Positions 1-64,000 of a stretch of 64,000 nt of DNA are shown piece by piece (within the stretch, counting starts at the first letter, position 1; every line of letters starts with the position of its first letter). Made by a program: the position numbers and the translations under genes. Origin of the DNA: Takakia lepidozioides (Eukaryota; Plantae; Bryophyta); NCBI GenBank assembly GCA_030704615.1, contig CM060731.1, positions 12,772,001-12,836,000 of the forward strand, read 5' to 3'. The notes below the pieces were generated by a model. That model ran no database searches and had not been told where the DNA came from. It worked only from the letters and a program-made list of their open reading frames with translations.

Positions 1-356
1 TGATATGAAAACTAAACTCACACTGTCTCTGTTGACACACAACACGAAATACAATACAATCACTCGTTAAAATAAGAGTCGATCCAGGGGCACCCCAAGC
101 TATGGGGACTCCACCCCACAACATCCTACTCTCCCTCCATAAGTACACTCAGATGTTAAGCAGCGAGGGAGCTCGGTCGTGTAGGCTCAACTCGAGAGAG
201 ATGAGCCGCATGACTGACGAGCTCGTGAAGATAAGATGGTTCAAGTGTCAAGCTAAACTTGACACCTGACTTAGTACTTGAACTAATTCCAAGTGTTAAA
301 TACAAATAACTAGATTTATTCTAGTTAGTTTCACACTGTGTTTATTTAACTTGACA
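1..356 (-). repeat. ~355-bp TG..CA interspersed repeat (LTR-like), copy 1, inverted
   Basis: Reverse complement begins TGTCAAGTTAAATAAAC and ends TTTTCATATCA. Collinear with copies at 890, 5004 and 29564. Confidence 0.85.
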
Positions 357-889
357 CACATTATCACCACAATGTCACCTGCCAAGATTTGAATAGTAAA
401 CCTCACATTCATCAAAAGTTGCACCTTACCATCACACTAGCAGCTGCTTTCTACAAACCCTTGAAATAATTAATTATATATCTACATATCTTCAGGTGTT
501 TTGTGGGCCCAACAGACTCAATCCCCCTCTCGCTTCCCCTGCGCGGGCCCCCAATCGCGCGGACTGACCCCACCTTGCCACCCGCGAGCCCCGCCACAGC
601 CCGCATTCAAGACCCAATTATCAAACAATGAGAGGCGGTTAAGAGTTAACTCCGACTTCTAATATTTTTTGAAAACCGGAAGGTAGTAACCCTTGGGGGT
701 CAAGCGACACCATACTAAGTTACACTTGCTTCGGCAACGAGGTCACATTTTGTTTTTTGAATATTGTACACCACAATTATGGATTACCTTTGGCGCCAAT
801 GGCCATTTGTTTCAATGACAGGTTTCTCAGCATACTCTAATTAGAAGTCATGATATTGGGGAAGCCAGCGTTGCTGCAGATGAATCTCT

Positions 890-1312
890 TGTCAAGTTAA
901 ATAAACATAGTGTGAAACTAATTAGAATAAATCTAGTTATTTGTATTTAAGACTTGGAATTAGTTCAAGTGTTAAGTCAGGTGTCAAGTTTAGCTTGACA
1001 CCTCAACCATCTTATCTTCACGAGCCCGTCAGTAGTGGCTCATCTCTCTCGAGTTGAGCCTGCACGACCGAGCTCCCTCGCTGCTTAGCATCTGAGAGTA
1101 CTTATGGAGGGAGAGTAGGATGTTGTGGGGTGGAGTCCCCATAGCTTGGGGTGCCCCTGGCTCGACTCTTATTTTAACGAGTGATTGTATTGTATTTCGT
1201 GTTTTTGTGTCAACAGACAGTGTGAGTTTAGTTTTCATTTCACTCGAGAGAGATGATCTGTCTAGATTTTTGTAGTGCTAAACTAGATAGAGTTCTTTTA
1301 TGTTAGCACTAT
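890..1312 (+). repeat. Same repeat, copy 2 (core 890-1242 plus ~70-bp extension)
   Basis: TGTCAAGTTAAATAAAC...TTTTCATTTCA core, followed by CTCGAGAGAGATGA...TTAGCACTAT, which is also present after copy 3. Confidence 0.85.
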
Positions 1313-2790
1313 GTCGATGGTATTTGAAGTAGGGAAAGCACGACTCCTAATGAGTGGTTAAGGTAGAAGTCATTGCTGCTGGTTTTGTTTGCAGTATGGT
1401 ACGATGGCGTACATGGGAGGCACAACACAGGATGCCAAATAAGAGGATGGAGGCTTGGACAACCTCGTAGGCTCTACGCAGGATATACAAAGCCGGAGTA
1501 GCAGTTGTGCGGACAAACAGCCCGGCAGGTTGTTGCTTGCAAGTTGGTGAAAGAGCAAAGCGGCTTGTTCAAAGTGGGCCGTGAAAAAGCTGGTGGAGTG
1601 TTGCGCCTCCCAGTAGCATATTGGGCGATGAAGTCTTGCAACAGGGGCTAGCGGTTGTTGCAACCCGGTGAGACAGTGCGCGCACAAAGAGGGGCTGGGC
1701 GCGTTGAAGCAGCCACATAATACAGTCGTGGAGCCTGCAGGGTAGCCAGAGCAGAGGAATACACCCGAGCTACAAGATGCTTGGTCGGACTCTTAGACCC
1801 TGTGCAGCCAGGAACATTTAAGGCCGAGTTTTGTTGTATGAAACTTTCACAGTACTCTAGTAGGCCACACATAAGGAGGCTATTAATGGCGCGGCCCTCG
1901 CCAGGCACGGCACAGCAGGCTGTAGTGGTGCAATTGTTTCTAGCATGGCTGTCAGTTGGAACGTCGTGACAGGCCTGGCTAGTGCAGCAGCGGCCTCACC
2001 AGTGCTAGGGAACAACATATGATGGTTTTGAAATCGAATGATGCTATATGGACCAGTTCAGTTTGCTTGACAAGAAGATCACGAAGGGGACTGGCGATTT
2101 GTTTGACGGATTCCTTGAACGACGAGACGAGGCAATTGCTGTTGAGTTCGAGGACACTGGGCTATATACTCCACAGAGTCGTTTGGTTAAATGTGAAGAG
2201 ACAAAATGGCACACAAAAAATGGGCAATGCGCACTTCAATGATGGAATGACTGAGTGATCAGTCCCGTGGCAAGATGAACATGACGGATCTTGAGACTAT
2301 TGGAGACCTGCAAACAGTGGAGTTTGGATGGCCTTGACTCGAGGAAGGTGTGAAGAAGATTGACAAGCTCCTCTGCCGTGACCAGGTTGTGGTGATCTCA
2401 TTAATCTCTGTGTTTTCCATGGTGGGCTATTTGAATTGGAACTGATCAAGGATAGTTTTGTCTGCCATTCGAATACCAACGTTCAACGATATGGCTGACC
2501 ACCACGTCAAGGTGAAGCTGGAATTGAAGTTGAAAAATGGTGGATGGCTGTGAAGTTGATTAGTTAATTCAAAGGAGGGCCAATTGCTCTTGAATCGCTG
2601 GCCGAAGGGGTGTCAGGCTTTGAACGGTTGGGGGATTTTGCGGGCACTGTATTTTGAACTTGATGGGAACATACAGGGAATCGCAAAAACAAAATAAAAT
2701 AAATCGTGGGAACGGGGAACCAAAGCAAACCAATTGAAAATAGTTTTTCCTTGTATTTGTTTCCATTTAGGGTCATATATTATATTTACA

Positions 2791-3596
2791 GAGCCTGTTT
2801 GGCCATATCTTTGTCATATGAGCTTCGTTTGACGCAGTTTTTGGGGGGATACCTACAAATTGTGGAAATCTACATATTCAGACTTGGTTTTAGTTTTTTG
2901 GACTCTGCTAAAAATCTATGGAATTTTTTGAGTGTGAGTGTGAGTGTGCTATGAAATATCCACAATTCTGTTTCTACAACCTGTTGTGGTCTACATGAGA
3001 GACAAGTCTGTGGATGTCCTCCTTGTATGGCTGGGGGGAATGAGGACGTAATTGAAGGGCAGGTCTCTTCTCTTAGCCTGTGCACACAAGGAGACAAGAT
3101 TTATGTTTCTCAAGGAACTCAGACTGATTTGAGTGAAGAACAGTTGGACGAGTTGATTGCATACTGGGAGTCAGGCATTAGCAATAGACAGCAAACTGCT
3201 GTAGTTGGCGTTGAGGGCCTCAATATTGCTTTGGACAGTCAGAAATCTGTTGGAGCAAGCAGTTCTACAGCTGTAGGTGAAATACTTAAGTGGGTGGAAG
3301 CTAGGCTTGGAACACAGCCAAAGACAGCCCCGAGGACCAAGATGTTCAGCCACAAGGCCGTGGTGTACTGGAGCAGAGGAGCAAGAGCTGCACAAGTTTT
3401 TGCAATCAGATGTTGTTGCAGCCGGACACGCTCTGCACGAGGCAACCACGAACGGGGGTTTATTAGCAACAAACAGTTTGTTCTACTTGAAGGAGATGCA
3501 ATCATTCGCAACGAGGACACCCGCAACCATCTCAAAGCTTTCGAGTTGAGAGAGTGTCAGACCCTACCTTTATTTTCTTTAGTATTCAGTGAGCGG
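2791..3596 (+). repeat. Locally duplicated segment (degenerate coding-like, product unknown), uninterrupted copy
   Basis: Homologous to 7514-7986 joined to 21725-22034. Both copies encode TDLS.EQLDELIAYW and GAEEQELHKF...KEMQSFA.RTPAT.SKLSS*. Confidence 0.7.
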
Positions 3597-5003
3597 CCTA
3601 GATTTGTTCTAGGGAACACCCAACTCAACTTATCACTATGGTCAATTGCATCTGCTACTCTCTGTAATCCAACAGGCATTCACATTTTTGCCTCGATTGT
3701 CCCACCATTGACTGGGGTCAGAAAAGTATTCATTCCACAGATTCTCCTCGTCTCAGCTGTTAACTGTTTAGAACTGGATACTTCCCTGTTGTCACATTGG
3801 CAGTACCATGTCAAAGTCGCTTCCAAACTATCAAAGGTTCACTCAACCAACTAACTTGCAAAATTCAACATGAAAATTTAGGACCAATTCTGATAAGAGG
3901 GAAAAACAAGATGAAAATGTGTTGAAGAACGTGCCTTCATTAGCAGTGCCTGATTTATCAATGGTGCCGTTGCTGTTGCGGCTTCCAGTTGACCATCTAC
4001 CCATGCAGGTTTCTTGCAGCTATTGATCCACAGGGAATTATAGGTTCTCGTGAGCTTGAAGGCCCGCCCTCTTGGATGAATCTGGACCGGCCAGACTCTA
4101 CCTCTGCTCCCTCAGCTATCCAAGCTCTGCACAAATCATGCATACATCCTTCCCTTGCTGCTAGCGGCTGACAATGACAGCCTACAGTTGTTCCAGCAAA
4201 CACCCAACCCTACTTATCACCCATGCAGAATTCAACATGCATCTCAGGGCCAAGTCTGATGAGAGGGAAAAACAGGCTGAAACGTGCCCTCACCACATTG
4301 TCCTTGACCCATGGAGGATTTGACCGACCATCAACCCAAAATGACCTCTTGTGCGTGTTGTTTGTCTGTAGTCAGGTAATGTCGGATTGGTCTGTGAGAA
4401 CCACCACGGCCAGCTGAGTAGGGAGAGATTGACACATGGCTTGCTAAGACCTGCAAGCTGACTCTCCCAATAACCTTGTAAACATTAGGAAGAATACCAA
4501 ATCATGGTACTCACAGGTACAAAGAGCCCACCTTTGCAGGATGGACACATCGTACATTAAGAAAAGCTACACCTGGTGATTGCGGTTGTCCCACCATCGT
4601 GAAGGATCGGTATAAAACTCATGCAATCTCACATCACAAATGAGCTAACTTGCATAATTCTACATGAAAATTTAGGGACTACTCTGGTAACAGGGACAAA
4701 CAGGGTGAAATGTGTTGAAGAATACACCTTCATGCCGCACGTTCAGCCATCTCCACATTGCCATGGATTCTGCAGGCACCAAGCAAGGCCTTCATTTTGC
4801 AAACATGTCGACCTCTTCCCCTTTTCCAGAGCTGCAGGCAGTGTTTCAGAATGACATTAGGTACAATTCCAGCTTTGAACAAGGCACGGCCTGCTAAGAC
4901 CAAGCTGACTCTCTCTCTTGCACCAATGAGCTAACTTACGCAGCTAACAGAGTTCAATACATTCAATTAGGTGACAACCATTTCATTTCACCAATACTCC
5001 CCA

Positions 5004-5426
5004 TGTCAAGTTAAATAAGCACAGTGTGAAAACAACTAGAATAAAGCTAGTTATTTGTATTTAACACTTGGATTTAGGTCAAGTGTTAAATCAGGTGTCA
5101 AGTTTAGTTTGACACCTGAACGGCCTTATCTTCACGAGAGCGGCGGTCGCGTGGCTCATCTCTCTCGAGTTGAACCTGCGCGACCGAGCTCCTGTGTGCG
5201 TTTAGATCTGAGTGTACTCATGAGGGAGTGTAGGTGTTGTGGGGTGGAGTCCCCATAGCTTGGGGTGCCCCTGGCTCGACTACTGTTTTAAAGGTGATTT
5301 TTGGATTTCACATTGTTTCTTGTGTGGAGAGCAGTGTCATTTGTTAGCTTTCTTTTCACTCGAGAGAGATGATCTATCTAGTTTTCTAGTGCTAAGCTAG
5401 ATATGATGTTTTTTTTTTAGCACTAT
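5004..5426 (+). repeat. Same TG..CA repeat, copy 3 (more diverged) with ~70-bp extension
   Basis: TGTCAAGTTAAATAAGC start at 5004, core ends TTCA at 5358, then the same CTCGAGAGAGATGA...TTAGCACTAT tail. Confidence 0.8.
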
Positions 5427-6559
5427 TATAATATAACTTGGTAATCTATGAGTCTGCCCAGCAGAAGGAGCAACACTATCACGTTTGAAGGAGTAGCCAA
5501 GGCTCGCTGGAAGCTAGATGTGCAAGGGGTCAATACTGATGCAGCAAGCAATGGAATGCTGTTGCTACGAGCAGTGGACTGAGCACGGACGTTGTTTCTG
5601 GTTTGCACGACGACCGTACTGTGTCCTCAGTCTTTTGGGTCATCTAGTGGAGTACTGAGTCCAAGAGATATGCAGATCCCCACATTCTTCTATTTTCTCT
5701 GTGGGCTCTTGCATTGTTGGGGAAGTCGGGTCTTTTCGTCTGTCCAAGGCTCTCAACCACAACTATGCGTCTCATTCAAGCTATGCTAGGGACTCAAACT
5801 TGGAGCTGACAGCCGCTACCGTGTTTTTGAGGCTGTGAGCGAGTCAGTTTGTAGTTTGTTGCGACATCTTCAGAAGGGCCTGCGTCAGGTTGTACTGGTG
5901 TGGGCAATCTGATCAATCTACTTTGAGGTCCGTGGAGCAGCCCTAAGCAGTGAGTGGCGACATGAGAGTTCTCGTCTGCCACACCCTTCTGCGATGAGGA
6001 GATGAGGACGATGCAGAAGATTTTGTTGCAGGGAAGAGAATGGCGTTGCCAGACTGAATGAAGCAGAGGCTCAGCTGTGGAGGCAGTTCACAGCGCAACG
6101 TGGCTTTACGAATGCATCAGCTTTCTTGACAAGATGCTTGCGAGGTTGTAGGGGTCAGCTGCAAATGCTAAATGCCACTCTGTCCACTTGCAGGGTAGCT
6201 TCTGCAACAATCTAGTACAAGCAACATGCACAATTGTAGCAGAAGGATGGTCAGACGAGTTCTCCAGGAAAGCTCTGAAATGCACAAGACCATTTCTGCT
6301 CCGTCCAATGGGTATGTTGTGGCTGTTGCCTCAAGGCTGTGACAAGAAAATTGTAGGCAGATCACCTTCACCTGCATGTGGTTTCATGTGCTCTTTGGGG
6401 ACTTGTGTCTCTGTTCCTTATGAAAGGGCTGTTGCTATGGATTGTGCGACTGGTGATGCACAGTGAGAAAAGGAACGAAGTTCACTCCTCCAATGTTTTT
6501 GTGTGCAACCTAGTCTGTAATTGGTGCCAACCTGGCTCAGGGGGCAGCTGTTTGTATCT

Positions 6560-7000
6560 GAGGTGAAGAACTGGTTGAACGCGGCCATACAAAAGCTGGG
6601 TTGGGCCGAAGCATCTTTCCCAAGAAGGAACAGTGTAAGGGGTTCATAATCAGGCAAAGCGAAGCGCGTGCTGCCCTCCAACTTCTGCCGCAGCTTCTTC
6701 CATCTCTCCTCCATCACCGCCTGGCCATAATGGAAGAAGGGCTGCTTCGTCGCGTCCATCAGTCCCCCGTACTCGACAGCCAGTTGCGCGTAGCCAGTCA
6801 TGAGTGTCCGGAGTAAGGTGGTTGCCCGGGCTTGTGCATCCTGGGATACACCGAGTGTGTTCAATCGAACAAAACTCCGCCATTTTGATGGCAACGCGCT
6901 CGTCTTCCACAATCCTTTCCACAAGCGAAAAGGAGTGGGGAGCGACTTGCTCAATGCTGATATAGACAAGAATGACACGACTGGCTATTGACACCCCAGC
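6560..7000 (-). pseudogene. Alliinase / tryptophan aminotransferase (TAA1/TAR-like) C-terminal fragment, frameshifted
   Basis: Stitched frames give VEDERVAIKMAEF/VRLNTLGVSQDAQARATTLLRTL...FFHYGQAVMEERWKKLRQKLEGSTRFALP, which resembles the Alliinase_C region. The PLP-lysine region is degraded and no N-terminus is visible. Confidence 0.65.
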
Positions 7001-7986
7001 CACACCACTCTTTCCATCACTGGATAGCGAATCAGCAGCTTACAGTGCCTTGCATCAAGCTGTTTTGAAGAGGGCAATCCACACAAGGCAATCCAAGCCC
7101 TCGCAGGGCGAGCACTGGAAGCCCATTTCACAGCAATTCTAGATCTCAAGCATCTCCAGCACCTGCTGATACAACGGGACTTCGTCTCTCGAGGGTGCAC
7201 TGGAAGAACCGCCTCGCCCCCTTCTCCTTCTGAATCTTCCTTCCTGCGTGCCGTAAACATGGCTGCTGCCGTGCCGTCCGTGAGCTCGAGGAGGCAGGCC
7301 CCTGCGCAGAGAAAAGCAAGTCGCCTCCAGGGTGTGATACCCCACCCAACTGAGGTCGAGTTTTGGAATTAATGAGCTCTTGGTGCCTGGAAATCCTGGA
7401 GGGGAATGACCTCGGGAACTCGTAGATAACCTGGGAACAGGTTGTAATGGCAAAAGCGTTTTGGTGTTAAAAAAAAAAAAAAAAAACCTTTTTGATCTAA
7501 TTTAAATGTTTAAAGAGCCTGGTTGGTCATATCTTTGTCAAATGAGCTCCGTTTGACTCAGTTTTTGAGGGGATAGCTGCAGAAAGGGGAAATCTACCTA
7601 TCTAGACCCTGCTAAAAATCTATGGAATTTTTAGAGTGTGAGTGTGCCATGAAAGATCCACAATCCTGTTTCTAGAACCTGTGCTGGTCTATATTAGAGA
7701 CAAATCTGTGGATGTACTCCTTGTATGGCTGGGGGAAATGAGGACGTCGTTGAAGGGCAGGTCTCTTCTCTTAGCCTATGCACACAAGGGGACAGGATTT
7801 ATGTTTCCCAAGGAACAGACTGATTTGAGTGGAGAACAGTTGGACGAGCTGATTGCATACTGGAGTCAGGCATTAGCAGTGGACAACAAACTCTGTAGTT
7901 GGCGTTGAGGGCCTCATATTGCTTTGGACAGCCAGAACTCTGTTGACCAGCAGTTCTGGCAGCTGTAGGTGAAATCCAAGTGGGTG

Positions 7987-9303
7987 TGTTAGAGGACTGT
8001 CGGGGACTTAGACACTTTATACAAGATCTGTAGGTACCCGTAATTTTTTTTGCATAGACCGACTGAGACCAACAGGACCTTAGGGGTGACCAGCGCGCAC
8101 TGTAGAGGGGGGTTCACCACCCGTCACAAGCCATCACAAGCCATCACAACAACACAAATCCCTCACACACCAAGTCTTTCACACACAGCCAACACAGTCG
8201 TCACAAACAGCCGTCACACATCTCACAACAGCCATACAAGCCTCACAAGAACACAAGCCGTCACAGTCGTCACACAACAGGCCAACACAGTCGTCACCAT
8301 GCACGCCATCACAGGCAACCCAGCCCTTCACACAAAACAGGCAGCAAACAGCCCCATCCCACGCTTAAGACAACGGGGGGGCACAACCCCATCCGTCACA
8401 CACCACCGCCAACACAGCCACCAACCTTCGTCACAGACGTCACAATCCCAAAAAACAGCCGGCACAGCCAGTCACAGCCGCACAGCCCAACCAGCCAACA
8501 CAGCCCGTCACAGTAGTCCACACCTCATCACCATTCCATCACACAAACGCCGCAGCCGTACATATCCCGCCCGTCACAGTTGTCACAATCACAGCATTTA
8601 ACAACCATACAGCCCGTTCACAGCCCACACACAAGCCCGTCACAGTTTCACACACACCAGTCACAGCTTGACACAGCTGTCACGATCATAGGAAACGAAG
8701 AGTAGGACAGGGAACGACTGTGGGGAACAACACCTGCGAAGGAACATGTTAGTTCACAGACGACGGTTAGTGAGGGAAACGGTTAGAACCACGGATAGGA
8801 AGATAAAGGAAAGAAACGGGAAATGGAGGGGGATCATTCGGAGGAGGACTTCTTGGTCATGGAGGAGAGGGGATCGGGCAGAGATGAAGAACGGAAGTGA
8901 AGATAAGAGATGATGAGTAGATGCTTGATATATGCAAGGCTGTAATGATATTGTAGAGCAGATTAGAGACACATGGCTTCGGCCTGATACCTGATAAATC
9001 ATAATCGGATACTTTTACGATACAATCACACTGTGTAGAGAGATCTGAGTGAAGCTGTGAAATGAATGGATGAGTTGATGGAATCCAATAGATTGATAAA
9101 GCAAACTGATACTTAATTATCAATGGTAAATAGCTAACATGAATACCAAAGGGAAACAAATAGGAAACACCCCCATGATACACTAGCTGTAGGTCATGAC
9201 TGATTGTTCTGCGCGGGCTGAGTACTTAGAGATTTCCAACTCTTCTATCTTGGAGTTTCCGCCTCGAATAGCGAAGGGATGGGTGAGTAAAAGCCGCGCG
9301 ACA
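7987..9303 (+). repeat. 5' LTR containing a CACAGC/GTCACA low-complexity array (~8120-8680)
   Basis: TGTTAGAGGACTGTCGGGG ... AAGCCGCGCGACA. Matches 20631-21719 and 27276-28377. Confidence 0.93.
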
Positions 9304-9891
9304 TTTGGCGACCATACTGGGGACCTGAGACATGAACAACCAGATGTGACAGGCATCTGGTGGGATCATGGTGGTTGGACCATTAAAGAATTTGAAGTGA
9401 ATCAAATTCCCTGTGGAACGAAGGAAGAAAGATTGTCCAAACAATTCTTTCAAAGGTTCTTGGAATTGCCAGACGGTTGTAAAGAAAATATTCTTAAGCG
9501 AGTGCATGATGCTGATCCAGAATGGGGTCTGGAGAAAGGAGTGATAAAGATTTATCAGGTAGCCTGTAGAGGAAGAGCACGTTGGTTACCAACATTGGTT
9601 TATGTGATAGCATTGCTATCCATTAAGCGAGTAGAGTTTGAAGGCTGGGAAGAAAGAAAGGTGAATGTTTATACTCATATGCATGAAGAGCTTGTACTGG
9701 TAAAGAATTGGATTCCAAAGGATATTTTGTGGATCAAACTCACACCAAGACAGCTTTTCAGACTTGTTTGCCATATGGTTATATGGTAACGGAGACTTCA
9801 AGTATAGCCAAGGTGTGCATTGAAGCTTGAAAGAAACCCAGGCATATACGAGAGATATTACAGAAGAGAGTTTTGGTTATTGCCACATTAA
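9196..9891 (+). CDS. Extra ORF upstream of gag, unknown function (frameshifted near its 3' end in this copy)
   Basis: The second copy (28270-28965) gives an uninterrupted 231-aa ORF. The ATG lies inside the LTR. Confidence 0.45.
9304..9323 (+). promoter_or_regulatory. Primer binding site (tRNA-Arg-like)
   Basis: TTTGGCGACCATACTGGGGA directly after the LTR. Resembles the TGGCGAC...CTGGGGA PBS of Tat/Ogre-type elements. Confidence 0.65.
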
Positions 9892-9912
9892 AAGAAATGA
9901 AAGACATGGGAC

Positions 9913-12900
9913 ATGAGTGATGAAAGAGAAGCTAGACGACAGAGATATTCAGCAAAAAGAGAAAGCTATCTGAAAGCTAATTATCCATATCTTTGGGAGA
10001 GAGGAATAGACATAGGGGAATCATCTGGACCTCTCACACCATTAAGATCAAGAGAGTACATCACCTATACCGGAAGAACTAGAGTTGGATGCCACTCCTT
10101 CTGTTTCTTTGCAAGAAAGATTAAGGGAATTGGTACAGGAAGAAGATCAATCACGAGGTGAAAGATCTGAGGTACATCCTTGGATAAAAGACTTGACAGA
10201 AATCTTTGATAAGAGTTGGCATGGAACACCAAAAGCAGGAACTCCAGTTTCTGAAGCAGAAGGTGAAGAAGGAGAAGAGGATGTGGCAGAGCCAACGGAG
10301 AGTTCAGACTCTCCAACACCATTACAGTTGAGTTACATGAGTGAAGAAGAAACCCAAGGGCAGAACTTGGAGGATGAAACAGAGAGAAGAAATTAGAAGA
10401 GGAGGAATATGAAGAAGTAGACCCAACAGCTGAGGTTGAGACTACAACCAGGACATCCCAACCCGTTGGACCTGGATCAAGTGGAGCACTTGGATCACAG
10501 GCCAACGAAGGTGTCGGCTCAGGGGGATCAGGCGGGCTGCCTGGATCTGGCTCTGGGGGGACAGGGAGTGTGGGAAGTAGTGCAACTGAAGCTGGGAATA
10601 CTGTGAATATCGTGGGGCCAGAAGCAGGGAGTGCTCAAGGGCCACCACTTGGTGGAAGATCCACCACAAAACAACAGGTCCAGAAGGACCAGCACCAGCA
10701 AGGGTGCCAGCACCTGTCAGTGGGCAGAAGGTAGGGCCACAGATGGCGTTACAACCAACACGGGCAAAACCACCCTTTCCAATATATTCAGGAAAAGGGA
10801 TCCCGATGTACACATTAGCCAATTTGAGCACATGTGTATAGTGAACAATGAGAATGGCGATGATGCCAAGATGAGACTGTTTCCTTGTTCACTTATCAAG
10901 AAAGCAAGTGAATGGTATGCAAGATTCCCTGATAATCATTTCCTAACCTGGAATGGCTTGAATACAGCATTTCGAAATAGGTTCAGCAAGTAAAACTGAG
11001 GATGAAGTGTATGGAAGTTTACAACAGCTGAAGCAGAAGAAGCATGAAACTGTTGAAGAGTATATGGAGAAGATGGAATTGATGATGAAAAAGCTGGCTG
11101 CAGTACCAGCGCCCGGTTTACAGAAGACTTGGTTTGTGAGTGGACTAAGACCAGAGTTGCAAAAGAAAGTGGATATGTTACCCCATAATACAGTGGAGGA
11201 GGCATTTGAAACTGCGAACAGAATTGAGCAATTGGGAATGCTCAGGAGAGAGAAAAAAGAAGATGAGGACTCTGAGGATGAGTCAGATGAAGAAGAAGAG
11301 CAAGAACTAAAAAGAAAGAGTAAGAGAAAGGAGAAGTTGAAGAGGGATAACTATGAAAAAAAATTGGAAGAAATCTTGAAGAAGTATGCCACAGAGGCTG
11401 CAACACATTGGAGGAAGGGTGTATGGTGTGCAAAGTGCCAGAATGAAGGCCATACCACCACAGAATGCCACATGAAGGAGAAACACTGTACTATCTGTAA
11501 AATGGATAACCATTCTACTGAGAATTGTTACTACAACAGAAGGACAGCTGCAAGAGAACCTAGGCAAGTAAGGGTGCATCAGGTGCAGCCCCAGCCAAGA
11601 AGAAACAATGATCAGGACCACTATGGTAGGTCTGGTGGTTATAACAATGGCATGGAAGGGAGAGGTAATTCAAGAGGGAATTACCAAGGAAATTCCAGAG
11701 GCAACTATCAGGGTAATCCAAGGGGGAATTACCAGCCCGGGAATCAGGATTATAGAAATAATCCAAGAACAGACCAAGGGCGAGGACCCAATGGTGAAGA
11801 GCTATGTTACTATTGTAATCAGCCAGGACATCGCAAGGCAGCCTGTTCATTCTGGATAAGACACCAGAATGAGATGAGAGCTCCTGTGAATGAGGGCCCA
11901 GTGGTGGCAGCTCACATGGTTAGGCCATGTGTTGTACCAGAAGTAAGTACAATGATAGTAACAAGAAGTAAAGCCAAACTAACCTCCAGTAGAAGAGGAA
12001 GAAGATGAGAATGGAAGTGGCAATGATATGCCTGAAGATGAAGAGACTTGGAAAGATGAGAAGGAACTGCACAAGGAAGTGGCAGATACTATAAGGGAAA
12101 TGCAAAGAGTACTGATATTCCTGTGGCAGATTCCTCTGATTCGGATGGAGAAAAAGAAGGAGTGAGGAAGAAAGGAAAAAAGAAGATGCAGACATGCAAA
12201 GTAATGAAGAGACTTTGGCTGAAGTAATATGCAGACCAAAGCAGAAATTACCATTGGACAGCTATTAGCTGTGGCACCTTATTGTAGGCACAGGCTGTAT
12301 CAAGCAATCAATCGAATTGCCCAAGAGACAGGAAACACAGACCTGAACAGCAAGGTGACCAGTTATAATGTGAAGCCGGAAGGGCGAGAAACAGTCATGG
12401 ACTTTGATGATTCTATGCCAGTAATCCAATTGAGAATTGGAAGCACAGAACTAACTGATGTACTGATAGATGGGGTTCTGGAGTATATCATGACAGACCA
12501 ATTAAGGAAGAAGCTTGGTCTAAGTAACATGAAACCAGCCCCATTTACAGTAACAATGGCAGATCAAAGAAGTGTACAGCCATTGGGATTAATAAGAGGA
12601 GTTAAGATACAGATACAGAAATGATCTTTATGATCACAGTAACTGTATTAAAAATGGATGAAGTCATGGAGGCTTACTCCTTATTATTGGGACGTCCGTG
12701 GCTGAAACAGGCCAGGGTATTCCATGACTGGAATTCTCAGTTACTAACCGTGCATAATGGGATACACGAGATACAAATTACCACAAAGAAATCTAGTAGA
12801 TTACCTGCTACAAGAAGACCTCGAGGAGTCAGAGAGTATGACTGGAAAGGAGGACTGGATGAGGAGCAGGAAGCTACCCTATTTGCTGCACACCCAGAGT

Positions 12901-15900
12901 GGGAGCAGGGCAGAGATGCGGCTGGAAAGCCTAAGTTGTTTGAGAGGTATCTGCTGTGGTGTAGTGACAGCAACACCAACTGAAGAGGAAACCAGCATTT
13001 ACCCATCACATTTCTATGAAGAAAGAGAAGGAGAAATAGAAATCCTAGAAGAACCAGCCACTGTGAGCTTACAGGATGAAGTGGTGACTGGTTGGACAAT
13101 CACAGCTGATGAGCAGGTGAGGGAAGTAAATGTGGGAACTAAAGAGGAACCGAGGATGGTGAAAGTAGGAGCTGATTTGGAGCCGGAATTCTTCGAAGAA
13201 GCTAAAAGCTTGTTCATCAAATACAGAGATGTATTTGCTTGGAGCTATGAGGATCTAAAAGGGATACCACCTGAAGTCTGTCAGCATAAGATTGAACTGG
13301 AACCAGGGTCAGTACCAATCAAGCAGGCGAGGTATAGAATGAATCCCAACTACGCACAGAAGGTTGGAGAAGAGATAAAGAAGTTGGCTGAGGCTAAGTT
13401 TATATACCCAATAGAGTATACAACTTGGTTGTCACCCATTGTTATAGTTCCCAAGAAGAATGGCAAACTAAGAGTATGTGTGAACTATAAGAAGCTGAAT
13501 GCTTGTACGAAGAAAGATCCTTTCCCTTTGCCATTCACAGAAGCAGTATTAGACACTGTGGCAGGCCATGAGATGTACTCATTCATGGATGGCTTCAGTG
13601 GTTATAATCAAGTGCAAGTGGCAGAAGAAGACCAAGGGAAAACAGCTTTCATCACAGACTGGGGGGCTTATGCATACAAAGTCATGCCCTTTGGACTTTG
13701 TAATGCACCAGCGACCTTTCAGAGAGTGATAAGTGAATCTTTTCATGAGTATCTGGATGATTTCATGCAGGTATTCTTGGATGATTTCAGTGTGTACAGC
13801 TCTAAGAGTGAGCACTTGCATAAATTGGAGTTATGTTTGGCCAGATGCAGGATGAGAGGTCTGGGCCTGAATCCAGAGAAGTGTACTTTCTGTGTGAACT
13901 CAGGGGTGCTTCTGGGACACATTGTGTGTAAGAAGGGACTCCTTGTGGATCCCAGAAAGACAGAGTCCATTAAAGCCTCTCCACCACCAGTGAATGTTAA
14001 AAGTCTACGGAGATTCCTTGGGCAAACCAGTTATTACAGGAGATTTGTCAAAAGGTATGCACAAATAGCAGCACACCATTGAGCAAACTACTGAAGAAAG
14101 ATGCAGTGTTTGCCTGGACAGCTGAATGTCAACAGGCATTTGAGGAACTTACACTGTCAGTAACAACTACACCTGTGCTGATTAACCCTCACTGGCATGT
14201 AGTATTCCATGTTCACTGCGATGCATCAGGAGAAGCGTTGGGAGCGGTGTTAGCCCAGAATGTTACAGGGAATATAGATTCACCTGTGTACTATGCTAGC
14301 CGGTTGATGAACAGTGCTGAGAGGAACTATAGCACAACGGAAAGAGAAGCATTGGCAATGATCTATGCAGTGAAGAAATTCAGGCATTACCTGTTGGGCA
14401 AGAAGTTTATGTTCTATGTGGATCACCAGGCTCTGATATACCTGGTAAACAAACCTCTGATAAGCGGAAGAATAGCAAGATGGTTGATAATCTTGCACGA
14501 GTTTGAGTTCGAGGTTGTTTACAAGCCTGGGAGACTGCATCTTGTGGCGGATCATTTGTCACGATTGTCAACAGGAGAACCAGCCACAGGAATAGATGAT
14601 CAATTACCAGATGCGAGTCTCTTTGCAGTGGAGGTGCAGGGAAGTGCAGATGACTGGTTAGATTGGCAGTGGCCAATCAGATACTACCTTGCTCATGGTC
14701 AGTGCCCACCTAGTTATGGTAAGGAGCAGAGGAAGAGAATCGCTATCAAAGCTTTACCTTATACTATGGTAGGAAGCAGAATGTATAAGTTAGGACCTGA
14801 TGGAGTACTAAAACGATGCTTGTACCACCATGAAGTAAATAAAGTTTTGGCGGAAGTTCATAAAGGAGTGGCTGGAGGTCATTTTGGAGAAGAGACTACC
14901 AGTAGAAAGATACTACTCGCAGGATACTGGTGGCCTACTTTGTTCAAAGATGTACACGAGTATTGTCAGAAGTGTGATGAATGTCAGAGGCTAGGACCTT
15001 TGCAGAGATCTGGAAGGATGGCCTTGCATCCTACAATGCCTACGGAACCATTTCAGAAATGGGGACTAGACTTTGTTGGACCAATTAACCCACCATCCAA
15101 GAATACACGAAACAGGTACATAATTACAGCCACTGATTATACTACAAAGTGGGTGGAAGCTAAAGCTTTGAGGGACAACACAGCCAGTCCACAGCAAGGT
15201 TCCTGTACGAGAACATACTTACACGATTTGGCTGTCCCTTAGAATTTATCAGTGATCAAGGAAGTCACTTCATGAATGAGACCATTGAGTTGTTGACTAA
15301 AGAGTTTATGATTGTGCATAGAAAGAGTACAACATATTACCCACAGGGTAATGGGCAGGCAGAGGCTACCAACAAAATACTATGTACTATCTTGGCTAAG
15401 ATAGTCAATGCAAACAGAACGGATTGGGATACAAAGCTGCTGACAGCTTTGTGGTCATACAGGACTTCATATAAAGTCACCACTAAGTATACACCATTCC
15501 AATTAGTTTATGGTATGGAAGCCTTACTTCCAGTGGAATTCCTGTTACCTACCATGAGAACGGAGTGGGGAAAAGAATGGAATTGCAAGACTCCATCAAG
15601 GTCAGGAAACATGAATTATACCATGTGGAAGAAGTACGTGCTGATGCAGCTGATAATATGACCAGAATTCAGATGAAGCGAAAGGAACAGTTTGATGAAG
15701 GCAAGTTAAAGACTTTTAAGACGGGGGATTTGGTTCTATGGTTGCAGAAGAAAGGAAAGATTCAAGCTTCTAAGCTTAAATCACCATGGAAAGGACCTTA
15801 TGTCATACAAAAGATGTATGATAACAACACCGCCATGTTACAACCATTAACAAAGAAATGCTGGGAAGAGTCAATGCAAATAAGTTGAAGGGGTACAGTG
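9913..15900 (+). CDS. gag-pol polyprotein, broken by 1-nt indels
   Basis: Gag core [14 protein letters not shown]; three CCHC knuckles ([42 protein letters not shown]); protease VLIDG...LLLGRPWL; [24 protein letters not shown]; RNase H CDAS...TERE..DH; integrase [20 protein letters not shown]. Confidence 0.93.
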
Positions 15901-16049
15901 GTATCCATGACAAACCCTTGCAGCATGATTTGCATGTTGAACCGCAAGAGCAGTCACGGGCTGCACCAGTGTTACGAACGGAGTATGGAGCACTTGTCGC
16001 TAGGCCCAGCATATATGACCAGGGCGGGCAAAACAAACGTGACACACCT

Positions 16050-16320
16050 ATCACAGCCCATCAAGCAAAGCACAGCCTATCACAGCCCATCACGACGACA
16101 CAACCTATCACAGCCCATCACGACGTGACACAGCCTATCACAGCCCATCACAACGTACACACAGCCTATCACACAGCCCAGCACGGCGCAACACAGCCTA
16201 TCACAACCTACCACACAAGCGTGTCACAGCCAGCCTATCACAGCTTACCACAGTGCATCACAGCCTATCACACGTAACACAGTATGACACAGCCCTGTCA
16301 CAGCTCAACACAGCCTACTA
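16050..16320 (+). repeat. Internal CACAGCC(C/T)ATCA tandem array after pol
   Basis: Directly visible repeats with the same motif class as the LTR array. Confidence 0.8.
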
Positions 16321-16419
16321 AAGTTACACGATCCATAGAATCAGTGACAAGTGGACGCATAATAACTTCAGGAAAATGGCTGACGGAAGAGAAAACGGAA
16401 ATTACTTTAAAATAGACAC

Positions 16420-19400
16420 GTGGAGGTCAGGGCGCGACACACAGCCGAGAAGGAAGTGCAAGAACAGGTGTCAAAAAGAAAGAGGACAAGAACGGCCGTC
16501 AAAAGGATGAAAGGCGGCCCATTAATGAATACGGAAAAAGGGAAACGGAACGAACGGCAAGTACAGAAAAGCGGAATTCTTGTCACATGTGTGATCCTAG
16601 TGGACTATCCAACAGGAAAGTCCACTAAAGAAATAAAATCTAAAATCCAGTCACAGCGGATACAGCCAATAGAAAACCAGAGAAAGGATCAAGAAAATGG
16701 AGGGAAATTGAGCGCAAGAGGCGGCGTCGTTCTGAGTAACGGGCGTCTCGACGGGACAGACCATCAATGCTATAGCTTGGAAACTATGGAGGAACTAACA
16801 GACTATACGCTCGCAATATTACTTACGCAGTGGCATAGACACGAAAGGACAGAGCGGAGCTTTTCTCTTGAGCGATGCTTGCAAGCCCCGCAGGCTTACA
16901 AGAAATTACCCATAGCTTTCTGCGGCAACCATACGTTTATGCTTTGTGCACTACAGGCATTCCTGCAGTTGTTACAGCCAAAACAGTTCTGTGAGTCTAA
17001 AATGAAGAGAGTGAGAGGAATGGAGGAAATCAGGGTGAAGAGCACCACAATTCTGCAGAAACAAACGATTGCTACCCCACAGGCGATACAGATACTGGAG
17101 GAGCTGAGATTGCAAGGATTGCAAAGCCTAGATTGGACATTACACTACACCATAGACAGTACATGTTACAATTTTTGCAGAACTTTGAGCCAAGGACAGG
17201 AACAACAACGGTGAAGGGAGTTGAATTGATGATTACTCCCCTATACCTCCAGCAATTGTTTCGATTGCCAGCAGGTCAGGTGCATGTGGAGGAACACAGG
17301 GCAAGACTGCAAATAGGGGACTTATTCCAAGAAGGGAGTTTCTTTAAAACTCAGGGTTATGCTTGTACCAAGGCTGTGTACCCAGGGCTAAAAGAGGTAG
17401 GCCAGGTATTGAACGTTCTGATTGCCATGAAACAGAACCAACAGTATTTGAGCAGATCCTTCACGGAGGAAATACTCAAAGGCCTGAAGGGACAAGAGGT
17501 ACAATGGGCGGACATAATGTACAACGCACTGGTAGAGGAGATGAAAAGATTACAAGTACTACCGCAAAGTCTCCTATCATAGTGTCTGGCCCAATCATTG
17601 CTCAAATAATCCTTGATTCTGGCATACTTGATGCGCAAGAAAAAAAAGAAAGGAAATGGGAGTGTTTGAGCCAGAAACAACTGCAATGGAAGAGCAAGGC
17701 TCTTCACACAGTGAGGGTGGACTAGCAGGGCAACCCGAGACTAAGAGGCAGAGACGGGGAAAGACTGTAGTGGCGGATCCACTGGCTTCACGGATTCCGC
17801 ATGATAATGTTTCCCAAGCTCATGGCCAGGAAGGGGCACAGCAGCACAGAGAAATGCTATTACTGGAAGCAGGACCTTCAGAGAGGGAGGAGGAAGTTAC
17901 TTCTGTATCACAACCATCACAGCCAGCTGATCGACTTGTCACAAGGTCACAAGTTATCCATGCAGCTCAACCAGAAATAATTGATTTGGAAAGAAGGGTT
18001 AGATATTCCAACTACAGAACAGATAGTGGCAGAAATGGAGAAGGGGGACCTTCTCTATGAATATTCTGGTCTGGTCAAGGAGACAGAGATCCCAGAGGTG
18101 CAACAGTTGCCCAGGGAAATCCTGAGGTGCATATAATACACACACCTGTGTCGGAGGTACCACAGGCGGAAGGTCATGACACTGTAGCACCGGTGATAGA
18201 TGAAGTAGTTCAGGAAGAAAATCCGGTGGGACAATGGCCTGAATGGTTCGTGAGACATCACACTGTTGAAGATCAGGAGGAACAGCAGCAACCTCACCAT
18301 GATGACCCTCAACAGGCAATGCTGATGAGTTCCATAGGCAGGACACTTAATTTGTTGGGGACTTATGTCAAATCCCATGTTCCAATTACCCAATTGACAG
18401 CCTTGAGAGAGGAACTCAGGAAGGAGTTTGAGGCTCGACTAGCCACTGAGTGTGCAAACAAGGTCGATGAAGAGGTCACTCTCAAGATGCAGCAGGACTT
18501 GGGAAATACAGAATGGCTTTGCAATTGGCCAGGAACAATTGATTGAGGCAGGCCTCGCGCAAGACCAGTTGCACGAAGCACATAAGCAACAGCTATACCA
18601 AATGCAGGTGCAGCATGAAAGCAAGTTGCAAGAAGTGAATGCACTACATACGGAGTTGCAGACAGTGCATGACAGGATGGCGATACAATGTGCTACATTC
18701 ACAACTATGCTTGACCAATCTACAAAAGAAATAAACAGTCAAGCGGAAAAATGTACGAAGGCAGAAGAAGAGAATGTTGAGCAAATGAAGCTCATTGTCG
18801 ATATGAAGAATACAATCTGTCGCAATGAAGATACTTTCAAGCAATACAGGCAGATTGAAGCTGATCAAGAGAAGCACATCGTGGAGTTGCAACAAACCAT
18901 CATGGCCAATAAAATGAAATCGCGGTCAATAACAAGGCTTGGAAGGAAGCCAATAATCTACTTGCTGCTTATGCGCAATTGGTTGAACCTCAGGCGAAGC
19001 GCATGGAGGCTTTAAACAAAGCAGTTGGAATTGTACAAGCTAAGAGAGGAGCAAACTCTCAGGGGAACCACAAGCAACTTGGTGGATAACAGCCTTATGC
19101 AGGTCTGGTTAGCACAAGGGCCAGTAGAGGGCAAAGCACCACGAAAGCTCACCCAAAGCGAGATGAATGAGCTCAGGCTGCAGGTGCAGAACATTGCCAC
19201 AACTACTATAGACAATGTCTATAGTAGGATAGCAGAGTTACAAGAGGATGTAGACGGACTGCAGACTCAAGTGGAAGACCTCACTTCAAACATCGACAAA
19301 AGAGTCTATATCCCTCAGGAACAGCTAATGGCTTCTTATTTACAAGCCAGAACTTTGGCTTTTCAGTCTTCACAGGAGGTGCAGGAGATGCCAATGATAC

Positions 19401-20300
19401 AAGAGCCAGTACCACCACCACCACAACAAGTCACTGTACCAGTAGCTGAACCTGTGGTTACTACAACCACACACCACAGCCACCACAGCCGGAGGTATGG
19501 GGCAATGCCGCTTTTAACCCACCTAAAACTCCAGCTGCAAGGGAGTACAGTAGGGCTATGATTATGCCCTTCAACCAAATTCCCATCATGTTGGATTTGG
19601 CTTGGAAAGAATTTAGTCCTCCGCAGTCATTCGCACATTACTACCAAATCATGCGTATTTGGCTGCCAGTGGCAACTAGGACTAAAGTTCTTCCGAACAA
19701 TCGACATATTGAGATCATCACTTTGCACAATACTGGCACGAGGCAGGTACCATGTTGAGGGAATTGATTGCTTTCCAGGTTGTACATGGACTCATTTAAC
19801 CAAAGACCCAAAGGAGGAGGTAGCAAGTATTGTCAGGGGGATGCGGGGGGTTATTATACGCTGCTTGTTTCTGGTACTGTTACCACATGAGCAACAAAAG
19901 ATGCAGAGGACACGGCTTTCTGAGTTATTCCAGTGGAGGTCATGGGGGTTATTCCTTGGTGCCACCTCATATGTACCCATATGACCCAAAGTTGTGATGG
20001 CAAAAGGATCTCAATATTCGTTCTGGTTTCAAGCGGGCATGGTGGAACCATTTGTCAACCAAAGAAAATTCGGCCATTAGATGACCATTTTCTATTCAGG
20101 GACATGTGGCATGGAAATACTTTGGCACGCTGCTACCAGTAATTGGTACCCCCACTCACCTGGAAGACAAGGAGCTCAGTGTCTACACCAATTTTGCTTG
20201 TTCAGTGGTTACACCAAGTGTAAAAAATACAAAACTTCCAGACATGGTTAGGAAAGCATTGTATGCCCCAGATTGATTCCACAAAAAGTTCGAAAAATTA
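16420..20300 (+). CDS. Additional 3' ORF(s) of the retrotransposon (Athila env-like position), frameshifted
   Basis: About 4 kb of overlapping sense ORFs: QFLQNF...TVKGVELMITPLYLQQLFRLP...VQWADIMYNAL (plant transposon-protein-like), an acidic/Gln linker, and a long coiled-coil-like region (18400-19300). Confidence 0.55.
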
Positions 20301-20615
20301 AAAACACTTGAGAGGCGATGAGGATTCTGATACAACTGTTTCTTCACCGAATTCTTTTGACATGGGAGAAGACTATGCAGTTCAGATGGCAGAGAAGAAG
20401 CGAAGGGGGTCTCCTATGCCAGAAAGGTTACCTCGATATCAGCCTCCAAAGGGCCTCACTTATCCAGGTTAGTGATCAACCATCTCCGTCCACCACAAAA
20501 GACAGACCTCGGGCTCGTACACACAGCCGCCACGAAACTCTCAACGTCAAAAAAGGTGCTCACTCACAAAGGTTTGCTAGTCGAAATCAGTAAACCGTGA
20601 GGACACGGCTTTTTT

Positions 20616-20627
20616 AGGGGGAAGGGG
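20616..20627 (+). promoter_or_regulatory. Polypurine tract
   Basis: AGGGGGAAGGGG, 3 nt before the 3' LTR. Confidence 0.85.
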
Positions 20628-20630
20628 TAA

Positions 20631-21719
20631 TGTTAGAGGACTGTCGGGGACTTAGACACTTATACAGATCTGTAGGGTACCCTTAATTTTTGCCCAGACT
20701 GAGACAAAACAGGAGCTTAGGGGTGACAACAGCGCACTGTAGAGGGGGGTTACACAGCCCGTCACAGCCATCACAGCCATCACAAGCAACACAGCCCGTC
20801 ATAGTCGTCACAGCAAACACAGTCGTCACAGCCGTCACAGCCATCACAGCCATCACAAGCAACACAGCCGTCACAGCCGTCACAGCCAACACAGTCGTCA
20901 CAGACGTCATAGCCCGGCACAGCCAGTCACAGCCGACACAGCCGACAAAGCCAACACAGCCATCACCAGTAGTCACGCAGACACAGCCGACACAACCAGT
21001 CCACAGCCCGCACATGCCAAAACACAGTCGCATAGCCAGTCACAGCCCGTCACAGTTTCACACAGCCAGTCACAGCTTGACACAGCTGTCACGATCATAG
21101 GGAACGAAGAATAGGACAGGGAACGACTGTGGGGAACAACACCTGCGAAGGGAACATGTTAGTTCACAGACGACGGTTAGTGAGGGAAACGGTTAGAACC
21201 ACGGATAGGAAGATAAAGGAAAGAAACGGGAAATGGAGGGGGATCATTCGGAGGAGGACTTCTTGGTCATGGAGGAGAGGGGATCGGGCAGAGATGAAGA
21301 ACGGAAGTGAAGATAGAGAGAGATGAGTGAGTAGATGCTTGATATATGCAAGGCTGTAATGATATTGTAGAGCAGATTAGAGACACAATGGCTTCGGCTG
21401 ATGATACCTGATAAATCATAATCGGATACTTTTACGATACAATCACACTGTGTAGAGAGATCTGAGTGAAGCTGTGAAATGAATGGATGAGTTGAGGGAA
21501 TCCAATAGATTGATAAAGCAAACTGATACTTAATTATCAATGGTAAGATAGCTAACATGAATACCAAAAGGGAAACAAATAGGAAACACCCCCATGATAC
21601 CATAGCTGTAGGTCATGACTGATTGTTCTGCGCGGGCTGGTACTTAGAGATTTCCAACTCTTCTATCTGGAGTTTCCGATTCGAATAGCGAAGGGATGGG
21701 TGAGTAAAAAGCGGCGGCA
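20631..21719 (+). repeat. 3' LTR
   Basis: Direct repeat of the 5' LTR. Ends ...GGCA and is followed by TSD GGGTG. Confidence 0.92.
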
Positions 21720-22989
21720 GGGTGAAACTGGCGAAAGCTAGGCTTGGAATACAGCCAAAGACAGCCCCGGGGGACCAAGGGTTCAGCCACAAGGCGTGGT
21801 GTTACAGGAGCAGAGGAGCAGGAGCTACACAAGTTTGTGGAGTCAGACAGCGTTGCAGTCGGACACGCTCTGCACAAGGCAACCACGAGCGGGGGTTCAT
21901 TAGCGAGGACAAGTTTGTTTTGTTTGAAGGAGATGCAGTCATTCGCAATGAGGACACCCGCAACCGTCTCAAAGCTTTCAAGTTGAGAGACTATCAAGAC
22001 CCCTACCTTTGTTTTCTTTAGTGTTCAGTGAGCGGGAGAGCGGGAGATAGCAGAGTGTTGCTTGTCTCTATCTGGCAGAAAGAGGAGGAGGTTGGTTAGA
22101 GCAATCTTACTGTAGCTTGGGACAAGGTTAGTGCAGGTTTAGGACATAGATATACCTCCTACACCTTACCATCAAGCAGAGCGAGGCACTTTGAGAGAAG
22201 TCTGGAAGTTGATAGCATAGATCAGGATTAGATTAGATCTTGCTTGGGCGGGCTTCTATTCTTCCCCTCCATCTCTGTACTATTTTCATTACCTGGTACT
22301 CGTAGTTGCCAAAGCCTCTCTTGGTGGAGGCCAGTCAGTCCGGGGTTTTGGGCTGGATATTCTGCGAGGGATCAGCGTTGCTGAGGGATTTGGTTGTGTA
22401 GGGTGTTGATGTTTTGATTTCTTGTGTTTGGATCCCCCCCAACACTTGCATGCTTGACTGTGCGCCATGTTGGTTTTGTGTGGGCGCTTGCTTTCATAGG
22501 GATTAGGCCGGATTTGATCACCGATCAATCCTAGAGTATGTTGTCGGTGGTGAGGCTGGAGTGATGACCAGCAAGACCACCACTGTTTCTTCTATGGTGA
22601 GGCTGGGATTGATGACCAGCCAACCCATAGGAGTTCTTGCGGTGGATGTAGGTGCAGGTGCCCTTAGCCACTGGGATATGACCCTTAATCCGCAACAGGT
22701 GCTCACCCGTGTCACTATTAGAATTAGTACTAGAGCCTTTAGTGTCACGGGGGGAGTGTAGGTGTTGCGAGTGTCATCATGGGAGTTACCCAAGGGTTTT
22801 GAGGGGAGTACGGCTACAGGCAAGCAGCAGTAGAGTAGAGTGGAGTGGGTTCACAAGACGAGGTGTTCGGTTCAGACCACCTTCACCGCCACCCTCAACT
22901 ACTATAGAGTCAGACACAGACTCGGAGGCTTCATCAACAGGTGTGCACTTTCATTCGCCATTGTTGTGCGGACGACATGGAGGAGATGT

Positions 22990-24200
22990 ATGGAGCTACC
23001 AAGGGGGCCTCGTAGGTACTCTGGAGCTGTGGGCACAATCGAGAGTTGGATGACTTTATCCAGGAGTTCGACAGCTGGTGTGATTTGCAGCAGATGCGCG
23101 CAATCCACAGCTATTCACCCCATTCATGGCGTGGAAGGGACTGTTCCAGCATTTGGAAGGCCCGCCTATGGACGATTACCACGAGTTCAGGCGAGGACAT
23201 GAAGCAGAAGATGAGAGATGAGGAGTGGAAGATATATTGGTCACCTGACTACGTCTCCATTACTCGAGGCACGACGCGACCAGTCAGTAGCTGCATTCAG
23301 TACCAATAGCTCCTACTGCCAGCACTAGTAGTGGAGCAAGTAGTGCTGCTGTACTTCTGCAGGTGGTTACCAGTTCAAAAGGTGCTACTACTCCTCCTGC
23401 CACGACTACAACACATGTGCCTTAGATTCAACCCGGTGGTGGAGTTCTTCCAGGAGTTGCGGAGGAACTACCAAGGGTGTACGGACAGAGAAGCTGTTGA
23501 AGTTTGCAAAAGACTTCCAGCGCAAAACCAGTGAGAGCCTGCGAGAGAGGCGTACACTCGTATGAGGCGCTTGATAAGTGTGACCCAAGGGGTTACTGAA
23601 GCTCAGGCAATCCAGTTTTAGTATGGAATTCTGGACAAGGAGCTCAAGAGAAGGGTGCGGAGATGCAACCCTGTTACAAGCAGCCCAACCCACATTAGCA
23701 GATGTGTTTCTGCTGGCTGAGCGGATTGAGCTCAACATGGTGGAGGAGCGAGTTGTTACAATTGGATTTGGCAAGGACATGCCTGCACGGGGCACAGCTG
23801 TCAAGCCCACAGGCACAAGGGACTGCCCAACAGCGTGGTCAGGGGGGCAAGGTTGCCCAGCCAAGTTCCATGGAGCTTACAGGGACCTCAGGTGTGCAGA
23901 GGCCCATGGCATCTTTTGCAGGCCAACAGCAACCAGGGGTGATATGTTGGACATGTGGAGGACCCCATGTCAAGAGAGATTGCCCAGAGAGTGGCAAAAG
24001 GCCGGCACAAGCACAGAGTGCACAGTTGCAATGTGGGCATTGTGGCAAGTATGGGCATGGAGATGCCCAGTGTTATGAACTTGCATCCTAAGTTGCGCCC
24101 AGGCCAGTTCCAAGGGAACAATGGTGGCCGGGGGCGAGGTGGACCAGCCCAAAGAGGACGAGGTGGTCGGGCACGAGGTGCAGGCCAAGGGCAAGTCCAC
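22990..24200 (+). pseudogene. gag of the DNMT-carrying element
   Basis: Stitched frames ...QRKTSESLRE.YTRMRRLISVTQGVTEAQAIQF...TLADVFLLAERIE; two CCHC zinc knuckles; RGG-rich tail. Confidence 0.75.
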
Positions 24201-25020
24201 ATGGCCAAGGACGCGGAGGTCAGGGTGTTGACCAAGGCATGGCCAATCGGCTTCAACAGCTAGAGCAGAGGCTCGCTGCCATGGCTATAGCTCAGGCGGT
24301 ACCGGCTCCCAGGAGGGATGGTCCACCTCGCTCCTGAGGGAGGAGGTATGGGAGGCATGGGATTCATGTGCGGAGCAGCACTACCACTAGAGCAGGTGGA
24401 GTCTGCTGCAGCCGTGACTCGAGGAGCAGCACGAGTCCCTGAGCCAACGAGGTGCAGAGGTGGAATTGGATCCACAACGTGGGGAGGCAAGCCGTCAGGC
24501 AAGGCTGCCTCAGTCATTCACCTTGGCGGAGACAGTGTCAACGCCATCCATGGCACCTAGTTCTCGCCCGACTGTACCGAGGCGGAGGTTACTATGCCAC
24601 TGGGAGGAGAGCTACACGCAGCACTGACACCTGCTACCAAGGCTAGTGCAGCCGTGTGTGTTGTTGGGGGCAGCCACCTCTGTGTATCAAGCCCCACTAT
24701 TCTCGGCAACCATGATTGCGATGCCGGGAGTGAGACCAGCTGCAGTGTTCAGACTAGCAGCAACACTCTGTGAGAGTGGGGAGGTCACTTCATCTTTGCG
24801 GAGCTAGTGGAAGGTGTGTAGTGGCAGAGGGATCCTCGGATTTGAGGGTCAAGACTGCCACGGCAGCGCCCTGGCAAGCTGCAGCTGCCAGGTTGACGGA
24901 GCTGCCAGCTAGGCAACCTTTGAGCGCGCCATGGTGACACCTGGAGTTGTCTTGTTAGACAACCAGGGAGGCATTTTCACTTTGAGTGGACCGGCAGACA
25001 GAAAGTAGTACCGGCCACTA

Positions 25021-25325
25021 CGGGTCTTGTTGGACTAGGGAGCTCAGCCACTGATGTTGGGCAGAGCTGCTATTGCAGGTTTTGGGCCTCATGGAGGCGG
25101 ATATGGAGCCTTGCCCTTTCCAGATACAGACATCTCTGGGAGGATCAGAGCAGGCTCGGGGCATGACACGGCATCAGTTGGTCATTAGACTGCAGAGCCG
25201 GATCATCCTATCGATGGCCTCAGTAATGCGAGCCAAGGCCATTGTGACAGACGCAATCTTTTACGATGTCCTCGTTGGTGGGGCAGTGTTATACCCCATG
25301 GGCTTCACCCTGGACTTTTGGAGGA
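25021..25325 (+). pseudogene. Retroviral-type aspartic protease domain
   Basis: RVLLD*GAQPLMLG (stop at the D-S/T-G position, 25036) and C-terminal YDVLVGGAVLYPMGFTLDF. Confidence 0.75.
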
Positions 25326-25755
25326 GTCAGCATCCTACAGGCCTGGATGGCAGAGGTCAGGCGATGGTCCGCCGTTGCACAGCTCCCTGTGACATTCATT
25401 GGGGTATAGCGGCTGCCCAGCGGGGCAAGATTGCCAACATACTAGCCGCCTTTACAGCTGCAGTTAGTTGGCCTGGAGAGTTGCTGGAAGGCAATGCCCA
25501 TGCATAGGATGTGCCACCTCCAGCAGAGCAGGATGACATGCATGGTATGCGGAGTTGCCTGCCATGGTTGCTCACACTCCATGTGGGGTTACGAGCAAGG
25601 ATTTGCAGCAGGTTGCTGACGACGGGTACAACAAGCCTGGGTAGAGGCTTTTGGTCCGTCAGGAGGAGAGGAGGAGAGTGCGGGGTATTGCACCAGGACC
25701 ACCTCAGTTGTCGCCATTGGACACCACACCTCTTGTGTGGCAGCGGCCGGATGAA

Positions 25756-26715
25756 GGCATATGCCTTCTGGACTTGTTTGGCGGGATCAGCACTAGTAGA
25801 TGGCTGCAGTGCTGCAGGGCAGGTGTACGAGTTCGACGTTACCTGTATGTGGAGATGGGATGAGACTGCACGACGCGTCTCACTGCGCCATTTTGCTCAG
25901 ATGGTGCACAGCAGGACCCTGAGGTGTTGCCGTTGGTTGTCTGCAATTCGGGATATCAGCAGGCTTGCCAGCAGACATTGCGTTGCCTGGGGGCGCAGGA
26001 TTTGAGCGGGTTGCTCCATTGATCTGGTAGTGCAGGTTGGCCCTGCCAAGGGCATTCATCAGCCGGGCATCATGGCAATGGATTGCGAGACTCAAGGACG
26101 GGTCTGTTTTGGGAGATGGTGCGGAGTTTTGCGCCACTTGAAGCTTCATCAGGCTGTATCTCCGGCATACATCTTGTAGAATGTGCCACTGATGGGTGAT
26201 TCTTGGGCCAGGGTGATGGCCAGTGTGCATCAAGTCCGGTCGTGGCTTGGGTCAGCAGTGTTGCTGGGTGCAAGCTGCAGTGGGGTCATGGGCTCATCGT
26301 CCACGGCTTTGGTGGACTAACTTGATGCCACCCGCACTGCTCAAGCGTGCATTTGATGGGGTGCAGCGCCCAGCACACCTCACCGTGGATGGCATTTTGG
26401 ACACAGGGAGCCAGTCTCAACGTGTGAGACATAATGACCGTTCGCCATTGGCAGTGGTCAACAGGATGGGTCACCACGAGCAGCATTACCTACACTGCTC
26501 AGCTTCCCAGGGATCCCATGCTTTTCGGGATGGTGGACCTGGCCTCCTGTGGGGATGCTCAGTTGCAGCAGTTAGTGGAGGCCTAATGCGCGACGAGCGA
26601 GGAGCGGGCTATGGGGTTTTCCACTGGGACCACGGCGGTGCCTTCTCTTTCTGAGGCATCACGTCGTCAGGTGTTGGGGCAAGCAATGATCTCAATTGCT
26701 GACCTGGATTATCAG
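25756..26715 (+). pseudogene. C5 cytosine DNA methyltransferase domain, DNMT3-like, within retrotransposon pol
   Basis: Ordered motifs: I LDLFGGI (25768); II RRYLYVE; III PADI; IV DLVV.GWPCQGHSSAG (26035); V DSRTGLFWE; VI YIL*NV (26168); VIII AHRPRLWWTNL (26292); IX ERAMGFSTGTT (26602); X RRQVLGQAM (26662). Confidence 0.88.
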
Positions 26716-27275
26716 CTTGGCTATGGCTGAGCAACGTAGAGTGCGGAGCGCACTTCCCTGGACGGTCTCTCTGCCTACCGAGACGGTACAGGCAGCGAGT
26801 GGGGGCGAGCCGGTGAGGGACCACGGGGTGTAGACATCCATGGCACACGTGGGAGGTGCTCGAGGTTCAGAGGGAGTTGGCAGCCAAAGCAGTTTGTGAT
26901 GGATGAGGTTGGGGATTCTTCTCGGGATGAGGAGGTTATCAATGATGAGATGATGGGGCAGGATGAGGCCTTGTCATTGACTGAGCAAGGAAGGAAGGAG
27001 TACTGCTCAAAGAGGTTGCAGCATAGCAACCAAGGGACGCGTCCTCCTCTACCTCTAAGCCCACTGGACTTAAGGTTGCAGTTACGGAGGACAATTGGGA
27101 GCCTGACATGGACTGAACCATTGTCACCGGAGGAGCGAGGAGGAGAGAGACGACGATACGGCGGTTCCTGAGGGCTTACAGGAATTGCTTTGCTTCAGTT
27201 TGAAGGACTTGGGAGCACTGAAGGGTCAAGAGATCCGTATTGAGTGGCCACTGACACGCCAATCTTTGGAGACCC

Positions 27276-29515
27276 TGTTAGAGGACTGTCGGGGACTTAG
27301 ACACTTATACGGGATCTGTAGGGTACCCTTAATTTTTTGCACAGACTGAGACCAACAGGAGCCTTAGGGGTGACAGCAGGCACTGTAGAGGGGGGTTACA
27401 CAGCCGACACAGCCAACACAGCCCGTCACAGCCGACACAGCAAACACAGCCGTCACAGCCGACACAGCCAACACAGCTCGTCACAGCGACACAGCCAACA
27501 CAGCCCGTCCACAGTCGTCACAGCCAACACAGCCAACACAGCCCGTCACAGTCGTCACAGCAGACACAACCGACACAGCCAACACAGCCCGTCACAGCCG
27601 ACGCAGCCGACACAGCCAACACAACCCGTCACAGTCGTCACAGCAGACACAGCCAAACACAGCCAGTCACAGCCCGTCACAGTTTCACACAGCCAGTCAC
27701 AGCTTGACACAGCTGTCACGATCATAGGGAACGAAGAGAAGGACAGGGAACGACTGTAGGGAACAACACCTGCGAAGGGAACATGTTAGTTCACAGACGA
27801 CGGTTAGTGAGGGAAACGGTTAGAACCGCGGATAGGAAGATAAAGGGAGAAACGGGGAATTGAGAGGGAGGATTCGGAAGGGGACTTCTGGGGGAGAGGA
27901 TTATGATTCGGAGGAGGACTTCTTAGTCAGGTTTGAGCGGAGATCGGAAGCAAAGATGGAGAGCACGGTGAAGGAGAAAGAAGATTAGTAGATGCTTGTT
28001 ATATGCAAAGCTGTAGTGATATTGTAGAGCAGATTAGAGACACAATGGCTTCGACCTGATACCTGATAAATCATAATCTGATACTTATACGATACAATCA
28101 CACTGTGTAGAGAGATCTGAGTGAAGCTGTGGATTGAATGGATGAGTTGATGGAAACCGATAGATTGATGAAGCAAACTGATACTTAATTATCAATGGTA
28201 AGGTAGCTAAGATGAATGCGGAAAGGGAAACAAATAGGAAACACCCCCATGATACACTAGCTGTAGGTCATGACTGATTGTTCTGCGCGGGCTGAGTACT
28301 TAGAGATTTCCAACTCTTCTATCTTGGAGTTTCCGCCTCGGATAGCGAAGGGATGGGTGAGTAAAAGCCGCGCGACATTTGGCGACCATACTGGGGACCT
28401 GGGACATGAACAACCAGATGTGACAGGCATCTGGTGGGATCATGGTAGTTGGACCATTAAAGAATTTGAAGTGAATCAAATTCCCTGTGGAACGAAGGAA
28501 GAAAGATTGTCCAAACAATTCTTTCAAAGGTTCTTGGAATTGCCAGACGGTTGTAAAGAAAATATTCTTAAACGAGTGCATGATGTTGATCCAGAATGGG
28601 GTCTGAAGAAAGGAGTGATAAAGATTTATCAGGTAGCCTGTAGAGGAAGAGCACGTTGGTTACCAACATTGGTTTATGTGATAGCATTGCTATCCATTAA
28701 ACGAGTAGAGTTTGAAGGCTGGGAAGAAAGAAAGGTGAATGTTTATACTCATATGCATGAAGAGCTTGTACTGGTAAAGAATTGGATTCCAAAGGATATT
28801 TTGTGGATCAAACTCACACCAAGAATAGCTTTCCAGACTTGTTTGCCATATGGTTATATGGTAACGGAGACTTCAAGTATAGCCAAGGGTGCATTGAAGC
28901 TTGAAAGAAACCCAGGCATATACGAGAGATATTACAGAAGAGAGTTTTGGTTATTGCCACATTAAAAGAAATGAAAGACATGAGACATGAGTGATGAAAG
29001 AGAAGCTAGACGACAGAGATATTCAGCAAAAAGAGAAAGCTATCTGAAAGCTAATTATCCATATCTTTGGGAGAGAGGAATAGACATAGGGGAATCATCT
29101 GGACCTCTCACACCATTAAGATCAAAGAGTGCATCACCTATACCGGAAGAACTAGAGTTGGATGCCACTCCTTCTGTTTCTTTGCAAGAAAGATTAAGGG
29201 AATTGGTACAGGAAGAAGATCAATCACGAGGTGAAAGATCTGAGGTACATCCTTGGATAAAAGACTTGACAGAAATCTTTGATAAGAGTTGGCATGGAAC
29301 ACCAAAAGCAGGAACTCCAGTTTCTGAAGCAGAAGGTGAAGAAGGAGAAGAGGATGTGGCAGAGCCAACGGAGAGTTCAGACTCTCCAACACCATTACAG
29401 TTGAGTTACATGAGTGAAGAAGAAACCCAAGGGCAGAACTTGGAGGATGAAAACAGAGAGAAGAAATTGGAAGAGGAAGAATATGAAGAAGTAGACCCAA
29501 CAGCTGAGGTTGAGA
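27276..29515 (+). mobile_element. Truncated second copy of the first Ty3 family (5' LTR 27276-28377, PBS, extra ORF 28270-28965, gag start at 28987)
   Basis: Near-identical to 7987-10441 and breaks off after GCTGAGGTTGAGA. Confidence 0.92.
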
Positions 29516-29563
29516 GTTTGGACAGCGATGTAGTTGTGTAGCGATACGTATGCGCACGACAGC

Positions 29564-29918
29564 TGTCAAGTTAAATAAACACAGTGTGAAACTAACTAGA
29601 ATAAATCTAGTTATTTGTATTTAACACTTAAAAATAGTTCAAATGTTAAGTCAAGTGTCAAGCTAAACTTGACACCTGAACCATCTTATCTTCACGAGCT
29701 CGTCAGTCGTGCGGCTCATCTCTCTCGAGTTGAGCCTGCACGACCGAGCTCCCTCGCTGCTTAGCATCTGAGAGTACTTATGGAGGGAGAGTAGGATGTT
29801 GTGGGGTGGAGTCCCCGTAGCTTGGGGTGCCCCTGGCTCGACTCTTATTTTAACGAGTGGTTGTATTGTATTTCGTGTTTTTGTGTCAAGAGACAGTGTG
29901 AGTTTAGTTTTCATTTCA
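29564..29918 (+). repeat. TG..CA repeat copy 4, without the extension
   Basis: TGTCAAGTTAAATAAAC...TTTTCATTTCA, near-identical to copies 1 and 2. Confidence 0.85.
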
Positions 29919-30119
29919 TTGTGACAAACTACTTTATTGTGCATATATGTGTGGGGTTTGGACAACGATGTAGTTATGGAACGATACGTATGCACACAAC
30001 ACTCTGCATATGTATGGTAATTCTTTCTTTTGTTATTTTGAAGACCTTATCGGAGGTTTTAGTTTTTCTTTTTTGAATGATTTACCATAGGTGACACTGT
30101 ATAACTGTACACTCTACAC

Positions 30120-31050
30120 TGCAAGCTCCTGGATGCTAAGATTATTCAGCCTCTTGCAGGAGACAAGCTTGACCTTGCTGACTTCAAAACTGCCATCGAA
30201 AAATCAAAGGGTGTTTGTCACAAGCTAAGTAAATAGTTGAGAGTCATGATGCGAAGATTGCAGCACACCATAACATCTCTAACAATAATATCACCATACC
30301 TTAATAGCAAGATACTGAAGGATCTCGAGCTTAGTGTTTCAATGAGTGCAACCCAAAACCAATCGCACAAGGGCATACAATGCTCCGTCTGATGTATAGT
30401 GGAGTTTACTGAGGATGTTGATAGTTGATACCTTGCAATGCCTGGGGGCAATGCTTTGTACCACATGTTTTTGAATGTTTCCCTCCCTGCTGATGCCATA
30501 CCGGTGATGGAGTTATTAGCACATACACTGCCATTCCCGATTTTGATGTAAGCAAAACCGAAGTGCTGGAGGTTGACAAGCCCACTTCAGAATGAGTAAC
30601 CATAGCAGCCATATGAAATTTCACTTCTGTTCTGAACTGCTCCTGCAGACACAACATTGCATACCTGTAGTTCTACCCCTGGGGAAAGTGACATACCATT
30701 GAAGTGCCTGACAACTACTACTGCTCAGTATGCAACTCTCATAAGCAAGACCCACCTGCACGTTTGGAAACTGCAGTAACCATCTCCACAAACTACACCT
30801 CAAACAAGTTGAACTCAATGAAATCAAGGTCTTTCAGAGTGAACTTGTATGATTTGAGGCCCACATCGAACAGACAATCATGAACCTGAATGGTGTTTTC
30901 AGTGTCGATCACTAGTCAATCTTGTCAGTTGAAAAAATGTCCAAGAAAGGCACTGTCAAACTCGTGCAGGTGACAATTCACTTTAAAGAAGCACAAACTC
31001 TTTGAAGGTCAAGGTACAATTTCCCTGGTGAAGACCTTACCCCACTCAGG
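30120..31050 (-). pseudogene. Possible decayed NB-ARC/LRR (NLR-like) fragment
   Basis: Short motifs in plausible order: PFLDIFS, ENTIQVHDCLFDVG (MHD-like), LRIMTLNYLLSL, VKLVSCKRLNNLSI. Many stops. Confidence 0.25.
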
Positions 31051-31547
31051 AAACTCCAGTACCTGGTTTAGTGGTTGTTGGCATCAATCTACTTTCTAAT
31101 CACATCCTTTGATCTCTCTCTCTCTCTCTGTCTCTCTCCTCTCTAGAGTATTAGAGCTGGAATGAAGACTTGCGTATGGGTATAATGTGGCAGCTCAAAC
31201 CCTATGACAGGGATTGCCCTCAGCTTTGAGATGGTCTATAACCCCTGAGAGGATTCTCACAGCAGCTTTGAAAGGGTTGATACCCCTCAAGGTCTTCATA
31301 GCCCGCGGATACAGATTTGGGTGTAAAGTCTGAGTGGCCATACAACCTGCACCAGTTTGGCCACTACCAAACTGGGGGGAGGTTGCATGGCCACTAAGCT
31401 ATTGCAACCACCTTCTGTCAAAACAAGTAACATCTCTCTCTGTACCCAGCTGCTGATGGCAAGCAAGGTCTAAGGAGTAAACTCTCTCACAGCAACACAT
31501 TCATTCACTTCATAGTCACACCATTGAGCTGCCCTGTCCACTGCTGC

Positions 31548-34500
31548 TCAAATTGTCACAGTACGAAATCCATTGACATCAGTGGAATGTTCGGTTGTAT
31601 CTTGTTCTTCCTCCCCTTCTCCTTCTTCGTCTTCTTCTTGTATCACATAAAACTGGCTACTATGCGAAAATGGCTGGTCATTTAGTGGCCTTCTCTCATC
31701 GTCCTTCACTTGGAGTAGCTCGTTTGAATCTTCTGTACCTTCAATTTCGCCCAAGGCCTCATAATGTTGTGGTGTCGTATAAATCTTACTTATCATAGAG
31801 TAGAGAGGAAGTGACAGAAGAAGAAGGAAAGCCAGATGGCAGTTGAATTGTAGTGTAGCCAGTGCCCTGCCTCTCATGAGATGCATGCCTGCAAGCCATA
31901 TTACAGCAATTCTGTACAGGTTAGTGACATTTGAACTCAACTCAGGGGTCTGGCCCTTCAGCAGCAAGTTTTTCTCTGACTGGAGTTTTAGAATTGAAGC
32001 CCATCATAAGACTGTTAGGGACTGGGACCTACAAAAACTCCCTGTCTCTTACACGAGACCGGAATGTCCCATGTCTGTTTAAAAAGGGCCTTAGGTATCC
32101 AGTCCTGAAACCTCAATCTTTTGTGACTGGAGTGCCGGGTAGTATGCGTGAATGATAGGGCAACTGAAGTGATCCCCATTCATTAGAGACAGGGAGTCAT
32201 TGTCAACCTGTATAAGAAAGGTGACACAGAAGAGCCAGGGAACTATCATGGTATCATGCTTCTTAGCACAGTTAGCAGGCTATTATGTAGGATAATAAGC
32301 CTAAGCACCCATCTCAAGGTTGATCTGGAGTCTGGAGGTGGATTTCATGAAGGCCAGGCTGGCTTCGGAGGCATAGGGGCTGCACTGACAATATCTTCAC
32401 TCTAAGCCAGGGAAGGAAAAAAAGAAGGAAAGCCCACTTTTGTCTTCTTCCTGGATGTCAAAATGGCTTATGACACTGGCGTGACAGGCTGTGGCTCCGC
32501 TTTGGTCTTCTGGGGTCAGGGGAAAGATGTGGAGGGTGGTCCACAACCTGTATGTGAACACCAAAAGCGGTGTTACGGTCAACAATCAGAAGTCTACTTC
32601 TTTGATATTGATCAAGGTAAAGGTTGTACCCTCTCCCACTGCTCTTCAATGTTTTCATTAATCAGCTTCTTGAAGGTGGAAAGCGAGGGGTTTGGGCTGA
32701 AGGTGGGTGTTGCCACTATACCAGCTCTTAAGTTTGAGGATGACTTCACGGACCTAGGGGATACCCCATCCAATCTCCAGGAGCTGATTATTTGTGCAGA
32801 GAGGTTCTTTGACCTGTGGAGGCTAGAAGTAAATGTTAGTACATGGGCAGAGGTGGCATTCAACGACCATGCGGAGGGAGGAGGGGATCTCAAATGGAAA
32901 TCGGGTGACGAAGAGATCCCTCTACTCCCTTCCTATACATATGTTGGTGTTGATGTAACCTCCAACTGTAGCTGGGATGCACATATACAGAAGCGATTCA
33001 TGGTCGGATGGTGGGGTCAGTTGAATCGCACTGCTAATTCCAGATACTCTAAAGTAATTGACGCGATTTTTTGGAAGCAAGACTGTCCTGTTAAACAGGG
33101 TAAGTCTTGGCGGACAAGGGTAAAAGATATTTTCAAGTATCGGTCCAGAAGAATTGACCCTACTGGATGAAGCTGACATGGAGGGGCTTGTGCCCAAAGT
33201 CATGCCCAAAGACTGTCTGATAAAATGAGGTTAGGCATAAAACCTCCCTGAACTTGTTTCTGTCTGTGACATGGTCAAGGGCCTTAAGGATGATTTGAAG
33301 GGCCTACCTATTCTCGGCAATAGACTGAAGTTTAAACTCAGGGCGGTGGGAACCTTCCTTTGAACTAACCAGGTGCAGAGAGGAAAGGACATTGTAATTG
33401 CCCCAGGTGCAGGCAATCTGAAGATTTTCTGATACCTTGTCTGGGGTATTCACACCAGAGAGTGACCCTCTTCAGGAACATCAAGGGCATGGTTTCTCTG
33501 TTCACCAACTTTCAAAATGTCGAGGCTGAGCCTAAAGCCCTGGGCTCTATCTTTTGGGCTCCTCACACACACAGCAGATTGATGCTTGTGTGAAGGGCTT
33601 ACTAGAGGATATCTGGAAAGCCCGAACTAACTGTCAAGATTAAAGAGAGAGAGACTTTGTGTGTGACTTACCTTGGTCGAATATTTCAGGTGGGATAAAG
33701 TCATTTTTTCCTATGTATGTCCTGAAATTGACAAGTAGACACTTGCTGGAAAATTCATTCCCTGGCCTAGGGCCTTGTGGGATTTATTGCCCATCTCCTG
33801 GTTTAAATTTAGGGTTTCAGAACCCCAACCCTGCAATTTAGTGCTCATTTACAAAGGTTGTGTAAGCTGCTACCTGAAACTATGACAGTGTCGGGCACAC
33901 AGCTCACCAAGCTCTGCCTTCAAGAGTTTTTCAACAAGGCTGCGGCTAGCAAGATTTAAGCGCAACCTAGCCTTCATTATGCTGGTCGAGCTTCCTATGC
34001 AGTTATAGGGAAGCTTTCGCTCAGTTGTTGACAGAAACAGGAAGTTAAACTTAGCCCTTACCATGCTTTGCAAGTACTTCTTGTTACGTGAACAGATGCA
34101 TGCTGTGTCGCAGACTGGTCTGCCTCAAACTTTCAAGGTTCTGTGTAATATCACACCTTACTATTACTCTTGCAATCTTTCACTTGCTTAGAAATGCATG
34201 TTGGACAGCGATAGCAAGCGTGAAGACCTGCTACTCACCTCGCGCATCCTCACTAACACGCAGTCTGTTGGATGTGGTGGTTTTTGGGACGGGCGCAGGT
34301 GAGGGTCCTTCACTTTTCATGGATTTCTAAGCTGTATGTGTAAGTTTTGCTACAGAGGACACTGGATAGACAATGGAAATCACCTATCGCATGAGGCAGC
34401 CACTGCCTAAGAAGAATGGTACAGCGCTTGACGACAGCCTCAGGTTTCCTTGAGGGAAGTATTTTACGGAAGTAATCTGCCCTTGACATCTGTTACCAGA

Positions 34501-35735
34501 GGGTTCTGAAGACCTGTCTTGACTTGGATCAATCTCAGCCTACAGCCAGCTGAGTGGTTTCATTTTGAATGCTGTGTGTTTGCTTTGGTTTAAGACATGG
34601 AAGTACACCCCTTTTGGCCCATGGTGGAAGACTTGGTTTTGTCTCAGTTTTGAGACGTGTGATTTTCAGGGAAGTATTCGTTTTGTCGCTACTTCGATGA
34701 AACCGAATTATAACATGCTAAAAAGCACGAATTTTTTGGCTCTCTGTGACAGTAGAGTCAATACGAATTTCACTATGATGTTGTCACTATGAAGAAAGAT
34801 GGGAGGTTTTGAAGGGTTTCTAACAAACCCCACCACCCCCCATCACCCAGAAGTGTGAAACAAAGCAGGAGCAAGCCTGTGGTTTAGGAGAAGGGTGATG
34901 GTGCCTTGCAATGCAAGGCTGTTTTGTCTTGGTTTTAAAAAAAAAAACTTTCTGATCTGGTCAAGTCTTGACAGATCCTTTCTTGTCGTGACAAGACAAG
35001 CCCTATCTCTCTCTCACACACACACACACCCACACACATCCTAACGTCATGCTTGGAGGCGAAATTACCTTCACAAGTGACAGTGTAGTCGCCCTCCCCT
35101 GTCTCCTTCAAAGAGCACCCTTGCGCTATCCATCGTTGACTAAACAGCGAGATGGCGATTTGCAATAACCACGTCCCTTGCAGAATCAGTGCCATGCTGC
35201 GCACGAGGGGGGGTAAGATTGCATGCGGGTATACGACCTCCACAGCTGTAGAACCGAGGCATACTCCGATCGGCACGAGAAGGAGATGATGATATTGGCT
35301 TTCTAGCCCCGCCTGACCTCTCTGTAGATAAAATAACAGAAATTCCTGACCGAATGCAAACATGGAAAGCAGTTTGGTCACCTCATGAGGCAACGGCAGC
35401 AATTTCGTGTTTTCCGCGATTAATGTCACCACAGAATAGAGCAGGAAGATGGACGCCACCCCCATTCTTTCAAGATTGACGGCGGCCGAAACCCTTTTCG
35501 TTGAGTCCTCCTCATGAGCAGAAAAGACAGCATCGAAAATTACGTGAGAAAGCGACAGAATCACTACCAGGTACAGATCGAGGTTATGGAGCCTACTCTT
35601 AGCATGGCGGACGCCAGGTTGAAGGTATAAAGTCCTGTGACCTTTCAACCTGAATTTTCTAACAGTCTTAAAGGCCTGTAAAAGCCCCACGACAAGAAAC
35701 CCCGCCCCTGCACCTGCCTGCACCAGCCAACCCAT
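31548..35735 (-). CDS. TMEM45/DUF716-family multipass membrane protein; exons 35735-35069 and 31888-31548
   Basis: Hydrophobic helices, GLESQYHHLL and LILQGTWLLQIA. A phase-1 GT..AG join gives TVTCE-G-MHLMRGRALATLQFNCHLA. Confidence 0.8.
32180..33635 (+). mobile_element. Degenerate non-LTR (LINE) retrotransposon RT fragment in the TMEM45-like intron, antisense to the gene
   Basis: IVNLYKKGD.EEPGNYHGIMLL, EGQAGF, CTDNIF, FLDVKMAYD, GCTLSPLLFNVFIN, KFEDD (YADD position), YTYVGV. Confidence 0.85.
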
Positions 35736-35891
35736 GCCTGTCCTCTGCTGTCTCTAGTCTCTACAGCTATGGCGGCCTGCGCAGCGAGGAAGACGATCAT
35801 CCAGAACAGGATGATACATAAATCATCCAAGTCTTCCACGGATGAACACAATCCGTCTTCAAGGTCTGGAGAAAGGCTGCAGTGAGCAGCT

Positions 35892-36775
35892 ATGGTGCCT
35901 GCGCAGGACAAGTCTGGAGGAGGCGAGGTCATGGGGGAGGACGAGGAGCTGCCCAGGGATGCCAAGATGGTGAAGTCCATCTTGCAGTCTATGGGTGTGG
36001 ACCACCATGAACCCCGGGTGGTGAACCAGTTTCTGGACTTGTGGTATCGGTACGTGGTGGATGTGCTGGGAGATGCTCAGCTCTACTCGGAGCACGCGGG
36101 AAAGCCTGCAATAGATTGTGATGATGTGAAGCTGGCAATTCAATCCCGTGTCAACTTCTCTTTCTCGCAGCCACCCCCGCGTGAGGTAGGATTCTCTTCG
36201 TGTGTTGTATCGTGGTTGCAGTTGGTTAGCTGTCTTTGCACACATTGGCGGGGATAGGGAATCCAGATGGGTTCCTATCTCTGCGGGAAGCAGGGACTTC
36301 CTTGAATTGAAATGAAGCCGTTATGAAAGATTGCAAAGATGTAATGCGGAAGCTGTAAAGCAGATGGTGATGGAAATTGATTACCTGGGGTTCGGTGACA
36401 ACATTGTCGCTCCCTTCCTTTGGAGTTGATTTGTGCTCACTCCATTCAGGTGTCTTCTTGTTTCTGCAACAGACTCTGGTGGAGTTAGCCAAGGCGAGGA
36501 ACAGCATTCCCTTGCCCAAGATCATAGGTGGGCCTGGCATAGCCTTGCCGCCCGAGTCAGATACCCTGATTGCCCCGAACTACCAGCTCTCAATACCAAC
36601 TCGCGCGTTTGCGGACATGGACGAAGATGTTGAATGGGAGGACGATGACGATACAAAGGAGGAGATCTCTAAAGATGTGGGGGCATCATCACAGTCTACA
36701 CATCTCCTGAAATCTGATCAGGATGGCGGCCGGAAGGTTTCCTTTTCCATTGCGGCGCAAAGGCCGAAGAGCTAG
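35892..36775 (+). CDS. TAF9: TFIID subunit 9; exons 35892-36185 and 36473-36775
   Basis: [50 protein letters not shown]|[28 protein letters not shown] intron. Confidence 0.95.
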
Positions 36776-38120
36776 CTCGCCTTTGAGATGTAACCAAATC
36801 GCTGTGCAAGAAAGGGGATGCGCAACTTGATTGTTGATGGCGTTACGAATTCTCCTCACCTCCTTGGTCGGTACCACCATGAAGAGGCAGGTGTAATACC
36901 CTTGAAGGAGCTCTGCATTATGCAGGATCCTGCTAACGTCCTGCAGCTCTTGTCTTGAGATTCCTGCTCGCACAGTTATGTTGGGAGCTCTTCTCTACCA
37001 AAAGACCACTCGATGAAGAGTGGATATCTGGAAGTGTCGGGCTCGTAAATTCATGATTAACTCGCCCTCAACAGATTCAAGGTGATTTCCCTATGGGGTA
37101 AGATTGGGGGGGAACTCTCTAGGGCCCATGGCTGTCACAGAGATGCCACACTCTCGTGGCCCAGGTTAGTTCAAAGTGACCTGCTGGATACTGCACGCTG
37201 TAGACTTGCATCTCGCTTTTCAGTTTGCTGGTGAGCTATCAAGTCTGAGGAATCCTTTGCTGCAATTTTATGGGTGACAGTGCCCTTTGAGCTTCACAAT
37301 CAGCAGCATTAGGCAGATGCGTTGCTTATGAGGCTTAGTTACAATAAAAGGTTCAGTTGGAATCATTGCAGTGCTGAGAGTTGGGCAGTGTCTGTGGTGG
37401 GACAATGTCCCTTTTTCCCAAGGTTCTTTGCAGCTGAGATGATTACAACAATCCTGCTATACCCCTTTGAAACATTTGAGCAGTCAGAAATAGGTTTAGT
37501 TCCTGTGTTCCCTACTTATCAGAGTTGCCACAATGATACGAACAAAAGATGACCATGGTTATTCTGACTTCATCTCGTACATTTGCTGTGTCTCATTGTT
37601 GCTTGGTATCAGTTATAGCGCTTGTATATGCTAACTTGTGCAAGAGGCATATAGAGAGTTACCTGTTTATTCTCCCTATGGATGTGGACTTCCATGTGCC
37701 TGACGTACTTTCACTGCTGGAGCACATTAACTCTATTGAACATTTTGAGAGCCTCACAATTCTGGTGAGAACTTTTTGAGAGGCGCGACCATTTGCATGA
37801 CTGAGGTAACATACCTGCATTTCCAGTCCACAATAGTGTGATAGTCAGGTCACCTCCACTTTTCAGCTGTAATAGTGGACCTACAGGCCCAGGATTTACC
37901 AATTGTCTCTTGAGGCATATAGCTCAGCTGCACAATTCTCCTGGTCAAATTTATATAGCTCTTGACCTCTCTCCAGCTGGCCAGCTTCACAATTTCGACG
38001 AGTGGCATTTCAGAGGGAAATGTCTACTTAAGGATTTGCCTTGGGGGGTGTCAAACTTTGGGAAACTGATCTTCCAAAGTTTTAATGGGTTTGGATGTTC
38101 ACCCATGACATGCGATCAGT

Positions 38121-38300
38121 AAAGATAAAAGATAAAGATAAAGTTTCTTTAACGACCAGAATTTACAGAGCCTACTGCTCAACACACAGGCCATCGAGGG
38201 CCCAATGGGCGGTCCGAAGGCACATGTTGAAGGATTGAACCCGGGATCACCTAGGTTATGCACAGGCAAGGCACAAACACCCAGCCACTGGGCTACCTGC
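38121..38300 (-). mobile_element. tRNA-derived SINE
   Basis: On the minus strand: A-box TAGCCCAGTGG, B-box GGTTCAATCC and a (TTTATC)n tail. AGTAAAGA occurs near both ends (possible TSD). Confidence 0.65.
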
Positions 38301-38516
38301 TAAAGTAAAGAGAAAGGATAATGACTGAGGAAGAAATTTATTTTTAATGCTTTTGGAATGGGATACATGGAATCCGAGAAATCGTCTGAGATATGTACAC
38401 TTGTCCCCACCTCCCTACCCCGCTAACTCACAGATACAAGTCAAATCTTTTCGGAATCACAGAATTCTGCTTTTCTACATCAGTAGCCTCTATTTAGTTG
38501 TGTTATGAGCTGCAAG

Positions 38517-41128
38517 CTAACCCATCTTAACCTGCTGCCGTTGCCTCAAATTGCCTTCCACACTGTCTGAATCATCGGAGGCGAAGTCCTGCATCTTCAA
38601 ACTAACCCTCTCGGCCATAGTACCATTGTTCCCTTTCTGCTCGCCTGCATTCACTAGCCCCTGCAACGAGTTCATCATTGTAGGGAGCAGCTTGGATGAG
38701 ATAGATAGGATCCCTGGTAAGAATCCGAGCCGGAATTCGTGGGCTATGTCCAGCTGCACCCACACCGCCTTGCCCACCAAATAGGCTACGAACAGAACCG
38801 CAATGTACAGGGGATTCCGGAGAAGAGCCATGAGCTCATTGAATCCAAGAAAAGTCATTGCGACAATTGTCCAAAGGGGAGGCAGCCATGAATCGCCGTG
38901 CTTGCTTGCTTCTTGAGCTGAGAGCGCCTGGCTAATGGTGTACTCTGTCTCTGCTTTGAATTGTCTCCAAATAGTCCGGCATTGTCCTGGGGTAAGCAAT
39001 GTGTCTCTAGGGTCACCCGGCCATGAACTGGCAACCAGCGCATTCGATCCTGCAGCAGCAGCTCCCTTATTATCTGAGGTCGAGGTCTTGGTAGCTGAGG
39101 CAGATTTAGATGTGTCTTGAGAGTCCCCTAGCAAAGACATGAGAGCAGATTCGATGTCATCATGTTCAGATGTCTGTGGCTCCAACCGAAGAGCTGCCAG
39201 AACAGAAAGCAACTTCAATGCTGCGATGCGTGCATCTCGGGTAATGGTGCGAACGTCGTGCTCCTTCCCCCATACTCTGGGCAAGGAGTCCGGTTCATGT
39301 CCAAAAACATTGTTGAACCGATCTTTCATTCTGATTAGGACCTGCGAAGCTTCCTCCTTGGATTTCTTCACCACTATGCTCCGAGCAAATACCGATAGAG
39401 CCGACAGCGTGTCTGCTTCCTCTTCCTCAGTGAGCTCAAATCCAGCCATCGCATCCGACAGGGATGAGGTGACAGCTTGCACATCACGCTCCAACAAGTT
39501 TCTAATGGATGGCCATGTGTGTGGAGACGCCGCATCTAAGAGGGAAGCAACTGGCTCAGCAATTGCGGCTTCCACTTTCTTCTCAAATACAGCTGTAAGT
39601 TCTCCAAGTTTCGCCGCACGAACAGCTTGGGCATGCATATTAATGTCACGGAGAAGTTTCTCTCGGGTCTTGGATGAATCCCATTCCGTTTGGGTGACAC
39701 TCGCATCTGCATTAGCATTCAGCAGAAACGTCATTTTTCATGCACGGATCGCAAGGAGCAAGATTTAACAATCATGGAAGTTTCGTAGTAACAGAACTGA
39801 TCCTGTTATTGTGTAACCTGTTGACTGAACCTCGAGAAAAGTTGATCAGGCTTGCAAATTCTACCTGCAACATTGTGATCAAATTCCGTCATGGCCATCT
39901 CGGAACACTGGCGCACTAGAGCTCCAAAGCCTTGATTCGGAGGAGGAGAGTTCGCCGCTGTTTCCAGATCATGCTTGAATTTATCCAAAGCCTTGACTCT
40001 ATGATGTCCTAGCACACTTTCGTAGGATGGTCGTACTACTTCAAGGGCTTCAGTGAGCAAATTATTTCGTTTTGTTTCCCTCACCCCTTCCTCGAAGAAT
40101 GCTGCCTCCTCATCATACTCGGATAAGTGCTTCTCCAAGAGCGCGCTTGCCTTCTTCCCAAAGTTCGTGGCGGTCCCTCCCTTTGCACTCTCCTCAAGCT
40201 TGCGCCATTTCTCATCAGCAGTCAAATCTCGAAGCGTCTCATGTGCAATTTCTTCACACCTCACAGTTGCCACCATTACTTTGTGAGCTGGCAAATCCAG
40301 ATCTTTGTTCTCCTTGATAATTTCCCAGATCTGCTGTGTGCTCAAAGGGAATCCCGTGCCCGGAACGACTGCCCTTCGATCTCCAGCCAACCCGCCGGGA
40401 GCCACAGAATTGTTGAAACGCTTTCGAAGCTCCGCCACCTCCTGCTTGAACTGGTCTTCCTTATCCTCATAATTTGACAGAGCTGTCACTTCCAAGTTGA
40501 AGCATTCACTCAAAGGAGTCTCTCTGAATTTTTCGGGCTTTGGCACGCTGTCCCAGATCTTTTGAATATCCTCACGAAGAATTGGCTCCAATATCTCCAA
40601 CGGTGCGCGTGTCTTATCGCGGATGACAACCATTAGAGTAGTTTTGCGAGGTGTGAAGAGACGCATCATCACCTGGAAAACAGTCTTGAGCAGGGGTTTG
40701 TTGGAGGCCTGCTCACGGCCAATGTCATGGCACCACATATTGATCAACACAATGTCAGCCACAGCCAATGCAAACAGTGCGCTTTGCTTCTCAAAGGCCG
40801 TATCGTCCTCCCCTCTCTCACGACCATCAGTGCCTTCCAAATCCATGACGAGAGTGCAAGGATCCAAGCCCTCTCCTCGCTGCAGCCAAATTCCCTTGGT
40901 TGTCTGGTTCCTGCCTTTATATGCATCCATTTCCGCGAACTTCGTGTGGAAGAGATGGTTCAAGAGAGTGCTCTTCCCACTACTTTGCGGTCCCATAATT
41001 GCTACCACTGCGTATGACAACCCGCACTCACTGAGCCTGACACTCTTCACAAAGGATTCCAATGCTGGCATATCAAAATTGCCTTTATTGTCCACCAGCT
41101 GTATTGCTGGTGCTCCAGGCTGCGCCAT
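38517..41128 (-). CDS. RHD3: ROOT HAIR DEFECTIVE 3 / SEY1 atlastin-like GTPase; exons 41128-39865 and 39706-38517
   Basis: [51 protein letters not shown], and two C-terminal TM segments. One 158-bp GT-AG intron. Confidence 0.95.
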
Positions 41129-42555
41129 AGCGCCCTCTTCAAATCTTAACGCCTATACTGTCGCCGATTTGACTGTAGTTGATGGAGAGGGAGGCACTGA
41201 CAGACAAAGCGAAACACAGAGGCTCCTGGATAACACCAAACTTTGATTTCTTACTTCCTCACATAGCTAGCTCGCTCCACACCAAAATTTCATACATACA
41301 CACACACATAAGCGATTTGAAATAAAGATATGAAATGAAATTATACTTTATAACGTCCGCGAGAAGCTCAAAGATCAGATTATGGGACAAGAGGAAGAAA
41401 TACACAAGAAAGACAGTGGCTCAGGCCCTGAGGACCAGGGGACACGGAAGAAAATAGAAGCAGAAGGATAACCTAGGCCTCTCTGAATGCCTCTCAATGC
41501 TTCACCGCATGATCTGTCCTTTTCAGAATGAGAGAAATTGAAAGCGACGAATCGACAACTAGGCTACTGTGCTAACTAGTGCTCGACACGTAAACAGCAA
41601 AACTGATTACTCACAGTCGACACAGCTTCGAATTCCTCGTAATCTCTTCTTCCTCCCAAAACAGTTAACCAGAAGATTTGACTGTGATGCATTCGCAGAA
41701 AGAAGCAGTCCAACTTAACGAAAAGTCGAGGACGAGGAGCATTTGAATCCCTCTTTCACTCTGGACACGTCCGACGGGGGCGGATGCCATCGTTTTCTCT
41801 TCCAGTTTGCGTTTACCGACGCCACGCCTCGTACTTGGATGGTACATATTTTGTTCCCTAGATTTGCCTGGCAGTGTGGAGGCAGATGATTGGCAGTCAT
41901 CACCCTCGGAAGCCTGGAGACAGGTGTACAAGGTGCGAGACGACAGCAGGCAGCGTGCGAGACAGCGGCGAGGCCTGCTTGTGCAACACCTGGAGCACAT
42001 CCACTGACTCGTCCGTTGCGCTTCACATCTGTGCGTCATGTTTGGGCCCATTAGACCTGCTCACAACTCACACCTCAAAAATGGCATAAACAAATGCATG
42101 TAATCCATGCAAGCCCTGCCATATACTTAGCTTGTGACTTGTGACGCAACTCCTGCTTGTTGAGTTGAAGTTATGGAGCCTTCTTGTTCTTTCAAATCGC
42201 TTAATGCAGAAATGGCCCCAAAAACAGTACCTTCATCATTTTTCTCTTTATCTTTATCTTTATCTTTTTTCTCAGTTTTTTTCACTTCTTTTCCTGCCCT
42301 CTTTACTATGAGATCTGCGGGAGATTACTGTCCTCACTGTATCCAACCCAATTCATTTGGGGAGTTTGGGAAGGTCTGAAAATCGGACAAGGTGGGAACA
42401 GCCAATCGCGTGGGGTGGTGGAATGTTGGAGAGGAAGGAAGTGGCTCGACTGGATGTAGACACTTGTATTGCTATACATATATATAGACGCCTCCCCCAA
42501 GGGAGCGTAAATTATGGTGTCTCTTCACCACAAGGGCTACTGCCTTCCAACTGAG

Positions 42556-42653
42556 AGGTGGACACCTTCATGACACACCAGGCCATGGTTTGAACCCACA
42601 ACCACATCCAACATGGTATGTGCCCAGTACCACTGGGCTACATGCTGGTTGTC
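42556..42653 (-). mobile_element. tRNA-derived SINE head, copy a
   Basis: A-box TAGCCCAGTGG and B-box GGTTCAAACC on the minus strand. Direct repeat of 42920-43017. Confidence 0.6.
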
Positions 42654-42919
42654 CACCTGTATTGTTAGGCTAGCGTAGAAGTCTTCCAGTACGACGATCA
42701 GAAATTTCAGTGAGAGCAAAATAGGAAATACAAGTCATTGTCTTCCTTGGGGACTAGAGAGAATATGGGCCTGCGATGGGTACTCACTACTCACATGCAT
42801 TAAACTATTCATGCAGGGCATTCATGGGTGTGGATGAAATACTCCCATTATCCTGGTAAATTTTATTAAATTGGTAAGGATTTTTTTTATTTTTTATTTT
42901 TTAACCTCTTATAACAGGA

Positions 42920-43017
42920 AGGTGGACACCTTCATGACACACCAGACGGTGGTTTGAACCCACAACCACATCCAACGTGGTATGTGCCCATTACCACTGG
43001 GCTACATGCTGGTTGTC
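42920..43017 (-). mobile_element. tRNA-derived SINE head, copy b
   Basis: About 98-bp near-identical copy of 42556-42653. Confidence 0.6.
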
Positions 43018-46000
43018 AAGACTTTTCATAACCACTAGAGTTTCAATTACTTTATCCTTCCAATAATTCCAAGTAATTTTTCTCCTTTTTTTTAGAGAAT
43101 ATAAACACATTCACAATTAAACCATTTAACAAGTGACCATATTTATGATTTGTATTTCCATTTTCAAACATATTACCCATGTCATTATGGATAGTGCTCA
43201 TGCAGGCTTCTCTTCTTGTACTAACACCAACTCCATTGCCCCGGTTATTAAGCAGATGTACCATTCCAAACGGAAGGAGTAGTCCCTTGGGGATGAGCAA
43301 TAACCCAACCTCCCCCAGGATTCAAGGTATTGGTTCACATTTTATAGGAAAAACAATAGGAATAATGTAGATTTTAATTCAGATAGGTGGCTCCTCCAGC
43401 AGGGCTATCAGCAAGTCCTCCCCACACACTCTTACCTTGGAATCACTATAAAATTGTAGTGATGACTGAAAAACTAGTTGTAGTGCAAAGCGGGAATAGG
43501 GTGCCATAGTGCGATATCCTCTTCAGCCACGTCATCATCACTCTTTTGGGGCTGCCCAAATTGCCAAGAAATTTTTATAAAACCGAATTGTTTTAAAAAA
43601 AATCATTTTTATCAATCATCGGTAGCCTCCGCCACATTATCACCATCTTTTTCCGAAGCTGCCTGAATTTCGAAAAAAGAAAAGAGAAAATTGAATCATC
43701 TCAAAAGATTATTTTTGTCAAATCTGTTCTAATACTGCTCTCTAATTTTACTTTATTATCGGCAGGGAAATTATAAGGCGACAGTGGCAGGGGATTACTT
43801 GTCCAATGTTAGAAGCATATCATACATGTTTGATGCCAGGCATTATACTTCCTTGAAAATAAATCTCCCACCCTCAGTCCCCGCCATTTTGTTCCAATCC
43901 TTCTCTCCTTCCCACTACAACATGGGGTTGTGCTCTTTCTCTCCTGCCCACTACAACATACGGCTATGCTCTAGTCGCGGGAACCCCTTGTGTACCATCG
44001 CCAGCAAGTCTTGCAATTGCACCAACATCTAATACAACCTGCTCTAGTCGGAGCCCCTTCTATACCACCATCTGCAGTTATTATACAATAGAGCAGTTTT
44101 ACACAACACCATAGCAAAAACAAAGCCACGATAAGTCCAAGTACAACAAATGGAGAGTCTATCAGGTGACCAGTTCTATCCCGAGGCTCCATTAGTGGAA
44201 GCGTCTTCACTATGCTTATGAATTCGTGCCTCTCAACTTCTAGGTTGAACCAGCCCAAGTCTGGAGTTCTAAGTGTGCTCACAGTGGCATGCACTACTTG
44301 AAGCCAATCTATTTAAGCACAAGTACGTGACCCAAAAGCTTATATTGCACGAGGGAGACGAGAGAGATGTGAGAGATGTAAACATGTTGTCTTTGAGACC
44401 ACTTGAGTAGTGTACATGTATGTTCAAAAGTAGTCCACTTTTTCTTCTACTTTTCTCTTAACTTGGGTTACTTATCATAGACGACTTTTGATTTCCAGAA
44501 AAAACCAGTCGGTTGGAAAAGTAGCGAATGTCTCGGGCAACTGTTGATGAGCCTCGCGCAAGTGAGTCGCAAGTTTTTGCCGAAGTCCACGCCTTCTAGG
44601 CTGGACGTGAAAAGATATGATGATGTCTTAGGCAGGAGTAACTCGTGGCCACAAAATGAAAGCAAGGGAGGTGCTGTGGGAATAGGATCCCGACGGCTTG
44701 GAGCTTGTAGAAACGAAGAGAGGTCATAGCTGCACAGGGATTGATGGTGAGTATCAACTTTCATACCGAAACCCAAGTCGAAAAGAGGCCGCCACCAACT
44801 AGATGCATGAAGTAGACATCACAAATGAGCAACCACAATTTTTAAATGACCCCTTTGAAGAGCTGTCAAAAGGTTGATTGAACGAGCTACGGAATTAGGG
44901 CAAGATGTGGCTCGAAACAAGCAAAGCCTGAAGATGCAGTAGCAGCTGCCATGCAGCAGTGGGCAGGACGTGAAGAAACTGAATGACCTCATCTAATAAG
45001 AGGACTCTTAATAAAACAAAATAATAGAGCATATTTTAGTAAGTGTTTAAAGAAAAATATTTTAATGAAGGAAAAACAAAATAAATTACTTATGATTTAA
45101 CATGAAGAATTATTTAAATGCGAGTCATGCGTAAACCGCTACAACACTTCTAAGAAATTTCGGTTTTGTGGTTAACACGTTTCAATTTACATATTATAAT
45201 ATTATATATACATATACTATCAATATGATAATGCTACAGTGCCAAAATTTCTCCAGGGTCCTAACGAAAAAAAAGAGAAAAAAAAGAAAACTTTAGCCTA
45301 TTTCTTGTACAATTTATAGAATATGTCACATCAATAAAGTTGTGCAGAGACCGATAAGGCAATGGTAACCATATGATGTAGAGTTCCATTCTTGATGGAT
45401 GTGAGTAACCTCAATCCCAGTATACCTTCTCTTCTCTCTCCTACATCTCTTATACTAAATCAAATTTTGACCTGGTCAAATTACATGACACCAAATGGGA
45501 GTAGCGCCAGAGGGACATTCACTTCCATGCCAACCCGGTTTGGAGTGTCACCTCAATATCACTCCAGTTGCTGTTTCCCCATTCGGCGATCCATGTCACT
45601 CTCAAAGATGTGACTAGCCGGTTTCAGTACCCTAACCACAGCCAGGACCCCTCCTAGATTAAATGAAATGAAATTGTACTTTATGGATTAAAGAAAGGTC
45701 TTGTCTAAAATTTAACTAGTATTTGACAATCATTTTTGGACCACCAAAGCCACTACTGTCGCCCAAAACTGCTAGACCTTACAATTCCGGTATGCTCAGT
45801 ACATGGGAACCCAACATAAACACATCTTTTGGTCCTGTCTATATCCCTCACCATCCACTCCTAAGATGCAATTAATAGGCTTGGAACCAGCTCTGGGTCT
45901 GTGGCCACAAGGCATGAGATAACTAACAAGTAGAGTCTGAACTTCAACCCCATTCTTGCCAGTCACCGTGCAATGTATAGGTATAGCATCATCGTTTCTC

Positions 46001-46120
46001 TCACACACACACATGTAGGCGCATCTGTTCCTTGTGTTACCAGCAGTAGATCTCCATCTTGGGGTGTTGATGATATGGTCAAGGGGCCCCACATTTATGA
46101 AGGACCTCAAAAATTTCCAC

Positions 46121-49100
46121 CTAGTTGCTTAGCTTTCCCCAAGCATTGTGCTTTCTTCGTACACCACCACTGGCGCATACTGCAAGCACCAAAACACGAA
46201 ACAGGGGCTTCTTAGCATATGTAACGAAATCCCCAAGAAATGGACATCAACTGATGTAACCCTTTCCCACATAATACATTTTCATATGATGATTCCATGT
46301 AAGCCTACCTAAAGGCCCCAGCTCTTTAGGTCATTAGACACCCAGCATGTGTATGTACTAAGTTACACAACACTCTTTTCTCATGTGTGGGGATGAATAC
46401 ATGTACAGTGCATGACAGGAGTACGTTGTGGTTATGTTAACCTCATCATCCATTTCGATTGACACAACATTGTCTAGATTCCAGCCCATGCGAGTCTCCA
46501 CCAACTTCTTCAATCTCTTTGCCTGCACATCATTCAAACATCTTCTAGTAGAGTGTGTGAACCCTCCTCAGAAACAGGAGACAAGAAAAAAAGGGTGGTG
46601 AAGAGGAGCAAGAGAAGTGTTTTCCAAAGAGCTAAGATATTCACATACCTGGCGTAAAAGTTCGCCATCAATCGGTTGTGCATCTTTGATCAATGCAAAA
46701 AAATCCTGTCCCAACAAGACACCCAGTTTCTTAGCCTTGATTCTGAAAATCCATGTAACACTACGTTGCTTTTGGCAATCGAATTCATAGCAACAAAGGA
46801 CATCCTCTGAATGATTTTATACTTAGAATCCTTTGAAAATAATCCGTGACAAGATTGTCATTACTGTGCTTGTGGATACGACTGTCGTCTATCACCCCAC
46901 AAATGCATGGAATTTGTCGAACTCAAGAAGAACCAGTAAAAGTGGTGCAATTTCTCTTTTCGCTCAATGTGATCTGAACTCTAAGGTACAGATTTTCTTC
47001 AACTTTTTGGCACTGATACTATGGGGAGAGTCTACCTTAAAAAGAAACCGCAAAAAGTTGTCTTCGCAGAACCATGAATCATCCAGGACAGGGCCCTCCA
47101 TTATGGCTGTTCCGCCCGTTAAACTTTGTTTCAGTTGCCAGTATACTACCTCCAAGAACTGGTACACACCCACAGCACATGGACGAGAGAAAACAATGGG
47201 ACTGAGACAGAAACAAAGCAGAAATACCGTGGCCATCCTATCCACCTTCTTTTCCTATTCAATCTCTACACTGCTGTACTGATCACTTACAGTCATAGTC
47301 ATTTTCTTTCTTTCTCGTCCTACCGTCTCCTCAAGAACTTTCCACATTTTCTGGCTCCATTGTGAGCTGGCCAGCCAAGGGGTCTATGGCCACAAGACTA
47401 CGACAAATAGACTGATAAATTTATCTCCAACAGTAGAGCACAAAAGCAATGAAACAATGGTGACGACATCAAATCAGGGTTACCCTTTCATGAATCCTAG
47501 AGGCAGCCTCATATATAGGCTTGTGGACTCCACACAGCTCAGTTTCATACAGGAATGACATCATATTCAAACCAAAGTAGTACCTTTATAAAAAGTTGGG
47601 TATGTGAATGCAGTGGCTGCAGACATCCAACACAATTGCAGTCAGTGGGCATGCTCAGACCCAAACATCTGCAACCTGTAGCTCAGATGTAATCAATTAA
47701 TTAAAATGTTTGCTAATCATTCAAACCCAGAAAACAATCACTGCTTCTGGGTTTCTCCCTCACGCGAAGGACAGCCATGCAGCACAACAGGAATACAACC
47801 AAAAGAACCAAGAAGAGTACTTGCAAATCTTGTAGACAGATACATCCAACCTGTACAATAGAATAGACAGGAATGACTGTTTCTAAACCAATAAGTCAGC
47901 ACTCATTCACGAGGGGATGCAATTGTCCCAACCTGCATGGGTTCTCGATACGTATTGATACATTGGCAGGAAACATAAAATTTTAAACACAACTTATCAT
48001 GAGAAATAACTTTTCAGACGTATCAGGTTCATGTTTAAAACACAGGATACAGTATGCAAAGAGTGAAATCAACAGGACAATAGCAAGCCTACAAAACAAA
48101 TAGATTGTACTCATAAGACGTTGTTTGCCGTAGCCTTGTGGCCATTGACCCCGCGCCCAGTTTGAGCGGGAACAAAAGGGACAGAACCTACCTCTGTCAG
48201 GGGCTGATGTTGGTAGTAAGACTTACCTCCATATATAGAATTAATCCGGGTTTTCCAGATATCCTCTAGAAATCCCTTCACACAAGCATCAATCTGCTGT
48301 GTGTGATTTGCCCAAAAACTAGGCCTCAGGAGGGCCTGGGCTTTTGGCTCAGCCTCAAGACAAAACAAATAGAGACATCCCTTAACACATGGCAAGAAAC
48401 GTCCATGTGCCATGGGGATTGTAAAGAACAGGCTGCAGGAAATACTCACAGCATCTTCACAACTTAACAAGAGGCTCACAATTGCCTTCCACTGTCCAAA
48501 TGCTTGGAGTGACTGCCCCATCTGCCACAGCCCTAAGAGAACTATCAAACTTCAATACCTCAACTCATAACGTGGTGGTGTCATTTGGGTACAACAAACT
48601 CTGGTGATAGATTGCTGTAACCACTTCCTGCCTGATTTCAAACCTGCAGAAGACACTGAGAGTGCAAAACCTGATCCATACCTGACTCAAAGGTGTCCTA
48701 GAATCCTAAATCTGGCAAGCATGGTTCCCCCACTACACCATCAAACCACTGAAAATCTGAATGGGGTTACGAGTTACAACTTCAGCCAGTAGCAATGAAA
48801 CTCAGTCTTGCAGATGGCATGGTTGGCTGAGCAAGACCTATGGACTTGGTAGGGGATCAGTGGATATACACTACTAATGTACAGATATGATTTAATGTCT
48901 TCTGTTTGGTATAGTGCTAGTGAAAGAGTTGAAGCCAACCAAGAAGGCAATGAACGCAAATTGGAGCTCTCCAAGCAGCAGGTCTTCTGCTCCACCATAT
49001 GATCTTCTCAACACAGATTCCAACTGTTTGCTCTACATCCAGAGGAAAAACAAGACGTTCAAGCTAATTCCCAACAGCCAGCGAATCTCTTTGCATGAAA

Positions 49101-52100
49101 AAACCAAACACCTCAACACGGTACCAAGTACCCCACATCCTTATCGCACAATCCAACGGGAGAGCAAGGTGTAAACAGACGGTTGAGGGCCATTTTGCAA
49201 ATGAAAGCTGCCACTTTTGGCTTTTCCAGAGCACGAATTGGAAAAAGAGGCATGTTAGAGTAAGGCTTACTTTGTCCATATTCAAAGCCGTTAACTCCGA
49301 CCCAACCATACCCACAGGCTTGATAAGGTGAGGCAGGCGTGTGTAAAAGCACCGGCCACTCAAGCTGACCTCCTCAGTCTGAGTGCTGGGAGAGGCCAAC
49401 ACCCTCTCTGCACTCAACTCTACCTCAACACTGCTATGCCTATTGCTAGATGTTTCTACTATTTGCGTCCTCTCTTGGAATGCAGCAAGGTTTGCAGCAA
49501 GTCTTCTCTCTGCAGGTGTCTCGTGGTGTGTCTCAGACATCGTTGTCTCTGCCATGATTGAGATGTCCCCTCCCAAGGGTTCTGCATCGGTAAGTGTCCA
49601 GAATGATGAGCTGACATATGAGACGGTAGGAGCCTTACTGCATTTCATCACCATGATCTTCGGAGGGACCTCATGCACAAATGTTACTACAATTCCTCTA
49701 TGAAAACAATTACATGCCTCCTATACTCCATCTAAGAGAAGAATTGCAGCGGTCCAGAGACTTCAGCAGATCATCATCAAACACCAATTTTTTTATTTGG
49801 GAATTCAGAAAAGCAAATATATTTTCTTGTCTAATTAAGGCATTGCTGAATGACCCTTGAACAGAAAGCAACCATGGCATGGGACATTACTGATGTGGAT
49901 TTCTGATCTTGAACTTCAAACAACCTTGCTAGCACAGAGAATCCAGAAAAGAAGAAGAGCCAACTTACGAAGGCGGTCAATAACTGCTGGGGTGAGGTAG
50001 TTAGACACATGCTGCCAGGTAGCATGGTGGGGTAGATTGTAGGGTGCCAGCTGGTGGTCAAACTCGAGTCTTGAGACTCCCTCTACATAACGTTGCTCCT
50101 GCAAAGCCACTTGGATAAGATTTGATACTCAGCAAAGGTGAAAGTAGCCATAGTATACTCCCACAGAGGTATCTCCTTCTGTATGTGAACTCGCCCCTCA
50201 ATGCCACTACAGTACAATTGAATATTGAACCCATGATATTGGTTCCAAAATGCAATCATTCCTCAACCCAGGGGGACTATATCCTAGGAGGTTAATAGCT
50301 CAAAGGCTGCTTTTCGAGCATGGAGGAGTACTTGTAAGGGCCAGTAAGACCTACTGCCTGACCATGTCATACCTCTGATAAATTGAATGACGGAATCAAC
50401 TTGGTTCTTCTAACATAATGTCTACACCAGCTCACACATACACTCAATCCCTGTAACCGGCTTTTTCATTGCTGGACAGGAGTGCAATGGCAATTTTGGG
50501 ATGAGGTTTATATCTCCTGGTGGCCCAAACCCTACAACTAGCTCATTAAGGATCTGTCACAAGCACTATTTGCAGGGAACAATGAATGAGAACATCAACT
50601 AACACACAAAATCAGACTGAGCCTTAGGAAGAGAAATCTCTCCTGGATTGTAACAAAGTACAATGAACTTAGACCTGAATTTGAGATACATTATAGAAGT
50701 ACACTCAAGAATAAGTTTGAAATGAAACACACATACCTCACTGCTATCCATAAGCTTGATAAGCCGCTCCTCTTCCAGGTCCCAGCACCTCACAATAACC
50801 TGCATTCAGACCTCAATTACTTTCATGCAAACAAAACCTTAATTTGTTGGTTTCACATGAGAAATCACCAAGGACAATGTAAGTCAAGGGAATAATCAAC
50901 GTAAAAACCTCTTTCCTCACCCTCCCAGGCTGCTTTTCCCAGCTGATTCCAAGAAAGTAGTCATTTGCTCTTACTCATAACGGATTAGGCTGATACCCAT
51001 TGATGAGAATTTGAAAGGCATCAGTTGATGGTGTTACGGACCTGAGAAGGTTCCATGTGTAGAAAGAAGCCTGTAATTGGAGATGTATCGTTTTCATGCC
51101 TGTCACTCACTATTCATTGAATCACCAAATGTATATGTATATGACCCCAAAATGCAACAGCAAGCCTAGTCCAATCAGGATATCCTTTCTCTACGCATGC
51201 AAGAACAGCAGAATTTAAGATGATCAATCAAGATGAAAAGAAGTGATATACTGTAATATGCACCCCCTCTCTTTCTTGTTTACAGGAAATGCACTCAATT
51301 TGATATGACAAAAACCGCTTTCTCTTCCTAACAACTGTACAAAAATTTAACAAGACTTCCTCAAGAATGTCACAAAGTCACACATTGGGAATAATGAGAA
51401 GAGAATACGAGGTGAAACCATAGATTAAATTATGTGAAAATGAAGCTTGAATGACAGATCCGTCAAAAGTATTATGTGAACTTCCGAGAATGACCATGGT
51501 AAAGCATACAACTGGAACACAGACCTGCTGGTAGCACTGTAGTAAACAAAATGGGGTCCCGGAGGCAACATCTTCAGCCCCTTGAAGTTCGGCCCCACTA
51601 CAAACATCTACACCCAATCCCCTCCACCCTGCGTCAAACTCCAGAACTCGGCCTGGTGGAGCAACTCTTATGGTTCGCAATAACTGCAGTCTGATGGATA
51701 CTCCAAGAAAAAATTGTCAATCCCTGCATCTCACTTCAAGGGCTCAGAAGATAAAAGAGCTGCTCCGCATCCAGGATTACATTGTCAGGGATAAAATACA
51801 GGCTCCACTACAGGCTTCGTCGACTCTTATATCCAGAGCTGTGCGAGTGAGAAATTATTGGAGCCACTTTTATCCTAGCATTTGCCACAAGGAACTTGTA
51901 CTCGCAGATAATTCTTCAGTATCAACTCATCTAATGAGCAATCATCACATTGCAGGTGAAAGAAATACTGTTGCCTTGTAGACAGACCCAAAAACCCCTG
52001 CGAATCGAACCAACCAATTGATTGATCTCTACTCCACATGACTAGATAGAAAACTTCAGAGGAAAGAGGTAGAATGTTTCCAATTTAGCAGTCAGAGGTT

Positions 52101-52318
52101 TGCCAACCAAACTACGATGTGGGAACGTAACGCAGAATTGTGCACGAAATAGACGGAACTTTGTTTCAAGCATCTGGTTCGAAGAGGCCCACCTCCAAAT
52201 CGATTCCAACCGAGGTAGATGGCGGCACATCCAGCAGCAGCAGCGACCCTCCTGCCTTCACCAGCTTCAATGCCTGGTCCGGGTCGAGGCTCACATTGTA
52301 GGGCGCCTGCTCCTCCAT
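46121..52318 (-). CDS. AAR2: AAR2 (U5 snRNP/Prp8 assembly factor), ~13 exons
   Basis: GT-AG exons encode LLLLDVPP.TSVGID, FVVGPNFKGLKMLPPGPHFVYYS, VIVRCWDLEEERL, LEFDHQLAPY, LTALNMDK, LLGELQFAFIAFL|MGQSLQAFGQWK, DDSWFCEDNFL and DDE|YAPVVV. Confidence 0.92.
48115..48358 (-). mobile_element. LINE 3'-end fragment in an AAR2 intron
   Basis: The reverse complement matches 33521-33630 (EAEPKA...QQIDACVKG.LEDIWK). A similar tail motif lies at ~47370-47405. Confidence 0.7.
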
Positions 52319-52848
52319 CGACGACTGCACTCCAAATCAAGTAGGTAGGCCTAGCACAGAATTTCACACCTGCAACGAGAGTGAAATCGCTTGATCGCGA
52401 GTCACAACAAAGCTCGCAGGGTTTAAGCCCTCGGGCTCTCTGTAATGTAGCGCTTAACCCTAAACCCTAAGCCATGTCTAATTAGGGTTTATCTAAGAAC
52501 TCATTATCGATTACACATGTAAAGCAAAAGGCAACGCAGTGTCTAATTAGGTACATAATTAGATTTTAATATGAATCGATTATGTTTATGTTAATTAAAA
52601 TGGCTAGGGTTTGTATCCAGGCTCCTTCACGTTGCGAGTCTTGCCCTAACGTTCCTTAGAAGCTGTGCATTCGCTCTGCAATTCACAGTTGGTGCTTGAG
52701 GAATCCATGCTGCACCCGTTTCTCATCTCTCGCAGTTCGTGGAGTCGGAGTGGACGGGGTTTTGGTCCGAAATTTGAAGAAATCCTGCATAATTTGCCTC
52801 GCTGTTTGTGGTTGCGATTTGCTTCTGAGGTGCACCACAGAGATTAAC
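52319..52848. promoter_or_regulatory. Putative bidirectional promoter AAR2/PRP31 with telo-boxes
   Basis: AACCCTAAACCCTAA at 52456-52470, TTAGGGTTT at 52482-52490, TAGGGTTT at 52605-52612, and TGTCTAATTAGG twice. Confidence 0.6.
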
Positions 52849-55800
52849 ATGGTACGTGATCGTTTTTCTTCACTGTGTCCTTCTCCACTGTTTCTGCTCG
52901 TGTCTGGCAAGCGGTGCTTGATTCTTAGCTGAAGTAGAGAGCTTCAATGTAAAAGTTTCCGAATAGGGCTGGTTCGGGGCTCGGAAAAGTCGGCCATTAG
53001 TCTCTGGGTCTCAGTTCTGTCTCGCGTTGTCTGTGGTTGTAGCAGTACGAAGGGTATGTCATCAGCCGCTGGTGGATTTTAATACCAGAGCGTGTTCTTG
53101 TTCGCGTCTTGCAATTAATCCTTGGCATGTTGTTGCTGCCCGTTGGCTGTATTAGGGGGAGTGGAAGTCAGTTTTCCTTAATTCCTTGCTGAAGATTTTC
53201 TCTGTGAAGTGCGAACTGAGTAATCACCTCGGAAAAAGAAATTGCTTCAAACATGGTTTCTGCTGTGGTGTATTTTGCAGGCGACGTTGGCAGACTCATT
53301 TCTTGCCGATTTGGAGGATCTGTCAGACAATGAAGCTGTGGAGGTGAGTATTGAAACACTATTCGTGTTTCTTACACGAGAGAATTTCATAATGTAGGCA
53401 GAGGTGTGAACAATGTTAGATTAAGCCCCAGTACCGTGTTGTACTAAGGTAGCTGTAAGGAATGATTGCCGTCAGGATTATTGTAACATTGGTTGCTACC
53501 ATGCTAATTCAGACCACTGGGGCCAACAGGAGGATGAGGAGGCCAGGGACGAGGATGCTGACATGGATGAAGACATGGCAGAGGTGGAAGCCCTCTCTTT
53601 TGATGACTTGGACACTGTGGCTAAACTGCAAAAGAGTCAACGATACCATGATATCATGAAGGTTTGTCTCTTGTTCTTCAGAACTTTACCTCTATTCTGT
53701 ATGGAGAGAGGGGTTGAGATTTTCCATGTGCAAGCTTCAATGTACCCTGAGCTCATAGTCTGTTATAGAACTCTCTTGTTGGGGTTTTAACTCACCAGGG
53801 TGCGAAAGTAGCCTGTGATTGCCAGCGTGCATGTGCACAGGGATAGATGGTTCTGTTACAGGTGTTGAGTGTTAGAGTAAGTGCCACTTTTGTGCCTTGT
53901 TAATGTGTGTCCTGTCTGTTCTGGCGTTGGTGGTGCTTTTGATAGTTCAGGATTTGGTTGTTTTCCTGGGGAGTTACTCTGAAAAGTGGGAGTTGGGATG
54001 ACAATTGTTCTTCATGTATTTAATTTGCTATGTCAGAGATCTATCTATCAATAACTCTGAAAATCTAACATACCCTGCCCCATAGCACTCTGAGCTAGAG
54101 ACCTTGGTATGTAGATCATTTCCTGTGGTTGGCCTGAATGTTATGTTCATTTACCAGTTCAAGTTTTTTAACGTGGATGTATAAAGGGAATTGTTATCAG
54201 CCTTGTTAGCATACCTTCATGTGTGTACAACGGGTCTTCTGTCACTTCGTGAAAGAAAACCAAAGTTTAGGTTTGGTCAGTACATACTGTGCTGTAATCT
54301 CAGCAGAGAGAGGTCTAGTCTAGCTTTCAAATCCAGATCTGGTAAAGATCGAGCTGCGTTATTTGACCTTAAATATACATCCGGCAAACAGTGGGGGTAT
54401 GTTTTTATGTGTGTTTCTATGCCTTTCCTGGTAGCAGGATCTGCCTTTGAAGACAAGCAATGTAGTGAGTCTAAGTTCAGCCTTGATCTTAAATGACTGG
54501 AATCTTTGCTGCGTGTATTGGGCAAAGTGTGATAGCTCTGAGGCACAGTACGGAATTATCTGAAACATTGTAGGGTTTTTGTTGGGTGTCATGGATATTC
54601 ATCAGAGATTGGACCAAAACTCTTTCCATCAGACATTTGTAGCATTAGTTTCTTTCAGTGGGCCCATGCTGCCTTTTGAGGCTATCAAGTGATACCAGGG
54701 CAGCTTGCTATGGGTGACCTCCACCTGCAAAGGCTTGTGCAAATGAGCGCTGCTGACAAAGAAACATGGGGACTGTGCCTTTCTGCAGGTCAGGGAAGGG
54801 AGCCCATAGTGAAGCACTCCATTATTGCACTGTCCTTGTATTGTTTTGGGGTCAAGTTGCAGACTTGCCGGTGACCCCAGAGCAATGCTTCTGGGTAGAG
54901 GCGGCTGCCACAATTCAGGGTAATACAGTTTTACCAGCCACAGTCTCAAGGTCTTTCACCTTGAAGTATACCTCCCTAATCCAGCTCTAGCATGCAAGTA
55001 AGTTTGAGTTGGTTTTTCATGGGGAAAACTGCACTCCAAACATGTTCTTCTCCTTTGTTGGGTGGAAGCATGAAAGAATCTGATATGTCATGCTACTTTA
55101 GAATGAAGGATTTGACTGATCATGTTCCATGCAGACAGAGAGCCAGATGGATATGCACAGAATCGGAAACATGTTCTAATATGGCCTTCATTTTGGGGGC
55201 GGGGTGTTGTCTCTTAATGTGGGTATTGCAGAAGGTAGAGAAAGCTATGGCAGCTGGCACTGACAGCTCAAGAATGGGATTGGTTTCAGAGGACGACCCA
55301 GAGTACCAGTTGATCGTTGACTGCAACACACTTTCGGTGGATATTGACACTGAGATAGGGATCATTCACCTTTTTATCCGTGATAAATACCGGTTGAAGT
55401 TCCCTGAGCTGGAATCACTTGTGCTGCACCCCATTGACTACTCACGCTTGGTGAAAAAGATAGGGAATGAAATGGACCTTACCCTTGTAGATCTAGAGGG
55501 CCTTCTACCCTCTGCAACGATTATGGTTGTTTCAGTCACAGCTTCCACAACCAGCGGGAAGCCTCTGTCAGAGGAGAATTTGCAAAAGACTGTTGAGGCA
55601 TGTGATCGTGCACTCGCCCTTGATGAGGCAAAGAAAAAGGTTCTGGATTTTGTGGAGAGCCGAATGGGCTATATAGCACCAAATCTATCTGCTATTGTTG
55701 GGAGTGCAGTGGCTGCAAAATTGATGGGAGTGGCTGGGGGCCTCTCTTCCCTCTCCAAAATGCCCGCCTGTAATGTGCAGATCCTCGGTGCAAAGAAGAA

Positions 55801-57296
55801 GAATTTGGCTGGGTTCTCAACGGCAACTACCCTTCCTCACACAGGATTTGTTTTCCACACAGAGATAGTCCAGAGCACTCCCCCACCACTACGTATGCGT
55901 GCATGCCGCCTGGTGGCCGGAAAGTCCACACTGGCTGCACGCGTGGATTTCACTCGGGGCGACCCAACTGCCAAGACAGGGCGAGACTTGCGGGAAGAGA
56001 TTCGCAAAAAGATAGAGAAGTGGCAGGAGCCCCCCCCTCCCAAGCAGCCGAAGCCATTGCCAGTGCCCGATAGTGACCCCAAGAAGAAACGAGGGGGTCG
56101 CCGACTGCGAAAGATGAAGGAGAGGTAGGATACTCTCGTGCCTTTTTTGGTCTACATGGAGCAGATGTTATCTCCAATGCCTTCTGATTACTTACATAAA
56201 ATCTGTCTTTTGCTGTTGTCCATCTTATCTCTACAGGTATGCGTTGACTGACATGCGGAAACTTGCAAATCGAATGCGTTTTGGGGTTCCTGAAGAGAGT
56301 TCACTTGGTATTTTCCTGGCCTCCCTTTGGCCTGTCGGTAGTGAGCACTGCTTTTTGTTTCCCATGCCATTGCAAGAAGTTTACAGTCTCAACTTCACAA
56401 TTCATTAGTTGCATATCAGTCAGTGATGAAGGTCTGATTAGCTTATCTTGATGAATTTCAGATGTGCATGTGTGGTTGTGTGCTTTTCTGGGACAATCAG
56501 ATAGGGTCATACCAGTGACATGAAGGTTATGAATACAGCTTGGTAGTATCTTGCTAATTAATGTCAGGATCCAGGGGATGGATTGGGGGAGGGCTATGGA
56601 ATGCTGGGACAGGCTGGCAGTGGCAAGTTGCGGGTTTCCATTGGGCAGAGCAAACTTGCTGCCAAGGTTGCTAAGAAGTGAGTGCTCACTTTCATCTCTG
56701 AATCTGTTGTTTCAGAATGCGTTAGGTTGTTTGCAATTAGATAGGCAAGTACAGAAATGGGTAGGCCAGTTACTGGAGTATTTCGTGTTTCTTTTCTATT
56801 TTCATGTGAAGCTCAGCAGAGTTGATATGGTGTATACCTTCAGAGCTCTGACCTTGAGGTCCTGTATGTCTGCTGGTATTGATGTCAGTTGCAGAGAATC
56901 TGCATTAATTCTCTCTATTTTCATGTGTTTGTAGGTTCAAAGAGAAGAACTATGGGAGCAGTGGTGCAACGTCAGGGCTTTCTTCCAGCCTTGCTTTCAC
57001 ACCTGTCCAGGTCCATTACTTTCCCATGAAAAGTTCTGTTGCCTTTCTCTTCTATGGGGTTCAATCATAAATTCCTGAAGCTCTACAGATATTGATATTA
57101 TGGCTGGTTAGGTTCGAACCACCCTGGAGAAAGAAGGGATGATGTTCGTCAGCTAATTGTGGCACTGATTTGGATGCAGGGTATTGAGTTGACAAACCCA
57201 CAAGCACAGGCTGCTTTGCTCGGCAGCGGCACACAGAGCACCTATTTCTCTGAGACTGGCACCTTCTCCAAGATAAAGAGAACTGGGTTCACCTGA
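52849..57296 (+). CDS. PRP31: U4/U6 snRNP protein PRP31; exons approx. 52849-52851, 53281-53343, 53530-53661, 55232-56124, 56238-56308, 56575-56677, 56935-57010, 57180-57296
   Basis: M|ATLADSFLADLEDL; NOP domain KFPELESLV, IAPNLSAIVG, MPACNVQILG, LAARVD; KKKRGGRRLRKMKER; SGLSSSLAFTPVQGIEL. Confidence 0.96.
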
Positions 57297-58424
57297 TGTA
57301 GCTAATGCCTAGTGTTCATTAGATTTTTTGTGCTTGCACCATTTTGATCCAGGCCTGATCATGGAGCTTGTTGCTGATACTCCCTTTTCTCTCTCTGCAT
57401 CTCCCATTCCAGAAGTTCTGGTACTTGATTCAACTGTACAAATCTTTTTGTTTGCAAATATTGGACTCATGTGATGGGTTTTTGTTGGTACACTGACACT
57501 GATGACAAGTTAATCGCGATGGGGCCTAATAGTCATGCACAATGTCAGATTTTTAAGTATCCAGCTCCTTGTGGAGTACTTAATCAGAAAATGGGGTTAT
57601 TTGTGAAAAAAACGTCAAGTTCCCGATACGACAATTCCACCCTTGGCTCTCAGGACCTTCTCAGTAGCCAGCAAGACCAGTGTAGCTATGCTGTGCCTTT
57701 TTTTTTGCCATTCAGCGAGGCTTTGGGCCCCAAACATCCCTCCTACTTAACCTGGGGGTCTTGGCTGTGCACAGTGGGGTAACTGAGCTACCTAACGGTG
57801 GTTGAAAATCTGAGACTATTTCCTACTTTGTGAACATAAACTGTCTGTGTGATTTCAGCCTGGGCCTCTGTTCTCTTAAGAAGAAATGAGTGTGAAATTA
57901 TTATTTTTTGAACAGGGGACGTGGATTTTGTTTTCCTCAAAAAATACAAAAAACAAAACCCGTCAACGACGACCCTTGGAAATTAACCCTCTTTCTGAGC
58001 TATGAGGCAAACCGGGCAGATGAAACCACGGGGGTTTGAACCCCAGCCCCGCAGGCAAATGCACGTATTATTTGGAAAAGCTGACATTGTGGGGTCATCC
58101 TCAGATTTTCTTAATATCTAGAGGATTATCCAAGGGGCTGCCCCTCTTAACACAGGGTCACCACACCACGGGCCTGCAAGGCCATACAGCAATGCAGAGG
58201 GCGGGACCCGCCAAACCCCGCTCTTCGTCGGGCCCCCCCTCCGTCATCGGGCAGCGGGCATGGCATATTCAGGGCGTGTGGGGCCTTCCTGTATTTTCGG
58301 GCATCCACTCAAATCCTGGCGCGAGTCATCGACGCTTGTATTATATTTGCTTTGACTCGGATAAAGTCTGCGTAGTGGCGTTCTGTGGAGTTCTGATGGA
58401 CGTCGAAAAGACTTGTTAGATTTC

Positions 58425-60173
58425 ATGGCTCGGTTGTCAGTTTGCAAATCTGCACAGACGAGCAGCAAGCTCCACTTGATGAAGACGATGATGGCTCCCG
58501 AGCTTACGGAACCGAGTGTTTTGCCTCTGTCGGTAGAGGGTGGTGATTGCAATCCGAAGAGAGAGGGCACTGTAGATCTGAGCAAGCTCGAGTCTTTTGC
58601 AGCATACTGGAAAGGTGCAATGACGTTGCAAGACCTTGTTCTACCAGAGGATAAACAGTTTAATTTGCCTCACGACAAATTTGACGAGGATGGGGATCAA
58701 TTTCCATCGATCGATATGTCCAAGATCCGAAATGAAGTCGAAAAGTCTGAAACCATCGCACAGTTGGTGAAGGCATCAACGACGTGGGGATTTTTCAAGA
58801 TCGTCAACCATGGCGTGCCCTTAGAGCTGGTGGAGAGAATCGAGGCTCATGCCCACAGCATATTCACCTTGCCACTTGACAACAAGTTGAATGTTGAACA
58901 ACCCACTGGTACATTTTTCGGTTATTCTGGGGGTAATGGCAGATTTCTTAGTAATCCTACTTGGATGGAGGCTATGCAATTTCAATCTAGCCACGAGAAG
59001 ATAAATGAGATGGCAAAAAAGATCTGGCCTGAGGACGACCATCTTCGTGCTAAATTGAGGTAACATGTGTGAGCAATGCTTGTTGCAGATCACGAAGTTT
59101 GAATCTTTGTCAGGATTTCTCAAATGGCAGATGTCACCAGCTTGCACTCTATCTATCTCCCCTCTCTTCATTCCCTCGTATATTAATCAGGCCATTCCCC
59201 ACCGCTTCCGCATTAAGCCATCTCTTCTTCCGAGAGGTGCACAAAGTTGATTTTGATATAACTTGGCGTGCAGTGCTGATATGATTGAGTACGCGGACGT
59301 CATGGAACTACTTGCGATTCAGCTGTTAGAGCTATTATGTGAAGGTCTAGGGCTGAATCCAAAATACTTGACCCATCTTTACAAGCGCGAGCGTCTGAGT
59401 CTGTCATCGGTGCGATTGAACTACTACCCACCGTGCCCCTTGGAACCAAACATGATGCAAGGGTTGATGCCACATACTGACCCACAGACTTTGACAATTC
59501 TGCATCAAAGTAATGTTGGAGGCCTCCAGTTGCTCAAAGACGGCAAATGGATCGGAGTTCGACCAGATGCGAGATCTTTCATAGTGAATATTGGCGATTC
59601 CTTGCAGGTAATCTCACTTGTTCAATACCTCTGGATTTCTAAGAATAGTGAGGTAATAAATATAGTGATCTGGAGGAAATACTAACCGCTTTCAAGTAAC
59701 CTCGCCTTGAGATCCGAGCACCACGTTCATGGGGGGCACGGCCCAAGGGAAGGGGAGACCATGTAACTAACTGGGTAGCATGATTTAACATCACCTGGAC
59801 ATCACTCCATTCCCAACATCACTCTATCCCTACTCTATCCAACAAAGCTTATACCGACTACTGTCCATATCATGAGTTTGGTACTAGTAAGCCTAATGTG
59901 CATAATTGTACGTGGCAGGCATGGAGCAATGGGAGGTATCGTAGCGTTGAACATCGAGTTGCACTGAACAGCACAACAGCACGAGTTTCTTTTCCATTCT
60001 TTTTAAACCCAATCCGTTCAGACACTGTCATAGCCCCTGCGCCTGAGCTACTAGATGAAGCACATCATGCCAAGTACAAACCTTTCACTTGGTCTGAGTA
60101 TCTCAAATTTATAGCCACCAACAGATTGCCCCACAGACTTGACAATGTCTTATTATCAACAAGCTCAGTGTAG
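58425..60173 (+). CDS. 2-oxoglutarate/Fe(II) dioxygenase (DOXC, gibberellin-oxidase-like); exons 58425-59059, 59274-59607, 59919-60173
   Basis: FPSIDM, WGFFKIVNHGVP, RLNYYPPCP, HTD, GGLQ, IVNIGDSLQ|AWSNGRYRSVEHRV, RVS. The HxD..H and RxS motifs are intact. Confidence 0.92.
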
Positions 60174-60789
60174 CACGTTCCATCTCAAAGCTTCATAATT
60201 GAGTGAGTGGTTTATTCGGTAGAGACACTCAGCTAATGGCATTGTAGAATGTCAATGATGTATTGTATTGCATTCATGGAAAAGACTGTGTAATAAAAAT
60301 CAAATATAATTCTCATAGTTGTAAGTTAGGCTTCAGCAGGTCCATACATCTGTAACTTGCAAATCCCTAGATCAAAGGAGTACTGAAACGTCATGGATAT
60401 GTTATATAAGCGAGTGTGGTGATTTTCAAAACTAATTAAAGCTTATCCGTGGACAATCGACGAAACTTTCACACTCCTTTAATTTGTGGTCCATTGTCGA
60501 GCATTCATGTAAGAGAATAAAGAAACGGCAGAAATAGATGTTCCTGGTGAAGGCTCATGGATCATTCGTAAGTAGAGCAATATACACTAGGAGAAAGCAA
60601 ACTGGGTTTGGGATAGAGAAAGAGAGAGGAAAGTCAAGAAACTTAAACACATTGCTCATGTCAATCGTGAGAGACCTTGAATTGCGAACAGAGTGAAGTA
60701 ACATTGGTTTGCTCATGTCGTCTTCTTAAGTAGAACTACCCATATCATTTGCTCGTAGACCTTCATTAGCTTCCCTATCATACCCATGC

Positions 60790-60915
60790 CTCTGCTAGGC
60801 CTTTCATCTTGATGCATTCCTGAAAGAGATAGACTCAAGTCTTGCAGTCTACCAGAGTACCTCCTTGCCCAAAATGTGCAATGCCTCTTCCAGGTTGTCC
60901 TTACATAGTGTCCTC
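60790..60915 (-). pseudogene. Possible PLS-class PPR gene N-terminal remnant
   Basis: Stitched TLCKDNLEEALHILG...DCKT*VYLFQECIKMKGLAEA resembles the start of PLS-PPR proteins. Very short. Confidence 0.25.
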
Positions 60916-61461
60916 ATAACCCCACAAGTGCCTCAAGAGTTATTGTGGACTCCTCTTGGTCCTCTTTCAAAAGACATGGTCATAGTGGAGGTTTCTGCTT
61001 CTAATCGACCATCCAACCATGCATGTATCTTGTAGCCATCAAGAATGACAACCCTAGTTTAATTAGAGAACACTTGCTTCTATGCTAAACTGGTGGCAAG
61101 ATTAAACTAGGTCATGACTGTCCGGGCTCCTCTCCGGGTGGGTGGGCTCCATCAAGCGGGACACTTTTGGTTGACCACTGTCAGCAAGCTTGTCGTATGT
61201 TGGCTCTGTCTTGCGGACAAGACTTTCAAGTCAAGGTCAGCTGTCCTTACACCGTGTCAATTTATAAGTTGGTCTCAAAAAATTCATTGGTGTGTGCACA
61301 TAGTGCTGAGTCATGCCTAAGTTATTAGGAACTTGAAGAATTTACATGCTAGAAAATGAGCAGCTACAATTTGTGTATAGTAAAGGATAACTACTTGCTA
61401 CACTCACTGCTTTTGCGGTAGTTGAGTCCACCTAGCCTTTTGCAGTTTGCAACGTAAATTC

Positions 61462-62247
61462 CAGTGTTGGACTGGTATCATCAACATTTCATACCAGCCA
61501 GGGTATGGTATTGTCAGTGAAGAGGCCTCCTTCATACCTGGCAGGTAATGGTATCAAGGTAGGTATTAAGCTTCTAATGTACCAGTCTGGTATGTATATT
61601 GTTTTTGTTTGGCCTGGTATGGTATTAGTATTTTAAATTTCAAATCTTATACTGTGGGTATATCAATACTGGTATCAATACAGTTATTTTTTATTTATTT
61701 TTATTTTTAAACTGAAAAATAAAAATCTGTCCAAATTATACCGCTGAGGTGAGAGCACTTCAGCAGCTGAAGTGATCACCTCAGTGGCTGAGTGCCGCAA
61801 TTCATAATAACAAGGAGCTGGATCTCACTTTAGGTAATTTGAGGTCACCTTACAAGAGCCATATTACAGATAAATGAGACAATGCTCCAATCCTAAGCAG
61901 ATTTTTGAATGGCAAAATCAGAGCCCCCAAAATCATCATTCAAATCATCTCAGTCAAAGAGCTGCAACTCTCCATTGTTGCACCCTAAATCCCTAACGCT
62001 CCACATATTGATACCTAGGGTGCAAGCGACGGCGGAAGACATAGTACCGGTATCAACAAAGTTGTGTTCCTTGCGATACCAAGCTGGTCTGGCAGGAGCC
62101 CAGGTATTAGTGTTATACTATATTGCCCCCAATATGTTCTCCCCGGGGTATTGCCAGTTGCTTATACCCGCTTGGTCTGGTACCCTGCTGCGATACCCTT
62201 ACCTGTGTTGATACCCTGCCTCACCCCCATATACCAGTCCAACACTG
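61462..62247. mobile_element. Non-autonomous hAT-type element (MITE), 786 bp
   Basis: Perfect 17-bp TIRs CAGTGTTGGACTGGTAT / ATACCAGTCCAACACTG, 8-bp TSD GTAAATTC (61454-61461 and 62248-62255), and subterminal GGTAT/ATACC repeats. Confidence 0.9.
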
Positions 62248-62255
62248 GTAAATTC

Positions 62256-62465
62256 CAGTGTTGGGCGGTTCTTGCATTTGTGAAGGAACCTTCAGTTCCG
62301 GTTCCACAATTATTTCAAGAGACGGTTCCGGATCCGGTTCCGGTTTTTTTTTTATTGAGCCGGTTCCAATCCGGTGCCGGATCCAACTTTTAAACATGGG
62401 GGCGGTTCCGGTTACAGGTTAGTTGCTGATAAAAACCATCGGTTCCGGTTAGGTTCTGGTTCTAT
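62256..62465 (+). mobile_element. Left end of a second hAT-type element
   Basis: Starts CAGTGTTGGGCGGTTC with dense CCGGTT(C) subterminal repeats. No matching right end was seen in the window. Confidence 0.6.
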
Positions 62466-62724
62466 TTTTAAAATATATTTGTTTAATTTAATTAGATTTA
62501 AAATATTTTATCAGTCCAGTAGATTAAATAGCAGTGTATTCACATATTTGAACTAAAATCCAACGATTTTGCTAGTTTTCACTAACACAAAAAAACAAAC
62601 AAAAATACTCTAAATAAACTGGTAGAAGAAAATGGGTAAAATTTTATGGGTTGAAAGTACTATTCAGCTACCTGGCAAGTATTGAGGCATCTTCAAACAT
62701 TTTATTAATGAACTTAGCCAGGAT

Positions 62725-62822
62725 ATCATGGAGCTGGAGATTGAACCCAAGATCTCATGGCGCTGAAGCATTGAACATAGAATCTCATGGCCTTCAAGCA
62801 TTGAACCCAGGATCTCAGGGCC
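62725..62822 (+). repeat. Short ~30-bp tandem repeat (three units, ATTGAAC...ATCTCATGG)
   Basis: Directly visible imperfect repeats. Confidence 0.6.
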
Positions 62823-64000
62823 TTTTGTGGTGATTTTGGAAAAGTGAAAAAAAACCCATTGCTAGGGAGGGTTGTTCTTTCATGCACACTACATTTTTGA
62901 AACACTTGTCATATTAGCCTCCATAAGGTTATTCTTGTCATAGACAGATTGCATATTCTTTTAGGCATACATTGTGGGAAAGCTGTTTCAAACCCTAAAC
63001 TCAATCCATAATAACATTCTTTTTGCTGGCAAAATTTCGCTTAAAAACTCCTTTCGTTTTGGAAAATAAAGGCATTTTGTTTTTTTGCCAAAACAGAGAG
63101 ATGAATGAGAGGTTGTCGCCAGAAAATCTGTATGATTCATGTCAATGTGGGCCTGTCAAGGCCTGCCAGCTGTCATATAGCGACACATTTGTAGAGGTGC
63201 TAGCTCATTTTTTTCGCCACTTGGGGCGCTGGGTAGAGGACACAAGAATGTGGAAAAAAAACTCATGCTACTTTTGAAGAATGTGGAAAAAAACATTGAT
63301 CCATAAGGAGGTGAGTAGCTTGTCCTTAAGATGGTTAGGGCGGGCGAGGCGAGGCATGGAATGGTTTAGAGTAGGCCTTTAATGCGGAGAGGCTGTAAAT
63401 GCTAGGTGCATGGGCCCTGCTCCATGATATAGGGAGCCAGGGCATTGATTGCCTGGCTACAAAGAATTCCAGAGCCATGTAAACCCATACAAAGTAGCCC
63501 ATAGGACAAAAAAGTCATATAGACTTGCAATTTTGACATGCTTGTGAATTTGTGGGTCTCAAGCTCGACGGGAGAATTACGAAAAGCCACGTTGTGAGGT
63601 TTTGCTTAGGAGAACATATTCTAGGTCCATGAAAACATTTAAAAAATAAATAAATAAAATGTTGGAATCTTGTTAATTGGAGGTGCCATGATGCATAACT
63701 TTTTAGGCTAAATGTTACATGGTTGCAATTTGTGGATGGATGGTGGTAGGTAGTTGCACATATTTTAGTGCAAATGGCCAAAAAGTTCATAGCCACCTTG
63801 GGAGATTGAAGGTTAAGCTAAACTGGGGACTCTTATTTTTATTAACATTTCCATTTATTTGAAGATGGTTCAGATTCCAAATTTGCTTTTTTTAAGGGGC
63901 GTGCTTGTAGAGCCCAAGGCGGAAGAAACCTTCTAGATGGTAGCTGCCCTCACCCTCTTTATATAGTGTCTCAAGGAGCCTTCTACAAGGCCGGTCACCC

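Follow-up and report, generated by a model that had tools for sequence, protein, structure and literature searches.

A stretch of Takakia lepidozioides DNA, 64,000 nucleotides long (the window), contains at positions 22977-27275 a decayed Ty3/Gypsy retrotransposon in which gag, a zinc knuckle, a protease (PR), a DNMT3-like C5 cytosine methyltransferase and the start of a reverse transcriptase (RT) follow one another in that order. The copy is 3'-truncated and dead, and it belongs to a family that is high-copy in its land-plant host. In this family a first open reading frame (ORF1) encodes Gag, protease and the DNMT3-like enzyme; taking the evidence as a whole, we consider it likely that RT is reached by stop-codon readthrough and that the enzyme would methylate the element's cDNA.

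Architecture of the window copy

An earlier sequence-only reading had proposed gag and an aspartic protease upstream of the methyltransferase, and tblastn recovered both (Table 1). It had also placed an RT start on the same strand; a stub was indeed recognizable there, too short to give a tblastn match at E 1e-4, but an in-frame stop intervenes, and DNMT and RT do not share one open frame.

Table 1. Features of the DNMT element and its immediate borders in the window
Feature	Position	Strand	Basis
Candidate 5' terminal repeat of the DNMT element	21719..22035 plus 7506-7986	+	self-BLAST 84-87%
gag, frameshifted	22977..23778	+	tblastn with P0004 gag, E 2e-33
Zinc-knuckle region of gag	23906..24082	+	tblastn E 6e-15; zf-CCHC E 0.17
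Aspartic protease, broken	24919..25516	+	tblastn E 2e-24 and 1e-11
DNMT3-like C5 cytosine methyltransferase, motifs I-X unpermuted	25747..26737	+	motifs, tblastn, profile, PF00145
In-frame TAG then CAA CCA; end of ORF1, candidate readthrough site into RT	27024..27032	+	frame equals that of the RT start
RT N-terminal stub, broken, about 60 codons	~27087..27275	+	visual comparison with P0032 and with the beginning of RT in related loci
5' LTR of a different Ty3 family, not part of the DNMT element	27276..28377	+	92% to 8455-10441, 84% to 20631-21709

The LTR that truncates the element begins with TG and is followed by a PBS-like TGGCGACC and then an internal remnant that extends to about 29515; by tblastn, the RT, RNase H (RH) and integrase (INT) of the DNMT element are absent farther along the window. 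On the 5' side, a 13.7-kb LTR element (7987-21718, with a 5-bp duplication, GGGTG) splits the candidate terminal repeat, which we tentatively assign to the DNMT element and of which self-BLAST located a further copy at 2782-3596. A single contig of run X8 spans 21900-22174.

The copy is much disrupted and lies nested among other elements. Its DNMT region is interrupted by one stop in frame, at 26177, and differs from sibling contigs by at least six small indels; the many 1-2 nt indels in the copy may reflect either decay or assembly error. Bearing on the origin of such indels, genes near the copy agree exactly with run X3, yet contigs drop rare variants.

The methyltransferase domain

All of the C5-methyltransferase motifs named in the sequence-only reading were located, in order and on the + strand: LDLFGGI (F at 25777), GWPCQG (PC at 26041-26046), stop-NV (motif VI, the stop being that at 26177), AHRPRLWWTN (R at 26298 and 26304), ERAMGF (26602-26619) and RRQVLG (26662-26679). 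As had been proposed, the domain is readable without any intron and is broken into ORF fragments, the motifs lying in three frames. Within 25700-26750, where a PF00145 match had been anticipated, the stop-free piece 26023-26196, which holds motif IV, matched that Pfam family at 23.6 bits (E 4e-5; cut-off 22 bits), while the stop-free pieces 25645-25860, 25859-26002 and 26217-26651 gave no Pfam match and the long raw ORF pieces gave no DNMT match in Pfam. A profile built from 13 relatives, with no window sequence among them, matched four pieces within 25747-26688 (iE 2e-34 to 4e-13); elsewhere in the 64 kb, across all six frames, it had no match. Projected on the intact relative P0003, the window DNMT maps 281 of 320 codons at 59% identity.

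The predicted model of P0003 (pLDDT 92.7) best matched DNMT3B (Z 28.3, rmsd 2.7, 279 aligned) and then DNMT3A (Z 27.2, rmsd 2.5, 269 aligned), with lower scores for M.MpeI (Z 25.4, rmsd 3.3, 286 aligned) and MET1 (Z 15.8, rmsd 3.6, 279 aligned). Sequence scores were 48 bits for DNMT3A, 24-38 for plant DRM-type entries and 19 for HhaI. P0003, which has the catalytic PC, ENV and RxR, is closest to DNMT3A/B by both sequence and predicted fold. The claim that a DNMT3-like C5-methyltransferase lies between protease and RT in a land-plant Ty3 element is supported. Identity with plant DRM was rejected given that the motifs run from I to X and are not circularly permuted.

A conserved stop between DNMT and RT

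The methyltransferase had been described as pol-encoded, a description that we revise: the domain closes a gag-PR-DNMT ORF1, and RT, RH, INT and a PHD finger lie behind a conserved in-frame stop, present in 59 of 61 related loci as well as in the window. TAG or TAA occupies the junction in 54 of 55 main-family loci and 5 of 6 loci of a second subfamily (50 of 52 clusters at 97%), no other alignment column has more than 33% stops, and in Marchantia, in Calypogeia and in unnamed sequences the ORF1 protein terminates 93-99 residues past motif X. Forms with DNMT and RT in a single ORF are represented by Closterium P0200 and the unnamed P0076 and P0052.

The junction stop is followed by CAACCC in 52 of 55 main-family loci, by CAACCA in the window and by AAATCA in 3 of 6 second-subfamily loci; among decay stops, only 5 of 722 are followed by CARYY. 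According to the accessible text of PMC2754532, the readthrough signal of TMV is CAR-YYA after UAG, so the window junction (TAG-CAA-CCA) is an exact, TMV-type context and the main-family CAACCC is one base off the consensus. As in TMV, the stop would divide an abundant upstream protein from the polymerase, but here readthrough is predicted only, and the stop lies after PR and DNMT rather than after gag. No unusually stable RNA structure was found by folding downstream of the stop (z -0.7 to -1.8). On this conserved context, RT-RNase H-integrase-PHD is probably produced by readthrough.

Alternatively, translation of RT-RH-INT might reinitiate at an ATG close by, or start from an RNA that is spliced or sub-genomic. 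In-frame ATGs do follow the stop, at 6 nt (main family) and at 12 nt (second subfamily), but the offset varies by subfamily while A-stop-Q-(P/S) is held in frame, and the window has no ATG there although it has the exact CAR-YYA. The TAG, preceded in the main family by a pyrimidine-rich stretch, is also legible as a 3' splice site, a reading that a contig of the RNA-like run X8, unspliced across 26647-27267, argues against. The imperfect CARYYA of most loci favors both routes; we regard them as unlikely, if still to be taken seriously. Identification of X8 as RNA is a guess; the run shows spliced host genes, and its contigs cover parts of the family but none of 25922-26558, those of X9 cover almost none, and this coverage indicates neither expression nor silence.

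Proposed fate of the enzyme

In the mechanism that we propose, ORF1 would yield Gag, protease and the DNMT3-like methyltransferase as one polyprotein, and readthrough of its stop would yield RT-RNase H-integrase-PHD. With the RT part behind a readthrough stop, the methyltransferase would be packaged at about the level of Gag. That the protease releases the enzyme and that it is packaged in the particle seems to us rather more probable than otherwise; the chances that it would then methylate the cDNA at C5, probably in CG by analogy with SymbioDIRS-Dnmt3 (see below), appear evenly balanced. A new copy might in this way arrive pre-marked like host DNA, or pre-silenced.

The enzyme might instead act mainly on chromatin after integration (at the insertion site, on sister copies or on host genes), or bind nucleic acid within the particle. 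Action on chromatin would suit the PHD finger carried by the integrase of relatives (E 3e-8) and the role of DNMT3 as the de novo enzyme in Physcomitrium, as given in the accessible part of PMC10952607, but no chromatin-reader domains were found in the DNMT domain itself, and its location within a Gag-PR polyprotein would point to the particle. The lack of a CG-depletion signature in the element also speaks for an action other than on cDNA: CG observed/expected is 0.48 in the element, 0.23 in a neighbouring DNMT-less Ty3 element and 0.52-0.79 in host exons, so that the element is not unusually CG-poor, and CG/CHG depletion did not discriminate. On balance we find this alternative fairly improbable.

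Selection and catalytic residues

Across 45 diverse relatives, G55, C140, E183 and R223 do not vary. Between subfamilies the DNMT has pN of 0.32-0.36 against pS of 0.72-0.83, and the window DNMT differs from that of the main family by pN 0.32 and pS 0.74 and from that of the second subfamily by pN 0.32 and pS 0.83; between subfamilies the DNMT is under purifying selection. It could nevertheless be supposed that the domain is a passenger, or is no longer catalytic in land plants, considering that within the main family its dN/dS (0.56) exceeds that of RT, RH, INT and gag (0.33-0.41), although decay dominates these pairs, and that dead copies frequently have mutations at the motif VIII arginines (R223 is retained in 38 of 76). 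However, in comparisons among three subfamilies and the window pN stays far below a saturated pS, 68 of 72 loci keep the catalytic C and 74 of 77 keep the E, and the domain has been kept in liverworts and one moss, all of which makes this supposition quite improbable.

Relatives, host and abundance

Linkage was scored in the best 80 of 160 confirmed metagenome loci, among which PR lies upstream of DNMT in 51 of the 58 with room for it, RT lies downstream in 55 of 61, and the full set of gag, PR, DNMT, RT, RH and INT is present in 15 of 80. In relatives RVT_1, RT_RNaseH and rve stand in Ty3 order, of which the window retains the RT start only. Gag-PR-DNMT proteins encoded as a single ORF exist among relatives, and of the 63 loci that preserve at least 300 DNMT codons, only 3 can be read through the DNMT without interruption.

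Named carriers among 58 long matches comprised 16 Marchantia, 1 Calypogeia, 1 Sphagnum fallax and 1 Mesostigma; Closterium accounted for 4 of 10 clusters looked up, Klebsormidium nitens for 1 of 10 proteins looked up (P0133, in the order CCHC-PR-DNMT), and chlorophytes carry a rearranged form. Among the 58 long matches and 30 looked-up clusters there was no named vascular-plant carrier. In viral contigs, 78 pattern matches yielded 30 loci, every one a weak, partial match (E at least 1e-14, 27-53%), and no close viral donor was found among them.

The PRP31 gene of the window is nearest, among named sequences, to Sphagnum (92%), with 89% to liverworts and 67% to Mesotaenium, and the PRP31 tree puts the host, without finer placement, with bryophytes and lycophytes and not in the starred clades of ferns and seed plants. 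The land-plant host that had been suspected is borne out. Window genes show 0 differences from run X3 over 2982 and 2929 nt (depth 56-61). Summed X3 depth over the gag, PR and DNMT bins is 3.7-7.3e5, a figure that is not a copy number; the DNMT bins are as deep as those of gag and PR, about four orders above single-copy genes. The idea that the domain is a fragment of a single-copy host DNMT3 trapped by retroelement pieces, or that the sequence is algal or a contaminant, which the broken and nested state of the window copy might suggest, is already refuted by PR/RT linkage in dozens of loci, by this depth, by land-plant genes 8 kb from the element and by a 98/100 clade that unites the window DNMT with Marchantia, Calypogeia and Sphagnum sequences.

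Split repeats at the ends of relatives

In place of the paired LTRs expected of intact copies, relatives have split direct repeats (A-internal-B, with or without a further A-B), TG...CA ends and 4-bp target duplications, a layout seen in relatives alone, the window copy being without a 3' end. A-internal-B-A-B is complete in L019, L060, L062 and L064, and B-A-B occurs in three more loci. The 4-bp duplications were present at all 5 independent insertions in which neither end is damaged, a count in which L062 and L064 are one and from which L019 (5' end cut) and L008 (contig ends) are left out. The canonical LTR layout of Ty3 was rejected because relatives have A at the start and B at the end; visual inspection of the sequence behind A in relatives revealed no TGG primer site. 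The DIRS/Ngaro tyrosine-recombinase class was likewise rejected, given the target duplications and the rve core plus PHD, which end about 165 nt before repeat B.

Trees and comparison with known systems

Supports in the DNMT tree are fixed-topology aLRT/aBayes values, and a separate UFBoot tree was made with at most 150 search iterations, 14 rows removed and 6 added. K. nitens is not recovered as sister to the land-plant clade, in a tree with backbone UFBoot of 12-81 and no host DNMT3; all retro-DNMTs lie far from phage outgroups, again with an unsupported backbone and no host DNMT3. On so weak a backbone, the family may have come either by vertical inheritance or by horizontal transfer, the two origins that the sequence-only reading had offered. 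A split of PR-DNMT-RT from RH-DNMT-INT forms (FastTree 0.992, midpoint root) was dropped, being unrecovered in the UFBoot tree. The RT tree, with two outgroups only, recovered land-plant, Closterium and chlorophyte-type groups.

Retrotransposons that carry a DNMT have been described in dinoflagellates (Symbiodinium) and in the charophyte K. nitens, in a report (de Mendoza et al. 2018, PMC5890265) on whose accessible portions the following comparison is based. Like the bryophyte family, KnitGypsy-Dnmt3 belongs to Ty3, has split repeats of DIRS-like form (A-coding-B-A-B) and carries a DNMT3-like domain that is intronless, unpermuted and under purifying selection; K. nitens P0133 (GAQ93235.1) has the same domain order and shares 37% identity with P0003 across 316 aa. 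The bryophyte family is likely of the same lineage, differing in its land-plant host and its apparently far higher copy number. According to its authors, KnitGypsy-Dnmt3 has the DNMT in one ORF with RT, whereas bryophyte copies have the conserved stop; K. nitens may share that stop, since P0133, a partial model, also ends just past the DNMT. The accessible text does not mention a PHD finger on its integrase. In yeast KnitGypsy-Dnmt3 gave no methylation, a result its authors deem inconclusive, and SymbioDIRS-Dnmt3 is the only retroelement-borne DNMT3 shown to methylate CG de novo, in yeast. SymbioDIRS-Dnmt3 likewise combines a DNMT3 with A-B-A-B repeats, but it is a tyrosine-recombinase DIRS element; in the bryophyte family, 4-bp target duplications accompany a DDE integrase and a protease.

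Ty3 elements of the chlorophyte type (RT-RH-DNMT-INT-PHD), represented by Chromochloris P0051, Haematococcus P0058 and numerous unnamed proteins, share with the bryophyte family a related DNMT (~35-40%), a related RT and a C-terminal PHD finger, but their DNMT follows RNase H, precedes integrase and shares a single ORF with RT; a literature search found no publication on them. EpiLTRs/DAM-LTRs (bioRxiv 10.64898/2026.05.21.726589) are also Ty3 elements with DNA methyltransferases, but in the accessible text of that preprint they carry a DNMT4-related domain plus DAM and a chromodomain, are distinguished from streptophyte Gypsy-DNMT3, and are presented without mention of bryophytes or Marchantia. 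The accessible text and supplements of PMC5890265 contain 0 mentions of Marchantia or Sphagnum, and our literature search, which covered openly accessible papers and preprints and part of their supplements, found no report of a land-plant DNMT retrotransposon.

Implications

A broader history is conceivable but doubtful: a single green-plant-wide Ty3 lineage with a PHD-integrase and split ends might have taken up a DNMT3-like enzyme before the chlorophyte/streptophyte split and brought it onto land, where the bryophyte readthrough stop would have made the methyltransferase a Gag-level particle passenger that pre-methylates every new cDNA. With very many copies in this genome, such elements would then supply mosses and liverworts with a second, transposon-owned means of methylating cytosine de novo, a proposal open to testing in Marchantia.

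Retrotransposons are normally silenced with the help of DNA methyltransferase. Marchantia polymorpha is a genetic model with methylation mutants, and because the family is present in at least 16 of its gene models, the enzyme's use to the element can now be tested in a land plant. The stop that follows the DNMT predicts the amount and destination of the enzyme, and split ends combined with a DDE integrase predict an unusual route of reverse transcription or integration. In bryophyte annotations, copies of the family may inflate or confuse DNMT counts.

Identity of the methyltransferase

The retroelement carrying a DNA methyltransferase (DNMT) in the window is real, and this copy of it is dead. 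Every C5-methyltransferase motif claimed in the sequence-only reading was found, in order, distributed across three frames; the copy has several 1-2 nt indels, and its motif VI is interrupted by a stop that nearly all sibling depth lacks. With PF00145, a 58-residue stop-free piece at GWPCQG scored above the Pfam cut-off, whereas three other pieces gave no match. A profile built from family members, excluding the window sequence, matched four pieces and nothing else in the 64-kb window. Upstream lie gag, a zinc knuckle and a protease (PR), and downstream a reverse transcriptase (RT) remnant of the first ~60 codons, directly followed by the LTR of another Ty3 family; no part of the element beyond this RT start was found in the 64-kb window.

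A 94-residue window piece retrieved three relatives, among them the intact 368-residue domain P0003 (58%), which is nearest to DNMT3A and DNMT3B both by sequence, among solved structures, and by its modelled fold (DNMT3B, Z 28.3, rmsd 2.7, 279 residues; DNMT3A, Z 27.2, rmsd 2.5, 269 residues), with M.MpeI (Z 25.4) and MET1 (Z 15.8) as lower matches. No variation occurs among 45 relatives (30-75% identity) at the SAM-binding Gly, the catalytic Cys, the Glu of motif VI or the Arg of motif VIII. When the DNMTs of the window, the main family of related metagenome loci and two other subfamilies are compared, non-synonymous differences come to 0.32-0.36, with synonymous sites near saturation. Within the main family the DNMT is apparently less constrained than RT (dN/dS 0.56 vs 0.37), figures that come mostly from decayed copies, the DNMT being open in 3 of 63.

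A conserved stop between DNMT and RT

The DNMT had been read as pol-encoded; instead, an in-frame TAG or TAA separates it from RT in 54/55 main-family and 5/6 second-subfamily loci, while the stop share at every other alignment column is at most 33%. CAACCC follows it in 52 of the 55 main-family loci, and CAATCA or AAATCA in three each of the six second-subfamily loci; after decay stops a CARYY context occurs in only 5 of 722. The window has GCA TAG CAA CCA, in the frame of its RT start. TMV has UAG-CAR-YYA as its readthrough signal (PMC2754532). Most ORF1 protein models from Marchantia, Calypogeia and close kin end 93-99 residues past motif X, as expected if the same stop is used. It follows that the DNMT forms the tail of a Gag-PR-DNMT protein. 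RT, RNase H (RH), integrase (INT) and PHD would then most likely be produced by readthrough. Reinitiation or splicing is a live rival, since an ATG lies 6-12 nt past the stop in two subfamilies, but the window lacks this ATG. A search for RNA structure 3' of the stop found nothing special.

Element ends and relatives

Paired LTRs had been expected, but relatives have split repeats instead: A (~335 nt, TGTCATG...) at the start and B (~117 nt, ...CGACA) at the end, 3' of the polypurine tract. The 3' end is B alone at nine loci and B-A-B at seven, plus one cut by a contig end; the B-A joint, CA-GC-TG, seems to resemble two joined integrase ends. Each of the five independent insertions that retain both ends is flanked by 4-bp target duplications, B and B-A-B forms alike. 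The repeat layout is that given for KnitGypsy-Dnmt3 of Klebsormidium nitens by de Mendoza et al. (PMC5890265), and a K. nitens protein is likewise ordered CCHC-PR-DNMT; this kind of element is already known from that alga.

The proposed placement of the DNMT between protease and RT held in relatives: the best 80 of 160 metagenome loci are ordered gag-ZF-PR-DNMT-RT-RH-INT-PHD, with PR upstream in 51/58 and RT downstream in 55/61 loci with room. The 58 long P0003 relatives include 16 Marchantia gene models and one each from Calypogeia, Sphagnum fallax, Mesostigma, Chromochloris and Haematococcus; cluster look-up added Closterium (4/10) and K. nitens (1/10). Streptophytes and further family members have PR-DNMT-RT, and the chlorophytes Chromochloris and Haematococcus RH-DNMT-INT. 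In the openly available literature searched, we found no report of such elements in land plants, nor a description of the readthrough-type stop or of the chlorophyte layout.

In DNMT trees, from which host DNMT3 is absent, the window, Marchantia, Calypogeia, Sphagnum and metagenome sequences form one clade (98.4/1; 98/100); deeper branches, including the position of K. nitens, lack support. DNMT identity between Marchantia and Sphagnum-type copies is 69-75%, and RT-RH identity 75-83%; these values are high for a moss-liverwort split, so transfer among bryophytes may have occurred.

P0036, P0039, P0051, P0058 and ~80 other proteins are chlorophyte-type Ty3 polyproteins with the same DNMT lying between RNase H and integrase, and a PHD. 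At its end P0036 has an additional domain, possibly a second methyltransferase, which carries a DPWAG-like motif. At loci L019, L066, L076 and L077, DNMT elements lie inside or adjoin others on the opposite strand.

Proposed mechanism

In the most likely course, full-length RNA would yield much Gag-PR-DNMT and little readthrough Pol; the protease would release DNMT inside the particle, where it would methylate new cDNA, probably at CG by analogy with SymbioDIRS-Dnmt3. The DDE integrase with its PHD would insert the cDNA, leaving the 4-bp footprint observed in relatives. In yeast, SymbioDIRS-Dnmt3 methylated CG and KnitGypsy-Dnmt3 did not (PMC5890265). Base composition of the element gave no support for self-methylation. 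The window element has a CHG o/e of 1.18, against 0.58-0.67 for the Sphagnum-type family (L008, L060, L062, L064), which suggests differing host methylation pressure.

Host and neighbouring sequences

Run X3 matches the window host genes exactly at a depth of ~60, and its summed depth, which does not equal copy number, is 3.7-7.3e5, even across gag, PR and DNMT; this rules out both a single-copy host DNMT fragment and contaminant sequence. Downstream genes are TAF9, DUF716, RHD3, PRP31 and a 2OG-dioxygenase. PRP31 shares 92% identity with Sphagnum fallax, 89% with two liverworts, 87% with Diphasiastrum and 67% with Mesotaenium. In its tree the host falls outside both the ferns and the seed plants, without finer resolution, and so is likely a bryophyte.

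Features of the window
Position	Strand	Feature
1-356, 890-1312, 5004-5426, 29564-29918		unclassified repeat, ~355 nt, four copies, one inverted
7506-7986 + 21719-22035		repeat, probably (tentatively) the 5' end of the DNMT element, divided by a later LTR element
7987-21718		complete 13.7-kb Ty3 element, 5-bp duplication GGGTG; LTRs with 9-nt CACAGC-type tandem repeats
9193-9789		its additional ORF region, 5' of gag
16.4-20 kb		its ~4 kb of additional ORFs, 3' of integrase, partly coiled-coil; no clear Pfam family
25747-26688	+	DNMT, four family-profile pieces
25768-26679	+	DNMT motifs
27021-27032	+	DNMT-RT junction stop
from 27276		TG-start LTR
27276-29515		truncated second copy of the 7987-21718 family, within the DNMT element; 92% overall, parts 99-100%
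30140-35727	-	DUF716
38517-41152	-	RHD3

Contig joints suggest that sibling DNMT copies carry other insertions of the 7987-21718 family near 22484-22490. RHD3 is an intron-rich gene in flowering plants; in contigs of runs X8 and X9 the window gene has one 158-nt intron across 2.9 kb, and so may be a retrocopy or a product of intron loss. The DUF716 transcript is apparently spliced over a 3180-nt intron in two runs, with a long 3' part extending to 30140.
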